DNA from: Hypanus sabinus
Taxonomy: Eukaryota
Assembly (NCBI RefSeq): GCF_030144855.1
Contig: NC_082722.1
Location: forward strand, 2,356,001-2,420,000
Direction of reading: 5' to 3'
DNA length: 64,000 nt
This document shows positions 1 through 64,000 of this stretch, in pieces. The notes under the pieces are model-generated. The model saw nothing but the letters and a program-made list of their open reading frames with translations. It made no database searches and was not told the DNA's origin. Each line of letters begins with the position of its first letter. The stretch's first letter is position 1. The position numbers were made by a program, and so were the translations under genes.

Positions 1-3000
1 CAGATCGCACCGTCTCAGTGTACAGGACCAGATCGCACCGTCTCAGAGTACAGGACCAGATGGTACAGTCTCAGAGTACAGGACCAGCTGGCACCGTCTC
101 AGATTTCAGGACTAGATGGCACAGTCTCAGAGTACAGGACAAGATGGCACAGTCTCAGAGTACAGGACCAGATGGCACCATCTCAGAGTACAGGACCAGA
201 TGGCACCGCCTCAGTGTACAGGACCAAATGGTACAGTCTCAGAGTACAGTACCAGATGGCACAGTCTCAGAATACAGGACCAGATGGCACCATCTCAGAG
301 AACAGGTCCAGATGGCACCATCTCAGAGTACAGGTCCAGATGGCACCATCTCAGAGTACAGGACCAGATGGCACCGCCTCAGTGTACAGGACCAAATGGT
401 ACAGTCTCAGAGTACAGTACCAGATGGCACAGTCTCAGAATACAGGACCAGATGGCACCATCTCAGAGTACAGGACCAGATGGCACCGTCTCAGAGTCAA
501 GGACTAGATCGCACCGCCTCAGATTACAGGACCAGATGGCACAGTCCCAGAGTACAGGACCAGTTGGCAGGTCTCAGTGTACAGGACCAGATGGCACCAT
601 CTCGGAGTACAGGACCAGATGACACCGTCTCAGATTTCAGGACTAGATGGCACAGTCTCAGAGTACAGGACAAGATGGCACAGTCTCAGAGTACAGGACC
701 AGATGGCACCATCTCAGAGTACAGGACCAGATGGCACCGCCTCAGTGTACAGGACCAAATGGTACAGTCTCAGAGTACAGTACCAGATGGCACAGTCTCA
801 GAATACAGGACCAGATGGCACCATCTCAGAGAACAGGTCCAGATGGCACCATCTCAGAGTACAGGTCCAGATGGCACCATCTCAGAGTACAGGACCAGAT
901 GGCACCGTCTCAGTGTACAGGACCAGATGGTACAGTCTCAAGAGTACAGGACCAGATCGCACCGTCTCAGTGTACAGGACCAGATCGCACCGTCTCAGAG
1001 TACAGGACCAGATGGTACAGTCTCAGAGTACAGGACCAGCTGGCACCGTCTCAGATTTCAGGACTAGATGGCACAGTCTCAGAGTACAGGACAAGATGGC
1101 ACAGTCTCAGAGTACAGGACCAGATGGCACCATCTCAGAGTACAGGACCAGATGGCACCGCCTCAGTGTACAGGACCAAATGGTACAGTCTCAGAGTACA
1201 GTACCAGATGGCACAGTCTCAGAATACAGGACCAGATGGCACCATCTCAGAGAACAGGTCCAGATGGCACCATCTCAGAGTACAGGTCCAGATGGCACCA
1301 TCTCAGAGTACAGGACCAGATGGCACCGCCTCAGTGTACAGGACCAAATGGTACAGTCTCAGAGTACAGTACCAGATGGCACAGTCTCAGAATACAGGAC
1401 CAGATGGCACCATCTCAGAGTACAGGACCAGATGGCACCGTCTCAGAGTCAAGGACTAGATCGCACCGCCTCAGATTACAGGACCAGATGGCACAGTCCC
1501 AGAGTACAGGACCAGTTGGCAGGTCTCAGTGTACAGGACCAGATGGCACCATCTCGGAGTACAGGACCAGATGACACCGTCTCTGAGTACAGTATCAGAT
1601 GGCAGGTCTCAGTGTACAGGACCAGATGGTACAGTCTCCGAGTACAGGACCAGATGGCACTGTCTCAGATTACAGGACTAGATGGCACCATCTCAGAGTC
1701 AAGGACCAGATGGCAGCGTCTCAGATTAGAGGACCAGATGGCACAGTCGCAGAGTACAGGACCAGTTGGCAAGTCTCAGAGTACAGGTCCAGATGGCACC
1801 GTCTCAGAGTCAAGGACCAGATGGCACAGTCTCAGAGTACAGGACCTGTTGGCAACGTCTCAGAGTACAGGACCAGATGGCACAGTCTCAGAGTACAGGA
1901 CCAGATGACACCGTCTCAGAGTACAGGACCAGATGGAACAGTCTCAGAGTCAAGGACCAGATGGCACCGTCTCAGATTACAGGACCAGATGGCACCGTCT
2001 CAGAGTACAGGACCAGATGGTACAGTCTCAGAGTACAGGACCAGATGGCACCGTCTCAGATTTCAGGACTAGATGGCACAGTCTCAGAGTACAGGACCAG
2101 ATCGCACCGTCTCAGAGTACAGGACCAGATGGTACAGTCTCAGAGTACAGGACCAGATGGCACCGTCTCAGATTTCAGGACTAGATGGCACAGTCTCAGA
2201 GTACAGAGCTAGATGGCACAGTCTCAGAGTACAGGTCCAGATGGCACCATCTCAGAGTGCAGGACCAGATGGCACCGCAGTGTACAGGACCAAATGGTAC
2301 AGTCTCAGAGTACAGTACCAGATGGCACAGTCTCAGAATACAGGACCAGATGGCACCATCTCAGAGTACAGGACCAGATGGCGCCATCTCAGAGTACAGG
2401 ACCAGCTGGCACCGCCTCAGTGTACAGGACCAAATGGTACAGTCTCAGAGTACTGTACCAGATGGCACAGTCTCAGAATACAGGACCAGATGGCACCATC
2501 TCAGAATACAGGACCAGATGGCACCATCTCAGAGTACAGGACCAGATGGCACCGCCTCAGATTACAGGACCAGATGGCACAGTCCCAGAGTACAGGACCA
2601 GTTGGCAGGTCTCAGATTACAGGACCAGATGGCACCGTCTCAGAGCACTGGACCATATGGCACATTCTTAGAATACAGGACCAGATGGCAAGTCTCAGAG
2701 TCCAGGACCAGATGGCTCAGTCTCAGAGTACAGGACCAGATGGCACCATCTCAGAGTACTGGACCAGATGGCACCGCCTCAGAGTACAGGACCAGATGGC
2801 ACCGTCTCAGTGTATTGGACCAGATGGCACCGTCTCAGAGTACAGGACCAGATGGTACAATCTCAGAATACAGTACCAGAAGGCACCGTCTCAGAGTACA
2901 GGACCAAATGGTACAGTCTCAGAGTACAGTACCAGATGGCACAGTCTCAGAATACAGGACCAGATGGCACCATCTCAGAGTACTGGACCAGATGGCACCG

Positions 3001-6000
3001 CCTCAGAGTACAGGACCAGATGGCACCGTCTCAGTGTACAGGACCAGATGGCACCATCTCAGAATACAGGACCAGATGGCACCATCTCAGAGTACTGGAC
3101 CAGATGGCACCGCCTCAGAGGACAGGACCAGATGGCACCATCTCAGATTCAAGGACCAGATGGCACCGTCTCAGAGTAGGCGACCAGATGGCACCGTCTC
3201 AGAGTACAGGACCAGATGGCAAGTCTCAGAGTCCAGGACCAGATGGCTCAGTCTCAGAGTACAGGACCAGATGGCACCGTCTCAGAGTCAAGGACCAGAT
3301 GGCACAGTCTCAGAGTACAGGACCTGTTGGCAACGTCTCAGAGTACAGGACCAGATGGCACAGTCTCAGAGTACAGGACCAGATGACACCGTCTCAGAGT
3401 ACAGGACCAGATGGCACCGTCTCAGTGTACAGGACCAGATGGCACCATCTGAGAGTGCAGGACCAGATGGCACAGTCTCTGAGTAGAGGACCAGATGGCA
3501 CAGTCTCTGAGTAGAGGACTAGATGGCACCGTCTCAGTGTACAGGACCAGATGGCACCATCTGAGAGTACAGGACTAGATGGTACAGTCTCTGAGTAGAG
3601 GACCAGATGGCACAGTCTCAGAGTACAGGACCAAATGGTACATTCTCAGAGTACAGGACCAGATGGCACTCTCTCAGTGTACAGGACCAGATGGTACAGT
3701 CTCAGGGTACAGGACCAGATGGCACCGTCTCAGAGTACAGGACCAAATGGTACAGTCTCAGAGTACAGTATCAGATGGCACAGTCTCAGAGTACAGGACC
3801 AGATGGCACCATCTCCGAGTACAGGACCAGATGGCACAGACTCAGAGTACAGGACTAGATGGCACCGTCTCAGTGTACAGGACCAGATGGCACCGTCTCA
3901 GAGTCAAGGACCAGATGGCAGCGTATCAGATTAGAGGATCAGATGGCACAGTCGCAGAGTACAGGACCAGTTGGCAAGACTCAGAGTACAGGACCAGTTG
4001 GCAAGTCTCAGAGTACAGGTCCAGATGGCATATTCTTAGAGTACAGGATCAGATGGCACCGTCTCAGAGTACAGGACCAGATGGTACTGTCTCAGACTAC
4101 AGGACCAGATGGCACAGTCTCGTAGTACAGGAGCAGATGGCACAGTCTCAGAGTGCAGGACCAGATGTTACAGTCTCAGATTACTGGACCAGATGGCACC
4201 ATCTCAGTGTTCAGGACCAGATGGAACAGTCTCAGAGTCAAGGACCAGATGGCACCGTCTCAGATTACAGGACCAGATGGCACAGTCTCAGAGTACAGGA
4301 CCAGATGGCACCGCCTCAGAGTACAGGACCAGATGGCACCATCTCAGTGTACAGGACCAGATGGTACAGTCTCAAGAGTACAGGACCAGATCGCACCTTC
4401 TCAGTGTCCAGGACCAGATGGTACAATCTCAGAATACAGTACCAGATGGCACCGTCTCAGAGTACAGGACCAAATGGTACAGTCTCAGAGTACAGTACCA
4501 GATGGCACAGTCTCAGAATACAGGACCAGATGGCACCATCTCAGAGTACTGGACCAGATGGCACCGACTCAGAGTACAGGACCAGATGGCACCGTCTCAG
4601 TGTACAGGACCAGATGGCACCGTCTCAGATTCAAGGACCAGATGGCACCATCTCAGAATACAGGACCAGATGGCACCATCTCAGAGTACTGGACCAGATG
4701 GCACCGCCTCAGAGGACAGGACCAGATGGCACCATCTCAGATTCAAGGACCAGATGGCACCGTCTCAGAGTAGGCGACCAGATGGCACCGTCTCAGAGTA
4801 CAGGACCAGATGGCAAGTCTCAGAGTCCAGGACCAGATGGCTCAGTCTCAGAGTACAGGACCAGATGGCACCGTCTCAGAGTCAAGGACCAGATGGCACA
4901 GTCTCAGAGTACAGGACCTGTTGGCAACGTCTCAGAGTACAGGACCAGATGGCACAGTCTCAGAGTACAGGACCAGATGACACCGTCTCAGAGTACAGGA
5001 CCAGATGGCACCGTCTCAGTGTACAGGACCAGATGGCACCATCTGAGAGTGCAGGACCAGATGGCACAGTCTCTGAGTAGAGGACCAGATGGCACAGTCT
5101 CTGAGTAGAGGACTAGATGGCACCGTCTCAGTGTACAGGACCAGATGGCACCATCTGAGAGTACAGGACTAGATGGTACAGTCTCTGAGTAGAGGACCAG
5201 ATGGCACAGTCTCAGAGTACAGGACCAAATGGTACATTCTCAGAGTACAGGACCAGATGGCACTCTCTCAGTGTACAGGACCAGATGGTACAGTCTCAGC
5301 GTACAGGACCAGATGGCACCGTCTCAGAGTACAGGACCAAATGGTACAGTCTCAGAGTACAGTATCAGATGGCACAGTCTCAGAGTACAGGACCAGATGG
5401 CACCATCTCCGAGTACAGGACCAGATGGCACAGACTCAGAGTACAGGACTAGATGGCACCGTCTCAGTGTACAGGACCAGATGGCACCGTCTCAGAGTCA
5501 AGGACCAGATGGCAGCGTATCAGATTAGAGGATCAGATGGCACAGTCGCAGAGTACAGGACCAGTTGGCAAGTCTCAGAGTACAGGTCCAGATGGCATAT
5601 TCTCAGAGTACAGGATCAGATGGCACCGTCTCAGAGTACAGGACCAGATGGTACTGTCTCAGACTACAGGACCAGATGGCACAGTCTCGTAGTACAGGAG
5701 CAGATGGCACAGTCTCAGAGTGCAGGACCAGATGTTACAGTCTCAGATTACTGGACCAGATGGCACCATCTCAGTGTTCAGGACCAGATGGAACAGTCTC
5801 AGAGTCAAGGACCAGATGGCACCGTCTCAGATTACAGGACCAGATGGCACAGTCTCAGAGTACAGGACCAGATGGCACCGCCTCAGAGTACAGGACCAGA
5901 TGGCACCATCTCAGTGTACAGGACCAGATGGTACAGTCTCAAGAGTACAGGACCAGATCGCACCTTCTCAGTGTACAGGACCAGATCGCACCGTCTCAGA

Positions 6001-9000
6001 GTACAGGACCAGATGGTACAGTCTCAGAGTACAGGACCAGATGGCACCATCTCAGATTTCAGGACTAGATGGCACAGTCTCGGAGTACAGGACAAGATGG
6101 CACAGTCTCAGAGTACAGGACCAGATGGCACCATCTCAGAGTACAGGACCAGATGGCACCGCCTCAGTGTACAGGACCAAATGGTACAGTCTCAGAGTAC
6201 AGTACCAGATGGCACAGTCTCAGAATACAGGACCAGATGGCACCATCTCAGAGTACAGGTCCAGATGGCACCATCTCAGAGTACAGGTCCAGATGGCACC
6301 GTCTCAGAGTCAAGGACTAGATCGCACCGCCTCAGATTACAGGACCAGATGGCACCGTCCCAGAGTACAGGACCAGTTGGCAGGTCTCAGTGTACAGGAC
6401 CAGATGGCACCATCTCGGAGTACAGGACCAGATGGCACAGTCCCAGAGTACAGGACCAGTTGGCAGGTCTCAGTGTACAGGACCAGATGGTACAGTCTCA
6501 GAGTACAGGACCAGATGGCACCGTCTCAGATTACAGGACTAGATGGCACAGTCTCAGAGTACAGGACCAGATGGCACATTCTCAGAGTACAGGACCAGAT
6601 GGCACCGTCTCAGAGTACAGTATCAGATGGCACAGTCTCAGAGTACAGGACCAGATGGCACCATCTCCGAGTACAGGACCAGATGGCACAGCGTCAGAGT
6701 ACAGGACTAGATGGCACCATCTCAGAGTCAAGGACCAGATGGCAGCGTCTCAGATTAGAGGACCAGATGGCACAGTCGCAGAGTACAGGACCAGTTGGCA
6801 AGTCTCAGAGTACAGGTCCAGATGGCACCGTCTCAGAGTCAAGGACCAGATGGCACAGTCTCAGAGTACAGGACCTGTTGGCAACGTCTCAGAGTACAGG
6901 ACCAGATGGCACAGTCTCAGAGTACAGGACCAGATGACACCGTCTCATAGTACAGGACCAGATGGCACCGTCTCAGTGTACAGGACCAGATGAGACCATC
7001 TGAGAGTGCAGGACCAGATGGCACAGTCTCTGAGTAGAGGACCAGATGGCACTGTCTCAAAGTAGAGGACCAGATGGCACCGTCTCAGTGTACAGGACCA
7101 GATGGCACCATCTGAGAGTACAGGACTAGATGGTACAGTCTCTGAGTAGAGGACCAGATGGCACAGTCTCAGAGTACAGGACCAAATGGTACATTCTCAG
7201 AGTACAGGACCAGATGGCACTCTCTCAGTGTACAGGACCAGATGGTACAGTATCAGAGTACAGGACCAGATGGCACCGTCTCAGAGTACAGGACCAAATG
7301 GTACAGTCTCAGAGTACAGTATCAGATGGCACAGTCTCAGAGTACAGGACCAGATGGCACCATCTCCGAGTAGAGGACCAGATGGCACAGCCTCAGAGTA
7401 CAGGACTAGATGGCACCGTCTCAGTGTACAGGACCAGATGGCACAGTCTCAGAGTCAAGGACCAGATGGCAGCGTCTCAGATTAGAGGATCAGATGGCAC
7501 AGTCGCAGAGTACAGGACCAGTTGGCAAGACTCAGAGTACAGGACCAGTTGGCAAGTCTCAGAGTACAGGTCCAGATGGCATATTCTCAGAGTACAGGAT
7601 CAGATGGCACCGTCTCAGAGTACAGGACTAGATGGTACTGTCTCAGACTACAGGACCAGATGGCACCATCTCACAGTACTGGACCAGATGGCACCATCTC
7701 AGAGTTCAGGACCAGATGGCACCGTCTCAGTGTGCAGGACCAAATGGTACAGTCTCAGAGTCAAGGACCAGATGGCACCGTCTCAGATTACAGGACCAGA
7801 TGGCACAGTCTCAGAGTACAGGACCAGATGGCACCGCCTCAGAGTACAGGACCAGATGGCACCGTCTCAGTGTTCAGGACCAGATGGCACAGTCTCAGAG
7901 TCAAGGACCAGATGGCACCATCTCAGAGTACAGGACCAGATGGCACCGCCTCAGTGTACAGGACCAAATGGTACAGTCTCAGAGTACAGTACCAGATGGC
8001 ACAGTCTCAGAATACAGGACCAGATGGCACCATCTCAGAGTACAGGTCCAGATGGCACCATCTCAGAGTACAGGTCCAGATGGCACCATCTCAGAGTACA
8101 GGACCAGATGGCACCGCCTCAGTGTACAGGACCAAATGGTACAGTCTCAGAGTACAGTACCAGATGGCACAGTCTCAGAATACAGGACCAGATGGCACCA
8201 TCTCAGAGTACAGGACCAAATGGCACCGTCTCAGAGTCAAGGACTAGATCGCACCGCCTCAGATTACAGGACCAGATGGCACAGTCCCAGAGTACAGGAC
8301 CAGTTGGCAGGTCTCAGTGTACAGGACCAGATGGCACCATCTCGGAGTACAGGACCAGATGGCACCGTCTCAGATTACAGGACCAGATGGCACAGTCTCA
8401 GAGTACAGGACCAGATGGCACCGCCTCAGAGTACAGGACCAGATGGCACCGTCTCAGTGTACAGGACCAGATGGTACAGTCTCAAGAGTACAGGACCAGA
8501 TCGCACCGTCTCAGTGTACAGGACCAGATCGCACCGTCTCAGAGTACAGGACCAGATGGTACAGTCTCAGAGTACAGGACCAGATGGCACCGTCTCAGAT
8601 TTCAGGACTAGATGGCACAGTCTCAGAGTACAGGACAAGATGGCACAGTCTCAGAGTACAGGACCAGATGGCACCATCTCAGAGTACAGGACCAGATGGC
8701 ACCGCCTCAGTGTACAGGACCAAATGGTACAGTCTCAGAGTACATTACCAGATGGCACAGTCTCAGAATACAGGACCAGATGGCACCATCTCAGAGTACA
8801 GGTCCAGATGGCACCATCTCAGAGTACAGGTCCAGATGGCACCATCTCAGAGTACAGGACCAGATGGCACCGCCTCAGTGTACAGGACCAAATGGTACAG
8901 TCTCAGAGTACAGTACCAGATGGCACAGTCTCAGAATACAGGACCAGATGGCACCATCTCAGAGTACAGGACCAGATGGCACCGTCTCAGAGTCAAGGAC

Positions 9001-12000
9001 TAGATCGCACCGCCTCAGATTACAGGACCAGATGGCACAGTCCCAGAGTACAGGACCAGTTGGCAGGTCTCAGTGTACAGGACCAGATGGCACCATCTCG
9101 GAGTACAGGACCAGATGGCACAGTCCCAGAGTACAGGACCAGTTGGCAGGTCTCAGTGTACAGGACCAGATGGTACAGTCTCAGAGTACAGGACCAGATG
9201 GCACCGTCTCAGATTACAGGACTAGATGGCACAGTCTCAGAGTACAGGACCAGATGGCACATTCTCAGAGTACAGGACCAGATGGCACCGTCTCAGAGTA
9301 CAGTATCAGATGGCACAGTCTCAGAGTACAGGACCAGATGGCACCATCTCCGAGTACAGGACCAGATGGCACAGCCTCAGAGTACAGGACTAGATGGCAC
9401 CATCTCAGAGTCAAGGACCAGATGGCAGCGTCTCAGATTAGAGGACCAGATGGCACAGTCACAGAGTACAGGACCAGTTGGCAAGTCTCAGAGTACAGGT
9501 CCAGATGGCACCGTCTCAGAGTCAAGGACCAGATGGCACAGTCTCAGAGTACAGGACCTGTTGGCAACGTCTCAGAGTACAGGACCAGATGGCACAGTCT
9601 CAGAGTACAGGAACAGATGACACCGTCTCAGTGTACAGGACCAGATGGCACCATCTGAGAGTGCAGGACCAGATGGCACAGTCTCTGATTAGAGGACCAG
9701 ATGGCACAGTCTCAAAGTAGAGGACCAGATGGCACCGTCTCAGTGTACAGGACCAGATGGCACCATCTGAGAGTACAGGACTAGATGGTACAGTCTCTGA
9801 GTAGAGGACCAGATGGCACAGTCTCAGAGTACAGGACCAAATGGTACATTCTCAGAGTACAGGACCAGATGGCACTCTCTCAGTGTACAGGACCAGATGG
9901 TACAGTATCAGAATACAGGACCAGATGGCACCGTCTCAGAGTACAGGACCAAATGGTACAGTCTCAGAGTACAGTATCAGATGGCACAGTCTCAGAGTAC
10001 AGGACCAGATGGCACCATCTCCGAGTACAGGACCAGATGGCACAGCCTCAGAGTACAGGACTAGATGGCACCGTCTCAGTGTACAGGACCAGATGGCACC
10101 GTCTCAGAGTCAAGGACCAGATGGCAAGACTCAGAGTACAGGACAAGTTGGCAAGTCTCAGAGTACAGGTCCAGATGGCATATTCTCAGAGTACAGGATC
10201 AGATGGCACCATCTCAGAGTACAGGACTAGATGGTACTGTCTCAGACTACAGGACCAGATGGCAAAGTCTCGTAGTACAGGAGCAGATGGCACAGTCTCA
10301 GAGTGCAGGACCAGATGTTACAGTCTCAGATTACAGGACCAGATGGCACCATCTCACAGTACTGGACCAGATGGCACCATCTCAGAGTTCAGGACCAGAT
10401 GGCACTGTCTCAGTGTGCAGGACCAAATGGTACAGTCTCAGTGTTCAGGACCAGATGAAACAGTCTCAGAGTACTGGACCAGATGGCACCGTCTCAGATT
10501 ACAGGACCAGATGGCACAGTCTCAGAGTACAGGACCAGATGGCACCGCCTCAGAGTACAGGACCAGATGGCACCGTCTCAGTGTACAGGACCAGATGGTA
10601 CAGTCTCAAGAGTACAGGACCAGATCGCACCGTCTCAGTGTTCAGGACCAGATGGCACAGTCTCAGAGTACAGGACCAGATGGCACCGTCTCAGTGTACA
10701 GGACCAGATGGCACCGCCTCAGAGTCCAGGACCAGATGGCACCGTCTCAGTGTACAGGACCAGATGGAACAGTCGCAGAGTCAAGGACCAGATGGCACCG
10801 TCTCAGATTACAGGACCAGATGACACCATCTCAAAGTACAGGACCAGATGGCACCGTCTCAGTGTACAGGACCAGATGGCACAGTCTCTTAGTAGAGGAC
10901 CAGATGGCACAGTCTCAAAGTAGAGGACCAGATGGCACCGTCTCAGTGTACAGGACCAGATGGCACCATCTGAGAGTACAGGACTAGATGGTACAGTTTC
11001 TGAGTAGAGGACCAGCTGGCACAGTCTCAGAGTACAGGACCAAATGGTACATTCTCAGAGTACAGGACCAGATGGCACTCTCTCAGTGTACAGGACCAGA
11101 TGGTACCGTCTCAGAGTACAGGACTAGATGGTACTGTCTCAGACTACAGGACCAGATGGCAAAGTCTCGTAGTACAGGAGCAGATGGCACAGTCTCAGAG
11201 TGCAGGACCAGATGTTACAGTCTCAGATTACAGGACCAGATGGCACCATCTCACAGTACTGGACCAGATGGCACCATCTCAGAGTTCAGGACCAGATGGC
11301 ACCGTCTCAGTGTGCAGGACCAAATGGTACAGTCTCAGAGTCAAGGACCAGATGGCACCGTCTCAGATTACAGGACCAGATGGCACAGTCTCAGAGTACA
11401 GGACCAGATGGCACCGCCTCAGAGTACAGGACCAGATGGCACCGTCTCAGTGTACAGGACCAGATGGTACAGTCTCAAGAGTACAGGACCAGATCGCACC
11501 GTCTCAGTGTTCAGGACCAGATGGCACAGTCTCAGAGTCAAGGACCAGATGGCACCGTCTCAGATTACAGGACCAGATGGCACAGTATCAGAGTACAGGA
11601 CCAGATGGCACCGTCTCAGTGTACAGGACCAGATGGCACCGCCTCAGAGTACAGGACCAGATGGCACCGTCTCAGTGTTCAGGACCAGATGGCACAGTCT
11701 CAGAGTACAGGACCAGATGGCACATTCTCAGAGTACAGGACCAGATCGCACCGTCTCAGTGTACAGGACCAGATCGCACCGTCTCAGAGTACAGGACCAG
11801 ATGGTACAGTCTCAGAGTACAGGACCAGATGGCACCGTCTCAGATTTCAGGACTAGATGGCACAGTCTCAGAGTACAGGACAAGATGGCACAGTCTCAGA
11901 GTACAGGACCAGATCGCACCGTCTCAGAGTACAGGACCAGATGGTACAGTCTCAGAGTACAGGACCAGAAGGCACCATCTCAGAGTACAGGTCCAGATGG

Positions 12001-15000
12001 CACCATCTCAGAGTACAGGTCCAGATGGCACCATCTCAGAGTACAGGACCAGATGGCACCGCCTCAGTGTACAGGACCAAATGGTACAGTCTCAGAGTAC
12101 AGTACCAGATGGCACAGTCTCAGAATACAGGACCAGATGGCACCATCTCAGAGTACAGGACCAGATGGCACCGTCTCAGAGTCAAGGACTAGATCGCACC
12201 GCCTCAGATTACAGGACCAGATGGCACAGTCCCAGAGTACAGGACCAGTTGGCAGGTCTCAGTGTACAGGACCAGATGGCACCATCTCGGAGTACAGGAC
12301 CAGATGGCACCGTCTCAGATTACAGGACCAGATGGCACAGTCTCAGAGTACAGGACCAGATGGCACCGCCTCAGAGTACAGGACCAGATGGCACCGTCTC
12401 AGTGTACAGGACCAGATGGTACAGTCTCAAGAGTACAGGACCAGATCGCACCGTCTCAGTGTACAGGACCAGATCGCACCGTCTCAGAGTACAGGACCAG
12501 ATGGTACAGTCTCAGAGTACAGGACTAGATGGCACCGTCTCAGATTTCAGGACTAGATGGCACAGTCTCAGAGTACAGGACAAGATGGCACAGTCTCAGA
12601 GTACAGGACCAGATGGCACCATCTCAGAGTACAGGACCAGATGGCACCGCCTCAGTGTACAGGACCAAATGGTACAGTCTCAGAGTACAGTACCAGATGG
12701 CACAGTCTCAGAATACAGGACCAGATGGCACCATCTCAGAGTACAGGACCAGATGGCACTGTCTCAGAGTCAAGGACTAGATCGCACCGCCTCAGATTAC
12801 AGGACCAGATGGCACAGTCCCAGAGTACAGGACCAGTTGGCAGGTCTCAGTGTACAGGACCAGATGGCACCATCTCGGAGTACAGGACCAGATGGCACAG
12901 TCCCAGAGTAGAGGACCAGTTGGCAGGTCTCAGTGTACAGGACCAGATGGTACAGTCTCAGAGTACAGGACCAGATGGCACCGTCTCAGATTACAGGACT
13001 AGATGGCACAGTCTCAGAGTACAGGACCAGATGGCACATTCTCAGAGTACAGGACCAGATGGCACCGTCTCAGAGTACAGTATCAGATGGCACAGTCTCA
13101 GAGTACAGGACCAGATGGCACCATCTCCGAGTACAGGACCAGATGGCACAGCCTCAGAGTACAGGACTAGATGGCACCATCTCAGAGTCAAGGACCAGAT
13201 GGCAGCGTCTCAGATCAGAGGACCAGATGGCACAGTCGCAGAGTACAGGACCAGTTGGCAAGTCTCAGAGTACAGGTCCAGATGGCACCGTCTCAGAGTC
13301 AAGGACCAGATGGCACAGTCTCAGAGTACAGGACCTGTTGGCAACGTCTCAGAGTACAGGACCAGATGGCACAGTCTCAGAGTACAGGACCAGATGACAC
13401 CGTCTCAGAGTACAGGACCAGATGGCACCATCTGAGAGTGCAGGACCAGATGGCACAGTCTCTGAGTAGAGGACCAGATGGCACAGTCTCAAAGTAGAGG
13501 ACCAGATGGCACCGTCTCAGTGTACAGGACCAGATGGCACCATCTGAGAGTACAGGACTAGATGGTACAGTCTCTGAGTAGAGGACCAGATGGCACAGTC
13601 TCAGAGTACAGGACCAAATGGTACATTCTCAGAGTACAGGACCAGATGGCACTCTCTCAGTGTACAGGACCAGATGGTACAGTATCAGAGTACAGGACCA
13701 GATGGCACCGTCTCAGAGTACAGGACCAAATGGTACAGTCTCAGAGTACAGTATCAGATGGCACAGTCTCAGAGTACAGGACCAGATGGCACCATCTCCG
13801 AGTACAGGACCAGATGGCACAGCCTCAGAGTACAGGACTAGATGGCACCGTCTCAGTGTACAGGACCAGATGGCACCGTCTCAGAGTCAAGGACCAGATG
13901 GCAGCGTCTCAGATTAGAGGATCAGATGGCACAGTCGCAGAGTACAGGACCAGTTGGCAAGACTCAGAGTACAGGACCAGTTGGCAAGTCTCAGAGTACA
14001 GGTCCAGATGGCATATTCTCAGAGTACAGGATCAGATGGCACCGTCTCAGAGTACAGGACTAGATGGTACTGTCTCAGACTACAGGACCAGATGGCAAAG
14101 TCTCGTAGTACAGGAGCAGATGGCACAGTCTCAGAGTGCAGGACCAGATGTTACAGTCTCAGATTACAGGACCAGATGGCACCATCTCACAGTACTGGAC
14201 CAGATGGCACCATCTCAGAGTTCAGGACCAGATGGCACCGTCTCAGTGTGCAGGACCAAATGGTACAGTCTCAGTGTTCAGGACCAGATGAAACAGTCTC
14301 AGAGTACAGGACCAGATGGCACCGTCTCAGATTACAGGACCAGATGGCACAGTCTCAGAGTACAGGACCAGATGGCACCGCCTCAGAGTACAGGACCAGA
14401 TGGCACCGTCTCAGTGTACAGGACCAGATGGTACAGTCTCAAGAGTACAGGACCAGATCGCACCGTCTCAGTGTTCAGGACCAGATGGCACAGTCTCAGA
14501 GTACAGGACCAGATGGCACCGTCTCAGTGTACAGGACCAGATGGCACCGCCTCAGAGTCCAGGACCAGATGGCACCGTCTCAGTGTACAGGACCAGATGG
14601 AACAGTCTCAGAGTCAAGGACTAGATGGCACCGTCTCAGATTACAGGACCAGATGACACCGTCTCAGAGTACAGGACCAGATGGCACCGTCTCAGTGTAC
14701 AGGACCAGATGGCACCATCTGAGAGTGCAGGACCAGATGGCACAGTCTCTGAGTAGAGGACCAGATGGCACAGTCTCAAAGTAGAGGACCAGATGGCACC
14801 GTCTCAGTGTACAGGACCAGATGGCACCATCTGAGCGTACAGGACTAGATGGTACAGTCTCTGAGTAGAGGACCAGATGGCACAGTCTCAGAGTTCAGGA
14901 CCAAATGGTACATTCTCAGAGTACAGGACCAGATGGCACTCTCTCAGTGTACAGGACCAGATGGTACAGTCTCAGAGTACAGGACCAGATGGTACAGTAT

Positions 15001-18000
15001 CAGAGTACAGGACCAGATGGCACCGTCTCAGAGTACAGGACCAAATGGTACAGTCTCAGAGTACAGTATCAGATGGCACAGTCTCAGAGTACAGGACCAG
15101 ATGGCACCATCTCCGAGTACAGGACCAGATGGCACAGCCTCAGAGTACAGGACTAGATGGCACCGTCTCAGTGTACAGGACCAGATGGCACCGTCTCAGA
15201 GTCAAGGACCAGATGGCAGCGTCTCAGATTAGAGGATCAGATGGCACAGTCGCAGAGTACAGGACCAGTTGGCAAGACTCAGAGTACAGGACCAGTTGGC
15301 AAGTCTCAGAGTACAGGTCCAGATGGCATATTCTCAGAGTACAGGATCAGATGGCACCGTCTCAGAGTACAGGACTAGATGGTACTGTCTCAGACTACAG
15401 GACCAGATGGCAAAGTCTCGTAGTACAGGAGCAGATGGCACAGTCTCAGAGTGCAGGACCAGATGTTACAGTCTCAGATTACAGGACCAGATGGCAACAT
15501 CTCAGAGTTCAGGACCAGATGGCACCGTCTCAGTGTGCAGGACCAAATGGTACAGTCTCAGTGTTCAGGACCAGATGGAACAGTCTCAGAGTACAGGACC
15601 AGATGGCACCGTCTCAGATTACAGGACCAGATGGCACAGTCTCAGAGTACAGGACCAGATGGCACCGCCTCAGAGTACTGGACCAGATGGAACAGTCTCA
15701 GAGTCAAGGACCAGATGGCACCGCCTCAGAGTCCAGGACCAGATGGCACCGTCTCAGTGTTCAGGACCAGATGGCACAGTCTCAGAGTACAGGACCAGAT
15801 GGCACCGTCTCAGAGTACAGGACCAGATGGCACCGTCTCAGTGTACAGGACCAGATGGTACAGTCTCAAGAGTACAGGACCAGATCGCACCGTCTCAGTG
15901 TACAGGACCAGATCGCACCGTCTCAGAGTACAGGACCAGATGGTACAGTCTCAGAGTACAGGACCAGATGGCACCGTCTCAGATTTCAGGACTAGATGGC
16001 ACAGTCTCAGAGTACAGGACAAGATGGCACAGTCTCAGAGTATAGGACCAGATGGCACCATCTCAGAGTACAGGACCAGATGGCACCGCCTCAGTGTACA
16101 GGACCAAATGGTACAGTCTCAGAGTACAGTACCAGATGGCACAGTCTCAGAATACAGGACCAGATGGCACCATCTCAGAGTACAGGTCCAGATGGCACCA
16201 TCTCAGAGTACAGGTCCAGATGGCACCATCTCAGAGTACAGGACCAGATGGCACCACCTCAGTGTACAGGACCAAATGGTACAGTCTCAGAGTACAGTAC
16301 CAGATGGCACCATCTCAGAGTACAGGACCAGATGGCACCATCTCAGAGTACAGGACCAGATGGCACCGTCTCAGTGTACAGGACCAGATGGTACAGTCTC
16401 AAGAGTACAGGACCAGATCGCACCGTCTCAGTGTACAGGACCAGATCGCACCGTCTCAGAGTACAGGACCAGATGGTACAGTCTCAGAGTACAGGACCAG
16501 ATGGCACCGTCTCAGATTTCAGGACTAGATGGCACAGTCTCAGAGTACAGGACAAGATGGCACAGTCTCAGAGTACAGGACCAGATGGCACCATCTCAGA
16601 GTACAGGACCAGATGGCACCGCCTCAGTGTACAGGACCAAATGGTACAGTCTCAGAGTACAGTACCAGATGGCACAGTCTCAGAATACAGGACCAGATGG
16701 CACCATCTCAGAGTACAGGTCCAGATGGCACCATCTCAGAGTACAGGTCCAGATGGCACCATCTCAGAGTACAGGACCAGATGGCACCGCCTCAGTGTAC
16801 AGGACCAAATGGTACAGTCTCAGAGTACAGTACCAGATGGCACAGTCTCAGAATACAGGACCAGATGGCACCATCTCAGAGTACAGGACCAGATGGCACC
16901 GTCTCAGAGTCAAGGACTAGATCGCACCGCCTCAGATTACAGGACCAGATGGCACAGTCCCAGAGTACAGGACCAGTTGGCAGGTCTCAGTGTACAGGAC
17001 CAGATGGCACCATCTCGGAGTACAGGACCAGATGGCACAGTCCCAGAGTACAGGACCAGTTGGCAGGTCTCAGTGTACAGGACCAGATGGTACAGTCTCA
17101 GAGTACAGGACTAGATGGCACCGTCTCAGATTACAGGACTAGATGGCACAGTCTCAGAGTACAGGACCAGATGGCACATTCTCAGAGTACAGGACCAGAT
17201 GGCACCGTCTCAGAGTACAGTATCAGATGGCACAGTCTCAGAGTACAGGACCAGATGGCACCATCTCCGAGTACAGGACCAGATGGCACAGCCTCAGAGT
17301 ACAGGACTAGATGGCACCATCTCAGAGTCAAGGACCAGATGGCAGCGTCTCAGATTAGAGGACCAGATGGCACAGTCGCAGAGTACAGGACCAGTTGGCA
17401 AGTCTCAGAGTACAGGTCCAATTGGCACCGTCTCAGAGTCAAGGACCAGATGGCACAGTCTCAGAGTACAGGACCTGTTGGCAACGTCTCAGAGTACAGG
17501 ACCAGATGGCACAGTCTCAGAGTACAGGACCAGATGACACCGTCTCAGAGTACAGGACCAGATGGCACCATCTGAGAGTGCAGGACCAGATGGCACAGTC
17601 TCTGAGTAGAGGACCAGATGGCGCAGTCTCAAAGTAGAGGACCAGATGGCACTGTCTCAGTGTACAGGACCAGATGGCACCATCTGAGAGTACAGGATTA
17701 GATGGTACAGTCTCTGAGTAGAGGACCAGATGGCACAGTCTCAGAGTACAGGACCAAATGGTACATTCTCAGAGTACAGGACCAGATGGCACTCTCTCAG
17801 TGTACAGGACCAGATGGTACAGTATCAGAGTACAGGACCAGATGGCACCGTCTCAGAGTACAGGACCAAATGGTACAGTCTCAGAGTACAGTATCAGATG
17901 GCACAGTCTCAGAGTACAGGACCAGATGGCACCATCTCCGAGTACAGGACCAGATGGCACAGCCTCAGAGTACAGGACTAGATGGCACCGTCTCAGTGTA

Positions 18001-21000
18001 CAGGACCAGATGGCACCGTCTCAGAGTCAAGGACCAGATGGCAGCGTCTCAGATTAGAGGATCAGATGGCACAGTCGCAGAGTACAGGACCAGTTGGCAA
18101 GACTCAGAGTACAGGACCAGTTGGCAAGTCTCAGAGTACAGGTCCAGATGGCATATTCTCAGAGTACAGGATCAGATGGCACCGTCTCAGAGTACAGGAC
18201 TAGATGGTACTGTCTCAGACTACAGGACCAGATGGCAAAGTCTCGTAGTACAGGAGCAGATGGCACAGTCTCAGAGTGCAGGACCAGATGTTACAGTCTC
18301 AGATTACAGGACCAGATGGCACCATCTCACAGTACTGGACCAGATGGCACCATCTCAGAGTTCAGGACCAGATGGCACCGTCTCAGTGTGCAGGACCAAA
18401 TGGTACAGTCTCAGTGTTCAGGACCAGATGAAACAGTCTCAGAGTACAGGACCAGATGGCACCGTCTCAGATTACAGGACCAGATGGCACAGTCTCAGAG
18501 TACAGGACCAGATGGCACCGCCTCAGAGTACAGGACCAGATGGCACCGTCTCAGTGTACAGGACCAGATGGTACAGTCTCAAGAGTACAGGACCAGATCG
18601 CACCGTCTCAGTGTTCAGGACCAGATGGCACAGTCTCAGAGTACAGGACCAGATGGCACCGTCTCAGTGTACAGGACCAGATGGCACCGCCTCAGAGTCC
18701 AGGACCAGATGGCACCGTCTCAGTGTACAGGACCAGATGGAACAGTCTCAGAGTCAAGGACCAGATGGCACCGTCTCAGATTACAGGACCAGATGACACC
18801 GTCTCAGAGTACAGGACCAGATGGCACCGTCTCAGTTTACAGGACCAGATGGCACAGTCTCAGAGTACAGGACCAGATGGCACCGTCTCAGTGTAAAGGA
18901 CCAGATGGCACCGCCTCAGAGTCCAGGACCAGATGGCACCGTCTCAGTGTACAGGACCAGATGGAACAGTCTCAGAGTCAAGGACCAGATGGCACCGTCT
19001 CAGATTACAGGACCAGATGACACCGTCTCAGAGTACAGGACCAGATGGCACCGTCTCAGTGTACAGGACCAGATGGCACCATCTGAGAGTGCAGGACCAG
19101 ATGGCACAGTCTCTGAGTAGAGGACCAGATGGCACAGTCTCAAAGTAGAGGACCAGATGGCACCGTCTCAGTGTACAGGACCAGATGGCACCATCTGAGA
19201 GTACAGGACTAGATGGTACAGTCTCTGAGTAGAGGACCAGATGGCACAGTCTCAGAGTTCAGGACCAAATGGTACATTCTCAGAGTACAGGACTAGATGG
19301 CACTCTCTCAGTGTACAGGACCAGATGGTACAGTCTCAGAGTACAGGACCAGATGGTACAGTATCAGAGTACAGGACCAGATGGCACCGTCTCAGAGTAC
19401 AGGACCAGATGGCACCATCTCAGAGTACAGGTTCAGATGGCACAGTCTCAGAGTACAGGACAAGATGGCACAGTCTCAGAGTACAGGACCAGATGGCACC
19501 GTCTCAGAGTACAGGACCAGATGGCACCGCCTCAGTGTACAGGACCAAATGGTACAGTCTCAGAGTACAGTATCAGATGGCACAGTCTCAGAATACAGGA
19601 CCAGATGGCACCATCTCAGAGTACAGGACCAGATGGCACCGTCTCAGAGTCAAGGACTAGATGGCACAGTCTCAGAGTACAGGACAAGATGGCACAGTCT
19701 CAGAGTACAGGACCAGATGGCACCATCTCAGAGTACAGGACCAGATGGCACCGTCTCAGATTTCAGGACTAGATGGCACAGTCTCAGAGTACAGGACAAG
19801 ATGGCACCATCTCAGAGTACAGGTCCAGATGGCACCATCTCAGAGTACAGGACCAGATGGCACCGCCTCAGTGTACAGGACCAAATGGTACAGTCTCAGA
19901 GTACAGTATCAGATGGCACAGTCTCAGAATACAGGACCAGATGGCACCATCTCAGAGAACAGGACCAGATGGCACCGCCTCAGTGTACAGTACCTAATGG
20001 TACAGTCTCAGAGTACAGTATCAGATGGCACAGTCTCAGAATACAGGACCAGATGGCACCATCTCAGAGTACAGGTCCAGATGGCACCATCTCAGAGTAC
20101 AGGTCTAGATGGCACCATCTCAGTGTACAGGACCAGATGGCACCGCCTCAGTGTACAGGACCAGATGGTACAGTCTCAAGAATACAGGACCAGATGGCAC
20201 CGCCTCAGAGTACAGGACCAGATGGCACAGTCTCAGAATACAGGACCAGATGGCACCATCTCAGTGTACAGGACCAGATGGCACAGTCTCAGAGTACAGG
20301 ACCAGATGGCACCGCTTCAGAGTACAGGACCAGATGGCACCGTCTCAGTGTACAGGACCAGATGGTACAGTCTCAAGAATACAGGACCAGATCGCACCGT
20401 CTCAGTGTTCAGGACCAGATGGCACAGTCTCAGAGTCAAGGACCAGATGGCACCGTCTCAGATTACAGGACCAGATGGCACCGTCTCAGAGTACAGGACC
20501 AGATGGCACCGTCTCAGAGTACAGGACCAGATGGCACCGTCTCAGTGTGCAGGACCAGATGGCACCATCTCAGAGTGCAGGACCAAATGGTACAGTCTCA
20601 GAGTACAGTATCAGATGGCACAGTCTCAGAGTACAGGACCAAATGGCACCATCTCAGAGTACTGGACCAGATGGCACCGTCTCAGTGTACAGGACCAGAT
20701 GGTACAGTCTCAAGAGTACAGGACCAGATCGCACCGTCTCAGTGTACAGGACCAGATCGCACCGTCTCAGAGTACAGGACCAGATGGCACCGCCTCAGTG
20801 TACAGGACCAAATGGTACAGTCTCAGAGTACAGTACCAGATGGCACAGTCTCAGAATACAGGATTAGATGGCACCATCTCAGAGTACAGGTCCAGATGGC
20901 ACCATCTCAGAGTACAGGTCCAGATGGCACCATCTCAGAGTACAGGACCAGATGGCACCGCCTCAGTGTACAGGACCAAATGGTACAGTCTCAGAGTACA

Positions 21001-24000
21001 GTACCAGATGGCACAGTCTCAGAATACAGGACCAGATGGCACCATCTCACAGTACAGGACCAGATGGCACCGTCTCAGAGTCAAGGACTAGGTCGCACCG
21101 CCTCAGATTACAGGACCAGATGGCACAGTCCCAGAGTACAGGACCAGTTGGCAGGTCTCAGTGTACAGGACAAGATGGCACCATCTCGGAGTACAGGACC
21201 AGATGGCACCGTCTCAGATTACAGGACCAGATGGCACAGTCTCAGAGTACAGGACCAGATGGCACCGTCTCAGATTACAGGACCAGATCGCACCGTCTCA
21301 GTGTACAGGACAAGATGGCACCGCCTCAGAGTACAGGACCAGATGGCACCGTCTCAGAGTACAGGACCAGATGGCACCGTCTCAGTGTACAGGACCAGAT
21401 GGTACAGTCTCAGAGTACAGGACCAGATGGCACCGTCTCAGATTTCAGGACTAGATGGCACAGTCTCAGAGTACAGGACCAGATCGCACCGTCTCAGAGT
21501 ACACGACCGGATGGTACAGTCTCAGAGTACAGGACCAGATGGCACCGTCTCAGATTTCAGGACTAGATGGCACAGTCTCAGAGTACAGAGCTAGATGGCA
21601 CATTCTCAGAGTACAGAGCTAGATGGCACAGTCTCAGAGTACAGGTCCAGATGGCACCATCTCAGAGTGCAGGACCAGATGGCACCGCAGTGTACAGGAC
21701 CAGATGGTACAGTCTCAGAATACAGTACCAGATGGCACCGCCTCAGTGTACAGGACCAAATGGTACAGTCTCAGAGTACAGTACCAGATGGCACAGTCTC
21801 AGAATACAGGACCAGATGGCACCATCTCAGAATACAGGACCAGATGGCACCATCTCAGAGTACTGGACCAGATGGCACCGCCTCAGATTACAGGACCAGA
21901 TGGCACAGTCCCAGAGTACAGGACCAGTTGGCAGGTCTCAGATTACAGGACCAGATGGCACCGTCTCAGAGTACTGGACCATATGGCACATTCTTAGAAT
22001 ACAGGACCAGATAGCAAGTCTCAGAGTCCAGGACCAGATGGCTCAGTCTCAAGTACAGGACCAGATGGCACCGTCTCAGAGTCAAGGACCAGATGGCACA
22101 GTCTCAGAGTACAGGACCTGTTGGCAATGTCTCAGAGTACAGGACCAGATGGCACCGTCTCAGAGTACAGGACCAGATGGCACCGTCTCAGTGTACAGGA
22201 CCAGATGGCACCATCTGAGAGTACAGGACCAGATGGCACAGTCTCTGAGTAGAGGACCAGATGGCACAGTCTCAGAGTACAGGACCAGATGGCACCATCT
22301 GAGAGTACAGGACCAGATGGCACCATCTGAGAGTACAGGACCAGATGGCACAGTCTCTGAGTAGAGGACCAGATGGCACCGTCTCAGAGACAAGGACATA
22401 ATGGCACCGTCTCAGTGTACAGGACCAGATGGCACCATCTGAGAGTACAGGACTAGATGGCACAGTCTCAGAGTACAGGACCAGATGGCACCGCCTCAGA
22501 GTACAGGACCAGTTGGCACCGTCACAGTGTACAGGACCAGATGGTACAGTCTCAGAGTACAGGACCAGATGGCACCGTCTCATATTTCAGGACTAGATGG
22601 CACAGTCTCAGAGTACAGGACCAGATCGCACCGTCTCAGAGTACAGGACCAGATGGTACAGTCTCAGAGTACAGGACCAGATGGCACCGTCTCAGATTTC
22701 AGGACTAGATGGCACAGTCTCAGTGTACAGGACTAGATGGCACACTCAGATGGCACCATCTCAGATTACAGGACCACATGGCACCGCCTCAGTGTACAGG
22801 ACCAAATGGTACAGTCTCAGAGTACAGTACCAGATGGCACAGTCTCAGAATACAGGACCAGATGGCACCATCTCAGAGTACAGGACCAGATGGCACCGCC
22901 TCAGAGTACAGGACCAGATGACACCGTCTCAGATTACAGGACCAGATGGCACAGTCCCAGAGTACAGGACCAGTTGGCAGGTCTCAGATAACAGGACCAG
23001 ATGGCACCGTCTCAGAGTACCGGACCAGATGGCAAGTCTCAGAGTCCAGGACCAGATGGCTCAGTCTCAGAGTACAGGACCAGATGGCACCGTCTCAGTC
23101 AAGGACCAGATGGCACAGTCTCAGAGTACAGGACCTGTTGGCAACGTCTCAGAGTACAGGACCAGATGGCACCGTCTCAGATTACAGGACCAGATGGCAC
23201 CGTCTCAGTGTACAGGACCAGATGGCACCATCTGAGAGTACAGGACCAGATGGCACAGTCTCTGAGTAGAGGACCAGATGGCACAGTCTCAGAGTACAGG
23301 ACCAGATGGCACCATCTGAGAGTACAGGACCAGATGGCACCATCTGAGAGTACAGGACCAGATGGCACAGTCTCTGAGTAGAGGACCAGATGGCACCGTC
23401 TCAGAGACAAGGACCAGATGGCACCGTCGCAGTGTACAGGACCAGATGGCACCATCTGAGAGTACAGGACTAGATGGCACAGTCTCAGAGTACAGGACCA
23501 GATGGCACCGCCTCAGAGTACAGGACCAGATGGCACCGTCTCAGTGTACAGGACCAGATGGTACAGTCTCAGAGTACAGGACCAGATGGCACCGTCTCAG
23601 ATTTCAGGACTAGATGGCACAGTCTCAGAGTACAGGACCAGATCGCACCGTCTCAGAGTACAGGACCAGATGGTACAGTCTCAGAGTACAGGACCAGATG
23701 GCACCGTCTCAGATTTCAGGACTAGATGGCACAGTCTCAGTGTACAGGACTAGATGGCACAGTCTCAGATGGCACCATCTCAGAGTACAGGACCAGATGG
23801 CACCGCCTCAGTGTACAGGACCAAATGGTACAGTCTCAGAGTACAGTACCAGATGGCACAGTCTCAGAATACAGGACCAGATGGCACCGTCTCAGTGTAC
23901 AGGACCAGATGGCACCGTCTCAGAGTCAAGGACCAGATGGCACCACCTCAGATTACAGGACCAGATGGCACAGTCCCAGAGTACAGGACCAGTTGGCAGG

Positions 24001-27000
24001 TCTCAGAGAACAGGACCAGATGGCACAGTCTCAGAGTACAGGACCAGATGGCACAGTCTCAGAGTACAGGACCAGATGGCTCAGTCTCAGAGTACAGGAC
24101 CAGATGGCACATTCTGAGAGTACAGGACCAGTTCGCACCGTCTCAGAGAACAGGAACAGATGGCACAGTCTCAGAGTACAGGACCAGATTGCACCGTCTC
24201 AGAATACAGGACCAGATGGCACAGTCTCCGAATACAGGACCAGATGGCACACTCAGAGTACTGGACCAGATTGCACCGTCTCAGAGTACAGGACCAGATG
24301 GTACAGTCTCAGAGTACAGGACCAGATGCTACAGTCTCAGAGTACAGGACCAGATCGCACCGTCTCAGAGTACAGGACTAGATCGCACCGTCTCAGAGTA
24401 CAGGAGCAGATGGCACTGTCTCAGAGTACAGGAGCAGATGGCACTGTCTCAGAGTACAGGACCAGATGACACCGTCTCAGAGTACAGGACCAGATGGCAC
24501 CGTCTCAGAGTACTGGACTAGATGGCACCGTCTCAGAGTACAGGACCAGATGGCACCGTCTCATATTTCAGGACTAGATGGCACAGTCTCAGAGTACAGG
24601 ACCAGATCGCACCGTCTCAGAGTACAGGACCAGATGGTACAGTCTCAGAGTACAGGACCAGATGGCACCGTCTCAGATTTCAGGACTAGATGGCACAGTC
24701 TCAGAGTACAGGACTAGATGGCACAGTCTCAGATGGCACCATCTCAGAGTACAGGACCACATGGCACCGCCTCAGTGTACAGGACCAAATGGTACAGTCT
24801 CAGAGTACAGTACCAGATGGCACAGTCTCAGAATACAGGACCAGATGGCACCATCTCAGAGTCAAGGACCAGATGGCACATTCTCAGAATACAGGACCAG
24901 TTCGCACCGTCTCAGAGAACAGGAACAGATGGCACAGTCTCAGAGTACAGGACCAGATTGCACCGTCTCAGAATACAGGACCAGATGGCACAGTCTCAGA
25001 ATACAGGACCAGATGGCACACTCAGAGTACTGGACCAGATTGCACCGTCTCAGAGTAAAGGACCAGATGGTACAGTCTCAGAGTACAGGACCAGATGGTA
25101 CAGTCTCAGAGTACAGGACCAGATGCTACAGTCTCAGAGTACAGGACCAGATCGCACCGTCTCAGAGTACAGGACTAGATCGCACCGTCTCAGAGTACAG
25201 GAGCAGATGGCACTGTCTCAGAGTACAGGAGCAGATGGCACTGTCTCAGAGTACAGGACCAGATGACACCGTCTCAGAGTACAGGACCAGATGGCACCGT
25301 CTCAGAGTACTGGACTAGATGGCACCGTCTCAGAGTACAGGACCAGATGGCACCGTCTCATATTTCAGGACTATATGGCACAGTCTCAGAGTACAGGACC
25401 AGATGGCACCGTCTCAGATTTCAGGACCAGATGGTACAGTCTCAGAGTACAGGACCAGATGGCACCGTCTCAGATTTCAGGACTAGATGGCACAGTCTCA
25501 GAATACAGGACCAGATGGCACCATCTCAGAGTCAAGGACCAGATGGCACCACCTCAGATTACAGGAACAGATGGCACAGTCCCAGAGTACAGGACCAGTT
25601 GTCAGGTCTCAGAGAACAGGACCAGATGGCACAGTCTCAGAGTACAGGACCAGATGGCACATTCTCAGAGAACAGAACCAGATGGCTCAGTCTCAGAGTC
25701 CAGGACCAGTTGGCTCAGTCTCAGAGTACAGGACCAGATGGCACATTCTCAGAATACAGGACCAGATGGCACAGTCTCAGAATACAGGACCAGATGGCAC
25801 ACTCAGAGTACTGGACCAGATTGCACCGTCTCAGAGTAAAGGACCAGATGGTACAGTCTCAGAGTACAGGACCAGATGGTACAGTCTCAGAGTACAGGAC
25901 CAGATGCTACAGTCTCAGAGTACAGGACCAGATCGCACCGTCTCAGAGTACAGGACCAGATGGTACAGTCTCAGAGTACAGGACCAGATGGCACCGTCTC
26001 AGATTTCAGGACTAGATGGCACAGTCTCAGAATACAGGACCAGATGGCACCATCTCAGAGTCAAGGACCAGATGGCACCACCTCAGATTACAGGAACAGA
26101 TGGCACAGTCCCAGAGTACAGGACCAGTTGTCAGGTCTCAGAGAACAGGACCAGATGGCACAGTCTCAGAGTACAGGACCAGATGGCACATTCTCAGAGA
26201 ACAGAACCAGATGGCTCAGTCTCAGAGTCCAGGACCAGTTGGCTCAGTCTCAGAGTACAGGACCAGATGGCACATTCTCAGAATACAGGACCAGATGGCA
26301 CAGTCTCAGAATACAGGACCAGATGGCACACTCAGAGTACTGGACCAGATTGCACCGTCTCAGAGTAAAGGACCAGATGGTACAGTCTCAGAGTACAGGA
26401 CCAGATGGTACAGTCTCAGAGTACAGGACCAGATGGTACAGTCTCAGAGTACAGGACCAGATGCTACAGTCTCAGAGTACAGGACCAGATCGCACCGTCT
26501 CAGAGTACAGGAGCAGATGGCACTGTCTCAGAGTACAGGAGCAGATGGCACTGTCTCAGAGTACAGGACCAGATGACACCGTCTCAGAGTACAGGACCAG
26601 ATGGCACCGTCTCAGAGTACTGGACTAGATGGCACCGTCTCAGAGTACAGGACCAGATGGCACCGTCTCATATTTCAGGACTAGATGGCACAGTCTCAGA
26701 GTACAGGACCAGATCGCACAGTCTCAGAGTACAGGACCAGATGGTACAGTCTCAGAGTACAGGACCAGATGGCACCGTCTCAGATTTCAGGACTAGATGG
26801 CACAGTCTCAGAGTACAGGACTAGATGGCACAGTCTCAGATGGCACCATCTCAGAGTACAGGACCACATGGCACCGCCTCAGTGTACAGGACCAAATGGT
26901 ACAGTCTCAGAGTACAGTACCAGATGGCACAGTCTCAGAATACAGGACCAGATGGCACCATCTCAGAGTCAAGGACCAGATGGCACCACTTCAGATTACA

Positions 27001-30000
27001 GGACCAGATGGCACAGTCCCAGAGTACAGGACCAGTTGTCAGGTCTCAGAGAACAGGACCAGATGGCACATTCTCAGAATACAGGACCAGTTCGCACCGT
27101 CTCAGAGAACAGGAACAGATGGCACAGTCTCAGAGTACAGGACCAGATTGCACCATCTCAGAATACAGGACCAGATGGCACAGTCTCAGAATACAGGACC
27201 AGATGGCACACTCAGAGTACTGGACCAGATTGCACCGTCTCAGAGTAAAGGACCAGATGGTACAGTCTCAGAGTACAGGACCAGATGGTACAGTCTCAGA
27301 GTACAGGACCAGATGGTACAGTCTCAGAGTACAGGACCAGATGCTACAGTCTCAGAGTACAGGACCAGATCGCACCGTCTCAGAGTACAGGACTAGATCG
27401 CACCGTCTCAGAGTACAGGAGCAGATGGCACTGTCACAGAGTACAGGAGCAGATGGCACTGTCTCAGAGTACAGGACCAGATGACACCGTCTCAGAGTAC
27501 AGGACCAGATGGCACCGTCTCAGAGTACTGGACTAGATGGCACCGTCTCAGAGTACAGGACCAGATGGCACCGTCTCATATTTCAGGACTAGATGGCACA
27601 GTCTCAGAGTACAGGACCAGATCGCACCGTCTCAGAGTACAGGACCAGATGGTACAGTCTCAGAGTACAGGACCAGATGGCACCGTCTCAGATTTCAGGA
27701 CTAGATGGCACAGTCTCAGAATACAGGACCAGATGGCACCATCTCAGAGTCAAGGACCAGATGGCACCACCTCAGATTACAGGAACAGATGGCACAGTCC
27801 CAGAGTACAGGACCAGTTGTCAGGTCTCAGAGAACAGGACCAGATGGCACAGTCTCAGAGTACAGGACCAGATGGCACATTCTCAGAGAACAGAACCAGA
27901 TGGCTCAGTCTCAGAGTCCAGGACCAGTTGGCTCAGTCTCAGAGTACAGGACCAGATGGCACATTCTCAGAATACAGGACCAGTTCGCACCGTCTCAGAG
28001 AACAGGAACAGATGGCACAGTCTCAGAGTACAGGACCAGATTGCACCGTCTCAGAATACAGGACCAGATGGCACAGTCTCAGAATACAGGACCAGATGGC
28101 ACACTCAGAGCACTGGACCAGATTGCACCGTCTCAGAGTACAGGACCAGATGGTACAGTCTCAGAGTACAGGACCAGATGGTACAGTCTCAGAGTACAGG
28201 ACCAGATCGCACCGTCTCAGAGTATAGGACTAGATCGCACCGTCTCAGAGTACAGGACCAGATGGCACTGTCTCAGAGTAAAGGACCAGATGGCACTGTC
28301 TCAGAGTTCAGGACCAGATGACACCGTCGCAGAGTACAGGACCAGATGGCACCGTCCCAGAGTACTGGACTAGATGGCACCGCCTCAGATTACAGGACCA
28401 GATGGCACAGTTCCAGAGTACAGGACCAGTTGGCAGGTCTCAGATAACAGGACCAGATGGCACCGTCTCAGAGTACTGGACCATATGGCACATTCTTAGA
28501 GTACCGGACCAGATGGCAAGTCTCAGAGTCCAGGACCAGATGGCTCAGTCTCAGAGTACAGGACCAGATGGCACCGTCTCAGTCAAGGACCAGATGGCAC
28601 AGTCTCAGAGTACAGGACCTGTTGGCAACGTCTCAGAGTACAGGACCAGATGGCACCGTCTCAGAGTACAGGACCAGATGGCACCGTCTCAGTGTACAGG
28701 ACCAGATGGCACCATCTGAGAGTACAGGACCAGATGGCACAGTCTCTGAGTAGAGGACCAGATGGCACAGTCTCAGAGTACAGGACCAGATGGCACCATC
28801 TGAGAGTACAGGACCAGATGGCACCATCTGAGAGTACAGGACCAGATGGCACAGTCTCTGAGTAGAGGACCAGATGGCACCGTCTCAGAGACAAGGACCA
28901 GATGGCACCGTCTCAGTGTACAGGACCAGATGGCACCATCTGAGAGTACAGGACTAGATGGCACAGTCTCAGAGTACAGGACCAGATGGCACCGCCTCAG
29001 AGTACAGGACCAGATGGCACCGTCTCAGTGTACAGGACCAGATGGTACAGTCTCAGAGTACAGGACCAGATGGCACCGTCTCAGATTTCAGGACTAGATG
29101 GCACAGTCTCAGAGTACAGGACCAGATCGCACCGTCTCAGAGTACAGGACCAGATGGTACAGTCTCAGAGTACAGGACCAGATGGCACCGTCTCAGATTT
29201 CAGGACTAGATGGCACAGTCTCAGTGTACAGGACTAGATGGCACAGTCTCAGATGGCACCATCTCAGAGTACAGGACCAGATGGCACCGCCTCAGTGTAC
29301 AGGACCAAATGGTACAGTCTCAGAGTACAGTACCAGATGGCACAGTCTCAGAATACAGGACCAGATGGCACCGTCTCAGTGTACAGGACCAGATGGCACC
29401 GTCTCAGAGTCAAGGACCAGATGGCACCACCTCAGATTACAGGACCAGATGGCACAGTCTCAGAGTACAGGACCAGATGGCACATTCTCAGAGAACAGGA
29501 CCAGATGGCTCAGTCTCAGAGTCCAGGACCAGTTGGCTCAGTCTCAGAGTACAGGACCAGATGGCACATTCTCAGAATACAGGACCAGTTCGCACCGTCT
29601 CAGAGAAAAGGAACAGATGGCACAGTCTCAGAGTACAGGACCAGATTGCACCGTCTCAGAATACAGGACCAGATGGCACAGTCTCAGAATACAGGACCAG
29701 ATGGCACACTCAGAGTACTGGACCAGATTGCACCGTCTCAGAGTACAGGACCAGATGGTACAGTCTCAGAGTACAGGACCAGATGGTACAGTCTCAGAGT
29801 ACAGGACCAGATCGCACCGTCTCAGAGTATAGGACTAGATCGCACCGTCTCAGAGTACAGGACCAGATGGCACTGTCTCAGAGTAAAGGACCAGATGGCA
29901 CTGTCTCAGAGTTCAGGACCAGATGACACCGTCGCAGAGTACAGGACCAGATGGCACCGTCCCAGAGTACTGGACTAGATGGCACCGCCTCAGATTACAG

Positions 30001-33000
30001 GACCAGATGGCACAGTTCCAGAGTACAGGACCAGTTGGCAGGTCTCAGATAACAGGACCAGATGGCACCGTCTCAGAGTACTGGACCATATGGCACATTC
30101 TTAGAGTACCGGACCAGATGGCAAGTCTCAGAGTCCAGGACCAGATGGCTCAGTCTCAGAGTACAGGACCAGATGGCACCGTCTCAGTCAAGGACCAGAT
30201 GGCACAGTCTCAGAGTACAGGACCTGTTGGCAACGTCTCAGAGTACAGGACCAGATGGCACCGTCTCAGAGTACAGGACCAGATGGCACCGTCTCAGTGT
30301 ACAGGACCAGATGGCACCATCTGAGAGTACAGGACCAGATGGCACAGTCTCTGAGTAGAGGACCAGATGGCACAGTCTCAGAGTACAGGACCAGATGGCA
30401 CCATCTGAGAGTACAGGACCAGATGGCACCATCTGAGAGTACAGGACCAGATGGCACAGTCTCTGAGTAGAGGACCAGATGGCACCGTCTCAGAGACAAG
30501 GACCAGATGGCACCGTCTCAGTGTACAGGACCAGATGGCACCATCTGAGAGTACAGGACTAGATGGCACAGTCTCAGAGTACAGGACCAGATGGCACCGC
30601 CTCAGAGTACAGGACCAGATGGCACCGTCTCAGTGTACAGGACCAGATGGTACAGTCTCAGAGTACAGGACCAGATGGCACCGTCTCAGATTTCAGGACT
30701 AGATGGCACAGTCTCAGAGTACAGGACCAGATCGCACCGTCTCAGAGTACAGGACCAGATGGTACAGTCTCAGAGTACAGGACCAGATGGCACCGTCTCA
30801 GATTTCAGGACTAGATGGCACAGTCTCAGTGTACAGGACTAGATGGCACAGTCTCAGATGGCACCATCTCAGAGTACAGGACCAGATGGCACCGCCTCAG
30901 TGTACAGGACCAAATGGTACAGTCTCAGAGTACAGTACCAGATGGCACAGTCTCAGAATACAGGACCAGATGGCACCGTCTCAGTGTACAGGACCAGATG
31001 GCACCGTCTCAGAGTCAAGGACCAGATGGCACCACCTCAGATTACAGGACCAGATGGCACAGTCCCAGAGTACAGGACCAGTTGGCAGGTCTCAGAGAAC
31101 AGGACCAGATGGCACAGTCTCAGAGTACAGGACCAGATGGCACATTCTCAGAGAACAGGACCAGATGGCTCAGTCTCAGAGTCCAGGACCAGTTGGCTCA
31201 GTCTCAGAGTACAGGACCAGATGGCACATTCTCAGAATACAGGACCAGTTCGCACCGTCTCAGAGAACAGGAACAGATGGCACAGTCTCAGAGTACAGGA
31301 CCAGATTGCACCGTCTCAGAATACAGGACCAGATGGCACAGTCTCAGAATACAGGACCAGATGGCACACTCAGAGTACTGGACCAGATTGCACCGTCTCA
31401 GAATACAGGACCAGATGGCACAGTCTCAGAATACAGGACCAGATGGCACACTCAGAGTACTGGACCAGATTGCACCACCTCAGATTACAGGACCAGATGG
31501 CACAGTCCCAGAGTACAGGACCAGTTGGCAGGTCTCAGAGAACAGGACCAGATGGCACCGTCTCAGAGTAAAGGACCAGATGGTACAGTCTCAGAGTACA
31601 GGACCAGATGGTACAGTCTCAGAGTACAGGACCAGATGCTACAGTCTCAGAGTACAGGACCAGATCGCACCGTCTCAGAGTACAGGACTAGATCGCACCG
31701 TCTCAGAGTACAGGAGCAGATGGCACTGTCTCAGAGTACAGGAGCAGATGGCACTGTCTCAGAGTACAGGACCAGATGACACCGTCTCAGAGTACAGGAC
31801 CAGATGGCACCGTCTCAGAGTACTGGACTAGATGGCACCGTCTCAGAGTACAGGACCAGATGGCACCGTCTCATATTTCAGGACTAGATGGCACAGTCTC
31901 AGAGTACAGGACCAGATCGCACCGTCTCAGAGTACAGGACCAGATGGTACAGTCTCAGAGTACAGGACCAGATGGCACCGTCTCAGATTTCAGGACTAGA
32001 TGGCACAGTCTCAGAATACAGGACCAGATGGCACCATCTCAGAGTCAAGGACCAGATGGCACCACCTCAGATTACAGGACCAGATGGCACAGTCCCAGAG
32101 TACAGGACCAGTTGTCAGGTCTCAGAGAACAGGACCAGATGGCACAGTCTCAGAGTACAGGACCAGATGGCACATTCTCAGAGAACAGGACCAGATGGCT
32201 CAGTCACAGAGTCCAGGACCAGTTGGCTCAGTCTCAGAGTACAGGACCAGATGGCACATTCTCAGAATACAGGACCAGTTCGCACCGTCTCAGAGAACAG
32301 GAACAGATGGCACAGTCTCAGAGTACAGGACCAGATGGCACTGTCTCAGAGTAAAGGACCAGATGGCACTGTCTCAGAGTACTGGACTAGATGGCACCGC
32401 CTCAGATTACAGGACCAGATGGCACAGTTCCAGAGTACAGGACCAGTTGGCAGGTCTCAGATAACAGGACCAGATGGCACCGTCTCAGAGTACTGGACCA
32501 TATGGCACATTCTTAGAGTACCGGACCAGATGGCAAGTCTCAGAGTCCAGGACCAGATGGCTCAGTCTCAGAGTACAGGACCAGATGGCACCGTCTCAGT
32601 CAAGGACCAGATGGCACAGTCTCAGAGTACAGGACCTGTTGGCAACGTCTCAGAGTACAGGACCAGATGGCACCGTCTCAGAGTACAGGACCAGATGGCA
32701 CCGTCTCAGTGTACAGGACCAGATGGCACCATCTGAGAGTACAGGACCAGATGGCACAGTCTCTGAGTAGAGGACCAGATGGCACAGTCTCAGAGTACAG
32801 GACCAGATGGCACCATCTGAGAGTACAGGACCAGATGGCACCATCTGAGAGTACAGGACCAGATGGCACAGTCTCTGAGTAGAGGACCAGATGGCACCGT
32901 CTCAGAGACAAGGACCAGATGGCACCGTCTCAGTGTACAGGACCAGATGGCACCATCTGAGAGTACAGGACTAGATGGCACCGTCCCAGAGTACTGGACT

Positions 33001-36000
33001 AGATGGCACCGCCTCAGATTACAGGACCAGATGGCACAGTTCCAGAGTACAGGACCAGTTGACAGGTCTCAGATAACAGGACCAGATGGCACCGTCTCAG
33101 AGTACTGGACCATATGGCACATTCTTAGAGTACCGGACCAGATGGCAAGTCTCAGAGTCCAGGACCAGATGGCTCAGTCTCAGAGTACAGGACCAGATGG
33201 CACCGTCTCAGTCAAGGACCAGATGGCACAGTCTCAGAGTACAGGACCTGGCAACGTCTCAGAGTACAGGACCAGATGGCACCGTCTCAGAGTACAGGAC
33301 CAGATGACACCGTCTCAGTGTACAGGACCAGATGGCACCATCTGAGAGTACAGGACGAGATGGCACAGTCTCTGAGTAGAGGACCAGATGGCACAGTCTC
33401 AGAGTACAGGACCAGATGGCACCATCTGAGAGTACAGGACCAGATGGCACCATCTGAGAGTACAGGACCAGATGGCACAGTCTCAGAATACAGGACCAGA
33501 TGGCACAGTCTCAGAATACAGGACCAGATGGCACACTCAGAGTACTGGACCAGATTGCACCGTCTCAGAATACAGGACCAGATGGCACAGTCTCAGAATA
33601 CAGGACCAGATGGCACACTCAGAGTACTGGACCAGATTGCACCACCTCAGATTACAGGACCAGATGGCACAGTCCCAGAGTACAGGACCAGTTGGCAGGT
33701 CTCAGAGAACAGGACCAGATGGCACCGTCTCAGCGTAAAGGACCAGATGGTACAGTCTCAGAGTACAGGACCAGATGGTACAGTCTCAGAGTACAGGACC
33801 AGATGGTACAGTCTCAGAGTACAGGACCAGATGCTACAGTCTCAGAGTACAGGACCAGATCGCACCGTCTCAGAGTACAGGACTAGATCGCACCGTCTCA
33901 GAGTACAGGAGCAGATGGCACTGTCTCAGAGTACAGGAGCAGATGGCACTGTCTCAGAGTACAGGACCAGATGACACCGTCTCAGAGTACAGGACCAGAT
34001 GGCACCGTCTCAGAGTACTGGACTAGATGGCACCGTCTCAGAGTACAGGACCAGATGGCACCGTCTCATATTTCTGGACTAGATGGCACAGTCTCAGAGT
34101 ACAGGACCAGATCGCACCGTCTCAGAGTACAGGACCAGATGGTACAGTCTCAGAGTACAGGACCAGATGGCACCGTCTCAGATTTCAGGACTAGATGGCA
34201 CAGTCTCAGAATACAGGACCAGATGGCACCATCTCAGAGTCAAGGACCAGATGGCACCACCTCAGATTACAGGACCAGATGGCACAGTCCCAGAGTACAG
34301 GACCAGTTGTCAGGTCTCAGAGAACAGGACCAGATGGCACAGTCTCAGAGTACAGGACTAGATGGCACATTCTCAGAGAACAGGACCAGATGGCTCAGTC
34401 TCAGAGTCCAGGACCAGTTGGCTCAGTCTCAGAGTACAGGACCAGATGGCACATTCTCAGAATACAGGCCCAGTTCGCACCGTCTCAGAGAACAGGAACA
34501 GATGGCACAGTCTCAGAGTACAGGACCAGATGGCACTGTCTCAGAGTAAAGGACCAGATGGCACTGTCTCAGAGTACTGGACTAGATGGCACCGCCTCAG
34601 ATTACAGGACCAGATGGCACAGTTCCAGAGTACAGGACCAGTTGGCAGGTCTCAGATAACAGGACCAGATGGCACCGTCTCAGAGTACTGGACCATATGG
34701 CACATTCTTAGAGTACCGGACAAGATGGCAAGTCTCAGAGTCCAGGACCAGATGGCTCAGTCTCAGAGTACAGGACCAGATGGCACCGTCTCAGTCAAGG
34801 ACCAGATGGCACAGTCTCAGAGTACAGGACCTGTTGGCAACGTCTCAGAGTACAGGACCAGATGGCACCGTCTCAGAGTACAGGACCAGATGGCACCGTC
34901 TCAGTGTACAGGACCAGATGGCACCATCTGAGAGTACAGGACCAGATGGCACAGTCTCTGAGTAGAGGACCAGATGGCACAGTCTCAGAGTACAGGACCA
35001 GATGGCACCATCTGAGAGTACAGGACCAGATGGCACCATCTGAGAGTACAGGACCAGATGGCACAGTCTCTGAGTAGAGGACCAGATGGCACCGTCTCAG
35101 AGACAAGGACCAGATGGCACCGTCTCAGTGTACAGGACCAGATGGCACCATCTGAGAGTACAGGACTAGATGGCACCGTCCCAGAGTACTGGACTAGATG
35201 GCACCGCCTCAGATTACAGGACCAGATGGCACAGTTCCAGAGTACAGGACCAGTTGACAGGTCTCAGATAACAGGACCAGATGGCACCGTCTCAGAGTAC
35301 TGGACCATATGGCACATTCTTAGAGTACCGGACCAGATGGCAAGTCTCAGAGTCCAGGACCAGATGGCTCAGTCTCAGAGTACAGGACCAGATGGCACCG
35401 TCTCAGTCAAGGACCAGATGGCACAGTCTCAGAGTACAGGACCTGGCAACGTCTCAGAGTACAGGACCAGATGGCACCGTCTCAGAGTACAGGACCAGAT
35501 GGCACCGTCTCAGTGTACAGGACCAGATGGCACCATCTGAGAGTACAGGACGAGATGGCACAGTCTCTGAGTAGAGGACCAGATGGCACAGTCTCAGAGT
35601 ACAGGACCAGATGGCACCATCTGAGAGTACAGGACCAGATGGCACCATCTGAGAGTACAGGACCAGATGGCACAGTCTCTGAGTAGAGGACCAGATGGCA
35701 CCGTCTCAGAGAAAAGGACCAGATGGCACCGTCTCAGTGTACAGGACCAGATGGCACCATCTGAGAGTACAGGACTAGATGGCACAGTCTCAGAGTACAG
35801 GACCAGATGGCACCGCCTCAGAGTACAGGACCAGATGGCACCGTCTCAGTGTACAGGACCAGATGGTACCGTCTCAGAGTACAGGACCAGATCGCACCGT
35901 CTCAGAGTACAGGACCAGATGGTACAGTCTCAGAGTACAGGACCAGATGGCACCGTCTCAGATTTCAGGACTAGATGGCACAGTCTCAGTGTACAGGACT

Positions 36001-39000
36001 AGATGGCACAGTCTCAGATGGCACCATCTCAGAGTACAGGACCAGATGGCACCGCCTCAGTGTACAGGACCAAATGGTACAGTCTCAGAGTACAGTACCA
36101 GATGGCACAGTCTCAGAATACAGGACCAGATGGCACCGTCTCAGTGTACAGGACCAGATGGCACCGTCTCAGAGTCAAGGACCAGATGGCACCACCTCAG
36201 ATTACAGGACCAGATGGCACAGTCCCAGAGTACAGGACCAGTTGGCAGGTCTCAGAGAACAGGACCAGATGGCACAGTCTCAGAGTACAGGACCAGATGG
36301 CACATTCTCAGAGTACAGGACCAGATGGCACATTCTCAGAATACAGGACCAGTTCGCACCGTCTCAGAGAACAGGAACAGATGGCACAGTCTCAGAGTAC
36401 AGGACCAGATTGCACCGTCTCAGAATACAGGACCAGATGGCACAGTCTCAGAATACAGGACCAGATGGCACACTCAGAGTACTGGACCAGATTGCACCGT
36501 CTCAGAATACAGGACCAGATGGCACACTCAGAGTACTGGACCAGATTGCACCACCTCAGATTACAGGACCAGATGGCACAGTCCCAGAGTACAGGACCAG
36601 TTGGCAAGTCTCAGAGAACAGGACCAGATGGCACCGTCTCAGAGTAAAGGACCAGATGGTACAGTCTCAGAGTACAGGACCAGATGGTACAGTCTCAGAG
36701 TACAGGACCAGATGGTACAGTCTCAGAGTACAGGACCAGTTGTCAGGTCTCAGAGTACAGGACCAGATCGCACCGTCTCAGATTACAGGAGCAGATGGCA
36801 CTGTCTCAGAGAACAGGACCAGATGGCTCAGTCTCAGAGTCCAGGACCAGTTGGCTCAGTCTCAGAGTACAGGACCAGATGGCACATTCTCAGAATACAG
36901 GACCAGTTCGCACCGTCTCAGAGAACAGGAACAGATGGCACAGTCTCAGAGTCCAGGACCAGTTGGCTCAGTCTCAGAGTACAGGACCAGATGGCACATT
37001 CTCAGAATACAGGACCAGTTCGCACCGTCTCAGAGAACAGGAACAGATGGCACAGTCTCAGAGTACAGGACCAGATGGCACTGTCTCAGAGTAAAGGACC
37101 AGATGGCACTGTCTCAGAGTTCAGGACCAGATGACACCGTCGCAGAGTACAGGACCAGATGGCACCGTCCCAGAGTACTGGACTAGATGGCACCGCCTCA
37201 GATTACAGGACCAGATGGCACAGTTCCAGAGTACAGGACCAGTTGGCAGGTCTCAGATAACAGGACCAGATGGCACCGTCTCAGAGTCCAGGACCAGATG
37301 GCTCAGTCTCAGAGTACAGGACCAGATGGCACCGTCTCAGTCAAGGACCAGATGGCACAGTCTCAGAGTACAGGACCTGTTGGCAACGTCTCAGAATACA
37401 GGACCAGATGGCACCGTCTCAGAGTACAGGACCAGATGGCACCGTCTCAGTGTACAGGACCAGATGGCACCATCTCAGAGTCAAGGACCAGATGGCACCA
37501 CCTCAGATTACAGGACCAGATGGCACAGTCCCAGAGTACAGGACCAGTTGTCAGGTCTCAGAGAACAGGACCAGATGGCACAGTCTCAGAGTACAGGACC
37601 AGATGGCACATTCTCAGAGAACAGGACCAGATGGCTCAGTCTCAGAGTCCAGGACCAGTTGGCTCAGTCTCAGAGTACAGGACCAGATGGCACATTCTCA
37701 GAATACAGGACCAGTTCGCACCGTCTCAGAGAACAGGAACAGATGGCACAGTCTCAGAGTACAGGACCAGATGGCACTGTCTCAGAGTAAAGGACCAGAT
37801 GGCACTGTCTCAGAGTTCAGGACCAGATGACACCGTCGCAGAGTACAGGACCAGATGGCACCGTCCCAGAGTACTGGACTAGATGGCACCGCCTCAGATT
37901 ACAGGACCAGATGGCACAGTTCCAGAGTACAGGACCAGTTGGCAGGTCTCAGATAACAGGACCAGATGGCACCGTCTCAGAGTACTGGACCATATGGCAC
38001 ATTCTTAGAGTACCGGACCAGATGGCAAGTCTCAGAGTCCAGGACCAGATGGCTCAGTCTCAGAGTACAGGACCAGATGGCACCGTCTCAGTCAAGGACC
38101 AGATGGCACAGTCTCAGAGTACAGGACCTGTTGGCAACGTCTCAGAGTACAGGACCAGATGGCACCGTCTCAGAGTACAGGACCAGATGGCACCGTCTCA
38201 GTGTACAGGACCAGATGGCACCATCTGAGAGTACAGGACCAGATGGCACAGTCTCTGAGTAGAGGACCAGATGGCACAGTCTCAGAGTACAGGACCAGAT
38301 GGCACCATCTGAGAGTACAGGACCAGATGGCACCATCTGAGAGTACAGGACCAGATGGCACAGTCTCTGAGTAGAGGACCAGATGGCACCGTCTCAGAAA
38401 CAAGGACCAGATGGCACCGTCTCAGTGTACAGGACCAGATGGCACCATCTGAGAGTACAGGACTAGATGGCACAGTCTCAGAGTACAGGACCAGATGGCA
38501 CCGCCTCAGAGTACAGGACCAGATGGCACCGTCCAGTGTACAGGACCAGATGGTACAGTCTCAGAGTACAGGACCAGATGGCACCGTCTCAGATTTCAGG
38601 ACTAGATGGCACAGTCTCAGAGTACAGGACCAGATCGCACCGTCTCAGAGTACAGGACCAGATGGTACAGTCTCAGAGTACAGGACCAGATGGCACCGTC
38701 TCAGATTTCAGGACTAGATGGCACAGTCTCAGTGTACAGGACTAAATGGCACAGTCTCAGATGGCACCATCTCAGAGTACAGGACCAGATGGCACCGCCT
38801 CAGTGTACAGGACCAAATGGTACAGTCTCAGAGTACAGTACCAGATGGCACAGTCTCAGAATACAGGACCAGATGGCACCGTCTCAGTGTACAGGACCAG
38901 ATGGCACCGTCTCAGTGTCAAGGACCAGATGGCACCACCTCAGATTACAGGACCAGATGGCACAGTCCCAGAGTACAGGACCAGTTGGCAGGTCTCAGAG

Positions 39001-42000
39001 AACAGGACCAGATGGCACCGTCTCAGAGTACAGGACCAGATGGCACATTCTCAGAGTACAGGACCAGATGGCTCAGTCTCAGAGTCCAGGACCAGTTGGC
39101 TCAGTCTCAGAGTACAGGACCAGATGGCACATTCTCAGAGTACAGGACCAGTTCGCACCGTCTCAGAGAACAGGAACAGATGGCACAGTCTCAGAGTACA
39201 GGACCAGATTGCACCGTCTCAGAATACAGGAACAGATGGCACAGTCTCAGAATACAGGACCAGATGGCACACTCAGAGTACTCGACCAGATTGCACCGTC
39301 TCAGAGTACAGGACCAGATGGTACAGTCTCAGAGTACAGGACCAGATGGTACAGTCTCAGAGTACAGGACCAGATCGCACCGTCTCAGAGTACAGGACTA
39401 GATCGCACCGTCTCAGAGTACAGGAGCAGATGGCACAGTCTCTGAGTAGAGTACCAGATGGCACAGTCTCAGAGTACAGGACCTGTTGGCAACGTCTCAG
39501 AGTACAGGACCAGATGGCACCGTCTCAGAGTACAGGACCAGATGGCACCGTCTCAGTGTACAGGACCAGATGGCACCATCTGAGAGTACAGGACCAGATG
39601 GCACAGTCTCTGAGTAGAGGACCAGATGGCACAGTCTCAGAGTACAGGACCAGATGGCACCATCTGAGAGTACAGGACCAGATGGCACCATCTGAGAGTA
39701 CAGGACCAGATGGCACAGTCTCTGAGTAGAGGACCAGATGGCACCGTCTCAGAGACAAGGACCAGATGGCACCGTCTCAGTGTACAGGACCAGATGGCAC
39801 CGTCTCAGAGTACAGGACCAAATGGTACAGTCTCAGAGTACAGTACCAGATGGCACAGTCTCAGAATACAGGACCAGATGGCACCATCTCAGAGTACTGG
39901 ACCAGATGGCACCGCCTCAGAGTACAGGACCAGATGGCACCGTCTCAGAGTACAGGACCAGATGGCACCGTCTCAGAGTCAAGGACCAGATGGCACCGTC
40001 TCAGATTACAGGACCAGATGGCACAGTCCCAGAGTACAAGACCAGTTGGCAGGTCTCAGAGTAGAGGACCAGTTGGTAACGTCTCAGAGTACAGGACCAG
40101 ATGGCACCGTCTCAGAGTACAGGACCAGATGGCACCATCTCAGAGTCAAGGACCAGATGGCACAGTCTCAGAGTACAGGACCTGTTGGCAACGTCTCAGA
40201 GTACAGGACCAGATGGCACAGTCTCAGAGTACAGAACCAGATGGCACAGTCTCAGAGTACAGGACCAGATGGTACCGTCTCAGAGTACAGGACCAGATGG
40301 TACCGTCTCAGAGTACAGGACCAGATGGCACAGTCTCAGAGTACAGGACCAGATGGCACCGAGTCAGAGTACAGGACCAGATGGTACCGTCTCAGAGTAC
40401 AGGACCAGATGGCACCGTCTCAGAGTACAGGACCAGATGCTACAGTCTCAGAGTGCAGGACCAGATGGCACCGTCTCAGAGTACAGGACCAGATGGTACA
40501 GTCTCAGAGTGCAGGACCAGATGGTACAGTCTCAGAGTACAGGACCAGATCGCACCGTCTCAGAGTACAGGACCAGATCGCACCGTCTCAGTGTACAGGA
40601 CCAGATGGCACCATCTGAGAGTACAGGACCAGATGGCACAGTCTCTGAGTAGAGGACCAGATGGCACAGTCTCAGAGTACAGGACCAGATGGCACCATCT
40701 GAGAGTACAGGACCAGATGGCACCATCTGAGAGTACAGGACCAGATGGCACAGTCTCTGAGTAGAGGACCAGATGGCACCGTCTCAGAGACAAGGACCAG
40801 ATGGCACCGTCTCAGTGTACAGGACCAGATGGCACCATCTGAGAGTACAGGACTAGATGGCACAGTCTCAGAGTACAGGACCAGATGGCACCGCCTCAGA
40901 GTACAGGACCAGATGGCACCGTCCAGTGTACAGGACCAGATGGTACAGTCTCAGAGTACAGGACCAGATGGCACCGTCTCAGATTTCAGGACTAGATGGC
41001 ACAGTCTCAGAGTACAGGACCAGATCGCACCGTCTCAGAGTACAGGACCAGATGGTACAGTCTCAGAGTACAGGACCAGATGGCACCGTCTCAGATTTCA
41101 GGACTAGATGGCACAGTCTCAGTGTACAGGACTAGATGGCACAGTCTCAGATGGCACCATCTCAGAGTACAGGACCAGATGGCACCGCCTCAGTGTACAG
41201 GACCAAATGGTACAGTCTCAGAGTACAGTACCAGATGGCACAGTCTCAGAATACAGGACCAGATGGCACCGTCTCAGTGTACAGGACCAGATGGCACCGT
41301 CTTTGAGTCAAGGACCAGATGGCACCACCTCAGATTACAGGACCAGATGGCACAGTCCCAGAGTACAGGACCAGTTGGCAGGTCTCAGAGAACAGGACCA
41401 GATGGCACCGTCTCAGAGTACAGGACCAGATGGCACATTCTCAGAGTCCAGGACCAGATGGCTCAGTCTCAGAGTCCAGGACCAGTTGGCTCAGTCTCAG
41501 AGTACAGGACCAGATGGCACATTCTCAGAGTACAGGACCAGTTCGCACCGTCTCAGAGAACAGGAACAGATGGCACAGTCTCAGAGTACAGGACCAGATT
41601 GCACCGTCTCAGAATACAGGAACAGATGGCACAGTCTCAGAATACAGGACCAGATGGCACACTCAGAGTACTCGACCAGATTGCACCGTCTCAGAGTACA
41701 GGACCAGATGGTACAGTCTCAGAGTACAGGACCAGATGGTACAGTCTCAGAGTACAGGACCAGATCGCACCGTCTCAGAGTACAGGACTAGATCGCACCG
41801 TCTCAGAGTACAGGAGCAGATGGCACAGTCTCTGAGTAGAGTACCAGATGGCACAGTCTCAGAGTACAGGACCTGTTGGCAACGTCTCAGAGTACAGGAC
41901 CAGATGGCACCGTCTCAGAGTACAGGACCAGATGGCACCGTCTCAGTGTACAGGACCAGATGGCACCATCTGAGAGTACAGGACCAGATGGCACAGTCTC

Positions 42001-45000
42001 TGAGTAGAGGACCAGATGGCACAGTCTCAGAGTACAGGACCAGATGGCACCATCTGAGAGTACAGGACCAGATGGCACCATCTGAGAGTACAGGACCAGA
42101 TGGCACAGTCTCTGAGTAGAGGACCAGATGGCACCGTCTCAGAGACAAGGACCAGATGGCACCGTCTCAGTGTACAGGACCAGATGGCACCGTCTCAGAG
42201 TACAGGACCAAATGGTACAGTCTCAGAGTACAGTACCAGATGGCACAGTCTCAGAATACAGGACCAGATGGCACCATCTCAGAGTACTGGACCAGATGGC
42301 ACCGCCTCAGAGTACAGGACCAGATGGCACCGTCTCAGTGTACAGGACCAGATGGCACCGTCTCAGAGTCAAGGACCAGATGGCACCGTCTCAGATTACA
42401 GGACCAGATGGCACAGTCCCAGAGTACAAGACCAGTTGGCAGGTCTCAGAGTAGAGGACCAGTTGGTAACGTCTCAGAGTACAGGACCAGATGGCACCGT
42501 CTCAGAGTACAGGACCAGATGGCACCATCTCAGAGTCAAGGACCAGATGGCACAGTCTCAGAGTACAGGACCTGTTGGCAACGTCTCAGAGTACAGGACC
42601 AGATGGCACAGTCTCAGAGTACAGAACCAGATGGCACAGTCTCAGAGTACAGGACCAGATGGTACCGTCTCAGAGTACAGGACCAGATGGCACAGTCTCA
42701 GAGTACAGGACCAGATGGCACCGAGTCAGAGTACAGGACCAGATGGTACCGTCTCAGAGTACAGGACCAGATGGCACCGTCTCAGAGTACAGGACCAGAT
42801 GCTACAGTCTCAGAGTGCAGGACCAGATGGCACCGTCTCAGAGTACAGGACCAGATGGTACAGTCTCAGAGTGCAGGACCAGATGGTACAGTCTCAGAGT
42901 ACAGGACCAGATCGCACCGTCTCAGAGTACAGGACCAGATCGCACCGTCTCAGTGTACAGGACCAGATGGCACCATCTGAGAGTACAGGACCAGATGGCA
43001 CAGTCTCTGAGTAGAGGACCAGATGGCACAGTCTCAGAGTACAGGACCAGATGGCACCATCTGAGAGTACAGGACCAGATGGCACCATCTGAGAGTACAG
43101 GACCAGATGGCACAGTCTCTGAGTAGAGGACCAGATGGCACCGTCTCAGAGACAAGGACCAGATGGCACCGTCTCAGTGTACAGGACCAGATGGCACCAT
43201 CTGAGAGTACAGGACTAGATGGCACAGTCTCAGAGTACAGGACCAGATGGCACCGCCTCAGAGTACAGGACCAGATGGCACCGTCCAGTGTACAGGACCA
43301 GATGGTACAGTCTCAGAGTACAGGACCAGATGGCACCGTCTCAGATTTCAGGACTAGATGGCACAGTCTCAGAGTACAGGACCAGATCGCACCGTCTCAG
43401 AGTACAGGACCAGATGGTACAGTCTCAGAGTACAGGACCAGATGGCACCGTCTCAGATTTCAGGACTAGATGGCACAGTCTCAGTGTACAGGACTAGATG
43501 GCACAGTCTCAGATGGCACCATCTCAGAGTACAGGACCAGATGGCACCGCCTCAGTGTACAGGACCAAATGGTACAGTCTCAGAGTACAGTACCAGATGG
43601 CACAGTCTCAGAATACAGGACCAGATGGCACCGTCTCAGTGTACAGGACCAGATGGCACCGTCTCAGAGTCAAGGACCAGATGGCACCACCTCAGATTAC
43701 AGGACCAGATGGCACAGTCCCAGAGTACAGGACCAGTTGGCAGGTCTCAGAGAACAGGACCAGATGGCACCGTCTCAGAGTACAGGACCAGATGGCACAT
43801 TCTCAGAGTCCAGGACCAGATGGCTCAGTCTCAGAGTCCAGGACCAGTTGGCTCAGTCTCAGAGTACAGGACCAGATGGCACATTCTCAGAGTACAGGAC
43901 CAGTTCGCACCGTCTCAGAGAACAGGAACAGATGGCACAGTCTCAGAGTACAGGACCAGATTGCACCGTCTCAGAATACAGGAACAGATGGCACAGTCTC
44001 AGAATACAGGACCAGATGGCACACTCAGAGTACTCGACCAGATTGCAGCGTCTCAGAGTACAGGACCAGATGGTACAGTCTCAGAGTACAGGACCAGATG
44101 GTACAGTCTCAGAGTACAGGACCAGATCGCACCGTCTCAGAGTACAGGACTAGATCGCACCGTCTCAGAGTACAGGAGCAGATGGCACAGTCTCTGAGTA
44201 GAGTACCAGATGGCACAGTCTCAGAGTACAGGACCTGTTGGCAACGTCTCAGAGTACAGGACCAGATGGCACCGTCTCAGAGTACAGGACCAGATGGCAC
44301 CGTCTCAGTGTACAGGACCAGATGGCACCATCTGAGAGTACAGGACCAGATGGCACAGTCTCTGAGTAGAGGACCAGATGGCACAGTCTCAGAGTACAGG
44401 ACCAGATGGCACCATCTGAGAGTACAGGACCAGATGGCACCATCTGAGAGTACAGGACCAGATGGCACAGTCTCTGAGTAGAGGACCAGATGGCACCGTC
44501 TCAGAGACAAGGACCAGATGGCACCGTCTCAGTGTACAGGACCAGATGGCACCGTCTCAGAGTACAGGACCAAATGGTACAGTCTCAGAGTACAGTACCA
44601 GATGGCACAGTCTCAGAATACAGGACCAGATGGCACCATCTCAGAGTACTGGACCAGATGGCACCGCCTCAGAGTACAGGACCAGATGGCACCGTCTCAG
44701 TGTACAGGACCAGATGGCACCGTCTCAGAGTCAAGGACCAGATGGCACCGTCTCAGATTACAGGACCAGATGGCACAGTCCCAGAGTACAAGACCAGTTG
44801 GCAGGTCTCAGAGTAGAGGACCAGTTGGTAACGTCTCAGAGTACAGGACCAGATGGCACCGTCTCAGAGTACAGGACCAGATGGCACCATCTCAGAGTCA
44901 AGGACCAGATGGCACAGTCTCAGAGTACAGGACCTGTTGGCAACGTCTCAGAGTACAGGACCAGATGGCACAGTCTCAGAGTACAGAACCAGATGGCACA

Positions 45001-45826
45001 GTCTCAGAGTACAGGACCAGATGGTACCGTCTCAGAGTACAGGACCAGATGGTACCGTCTCAGAGTACAGGACCAGATGGCACAGTCTCAGAGTACAGGA
45101 CCAGATGGCACCGAGTCAGAGTACAGGTCCAGATGGTACCGTCTCAGAGTACAGGACCAGATGGCACCGTCTCAGAGTACAGGACCAGATGCTACAGTCT
45201 CAGAGTGCAGGACCAGATGGCACCGTCTCAGAGTACAGGACCAGATGGTACAGTCTCAGAGTGCAGGACCAGATGGTACAGTCTCAGAGTACAGGACCAG
45301 ATCGCACCGTCTCAGAGTACAGGACCAGATCGCACCGTCTCAGTGTACAGGACCAGATGGCACCATCTGAGAGTACAGGACCAGATGGCACAGTCTCTGA
45401 GTAGAGGACCAGATGGCACAGTCTCAGAGTACAGGACCAGATGGCACCATCTGAGAGTACAGGACCAGATGGCACCATCTGAGAGTACAGGACCAGATGG
45501 CACAGTCTCTGAGTATAGGACCAGATGGCACAGTCTCAGAGTACAGGACCAAATGGCAAGTCTCAGAGTACAGGACCAGATCGCACCGTCTCAGAGTACA
45601 GGACCAGATGGTACAGTCTCAGAGTACAGGACCAGATGGCACCGTCTCAGAGTACAGGACCAGATGGCACCGTCTCAGAGTACTGGACTAGATGGCACCG
45701 TCTCAGTGTACAGGACCAGATGGCACCATCTCAGAGTACAGGACCAGATGGCACAGTCTCTGAGTATAGGACCAGATGGCACAGTCTCAGAGTACAGGAC
45801 CAAATGGCAAGTCTCAGAGTACAGGA
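1..45826 (+). repeat. Giant 28-bp tandem satellite/minisatellite array (about 1,640 monomers), CR1-derived, with higher-order structure; 5' end lies outside the window
   Basis: Continuous head-to-tail repeats of GGACCAGATGGCAC(C/A)GTCTCAGAGTACA with recurring point and indel variants and no unique spacer. The last monomer ends ...GTCTCAGAGTACAGGA at 45826. Copy number is 45826/28. Confidence 0.99.
38355..45496 (+). repeat. Three-copy higher-order repeat (2390, 2362, 2390 bp) within the satellite
   Basis: Near-identical ORF-track translations recur at 38355/40745/43107/45497, 38606/40996/43358 and 39710/42100/44462. The middle copy lacks exactly one GGTACCGTCTC monomer (two copies at about 40270 and 45022, one at about 42661). 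Confidence 0.93.
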
Positions 45827-45906
45827 ATGTTCCTTTAGAACAGATATGAGGAGGAACTTACTTCGCCAGAATTTTCGGAAACTGGAATTCATTGCCACAG
45901 TCGGCT
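45827..45906 (+). mobile_element. CR1 LINE 3' remnant (ORF2 C-terminus) colinear with the last satellite monomer
   Basis: CCTTTAGAACAGA...GCCAGA...CTGGAATTC...TGCCACA matches the in-window CR1 at 62476-62541 (CCTTTGGAACAGA...GCCAGA...CTGGAATTC...TGCCACA). The translation LRVQECSFRTDMRRN parallels LRIEWRPFGTE (62458) and LRVRGQKFRGNTRGNFF (52018). Confidence 0.85.
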
Positions 45907-45960
45907 TATTTGGTTCGTAACAGTCAGCTCGATCAACTCATGTCCTTCTAGGGGAACTGC

Positions 45961-46512
45961 TGTAGGCCCTGCCAAACAGTGTGCTCCCGTAGTTATAGAC
46001 GCCCCGATACAAGCCCAGGATGTAAAATATCAGACAACACACTAGGTACAATTAAATGATTACACCTTATACTCCTTTTGGTGGTGTTGTTAGTAGAAAC
46101 AAATAAACAATGGTGCCACTCAGTAAATTTATCAGTTTTGTGCACTAACTTAATTCGTTGGAGCTCACTCCTTCTGGGTACATCCCCAAATGACCTCCAA
46201 ACCTTCGACAACCTCTGAACTGTCGAATAGCGGTATCCGCTGCCCTGGGACCGCCAAATGCTCTGGCACTCGCTCTCCGTCGCCACTCACCTCCTCAAAA
46301 GCACTGCAAACCCTTTCTCACTTCCCACCATACAAGATAGCGTAACAGTCATCCATTGGTTAGTTCCCCATTATCTGTAATTATAACTCAAACAATGCAG
46401 CTGCAAAGAACCATTACATCACCAGTTAACATTACAGAGAAGCCATTTCATTATAACACTAAGGAGAAGCCATTTTGTTAGCCTTACAGTTAATATTGCT
46501 TAGAACCCTACA
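45961..46512 (-). mobile_element. Putative solo LTR (552 bp)
   Basis: The termini TGTAGG...CCTACA form a 6-bp inverted repeat with TG/CA ends. The element is non-coding and interrupts an otherwise colinear CR1 3' end. No target-site duplication is visible, and 45907-45960 is unexplained. Confidence 0.45.
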
Positions 46513-46640
46513 GGTATATTTAATGTAGATGTTGATAAGTTTTTGATGATTGAAGGCATCAAATATTACAGGGAGAACGTGATTGGCGAAGAGAGGAAAA
46601 TATATCAGCCATGATGGAAAGGCAGAGCAGACACGATGAG
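46513..46640 (+). mobile_element. CR1 LINE 3' tail, continuation of the satellite host element
   Basis: 46604-46638 matches 62662-62696 at 32/35 nt. The TATATTTAA start matches 62568-62576 of the same CR1 family tail. Confidence 0.85.
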
Positions 46641-46859
46641 TGTACTGATGGTGATGCTGAATTGAACTGAATCTCTTTTGTCTGCATGTGATCTATATTC
46701 CTCCATTTCTTTATTATTCTTGTTTCTCTCTAATAAACTTAGCTGCAATATAACTTCCAGTTGTTTAAAATTAGTTCCCGACCAGTGATGGTAAACTTGA
46801 TTAATACTTACTTTACCGACCTTACCTAATTTAGTGAGCTATGGACTTGGAGCCCAACG

Positions 46860-47740
46860 CTGTTAGCTGTCCTGTCAATAGCTGTATCCTTTTCCCTTAC
46901 ACTGAACTCGAAAAATGCAATGCCTTACACCTGCTCAAATTAATGTTCATCTATCATTTCTCTGATTTTACCTGTAAATTAGCTATATTCTACTATGTCA
47001 TTTAATGGCCCTACAAGTTATATCAACTCTTGCGTTGTCTGCAAACATACTAACCTATGCATCTACTTTTTCATCCAAATCATGTGCATATCTCAAACAT
47101 AATAGTGACTCCAACACTGTGGAACACTAATAGTCAAGGACATCCAGACAGAATAACAGCCTTCCAACTACAACCCTCTGCCCGCTGTAGGTGAGTTAAA
47201 CCTGAATCTAAAAATTAGCCTGCCCCAATTTCACACTTTAACCCCAAGTCCAGTCATATCCTTATTTCATAGCTGTAGGTTAACCTTCAGAGTTATGATC
47301 ACCATTCCAAAAATATTCTCAAATCGCAACTCCAAGAAAAAGACCCATTTAATGTCTAGTTTGGCCCCTTCCTTTTAGTTATCTGCATGATGTGTCAAGA
47401 AACATGGCTGAATACACCTCACAAATTCTGCTTTCTGCATTCAGGAATGCCCATGTCAAGCAACCTTCCTGATATCTTCTCACAGCCAAAGAAATATTAA
47501 TTTATGTCCCTAATGAAAGAACCTTGTATCAATTGGACACCTAGTTCTCAATCTGCCCTGCTGTAGAACTCACTCACTTGTGGTATCACTGGTCTGGCTG
47601 CTGTTGATCTTTTTGCCTGAGAAGCTCTATAGCTGCAAATGTATCCAAAACAGTGTACTTATTTGAGGTTGACCAGCTACAGAAGATTCAGACACTACCT
47701 GCCTGCCCCAGTTGGTGGGCAATTATCTGTCTGACTTGAC
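46860..47740 (-). mobile_element. Highly decayed CR1 fragments (RT, endonuclease and possibly ORF1 pieces)
   Basis: Segments such as GTCTGCAAACATACTAA, CATCCAAATCA, TGTGGAACACTAATAGTCA and ACAACCCTCTGCC resemble reverse complements of the CR1 RT motifs (FADD, INDL, SGVPQG, GRCQRV) seen at 51220-51400. Boundaries are approximate. Confidence 0.55.
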
Positions 47741-48288
47741 CTTTGGTGTAGGCACGTCATTGAAACTGTTTTCAATAACACTCTCTGTTTTCTGTCTGGT
47801 CCTAAATGACGCCATCTACCACTACAACCAATCGAAAGGGTCGGAGAAGAAGAGCAGCATGCCTCACTTCAGGCACACGTAGTTATCATGGACAGTTGAA
47901 CGCTTCCTCATCTCCCCCATCCTGCAGGAGTAGTAAACCACTCTGCTGACAACCATCATTAACCCTTTTAACTACAAGTAGCCTTACATTTGGAGAAGGA
48001 AGTCTGTAGATTAGAACAGGAGTGCTGCGGGAGCCATTTTGATTTTTTCTTCTCATTGGGGTTAAGAGAGGCAGGACAGTGCAGGCATGTGACATCGGGC
48101 AGTGAAGCATGGAAGATTTAAAAGGAACACAGCTTTATACAGCGGGCAGCATCGTTTACGGGCAGCGCAGTGAGCCGGGAGGAGAGTGAAGACTTAAGGG
48201 CTTTGGCTCAACAAGCTTCGGCAGAAATGGGCGAGGCAAGGTAGGTTTAGCTTTCAGTTTTTCCTGTTATTTGAGGAAAGGGGGAATT

Positions 48289-49230
48289 ATGAGTGTGAGG
48301 GCAGCTTGTTGCTCTCAGAGTCGGATGTGAGAGATCCTGGAGTCTCCTAGCCTCCCGGACGCCCATATCTGCGCCAGGTGTGCTGAGCCGCAGCTCCTAA
48401 GGGACCATGTTAGGAAACTGGGGATGCAGCTCGATGAACTTCGGCTGGTCAGGGAGAGTGAGGAGTTGACAAGGAAGAGTCAAAGGCAGGCGGACACACC
48501 AGGGCCACAGGAGCAGACAAGTAGGTCATGTTTAGGAGAGGGAAGGGGAAGAGTCAGGTACGAGAGAGTACCCCCGTGGCTGTACCCCTTGACAATAAGT
48601 ACTCCTGTTTGAGTACTGTTGGGGGTGGGGGGAGACAACCTAACTGGGGGAAGCAACAGTTGCCGTGCCTCCAGCACAGAGTCTGCCCCTGTAGCTCAGA
48701 AGGGTAGGGAAAGGAAGAAGAAGGCAGTAGTGATAGGGGACTCAATAGTTAAGGGGTCAGACAGGCGATTCTGTGGATGCAGGCAGATGACCCGGATGGT
48801 AGTCTGCCTCCCTGGAGCCAGGGTCCGGGATGTTTCTGATCGCATCCAAGATATCCTGAATTGGGAGGGTGAGGAGCCGGAGGTCATGGTACATATAGGT
48901 ACCAATGACCAAGATCGGAAAAGGGAAGAGGTCCTGAAAGGAGAATACAGGGAGTTAGAAAGGGAGTTGAGAAGAAGGACCGCAAAGATAGTAATCTAGA
49001 GATTATTGCCTGTGCCACGTGACAGTGAGAGTAGAAATGGAATGAGGTGAAGGATAAATGCATGGCTGAGGGCTTGGAGCAAGAGGCAGGGATTCAAGTT
49101 TCTGGATCACTGGGACCTCTTTTAGGGCAGGTGTGGCCTGTACATAAAGGGCGGGTGAATCCTAGCAGGACCAATATCCTGACGGGGAGATTTGCTAAGG
49201 CTACTGAAGAGACTTTAAACGAGAATGGTT
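48289..49230 (+). pseudogene. CR1 ORF1 (zinc finger/leucine zipper plus SGNH esterase), disrupted
   Basis: ATG at 48289 is in frame with the 48424 ORF but has TGA at codon 14. A frameshift precedes the esterase ORF 48619-48999, and further stops follow. The end is approximate. Confidence 0.85.
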
Positions 49231-49435
49231 GGACAGCGGGAATCAAATTGAAGAGACTAGAAGAGAGGAGGTTACTTCACAAATAGAGAAAGCTTGTAGA
49301 CAGTGTGTGAGGGAGAATAGGTAGGTGATAGAAAAGGGGAGCACTCAGACCAAAGATGTAGGGGAGGAGGAAGAAAAAGAAGATAGTAAAGTTGTTTGCA
49401 CTGTTAGGGATAAACAGAGAGTAAGAGGTGGAGAA

Positions 49436-52154
49436 TTTCTTAAATGCATTTATTTTAGTGCTAGGAGCATTGTAAGAAAGGTGGATGAGCTTAAAGCATG
49501 GATTGATACCTGGAAATATTATGTTGTAGCTATTAGTGAAACATGTTTGCAGGAGGGGTATGATTGGCAACTAATTATTCCTGGATTTCATTGCTTCAGG
49601 TGTGATAGAATTGGAGGAGCAAGAGGGTGAGGTGTTGCATTGCTTGTCAGAGAAAATATTACAGGGGTGCTTTGGCAGGATAGATTAGAGGGCTCTTCTA
49701 GAGAGGCTATTTGGTTGGAATTGAGGAATGGGAAAGGTGTAGAAATACTTATAGGGGTGTATTAAAGACCAGCTAATGGAGAGCCAGTATTGGAGGAGCA
49801 AATTTGTAAGGAGATAGCAGATATTTGCAGTAAGCACAAGGTTGTGATTGTGGGAGATTTTAATTCTCCAAACATTGACTGGGAAGCCAATTCTGTAAAA
49901 GGGCTGGATGGTTTGGAGTTTGTAAAATGGGTGCAGGATAGATTTTTTGCAGCAATACATAGAGGTACCGACTACAGAAGGGGCAGTGTTGGATCGCCTG
50001 TCCCTGGAATGAGATAGGTCAGGTGACTGAGGTATGTGTTGGGGAGCACTTCAGGTCCAGTGATCACAATGCCATTAATTTCAATATAATTATGGAGAAG
50101 GATAGGTCTGGACCCAGGGTTGAGATTTTTGATTGGAGAAAGGCTAACTTTGAGGAGATATGAAAGGATTTAGAAAGAGTGGATTGGGACAATTTGTTGT
50201 ATGGGAAGGATGTAATAGAGAAATGGAGGTCATTTAAAGGTGAAATTTTGAGGGTACAGAATCCTTATGTTCCTGTTAGGTTGAAAGGAAAGTTTAAAAG
50301 TTTGAGAGAGCCATGGTTTTCAAGGGTTATTGGAAACTTGGTTCGGAAAAAGAGAGAGATCTACAATAAATATAGGCAGCATGGAGTAAATGAGGTGCTT
50401 GAGGAATATAAAGAATTTAAAAAGAATCTTAAGAAAGATATTAGAAAAGCTAAAAGAAAATATGAGGTTGTTATGGTAAGTGAGGTGAAAATAAATCCAA
50501 AGGGTTTCTACAGTTATATTAATAGCAAAAGGATAGTGAGGGATAAAATTGGTCCCTTAGAGAATCAGAGTGGACAGCCATGTATGGAGCCAGAAGAGAT
50601 GGGGGAGATTTTGAACAATTTCTTCGGTATTCACTAAGGAGAAGGATATTGAATTGTGTAAGGTAAGGGAAACAAGTAGGGTATTTATGTAAACTATGAT
50701 GATTAAAGAAGAGGAAGTACTGTCACTTTAAAAGAATATAAAAGTGGATAAGTCTCCAGATCCTGACAGGATATTCCCTAGGACCTTGAGGGAAGTTAGT
50801 GTAGAAACAGCAGGGGCTCTGCAGAAATATTTCAAATGTCATTTAAAATAGGGATGGTGCCAGAGGATTGGTGTATTGCTCCTGTGGTTCCATTGCTTAA
50901 AAAGGGTTCTAAGAGTAAACCTAGCAATTATCGGCCTGTAAGTTTGACATCAGTGGTGGGTAAATTAATGGAAAGTATTCTTAGAGATGGTGTATATAAT
51001 TATCTGGATAGACGGGATCTGATTAAGAACAGTCAACATGGATTTGTGCGTGGAAGGTCATGTTTGACAAAATGTTTGACGAATTTTTTGAAGAGGTTAC
51101 TAAGAAAGTTGACAAGGTTAAAGCAGTGGATGTTGTCTATATGGACTTCAGTAAGGCCTTTGACAAGGTTCCACACGGAAGGTTAATATTGATCTAGAAA
51201 AATGGATTCAACAGTGGATGGATGGGAGATGCCAGAGAGTAATGGTGAATAACTGTTTGTCAGCTTGGAGGCCGGTGACTAGTGGTGTGCCTCAGGGATC
51301 TGCACTGGGTCCAATGTTGTTTGTCATATACATTAATGATCTGGATGTTGGGGTGGCAAATTGGATTAGTAAGTATACAGATAATACTAAGATAGGTGGC
51401 GTTGTGGATAATGAAGTAGGTTTTCAAAGTTTGCAGAAAGATTTAGGCCAGTTAGAAGAGTAGGCTGAGCAATGGAAGATGGAGTTTAATGCTAATAAGT
51501 GTGAGGTGCTACATTTTGGTAGGAATAATCAAAATAGGACATACATGGTAAATGGAGTTCATTGAGGAATGCAGTAGAACAGAGTGATCTAGGCAAATGA
51601 TGCATTGTTCCCTGAAGGTGGAATCTCATGTGGATAGGGTGGTGAAGAAAGCTTTTGGTATGCTGGGCTTTATAAATCAGAGCATTGAGTATAGGAGTTG
51701 GAATGTAATGTAAAAGTTGTACAAGGCATTGGTGAGGCCAAATTTGGAGTATTGTGTACAGTTCTGGTCACCGGATTTTAGGAAAGATGTCAACAAAATA
51801 GAGAAAGTACAGAGGAGATTTATGAGAATGTTACCTGGGCTTCAGCACCTAAATTACAGAGAAAGGTTGAACAAGTTATGTCTTTATTCTTTGGAGCATA
51901 GAACGTTGAAGGGGGACTTGATAGAGGTATTTAAAATTATGAGGGGCATAGATAGAGTCGATGTGGATAGGCTTTTTTCATTGAGAGTAGGTGAGATTCA
52001 AACAAGAGGACATGAGTTGAGAGTTCGTGGCCAAAAATTTAGGGGTAACACGAGGGGGAACTTCTTTACTCAGAGAGTGGTAGCTGTGTGGAACGGGCTT
52101 CCAGTAGAAGTGGTAGAGGCATGTTCGATATTGTCATTTTTTAAAAATCGATAG
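49436..52154 (+). pseudogene. CR1 ORF2 (AP endonuclease-reverse transcriptase), multiple stops and frameshifts
   Basis: Pieces in the ORF track at 49325, 49790, 50179, 50836, 51218 and 51717 carry the APE, RT and C-terminal motifs in the correct order. Confidence 0.92.
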
Positions 52155-52285
52155 GTATATGGACGGGAAGGAATGGAGGGTTATGGGCTAAGTGCAGGTC
52201 GGTGGGACGAGGTGAGAGTAAGCGTTCGGCACGGTCTAGAAGGGCCGAGATGACCTGTTTCCGTGCTGTAATAGTTATATGGTTA

Positions 52286-52740
52286 CAATCAGGTTTATTA
52301 GAGCTGACTTTTATGGTGTGAAATTGGTTGCCCTGGGGCAGCAGTACAGTGCAAAGACGTAAGGTTACTATAAATCATAAAGTAAATAAATGGCGCAAGT
52401 TGAACAATAGTTTAGTATTTATCGTTTAATGGTCCATTCAAAAACTGGGAAAAAGCTGTTTCCGGATCTTCATTTCCTGAGAAGGCATTTTGTTCTGGAT
52501 GGGGGGGTCGTAAGTAATTAATGCCACTTTCTTGAGACACTGTCTCTTAAAGATACCCTCGGTGATGGGGCAGCCCGTGAGTGTGATGGTGCTGTCTTTG
52601 TGCACAGTCCTCTGCAGTCTCAATGCTTCGGAATATCCATGCAGGTGTGTAATGCAACCTGTCAGAATGATCTCCACCGCGCAAATCTGATATACCAAAT
52701 CTCATCAAACTTCAAACGAAGCAGAGACATTTTGGTGATT
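52286..52740 (-). mobile_element. 3' fragment of a Rex1/Babar-like non-LTR retrotransposon
   Basis: The minus ORF 52438-52698 (VEIILTGCIT...RLQRTV...EGIFKRQCLKK) resembles the recalled ESILTGCITAWYG...RLQRVV C-terminus of this clade. The clade assignment is from memory. Confidence 0.65.
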
Positions 52741-52930
52741 GTGTTAATTTGCTTCCCCCAAAATGTTGACTGCCAGGAACGTGACACGAGAGAAAGAAAA
52801 AGGAAAATGTGTCCTTTCCCCCGCCTTGCTTGATTTTGCTCGGCATCCTCGGCGAAGCGGTCGGTCCTCCACCAAGAGCCGCAATTGAACTTCGATGTCA
52901 AAGCTGCCTTCTCAAACTGCCCGTTTAAAA

Positions 52931-53016
52931 AGTGACGTGCCGCTTCGAGGCAATGGCGTGTAGTCAACAGATATATAAAAAGTGGAGAATAGCAAACAAA
53001 CAAGATTTCCGGGAAA
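52931..53016 (+). promoter_or_regulatory. Putative promoter of the Ig-superfamily gene: CRE-like TGACGT (52933), TATATAAAA (52972-52980), perfect GAS TTCCGGGAA (53007-53015)
   Basis: The motifs are read directly and cluster in a CpG-richer unique segment upstream of the candidate leader exon. Function is inferred. Confidence 0.4.
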
Positions 53017-53361
53017 ATAAAAAAAGAGTAGAGGCCAATGATCTTGTAAAATCTCAGGAAGCCCATTCACCGAAACCTTTTCCACTTGTTCTGATCTTAC
53101 TTGTTATTTCCTGTCTCGCCGACAAAACCTGAGAAGTTGTGGATTTTGACCTTCTTGTCTCTTGACACAATGCAGCCCTTCATTTCCTGTCCTTGCTTCT
53201 GACCACAGCTAATCGGTCAAACCCTAGATTCAAGCGTATGCATTTCTCGGCAATGTCCTGCGGGCAATTGACGCGATTAAATGTTAGTGTGATAAGATTA
53301 TCGAAATGCATTGACGCCTGCCCACCGGACCCTCACTTTCTGCTCTGTTGTCGACGCTGAT

Positions 53362-53416
53362 ATGTTTCTGAAGCGGTCATTTTGGACCATGTATTTACTT
53401 GCCATTGTGAAAGCGG
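53362..53416 (+). CDS. Candidate leader (signal peptide) exon MFLKRSFWTMYLLAIVKA
   Basis: A 55-bp ATG-initiated exon with a basic n-region and hydrophobic core. It ends in phase 1 (G|GTATAC, a weak donor) and splices in frame to the V exon across a 243-bp intron. Confidence 0.55.
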
Positions 53417-53659
53417 GTATACAGTCATTTTATTATTCCTTATTTAAGGTTCTTTACAAGCCCACAAGTGATACTTGTACCGCTCACGATATAGTGTTGA
53501 TGAGATTGTTTTTTATCGTAGATTTACCAAACCTCAGTGAGGATGGTAAAACGGCCACAGCATAATATTTGAGCTATTCGAATTTTGAGTATTTCGGTCA
53601 GTCGTTAAAAAGCAATTCCTACCAATGACTAAATCAGAGTGTGCATCCTTTCTTGACAG

Positions 53660-53971
53660 CTGCCATGGACGTGCCGGGCAAGGCGGCTCCGAATGCTGAT
53701 CGGAATATCGTGCTCAGCGGCACCAACTTCACTTGCCGATGCTCCTTCCGCTTCGACCTTGATCAGTCAACTATCAAAGTTTACTGGTGGAGAGATGGAA
53801 ATGCGACTTTTCTAAAGGAAGATAGCAGAAAATTGTTCAGTATTAAGGCAGGAGGCGCCTACCTTCACCTCCTGAATGTCACCGTCTCGGACGCTGGAAC
53901 ATATTATTGTGCCATAAAACAAGCGGGACGAACGATCGAAAAGGGATATGGAGAGAAGGTTGTGGTATACG
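53660..53971 (+). CDS. Ig V-set (VJ-type) domain exon of a SIRP/NCR3/NCR3LG1-like Ig-superfamily gene
   Basis: Acceptor TTCTTGACAG|CT and donor TACG|GTGAGC, both phase 1. The open 312-bp exon has B-strand Cys (FTCRCSF), C-strand Trp (VYWWRDG), LNVTVSDAGTYYC and a J-like KGYGEKVVV. Confidence 0.92.
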
Positions 53972-54344
53972 GTGAGCGGAGTTACAATTATAAACCAGGT
54001 CTTTAGTTGTGATCCAGATTCGAAAGTTGTTTCACAAAGAATGCAGAGTAGAGTTGTGTAACACATTGCAATTTGATTGCGAAGAGCATTTACTCGAAGA
54101 TGCAGGAGATTAAAACATGCTGTCAGAAGGTAAAATCAGCAACGACATTTAATGTGATATGTGTAACGGATAGCTGCCAATTAAACCGCGCCTTCAATTT
54201 GAAAACTGAACAACGAGGATAGGACACGGGTCGATAAACCCTGTATTTTAAATATTTATACCTAATCCACATTAGATTAATTCTCTGAAACAAATTAAAA
54301 CTCTATAACTGGCGAAAAAGACAAAACCACCGCCATTGTCAGGC

Positions 54345-54527
54345 ACAAACAAGAGAAAATCTGCAATACTAGAAACCAAAGCAGCACACAAAATGGTGAA
54401 GGATCTCAGCAGGCCAGACAGCATCTATGGAAAAGAGATGAACGGTCTCGGCACGAAACGTCGACTGTCCTCTTTTCCATAGATGCTGCCTGGCCTGCTG
54501 AGTTCCCCCAGCATTGTGTGTGTGTTG
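54345..54527. mobile_element. Foldback element made of two head-to-head Penelope-like terminal repeats
   Basis: The arms 54385-54437 and 54470-54522 are reverse complements, with CAGCATCTATGGAAAAGAG / CTCTTTTCCATAGATGCTG perfect. They are homologous to 57040-57090. The loop is a truncated hammerhead core. Confidence 0.85.
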
Positions 54528-54827
54528 TCCGTTGTCAGTCAATATTTGGAAAACGATGGTGTTGGGACGGAAAGATATTCTTGACGTAAAGCCAGTTCTG
54601 TGCTCGAAAATTGCTGAAAACTGTGATTCAGACGCTTTAGGAATAGCAGAAACAGTCCGCGACTAAATATACCGAGGGAAATCCATCGTTATAATGAAAA
54701 ACAGCTTTAAATTGGTTCGCAATTTACAATTTATTATAGAACTGTTATGCATCCAACCAATTGTCAATTGATTGGAAAATTTCAAAACGAAAAGGGTTTG
54801 TTTTATTTTAATTTCCCCTTCTTTCAG

Positions 54828-55133
54828 CTGTCCCCTCTCCTCTGAAGATTGTATCTATGCGATCGGCAAAATCTTCATCTGCTTTCCTGACACTCCAATG
54901 CAGAACGGCTGCTTTTTATCCAAAAGAATTTAACCTCACCTGGCATAAAAATGGTACCGAGGTCCAACATGGAATCAAACACGAACAGTACCTAACTGCA
55001 GGGGGTTTATACGAAGTGATCAGCTCGTTGGAAGAGTCACAGTCAGTCAGGGAAAACACAGTTTACACATGTCAAGTTCACCATATTTCGACACCAGTTC
55101 CAGCAACTGCCAACTACACTGTTTCTAAAGCAG
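54828..55133 (+). CDS. Ig C1-set domain exon of the same gene
   Basis: Strong polypyrimidine acceptor TTTCCCCTTCTTTCAG|CT and donor GCAG|GTAATG, both phase 1 and in frame with V (...VVVY-A-VPSPLKI...). Motifs LQCRTAAFYP, LTWHKNG, GLYEVISSL and YTCQVHH are present. Confidence 0.94.
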
Positions 55134-55249
55134 GTAATGACTTACTAATTGATGAAAATAATAACCATCAGGACAAATATGAAATCCGATAAGGAAATGT
55201 GCAAAAATAATAGGTTCTTGTCAACTTCCCTAATATAAGCTGGAACCTT

Positions 55250-58105
55250 CTGAGTGCAGTGGGCTTAGATGAGGCTGAATTTGTAAAATGTATCTAGGAA
55301 GATTTCTTTAATCAGTATGTGGACGAGGGAAGGGGAACAACTGAACTTGGTGTTGGGTAATGAGCCTGGTCAGGTGACTGACCTTTCAGTGGGTGAACAG
55401 TCAGGAAACAGTGACCTCAACTCCTTAACTTTCAGGATAGCTACAGATAAGTATAGCTATGGTCCTTTTGGGAGAATTTTAAATTGGAGTAGGGAAAATT
55501 GTGAGGGCATTAGGCAGGAACTAAAAATCATTAATTGGAAACACCTTTTCTCTGTTAAGTCCACATCAGACACAGATGGAGTTTAAAGATCAATTGTGAC
55601 AGAGTACAGGAAAGGGATGTTCCTTTTAAAAGGAAGGATAGGGATGGAATGATCTGAGAAACTTGGATGTTCAAAGAGGTGGTGATTTTAGCCAATAGGA
55701 AAATGGAAAAATATGTAAGTCTTCGCAAGTTAGAATTAAACAATGAACACGAGCTGTATAAAGAAACTAGAAAAGAACTAAAGAACAGAATTAAGAAAGC
55801 CTAGATAAGCCATGAAAGGTTGTGGCAAGTACAATTAAGATGAAGCCCAAGTCATTCTATGCATACATCAAGCCCAAGAGGATGATTAGAGAGAAGGTTG
55901 GACCACTCTACGATAAAACAGGGAACACTTGCTTAGATGCAGGGTGTGTGAGGTACTTAATAAGTACTTTGTTTCAGCGTTTACCAAGGAAAAGGATATG
56001 CAGGACCAGGAGATCAGTTAGCTGACTGATAAGTTTGGGTGTTTGGTGGTCAAGGAAGAGGGAGTGTTGGGCCTCCTTATGAGCATTAAAGTCTCCCGGG
56101 CATAATGGGATTTGTCCCAAGGATATGGAAGGGGGCAAGAGACAAGACTACTGGGCCCTTGACCGGCATCTTTGTGTCCTCTCCAGCCACAAGAGGGGTT
56201 CCAGATGACTGGTGAATGGCTAATGTTGTACTTCTTCTGAAGAAGGGAACAAGGAAAAATCATGGAAACTATAGACTGAGTTTCGCATCAGATGTAGGGA
56301 AATTGCTGGAGAAAATTCTTACGGTTAGGCTATGAGCACTTGGAAACCCATGACCTAATTAGGGAGAGGCAGCATGGCTCTGTGTGTGTCAGGTCGTGCC
56401 TTACCAACTTCACTGATTTTCTTGACAAGGTGATGAGAGAGATTAGTGAGGATAGGACAGTTGATGTTGATGGATTTTGTTAAGATATTTAACAGTTCCA
56501 GATGGGAGTCTAAACCCAAAGATTAAGATATATGGAGTTCACAGCATATTGGTTGTTTGGATTCAGAACAAGCTTTGTGCACAAAAGACAGAGGATGGTG
56601 GGTGAAGGGACTTATTCGATCTGAAGGTCTACATTTAGAGAAATTCCACAGAAATCTGTACTGGGACCACTGATGTTTGTGATGTACTGTATATAATAAC
56701 CTGTATATGGATGAACATGTACATGGGTGGGTTAGTAAATTTGTTGATGATACCAAGGTTGCTGGAGCTGTAGATAGTGTGGAAAACTGGCAAAGAATTC
56801 AGTACGATTTTTATCAGTGGCAGATATGGGCAGATAACTGGAAGATGGCGTTTAACCCAGATACATGTGAGGTGTTGTACCTCCATAGGGCAAATGCAAG
56901 GAAACAGCACACTGTTAAGGGCAAGATCCTTAAAAGTGCTGCTGAGCAGAGAGATCTTAGGATCAATAAGGTAGTTAGGATGGCTTATGGAATGAGCAAA
57001 CACGAGGAAATCTGCAGATGCTGGAAATTCAAACAAACCACACAAAATGCTGGTGGAACACAGCAGGACAGGCAGCATCTATACGGAGAAGCACTGTCGA
57101 CGTTTCGGGCCGAGACCCTTTGTCAGGGCTAACTGAAAGGAGAGATACTAAGAGATTTGAAAGTAGTGGGGGGAGGGGGAAAGGCGAAATGATAGGAGAA
57201 GACCGGAGGGGGTGGGGTGAAGCTAAGAGCTGGAAAGGTGATTGGCGAAAGTGATACAGAGCTGGAGATGGGAAAGGATCATGGGACGGGAGGCCTCAGG
57301 AGAAAGAAGGCGGGGGGGGGAGCACCAGAGGGAGATGGAGAACAGGCAAACAACTAAATATGTCAGGGATGGGGTAAGAAGGGGAGGAAGGGCATTAACA
57401 GAAATTAGAGAAGTCAATGTTCATGCCATTAGGTAGGGTGGCCTCCAACCTGGAGGTACAACATCCTGCTGTCTTCCACCAGCATGTTTGCTTTTATTAG
57501 TTGAAGCATTGTGTTCAAAAATCAGGAGGTTACATTGCAACTTTATAGAACTCTGGTTAGGCCTGTATTTCATACAGTCCAACCATGGGAAGGATGTCGA
57601 TACTTTGGAGACGACGTGTTAGAGGTTTGCCAGAATGCAGCCTCGTTTAGAGGGCAAGTGCCATCACGAGAGGCTGGATAAACTTGGGGTTTTTTTTCTC
57701 TAGAGCATCAGAGGCTGAAGGGAAATCTGCCAGAGGTTTACAAGATTATGAGAGGCAAAGATAGAGTGGACAGAGTGTATCTGTTTTCCAGTGATCAGAA
57801 GTCTAATACCAGAGGGTATGCATTGAACGTGAGAGTGGGTAGATTCAAGGGGCTTGAAGGTATCTTTATTTACTCTGAGAGTGGTTGGTTCCTGGAATGC
57901 ACCGCCTGGTGTGGTGGTAGAGGCAAATAAATTAGAGGTTTTTAAGAAGTGGATAGGCACGTGGATATAAGGAAGATGAATGGATAAGGACGTTGATTAG
58001 CTAGGAGGGATAAGTGATAAGTTGTTTTGGATTAGCTTTTTATCTGGCTCGGTACAACATTGTGCGCCGATTGGCCTGTCCTGTGTTGTGCTGTTCTATG
58101 TTCTA
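55250..58105 (+). mobile_element. Diverged 5'-truncated CR1 (late APE to 3' tail), interrupted by a Penelope-like insertion at 56995-57486
   Basis: Motifs LVLGNEPGQVTDLSVGE, KPKSFYAYIK, VSKFVDDTK and NTRGYAL, with a tail ending TGTTCTATGTTCTAT. The sequence is colinear across the insertion. Confidence 0.85.
56995..57486 (-). mobile_element. Penelope-like element 3' fragment (ORF end, 3'UTR, terminal repeat with hammerhead remnant)
   Basis: The minus strand 57437-57394 encodes LPNGMNIDFSNFC*, a recalled GIY-YIG ORF terminus. The minus strand 57131-57094 reads CTGACAA-AGGGTCTCGGCCC-GAAA-CGTC. Confidence 0.85.
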
Positions 58106-58119
58106 TACAGAGGTTTATA

Positions 58120-58790
58120 AAGACGACACTTCGAATAAACAGAGACCTTTCATCGGGACTCAACGGGAAGAGGGCATAAGCCAACTTATGAAAATTGACG
58201 GGCGGGTGGTGAGGGCCTGTTGTAAGCTGGCAGGTGATAGTTGAGACTAAATGAGAGCGCAGGTGGGTGTGTAAGAACCTGGGATGTGATCGCTGGAAGA
58301 AGCAAAGGGTTGAAGAAGATAGAATCTAACAGCAGTGGACAGTGAACCTTGGAAAAAGGGAAGGGGGTGCTAGAGGGAGATGGCGGGCAGGTAAGGCGAA
58401 GGGATGAGAGGGAAACCAAAATGTGGAATAGATGAGGACAGAGGGAAAGAAGGGGGAGAAATTAGCTGGTTCGAAAAATCGATGTTCATACCATCAAGTT
58501 GGAGGCTATCTAGATGAAATATGAGGTGTTGCTCCTCCAATGTGACATGCCTTCATCATTGCAGTAAAGGAGGTTCAGAGATGTCAGAATATAAACCAGA
58601 AGTCCAATTGAAATAAGAAGTCAGCAGGAGATCCTACTTTTTGTATTGGACATATTGAAGGTGCTCAACAATTGGTCTCCCAACCTGTGTTGGGTCTCAC
58701 CACAGGTTAAGTGTTGCCTCACCTGGAAGGTCTGATTTGGGCGTGTAAGTGGCAGGTATAGCACTTGTAATGCTTGCGGGAATGGTGTCA
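58120..58790 (-). mobile_element. Second, more decayed Penelope-like fragment (GIY-YIG endonuclease region and 3'UTR)
   Basis: The minus strand 58540-58471 encodes LEEQHLIFHLDSLQLDGMNIDFS, and GETQHRLGD lies at about 58700-58675. A degenerate hammerhead-like segment is at 58121-58160. Confidence 0.85.
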
Positions 58791-58929
58791 TGGGAGAAAT
58801 GAATGGACAGGGAACATCTGCACCACTAACCGCACATCAGCTCATGTCCAATTACCTTGTCTGGATACTAGGGATATTCTCATTGTCCGTACCTACACTC
58901 AGTGTCCAGCACATCATCCTCCATATTGT

Positions 58930-59985
58930 CTGACTGGAAGGGAACAGAAGCAGAGATGACAGCAGAGCAGCAACTGCTGGAGTATTTAGGAGCAATTTAT
59001 AAGAGGCAGGACAGCTCCATCCCATCAAAGAAGTATTCTAAAGGCAGGATGACACAATTGAGACTGATAAGAGAAATCAAAGCCAACATAAATGCCAAAG
59101 AGAGGGCATATAATACAGCAAAATTTAGTAGAATGTTAGAGGATTGGAAAGCTTTTAAATACCAATAGAATGCAACCACAGAAGTAATAAAGAAAGAAAG
59201 GATGGTATATGAATGTAAGCTAGCCAACAATAGGAAAGCAGATACAAAGGTTTCCCCAGACATAAGTATGTAAATGAGCGGTGAGAGTAGATATTGGAAC
59301 ACTGGAAAATAACCTTGGAGAGGTAGTAATGGGGTCAAGAAAATCATGGACGATCTAGATAAATATTTTGCATCAGTATTCTCTGGGAAAGACACCAGCA
59401 GTGTGCTGGAAGTTTGTTAGGGGCAGACGTGAGTGAAGTGAGAAGGTGTTTGTGTAACTGAAAGGTCGGAAGTTAGATAAGTTACCTGGACCAGCTGATA
59501 TACACCCCTGCTCTCAGAAAGAAGAGCCCAAGAAGATCGTAGAGGCTTTGCTAATGATATTTCAAGAATCAATAGATTCTACAATAATTCCGGAGGACTG
59601 GAAAATTGCAAATGCCACTCCACACTTCAATAAGGGAAAGAGGCAGAAGAAAGGAAATTGTAGGCCAGTTAGTCTGACCTCAGTGGCTGAGACGATGCTG
59701 GAATTGATTTTTAAGGGTGTGCTTCTAGGGTAAATGGAGACACATGATAACATTAGCCACAGTCAGCATGGTTCCCTCAAGGGAAAATCTTGCATGACAC
59801 ATCTATCGGGTATTCCTTAAAGAAATAACAAGCAGAATAGACAAAGGCGAATCTGCATGTTGTGTACTTGGATTTTCAGAAGGCCTTTGTCACGGTGCCA
59901 CACATGAGGCTGATTAACAAATTACAGGGAAGACACTAGAATGGATAAAGCATTGACTGATTGTCAGGAAGCAAAGAGTGGGAAT
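58930..59985 (+). mobile_element. CR1 ORF2 internal fragment
   Basis: EDWKIANATPHFNKGKRQKKGNCRPVSLTSV (59548 ORF) and HSQHG-like and LDFQKAF-like segments. Confidence 0.85.
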
Positions 59986-59989
59986 CAAA

Positions 59990-62738
59990 GTGGATGAGTC
60001 TGTGGCGTTATTAGAGATTGGTCAGTATAACGTTGTGGACATTACTGAGTCGTGGCTGAAGGAAGGCCATCGTTGGGAGCTTAGCATCTAAAGATATATT
60101 TTGCATCAAAATGACAGGCAGGAAGGCATAGACAGTGATGTGGATCTGTTGGTAAGATATGGAATTATATCTTTAGAAAGGGGTGACATAGGGTCAGTGA
60201 ATATTGGATCTTTGTGGGTGTAGTTACGAAATTGCAAGGGTAAAAATCGTTATGGGAATCATATATAGCCTCAGAATAGTAGTAAAGGTGTGGGGCTGAG
60301 ATTGTAAAGGGAGCTGAAAAAGGCATGAAACAAGGGTAATAGCGCAATTGTAATAGGGGATTTCAATATACAAGGGGATTGGGAAAATCAGGTAGGTCTC
60401 AGATCGCAAGAGCGGGAAATACTTGAATGTTTACCAGATGGATTTTTAGGGCAGCTTCTCTTTGAGTCTATTCCCAGAAAGGCTATCTGAGATTGGGTGT
60501 TATGGAATAACCTAGATCTTGTGAGGGAGCTTAATGTAAACAAACCCTTAGGAGGCAGCGATCGTAATATGTTTGATTTCATACTGCAACTGGAGAGGGA
60601 GAAAGATAACTTTTAAGTATCTGTATCGCAGTGGAATAAAGAAAATTACAGAGGCATGAGAGAGGAGCTTGCCCAGGTGGATTGGAGGCGGATACTGGCG
60701 GGGATGACAGCAGAGCAGAGATGGCTGAAGTTCCTGGGAATAGTTCACACGTCCCAGGATAGATATGTCGCACAAAGGAAAAAGTTCTCAAATATCAGGG
60801 GTAGGCATTCGTAACTGACAAAGGAAATTAAGTACTGCGTAAAAGCCAAGAAAAGGGCATATAATGTAACAAAAGTCAGTGAATGATTGGGATTCTTTTA
60901 AAATCCAACAAATGTCAAGGATAAATGCTATAAGAATAGAAAGAAATGAAATATGAAGGCAGACTAGCCAGTAATATGAAGAAGGATACCAAAGATGTTT
61001 TTCAGTTATATGAAGAGTACAAAGGAGGTGAGAGTTGATATTGGAAGACTGGAGAATCATGCTGGTGAAGTAGTAATGGGGAACAAAGAAATGGCAGATG
61101 AACTTACTGGGTACTTTGTATCTGTCTTCACTGTGAAAACACTAGCAGTATGCCAGGAGGTCTGTGAGTGCCATTGTTATTACAGAGGAACAAGTGCTAG
61201 GCAAACTTAAAGATCTTAAGGTTGCTGGGTCACCTGGGCCAGATAGACTACATCCCAGAGTCCTGAGAGAGGTTGCTACAGAGATAACGGATATATTGGT
61301 CATGCTTTTTCAAGAATTATTTGATTCTGGGATGGTTCCGGAGGACTTAATTGCAGATGTCACTCTACTCTTTAAAAAGAGAGACCAGTTAGCCTAACCT
61401 CGGTGGTTGGGAAAGTATTGGTGTCTGTTGTTAAGGATGAGGTTTCAAGGTACTTGGAGACTGATGACAAAACAAGTCAAAATCAGCATGGTTTCTGTCA
61501 AAGGAAATCTTGCCTGAAAAATCTATTAGAGTTCTTCAAGGAAGTAACAAGCAGGGTGGACAGAGGGGAGGCAGTGGATAAGGTGCCACTCATGAGGCTG
61601 CTTGACAAGATAAAATCTTCTGGTGTTACAGGGAAGATACTGGCGTGGATACTGGAATGGCCGATGGGCAGGAGGCAGCGAGTGGGAATAAAAAGGGGCT
61701 TTTCTGGTTGGCTGTTGGTGACTAGTGGTGTTCCTCAGGGGTCAGTATTGGGACCACTACTTTTCACATTGTTTGTCAATGATTTGCATATTGGAATTGT
61801 TGGCTTTGTGGCAAATTTCCGGATGATATGAAGATATGTGGAGGGATAGGAAGTTCTGAGGAAGAATGCATTTGCAATAGGGCTTAGACAAATTGGAAGA
61901 ATGGACAAAAAAGAGTCAGATGGAATACAGTATTGGAAATGTATGATACTGCATTTTGGTAAAAGGAACAACAGAGCAGACTGTTATCTAAATGGGGAGA
62001 AGTTTCAAACATCAGAAGTGCAGGGGGACTTAGGAGTCCTTGTGCAAGACTCCCAGAAGGTTAATTTACAGGTTGAGTCTTTGGTGAAGAAGGCAAATGC
62101 AATGTTAGCATTGATTCAAGGGGATAGAATATAAAAACAAGGAGATAATACTGTGCCTTTAGAAGACACTAGTCAGGCTGCACTTAGAATACTGTCAATA
62201 GTGTTGGGCCCCATATCTCAGAAAAAGATGTGCTGTCATTGGAGAGAGTCCTGAGGAGGTTAACGAGGATGATACCAGGAATGAAGAGGGTAACACATGA
62301 AAAGAGTTTGGCAGCTTCACTGGAATTTAGAAGAATGTTGGAGGGGGCGGGGGCACGGAATCTCATTGAAACCTATCGAATGTTGAAAGGATGAGATAGG
62401 GTGGATGTGGCGAGGATGTTTCCTGTGGTGGGGGTATCCAGAACTAGAGGGCACAACCTCAGAATTGAGTGGCGACCCTTTGGAACAGAGGTCAGATTTT
62501 TTTTGCCAGAGAGTAGTAAGTTTCTGGAATTCTATGCCACAAACTGTGGTGGAGGCCATGTCCGTGCATATATTTAAGGCAGAAGTTAACCGTTTCTTGA
62601 TCGAGTGGGCCAAAAAAGGGTATGATGATAAGGCATGTGTATGGGTTGAGTGGGATCTGGGATCAGCCATAATGGAATGGCAGAGCAGACTCGATGGCCT
62701 GAATGGCCTAATTCTGCTACTATGTCTTCTGGTCTTAT
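59990..62738 (+). mobile_element. CR1 copy (APE to 3' tail) of the subfamily closest to the satellite host
   Basis: APE ITESWL/IGDFN and RT NQHGFCQRKSCLKNLLEFF / TSGVPQGSVLGPLLF. The C-terminal RMFPVVGVSRTRGHNLRIEWRPFGTE is at 62413-62490, and the tail ends CTATGTCTTCTGGTCTT. Confidence 0.92.
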
Positions 62739-62749
62739 AAAGGGAACAT

Positions 62750-62950
62750 TTTTTGGTCAGCTGCTGGTGACTAATGTGTTCCATAGGAGTCTGAATTGGG
62801 ACCTCTTCCTTTTACATTACATGTCAATAAGTTTGATGAAGGAATTGATGGCTTTATTGTCAAGTTTCCAGACGATTCTGGATTGAAAGGCTTATCATAC
62901 AAGCAGCATTTAATGGATCTGGAACTGTACTCACTGAAATCCAGAAGTAT
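62750..62950 (+). mobile_element. Short rearranged CR1 RT fragments
   Basis: GCTGGTGACTAATGTGTTCC...GATGAAGGAATTGATGGCTTTATTGTCAAGTTTCCAGACGAT parallels 61712-61825. Confidence 0.65.
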
Positions 62951-62954
62951 GAAA

Positions 62955-63595
62955 CATGGAAACACAGAAAACCTACAGCACAATACAGGCCCTTCAGCCC
63001 ACAAAGCGGTGCTGAGCATGTCCGTACCATCGAACTACCTAGGCTTACCCTTAGCCCTGTATTTTCCTAAGCTCCAGATATCCTTCCAGGAGTCTCTTAA
63101 AACACTCTATCTTTTCCACCTTTGCCACCGCTGCTGGCAACCCACTCCATGCACTCACCATAAAAAAAACTCTGCGTAAAATAAAAAACACTTACCCCTG
63201 ACATCTCCTCTGTGGCTACTTCCAAGCACCTTAAATCTATGCCCTCTCATGCTAGCCATTTCAGCCCTGGGAAAAAGTTTCTGACTATCCACACAATCAA
63301 TGCCACTCATCATCTTGTACACCTCCATCAGGTTGCTTCTCAGCTCCTGCCAGTCCAAGGAGAAAAGGCTGAGTTCACTCAACCTATTCTCATAAGGCAT
63401 GCTCCCTAATCCAGGCAACATCCTCGTAAATCTCCTCTGCACCCTTTTAATGGTTTCCACGTCCTTCCGATAGTGAAGCAACCAGAACTGAGCACAGTAC
63501 TCCAAGTGGGCTCTGACCAGGGTCCTATATAGCTGCAACATTACCTCTCGGTTCTTAAATTCAATCCTACAATTGATGAAGGCCAATGCACCGTA
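62955..63595 (-). mobile_element. CR1 3' fragment, minus strand
   Basis: Minus ORF 63155-63586 (QLYRTLVRAHLEYCAQFW...RVQRRFTRMLPG...MRGHRFKV), with the reverse-complemented tail at about 62955-63005. Confidence 0.92.
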
Positions 63596-63639
63596 TGATC
63601 TTGGGGTCCAAATCCATCTAACTCAAAGCTGCTATGCAG

Positions 63640-63792
63640 GTTGACTCTATGGTTAAGAAGACATACGGGCAGAGAGGTTTATGGTCCTAGAGCAGGTTGA
63701 TGGGAGTAGGTGGTTTAAATGTTTTGGTATGGACTAGATAGGCTGAAGGGCCTGTTTCTATTCTGTACTTTTCTATGTTTCTATGGTTCTAA
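63640..63792 (+). mobile_element. CR1-type 3' tail
   Basis: GGACTAGATAGGCTGAAGGGCCTGTTTCTATTCTGTAC...CTATGTTTCTATGGTTCTA resembles the tails at 52235-52285 and 58060-58105. Confidence 0.7.
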
Positions 63793-64000
63793 TCCAGCTT
63801 TAAGAATTCTCTCTGTCTGCCATTCTCTGGATGAGGAAGGTGTCCCTGAAATTCCTTTTAAATGTCTTTCCTCTTGTCTGAAACCTACGTCCTCTCTGTG
63901 TGGCAAATCAATAAGTCATGTTCAACTCCATCTGCAAATTCTCAGCAAATAATTTGAACTGCAGATAGCATCATGGCTGCAGAAAAGGAGGAAGTCCTGG

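What the first reader, a model, noticed from the sequence alone, without database searches (positions are those of the whole stretch)
45780..46640. A >45-kb satellite apparently expanded in place from 28 bp of a CR1 LINE coding region
Seen: the monomer GGACCAGATGGCACAGTCTCAGAGT matches the single-copy CR1 segment GAACTAGAGGGCACAACCTCAGAAT (62441-62465) at 19/25. Three of the six mismatches are restored by variants present in the array (GGACTAGA, CACAGCCTC, CAGAAT). In one frame the monomer reads RTRWHSLRVQ, versus CR1 RTRGHNLRIE. The last monomer continues without a junction into the next CR1 codons (LRVQ-ECSFRTDMRRN), and the CR1 tail resumes at 46513 (32/35 match to 62662-62696). Inference: the array is a tandem amplification inside its host LINE, probably seeded by slippage between the AGGA words bounding the unit. 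This gives a direct TE-to-satellite snapshot with the parental junction preserved.
Basis: partly seen in the sequence, partly recalled or inferred. Interest (0 to 1): 0.88.

Follow-up and report, generated by a model that had tools for sequence, protein, structure and literature searches.

The report
CR1 LINE-derived 28-bp satellite array
A tandem repeat of more than 45 kb in a stingray genome grew from 28 bases of the coding region of a CR1 jumping gene and still joins that gene seamlessly at one end, which makes it a clean example of a process already known from other animals.

Summary
Window 1-45826 is one uninterrupted array of about 1,636 copies of a 28-bp unit, and it runs off the window start. 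Its last unit continues, ungapped and in frame, into CR1 ORF2 C-terminal codons (45827-45906). A 606-bp non-CR1 insert follows, and then the CR1 3' tail (about 46513-46640).

At the register fixed by the flank, the unit matches the window's other CR1 copy at 21/28 (p about 5e-8). This is also the best hit in 18 kb on both strands. CR1 contigs from related stingrays are closer still: they read MFPIVG-ES-RTRGHSLRV, and the unit differs from the printed part by one fixed G>T.

The same terminal monomers, junction and insert start occur in related species at about single-copy depth. So the boundary looks unique, and it predates those species.

Not shown: the 5' junction, strict birth in place, and the seeding slippage. 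The "restoring variants" argument is weak, and the 32/35 match lies at 46604-46638, not 46513.

TE-derived satellites, including CR1 and LINE ORF2 cases, are already described, so this is a new member of a known kind. The scan flagged other CR1-derived satellites elsewhere in this genome (s1-178156, s1-184479, s1-213609).

The parts
1..45826 (+). 28-bp satellite array of about 1,636 monomers. The commonest type is CAGATGGCACAGTCTCAGAGTACAGGAC. The array runs off the window start.
   Evidence: TRF. Segmentation and variant table. Irregular multi-monomer block duplications of 57, 79, 84-85 and 148 monomers, the best pairs 98.3-98.6% identical.
45796..45826 (+). Terminal 27-nt monomer (variant CCAAATGGCA-AGTCTC, with a 1-nt deletion) plus the shared AGGA (45823-45826) that overlaps the flank.
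   Evidence: Sequence. The 30-mer at 45797-45826 occurs only twice, at 45546 followed by C and at 45797 followed by A. The terminal 142 nt are duplicated 251 nt upstream.
45827..45906 (+). CR1 ORF2 C-terminal codons, colinear and in frame with the last monomer (..SLRVQ-ECSFRTDMRRNLLRQNFRKLEFIATVG).
   Evidence: CR1 contigs of relatives lie on 45810-45859 at 90% identity or more.
45907..46512 (.). 606-bp non-CR1 insert that interrupts the host CR1. It replaces about 20-35 nt of CR1 and holds a 27-bp x2 high-copy repeat at 46427-46480.
   Evidence: CR1 contigs of relatives join 45900 to 46511 or 46527 with only 22 or 34 letters between. Direct repeat. The start of the insert is present in the contigs of relatives.
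46513..46640 (+). Resumed CR1 3' part (..IFNVDVDKFL..SAMMERQSRHDE) of the host copy. It diverges from the family tail after about 46638.
   Evidence: Global alignment with 62436-62740. 32/35 match of 46604-46638 to 62662-62696. Very high word depth and loose ends that read the CR1 consensus tail.
62436..62466 (+). Segment of an independent CR1 copy that is homologous to the monomer (codons S-RTRGHNLRI).
   Evidence: Best hit of the monomer in the non-array 18 kb, 21/28. RVT_1 domain lies upstream at 61403-61831.
62000..62740 (+). 3' part of the reference CR1 copy used for comparison.

Best explanation
The array is a satellite made from 28 bp of the ORF2 C-terminal coding sequence of one CR1-type LINE copy, covering the codons (E-S)-R-T-R-G-H-S-L-R-V.

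The founder unit carried a G>T change (CAGAGGG to CAGATGG). It was first duplicated head to tail, most likely by replication slippage or unequal exchange between short direct repeats that lay 28 bp apart in that copy. The likely repeats are GAGTctAGGA upstream and GAGTacAGGA downstream. This step is inferred.

The array then grew to at least 45.8 kb by repeated unequal exchange of multi-monomer blocks of 1.6-4.1 kb. The block duplications that show this are observed.

The 3' boundary is the original CR1 sequence: the last unit runs straight into the following CR1 codons. The host CR1 later took a 606-bp insertion. The boundary, the terminal monomers and the start of the insertion are shared with related stingray species. 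So the birth predates their split, and this locus is probably where the satellite arose.

No cellular function is implied. It behaves as ordinary satellite DNA.
For: One array, period 28, with no foreign insertions.

The monomer's best match in the rest of the window is the CR1 position predicted by the ungapped register of the flank, 21/28, p about 5e-8.

The locus is colinear with a CR1 copy over the whole 3' part.

The (T/M)RGHx(L/F)(R/K)V motif is present in three other CR1-like copies in the window, so the direction of derivation is CR1 to satellite.

CR1 contigs in relatives read ATGTTTCCTATAGTAGGG, then lie on 45762-45794 at 90% identity or more, then read GAAGGACGTCCCTTTAGAACA. Others read GCAGAGTCTAGGACCAGAGGGCAC and then lie on 45810-45852.

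The commonest monomer type carries the CR1-like CACAGTCTC state, and T at the founder site is fixed in 1,492 of 1,494 monomers.

Unitigs in organism E (depth 13) and organism G (depth 8.6) begin exactly at 45797 and run past 45990. Array-side unitigs at 45752-45809 and 45783-45826 keep the same monomer order.

Block duplicates of 2,362 and 4,140 nt are 98.3-98.6% identical, against 81.5% identity at lag 28.
Against: The 5' end of the array is outside the window. It is therefore unknown whether the array runs into upstream CR1 codons, ends at a 5'-truncation point, or ends in unrelated DNA.

First-stage notes report other CR1-derived satellites on other pieces of this genome (27-bp and 3'-end types). 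These may be the same family, and I could not inspect them.

The relatives' contigs across 45797-46435 are 7-8% diverged, against 2.5-3.5% for 46604-47214. A close paralogue rather than the orthologue is not excluded.

Logan word depth is not a copy number.

The direct repeat proposed as the seed is read from relatives' CR1 copies, not from the progenitor.
Confidence: 0.8

Rival explanations
1. The satellite did arise from CR1, but at another locus. This array is a secondary copy that was moved here together with its CR1 boundary by segmental duplication, or it is one of several arrays of a dispersed family.
For: Other CR1-derived satellites are noted on other pieces of the same genome. Organism J carries the monomers at high word depth. 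The array-proximal flank is more diverged from relatives than the distal flank.
Against: The junction unitigs in two relatives have about single-copy depth (13 and 8.6). The junction, the terminal monomer order and the adjacent non-CR1 insert are all conserved together. The related species A-H hold less than 5% of the array's 31-mers, which argues against a large shared dispersed family.
Confidence: 0.12
2. A CR1 master element already carried a short internal tandem duplication of this 28-mer. A copy retrotransposed here and only then expanded.
For: Expansion of short tandem arrays that are internal to a TE is a described route to satellites (PMC12628747). The founder G>T is fixed, which fits a single variant source.
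Against: The CR1 contigs laid from four related runs show one copy of the segment, flanked by MFPIVG and GRPFRT codons. None shows a dimer. All three other CR1-like copies in the window are single-unit.
Confidence: 0.06
3. Chance resemblance: a pre-existing unrelated satellite that merely abuts a CR1 fragment.
For: Only that 19/25 against a single degenerate copy would be weak evidence if taken alone.
Against: The in-register test gives p about 5e-8, and this is the best hit in the window. The reading frame is continuous across the boundary. Relatives' CR1 copies lie on the monomer sequence at 90% identity or more over 33 nt.
Confidence: 0.01

Closest known systems
Chicken HinfI repeat with an embedded CR1 element (Li & Leung 2006), and chicken centromeric Cen satellites that contain CR1-C fragments (Shang et al. 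2010). Both as listed in PMC9659126 and PMC6947457.
   Same: The satellite DNA sequence comes from a CR1-family LINE, including part of ORF2 and the 3' region.
   Different: By my recollection of the primary papers, which I did not read here, the chicken units are long composite units that embed a CR1 piece. Here the whole unit is 28 bp of ORF2 codons, and the array still abuts its parental CR1 colinearly. The host is a stingray rather than a bird.
L1 ORF2-derived satellites: PROsat of Phodopus roborovskii and Pvc20 of the harbour seal. Also the common cetacean satellite, derived from the L1 3' end (PMC9659126).
   Same: A segment of LINE coding sequence or 3' end is amplified into a satellite.
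   Different: The LINE clade differs (L1 rather than CR1). The review text I read does not report a preserved parental junction for these cases. I did not check their unit sizes here.
Minisatellite birth by slippage or unequal exchange between 5-10 bp direct repeats that flank the future unit (Haber & Louis 1998, as summarised in PMC6947457).
   Same: The unit is short at 28 bp. It is bounded by AGGA at the visible junction, and probably by GAGTNNAGGA repeats 28 bp apart in the parental CR1.
   Different: This array is far longer than a typical minisatellite, at more than 45 kb. The 5' repeat is inferred from relatives' CR1 copies, not seen in the progenitor.
Satellites that arise from tandem repeats inside retrotransposons, or from tandem TE insertions (Vondrak et al. 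2020, PMC7004042; McGurk & Barbash 2018, PMC5932611).
   Same: TE-to-satellite transition, followed by growth through unequal exchange.
   Different: Neither a double insertion nor a pre-existing internal TE tandem repeat is seen here. Ordinary CR1 copies carry the segment once.

Membership tests
Satellite DNA (long tandem array) | Head-to-tail copies of one unit over tens of kilobases | tested here: met
   Array at 1-45826, period 28, about 1,636 units, only 10 short partial-unit gaps.
Satellite DNA (long tandem array) | Signs of unequal-exchange dynamics: variant monomers arranged in duplicated multi-monomer blocks | tested here: met
   Blocks of 57, 79, 84-85 and 148 monomers are repeated, with pairs at 98.3-98.6% identity against 81.5% at lag 28. 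The higher-order structure is irregular rather than uniform.
TE-derived satellite | Monomer homologous to an internal TE segment beyond chance | tested here: met
   21/28 at the single predicted offset, p about 5e-8, and best hit in the window. Relatives' CR1 contigs lie on the monomer at 90% identity or more.
TE-derived satellite | Array boundary colinear with the parental TE on both sides | tested here: inconclusive
   The 3' boundary is colinear and in frame. The 5' boundary lies outside the window.
CR1-clade LINE (identity of the flank) | Reverse transcriptase ORF2 followed by the C-terminal ..RTRGHxLR..FRTxMRRNFFTQRVVxxWNxLP.. region and the shared 3' tail | tested here: met
   The flank aligns with the 62-kb copy through this region and the tail. 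That copy has RVT_1 upstream. The motif is shared by two more copies. That this motif is typical of CR1 is my own knowledge of chicken and vertebrate CR1 ORF2, not a tool result.
CR1-clade LINE (identity of the flank) | ORF1 with an esterase (SGNH/GDSL) domain, as in many CR1-like elements | tested here: inconclusive
   A neighbouring near-full-length element has a weak Lipase_GDSL_2 hit at 48619-48999 (E 5e-4, 21.1 bits, below the cut-off of 32.9). The host copy itself keeps only its 3' end.
Slippage-born minisatellite (Haber-Louis model) | Short direct repeats flanking the unit in the unexpanded progenitor | tested here: inconclusive
   AGGA is shared by the unit start and the flank. Relatives' CR1 copies read GCAGAGTCTAGGACC upstream, against TCAGAGTACAGGA at the unit end. 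The progenitor's own 5' side is not available.
Locus-restricted array (born in place) | The junction is unique in the genome and present at the homologous locus in relatives | tested here: inconclusive
   Junction unitigs have depth 13 (organism E) and 8.6 (organism G), about single-copy. They break at 45797 and continue into the non-CR1 insert. Word depth is only a rough guide, and no genome-wide map was possible.

The most novel reading that the evidence does not exclude
The C-terminal ORF2 segment of this stingray's CR1 family may be a recurrent hotspot for satellite birth. The cause would be its built-in direct repeat spaced 28 bp apart (GAGTNNAGGA). On this reading, the 27-bp and 28-bp CR1-derived arrays noted on different chromosomes arose independently from different CR1 copies, which would make the genome a natural series of TE-to-satellite transitions caught with their junctions intact.
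Probability: 0.2. Interest if true: 0.55.

Novelty: new member of a known kind. Interest (0 to 1): 0.36.

Why it matters
Most satellites have lost any trace of how they began. Here the parental junction is preserved, the unit maps to identifiable codons of a LINE, and the boundary can be followed into related species. The founder mutation, the seeding repeats, the order of events and the turnover rate could therefore all be worked out from assemblies alone. The case adds a cartilaginous-fish CR1 example to the bird and mammal LINE cases. It does not change current understanding.

Tried and rejected
1. Gradient test. Monomers near the junction are no closer to CR1 than distant ones. Mean mismatches in 28 to the 62-kb copy are 8.8-9.2 in every 3-kb bin. 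The 'restoring variants' are therefore not evidence.

2. Uniform higher-order repeat. Plain autocorrelation only decays with lag, because indels destroy the register. Monomer-level analysis shows irregular block duplications and no single higher-order repeat.

3. Self-BLAST of the array. It returned nothing at word size 64 and timed out at word size 40. I replaced it with targeted global alignments. The 'k+1' control in that call is invalid, because a global alignment simply absorbs a 28-nt shift.

4. DNA hairpin propensity of the monomers. Only the palindromic variant folds better than shuffles (z = -2.1). The common types do not (z about 0). No general structural explanation follows.

5. Rfam on 45700-64000: no family matched.

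6. Raw-read run X21 laid nothing, so it is a different organism.

7. Literature search for the monomer sequence found 0 papers. I found no paper on stingray or elasmobranch CR1 satellites.

8. Our-findings search by sequence was blank.

9. Long-range RNA pairing between the monomer-homologous ORF2 segment and the CR1 tail. It ranks first in the 62-kb copy but is absent from two other copies. It is not used in the explanation.

Full report
WHAT IS THERE

Tandem Repeats Finder reports a single array at 1-45826 with period 28, 1,637 copies and 82% matches. My own segmentation finds 1,636 monomers. Of these, 1,494 are exactly 28 nt, and there are 268 sequence variants. There are only ten gaps of 8-14 nt, and nothing foreign is inserted anywhere in the 45.8 kb. 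The array runs off the window start, so its full length and its 5' edge are unknown.

The commonest monomer is CAGATGGCACAGTCTCAGAGTACAGGAC, with 114 copies. The TRF consensus differs from it at one site (CACCGTCTC), which creates a CpG.

THE JUNCTION

The last unit is a 27-nt variant at 45796-45822, followed by AGGA. It continues without a break into GAATGTTCCTTTAGAACAGATATGAGGAGGAAC.... Read in frame, a canonical unit plus the flank gives RTRWHSLRVQ-ECSFRTDMRRNLLRQNFRKLEFIATVG.

An independent LINE copy at 62.4 kb has an RVT_1 domain upstream at 61403-61831. At the equivalent place it reads MFPVVGVS-RTRGHNLRIE-WRPFGTEV.... A global alignment of the terminal unit, 45827-45906 and 46513-46660 against 62436-62740 is colinear through the whole 3' part of the element.

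Between 45906 and 46513 the host copy carries 606 bp that CR1 copies lack. CR1 contigs from related genomes join 45900 to 46511 or 46527 with only 22 or 34 letters between.

CR1 homology itself does resume near 46513.

IS THE MONOMER-CR1 MATCH MORE THAN CHANCE?

I scanned all 28 rotations of the unit against both strands of 45907-64000, about one million comparisons. The top score is 21/28 at 62436-62466. That is exactly the offset dictated by the ungapped alignment of the flank with 62467 onward.

The motif (T/M)RGHx(L/F)(R/K)V, followed a few codons later by F/H-R-x-x-x-R, is present in two further, more divergent CR1-like copies in the window: 51717-52154 on the plus strand and 63155-63586 on the minus strand. 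The sequence is therefore an old, conserved part of the LINE protein, and the direction of derivation is LINE to satellite.

EVIDENCE FROM RELATED GENOMES

Public runs that hold the unique flank share only 14-27% of its 31-mers. Their contigs differ from the window by about 2.5-8%. They are therefore related species rather than the source individual.

Laying their contigs on 45743-45990 gave three results.

(a) Many CR1 copies lie on the monomer sequence at 90% identity or more. Their unmatched ends read CR1 codons on both sides. One group reads TGGAGATGATGTTTCCTATAGTAGGG before 45762 and GAAGGACGTCCCTTTAGAACA after 45794. Another reads ATAGTGGCAGAGTCTAGGACCAGAGGGCAC before 45810, and that contig then lies on 45810-45852 with 4 mismatches. 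The family sequence is thus approximately ..MFPIVG-ES-RTRGHSLRV-(E)GRPFRT.. The printed part, AGGACCAGAGGGCAC, differs from the unit only by G to T. T at that site is fixed in 1,492 of 1,494 monomers, as expected from a single founder.

(b) Contigs of about single-copy depth in organism E (318 nt, depth 13) and organism G (284 nt, depth 8.6) start exactly at 45797. They run through the junction, the CR1 codons and into the non-CR1 insert beyond 45990. Position 45797 is k-1 bases before the first flank-specific base (45827). That is where a 31-mer unitig must break if the preceding 30-mer also occurs with another continuation. In the window that 30-mer occurs twice, at 45546 followed by C and at 45797 followed by A.

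(c) Array-side unitigs in organisms G and F keep the window's order of variant monomers across two unit-unit joints. These are 45752-45809, 45783-45826 (which ends exactly at 45826) and 45755-45809. A small array at least therefore exists there too.

Together these results show that the boundary, the terminal monomers and the start of the 606-bp insert predate the split of these species, and that the boundary is probably unique in those genomes.

Only one other run (organism J) holds as much as 6% of the array's 31-mers, and the relatives A-H hold less than 5%. This fits the rapid turnover of array interiors. Organism J shows monomer unitigs at word depths of 120-314, against about 5-6 for its low-copy contigs. 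That is of the order expected for one or a few arrays of this size. Word depth is not a copy number, so I treat this as weak evidence.

HOW THE ARRAY GREW

Identity at lag 28 is 81.5%. Blocks of 57, 79, 84-85 and 148 monomers recur locally. The best pairs, at offsets of 2,362 and 4,140 nt, are 98.3-98.6% identical. The terminal 142 nt are duplicated 251 nt upstream. This pattern is what repeated unequal exchange of multi-unit blocks produces, and there is no single uniform higher-order repeat. An array with no TE insertion, next to an 18-kb flank that holds at least four CR1-like fragments, also points to continuing turnover.

HOW IT PROBABLY BEGAN (INFERENCE)

The unit starts with AGGAC and the flank starts with AGGAA, so four bases are shared at the boundary. 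In the relatives' CR1 copies the sequence upstream of the unit is GCAGAGTCT-AGGACC. The end of the unit reads TCAGAGTAC-AGGA. In the parental copy, therefore, GAGTNNAGGA (or CAGAGTNNAGGA in one group of contigs) probably lay twice, 28 bp apart. Such a pair is the classical substrate for slippage or unequal exchange that makes a first duplication (the Haber-Louis model, summarised in PMC6947457). I could not see the progenitor's own 5' side, so this step is not shown.

WHAT DID NOT HOLD UP

The variants exist, but they are the ordinary commonest transitions. No monomer has fewer than 6 mismatches in 28 to the 62-kb copy, and there is no gradient towards the junction.

The 62-kb copy is also a poor reference, because it is a degenerate member. 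The family as sampled in relatives is much closer to the unit.

A 5'-truncated host copy would also lack those codons.

COMPARISON WITH WHAT IS KNOWN

Reviews list many TE-derived satellites. They include the chicken HinfI repeat built around a CR1 piece with part of ORF2 and the 3' UTR, and chicken centromeric satellites with CR1-C. They also include L1 ORF2-derived PROsat and Pvc20, and the cetacean satellite from the L1 3' end (PMC9659126 and PMC6947457). Other sources are PMC12628747, PMC7004042 and PMC5932611.

I found no paper that holds this monomer, and none that describes CR1-derived satellites in rays or sharks.

The case is therefore a new member of a known kind. Its particular merits are the very short coding-derived unit, the intact parental junction and the cross-species conservation of that junction.

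First-stage notes of this scan report further CR1-derived satellites on other pieces of the same genome: s1-178156 (27-bp unit, more than 22 kb), s1-184479 and s1-213609. Another note reports a TE-derived 49-kb satellite that has been followed up (s1-195636). I could not inspect these. They raise two possibilities that I cannot separate here: a dispersed family, or recurrent independent births from the same CR1 region.

VERDICT

- Observation: confirmed.
- CR1 origin with a preserved 3' junction: very likely (about 0.9).
- Birth at this locus: probable (about 0.65).
- Slippage between flanking direct repeats: plausible but inferred.
- Interest: moderate to low (0.36).

Noticed in passing
window 62443-62470 and 62706-62740: In the 62-kb CR1 copy, the ORF2 segment homologous to the satellite unit is complementary to that copy's own 3' tail. 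RNAduplex gives -27 kcal/mol, rank 1 of 235 windows, and the pairing appears in both the MFE and the centroid fold. It is absent from the two other CR1-like copies (ranks 203 of 223 and 80 of 232). It is therefore probably chance or specific to one subfamily.
   Followed up: partly
window 46427-46480: A 27-bp direct repeat in two copies (TAACATTACAGAGAAGCCATTTCATTA) lies inside the 606-bp insert. Word depth over this stretch in related genomes is 25,000-44,000, so it belongs to a very high-copy element or satellite of unknown type.
   Followed up: no
window 48619-52300: A near-full-length CR1-like element. It has an ORF1 piece with a weak GDSL/SGNH esterase hit (E 5e-4, below the cut-off), an RVT_1 piece at 50836-51186, and an intact 145-aa C-terminal ORF at 51717-52154.
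   Followed up: partly
window 53641-54006 and 54857-55192: Two ORFs with immunoglobulin V-set/Ig and C1-set Pfam hits (C1-set E 4e-12). This is the Ig-superfamily gene that another note flagged (s1-181490). Only the Pfam check was done here.
   Followed up: partly
window 1-45826, for example 45438-45465: The monomer variant CAGATGG-CA-CCATCTG is a perfect 7-bp dyad and has 62 copies. The founder G>T that separates the unit from CR1 creates the CAGATG half-site. Only this variant folds better than shuffles (z = -2.1).
   Followed up: partly
window 45872-45882: The window differs from the homologous contigs of two related species by five clustered substitutions plus a 2-bp indel within 12 bp. 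The relatives keep the more CR1-like state (..GGTGGGG.AACTGTGG..). This looks like a complex mutation or a small conversion tract in the window's lineage.
   Followed up: no
window 45797-46435 versus 46604-47214: Relatives' contigs are 7-8% diverged next to the array but only 2.5-3.5% diverged a few hundred bases further out. Either sequence evolves faster beside the satellite, or the proximal contigs are close paralogues.
   Followed up: no
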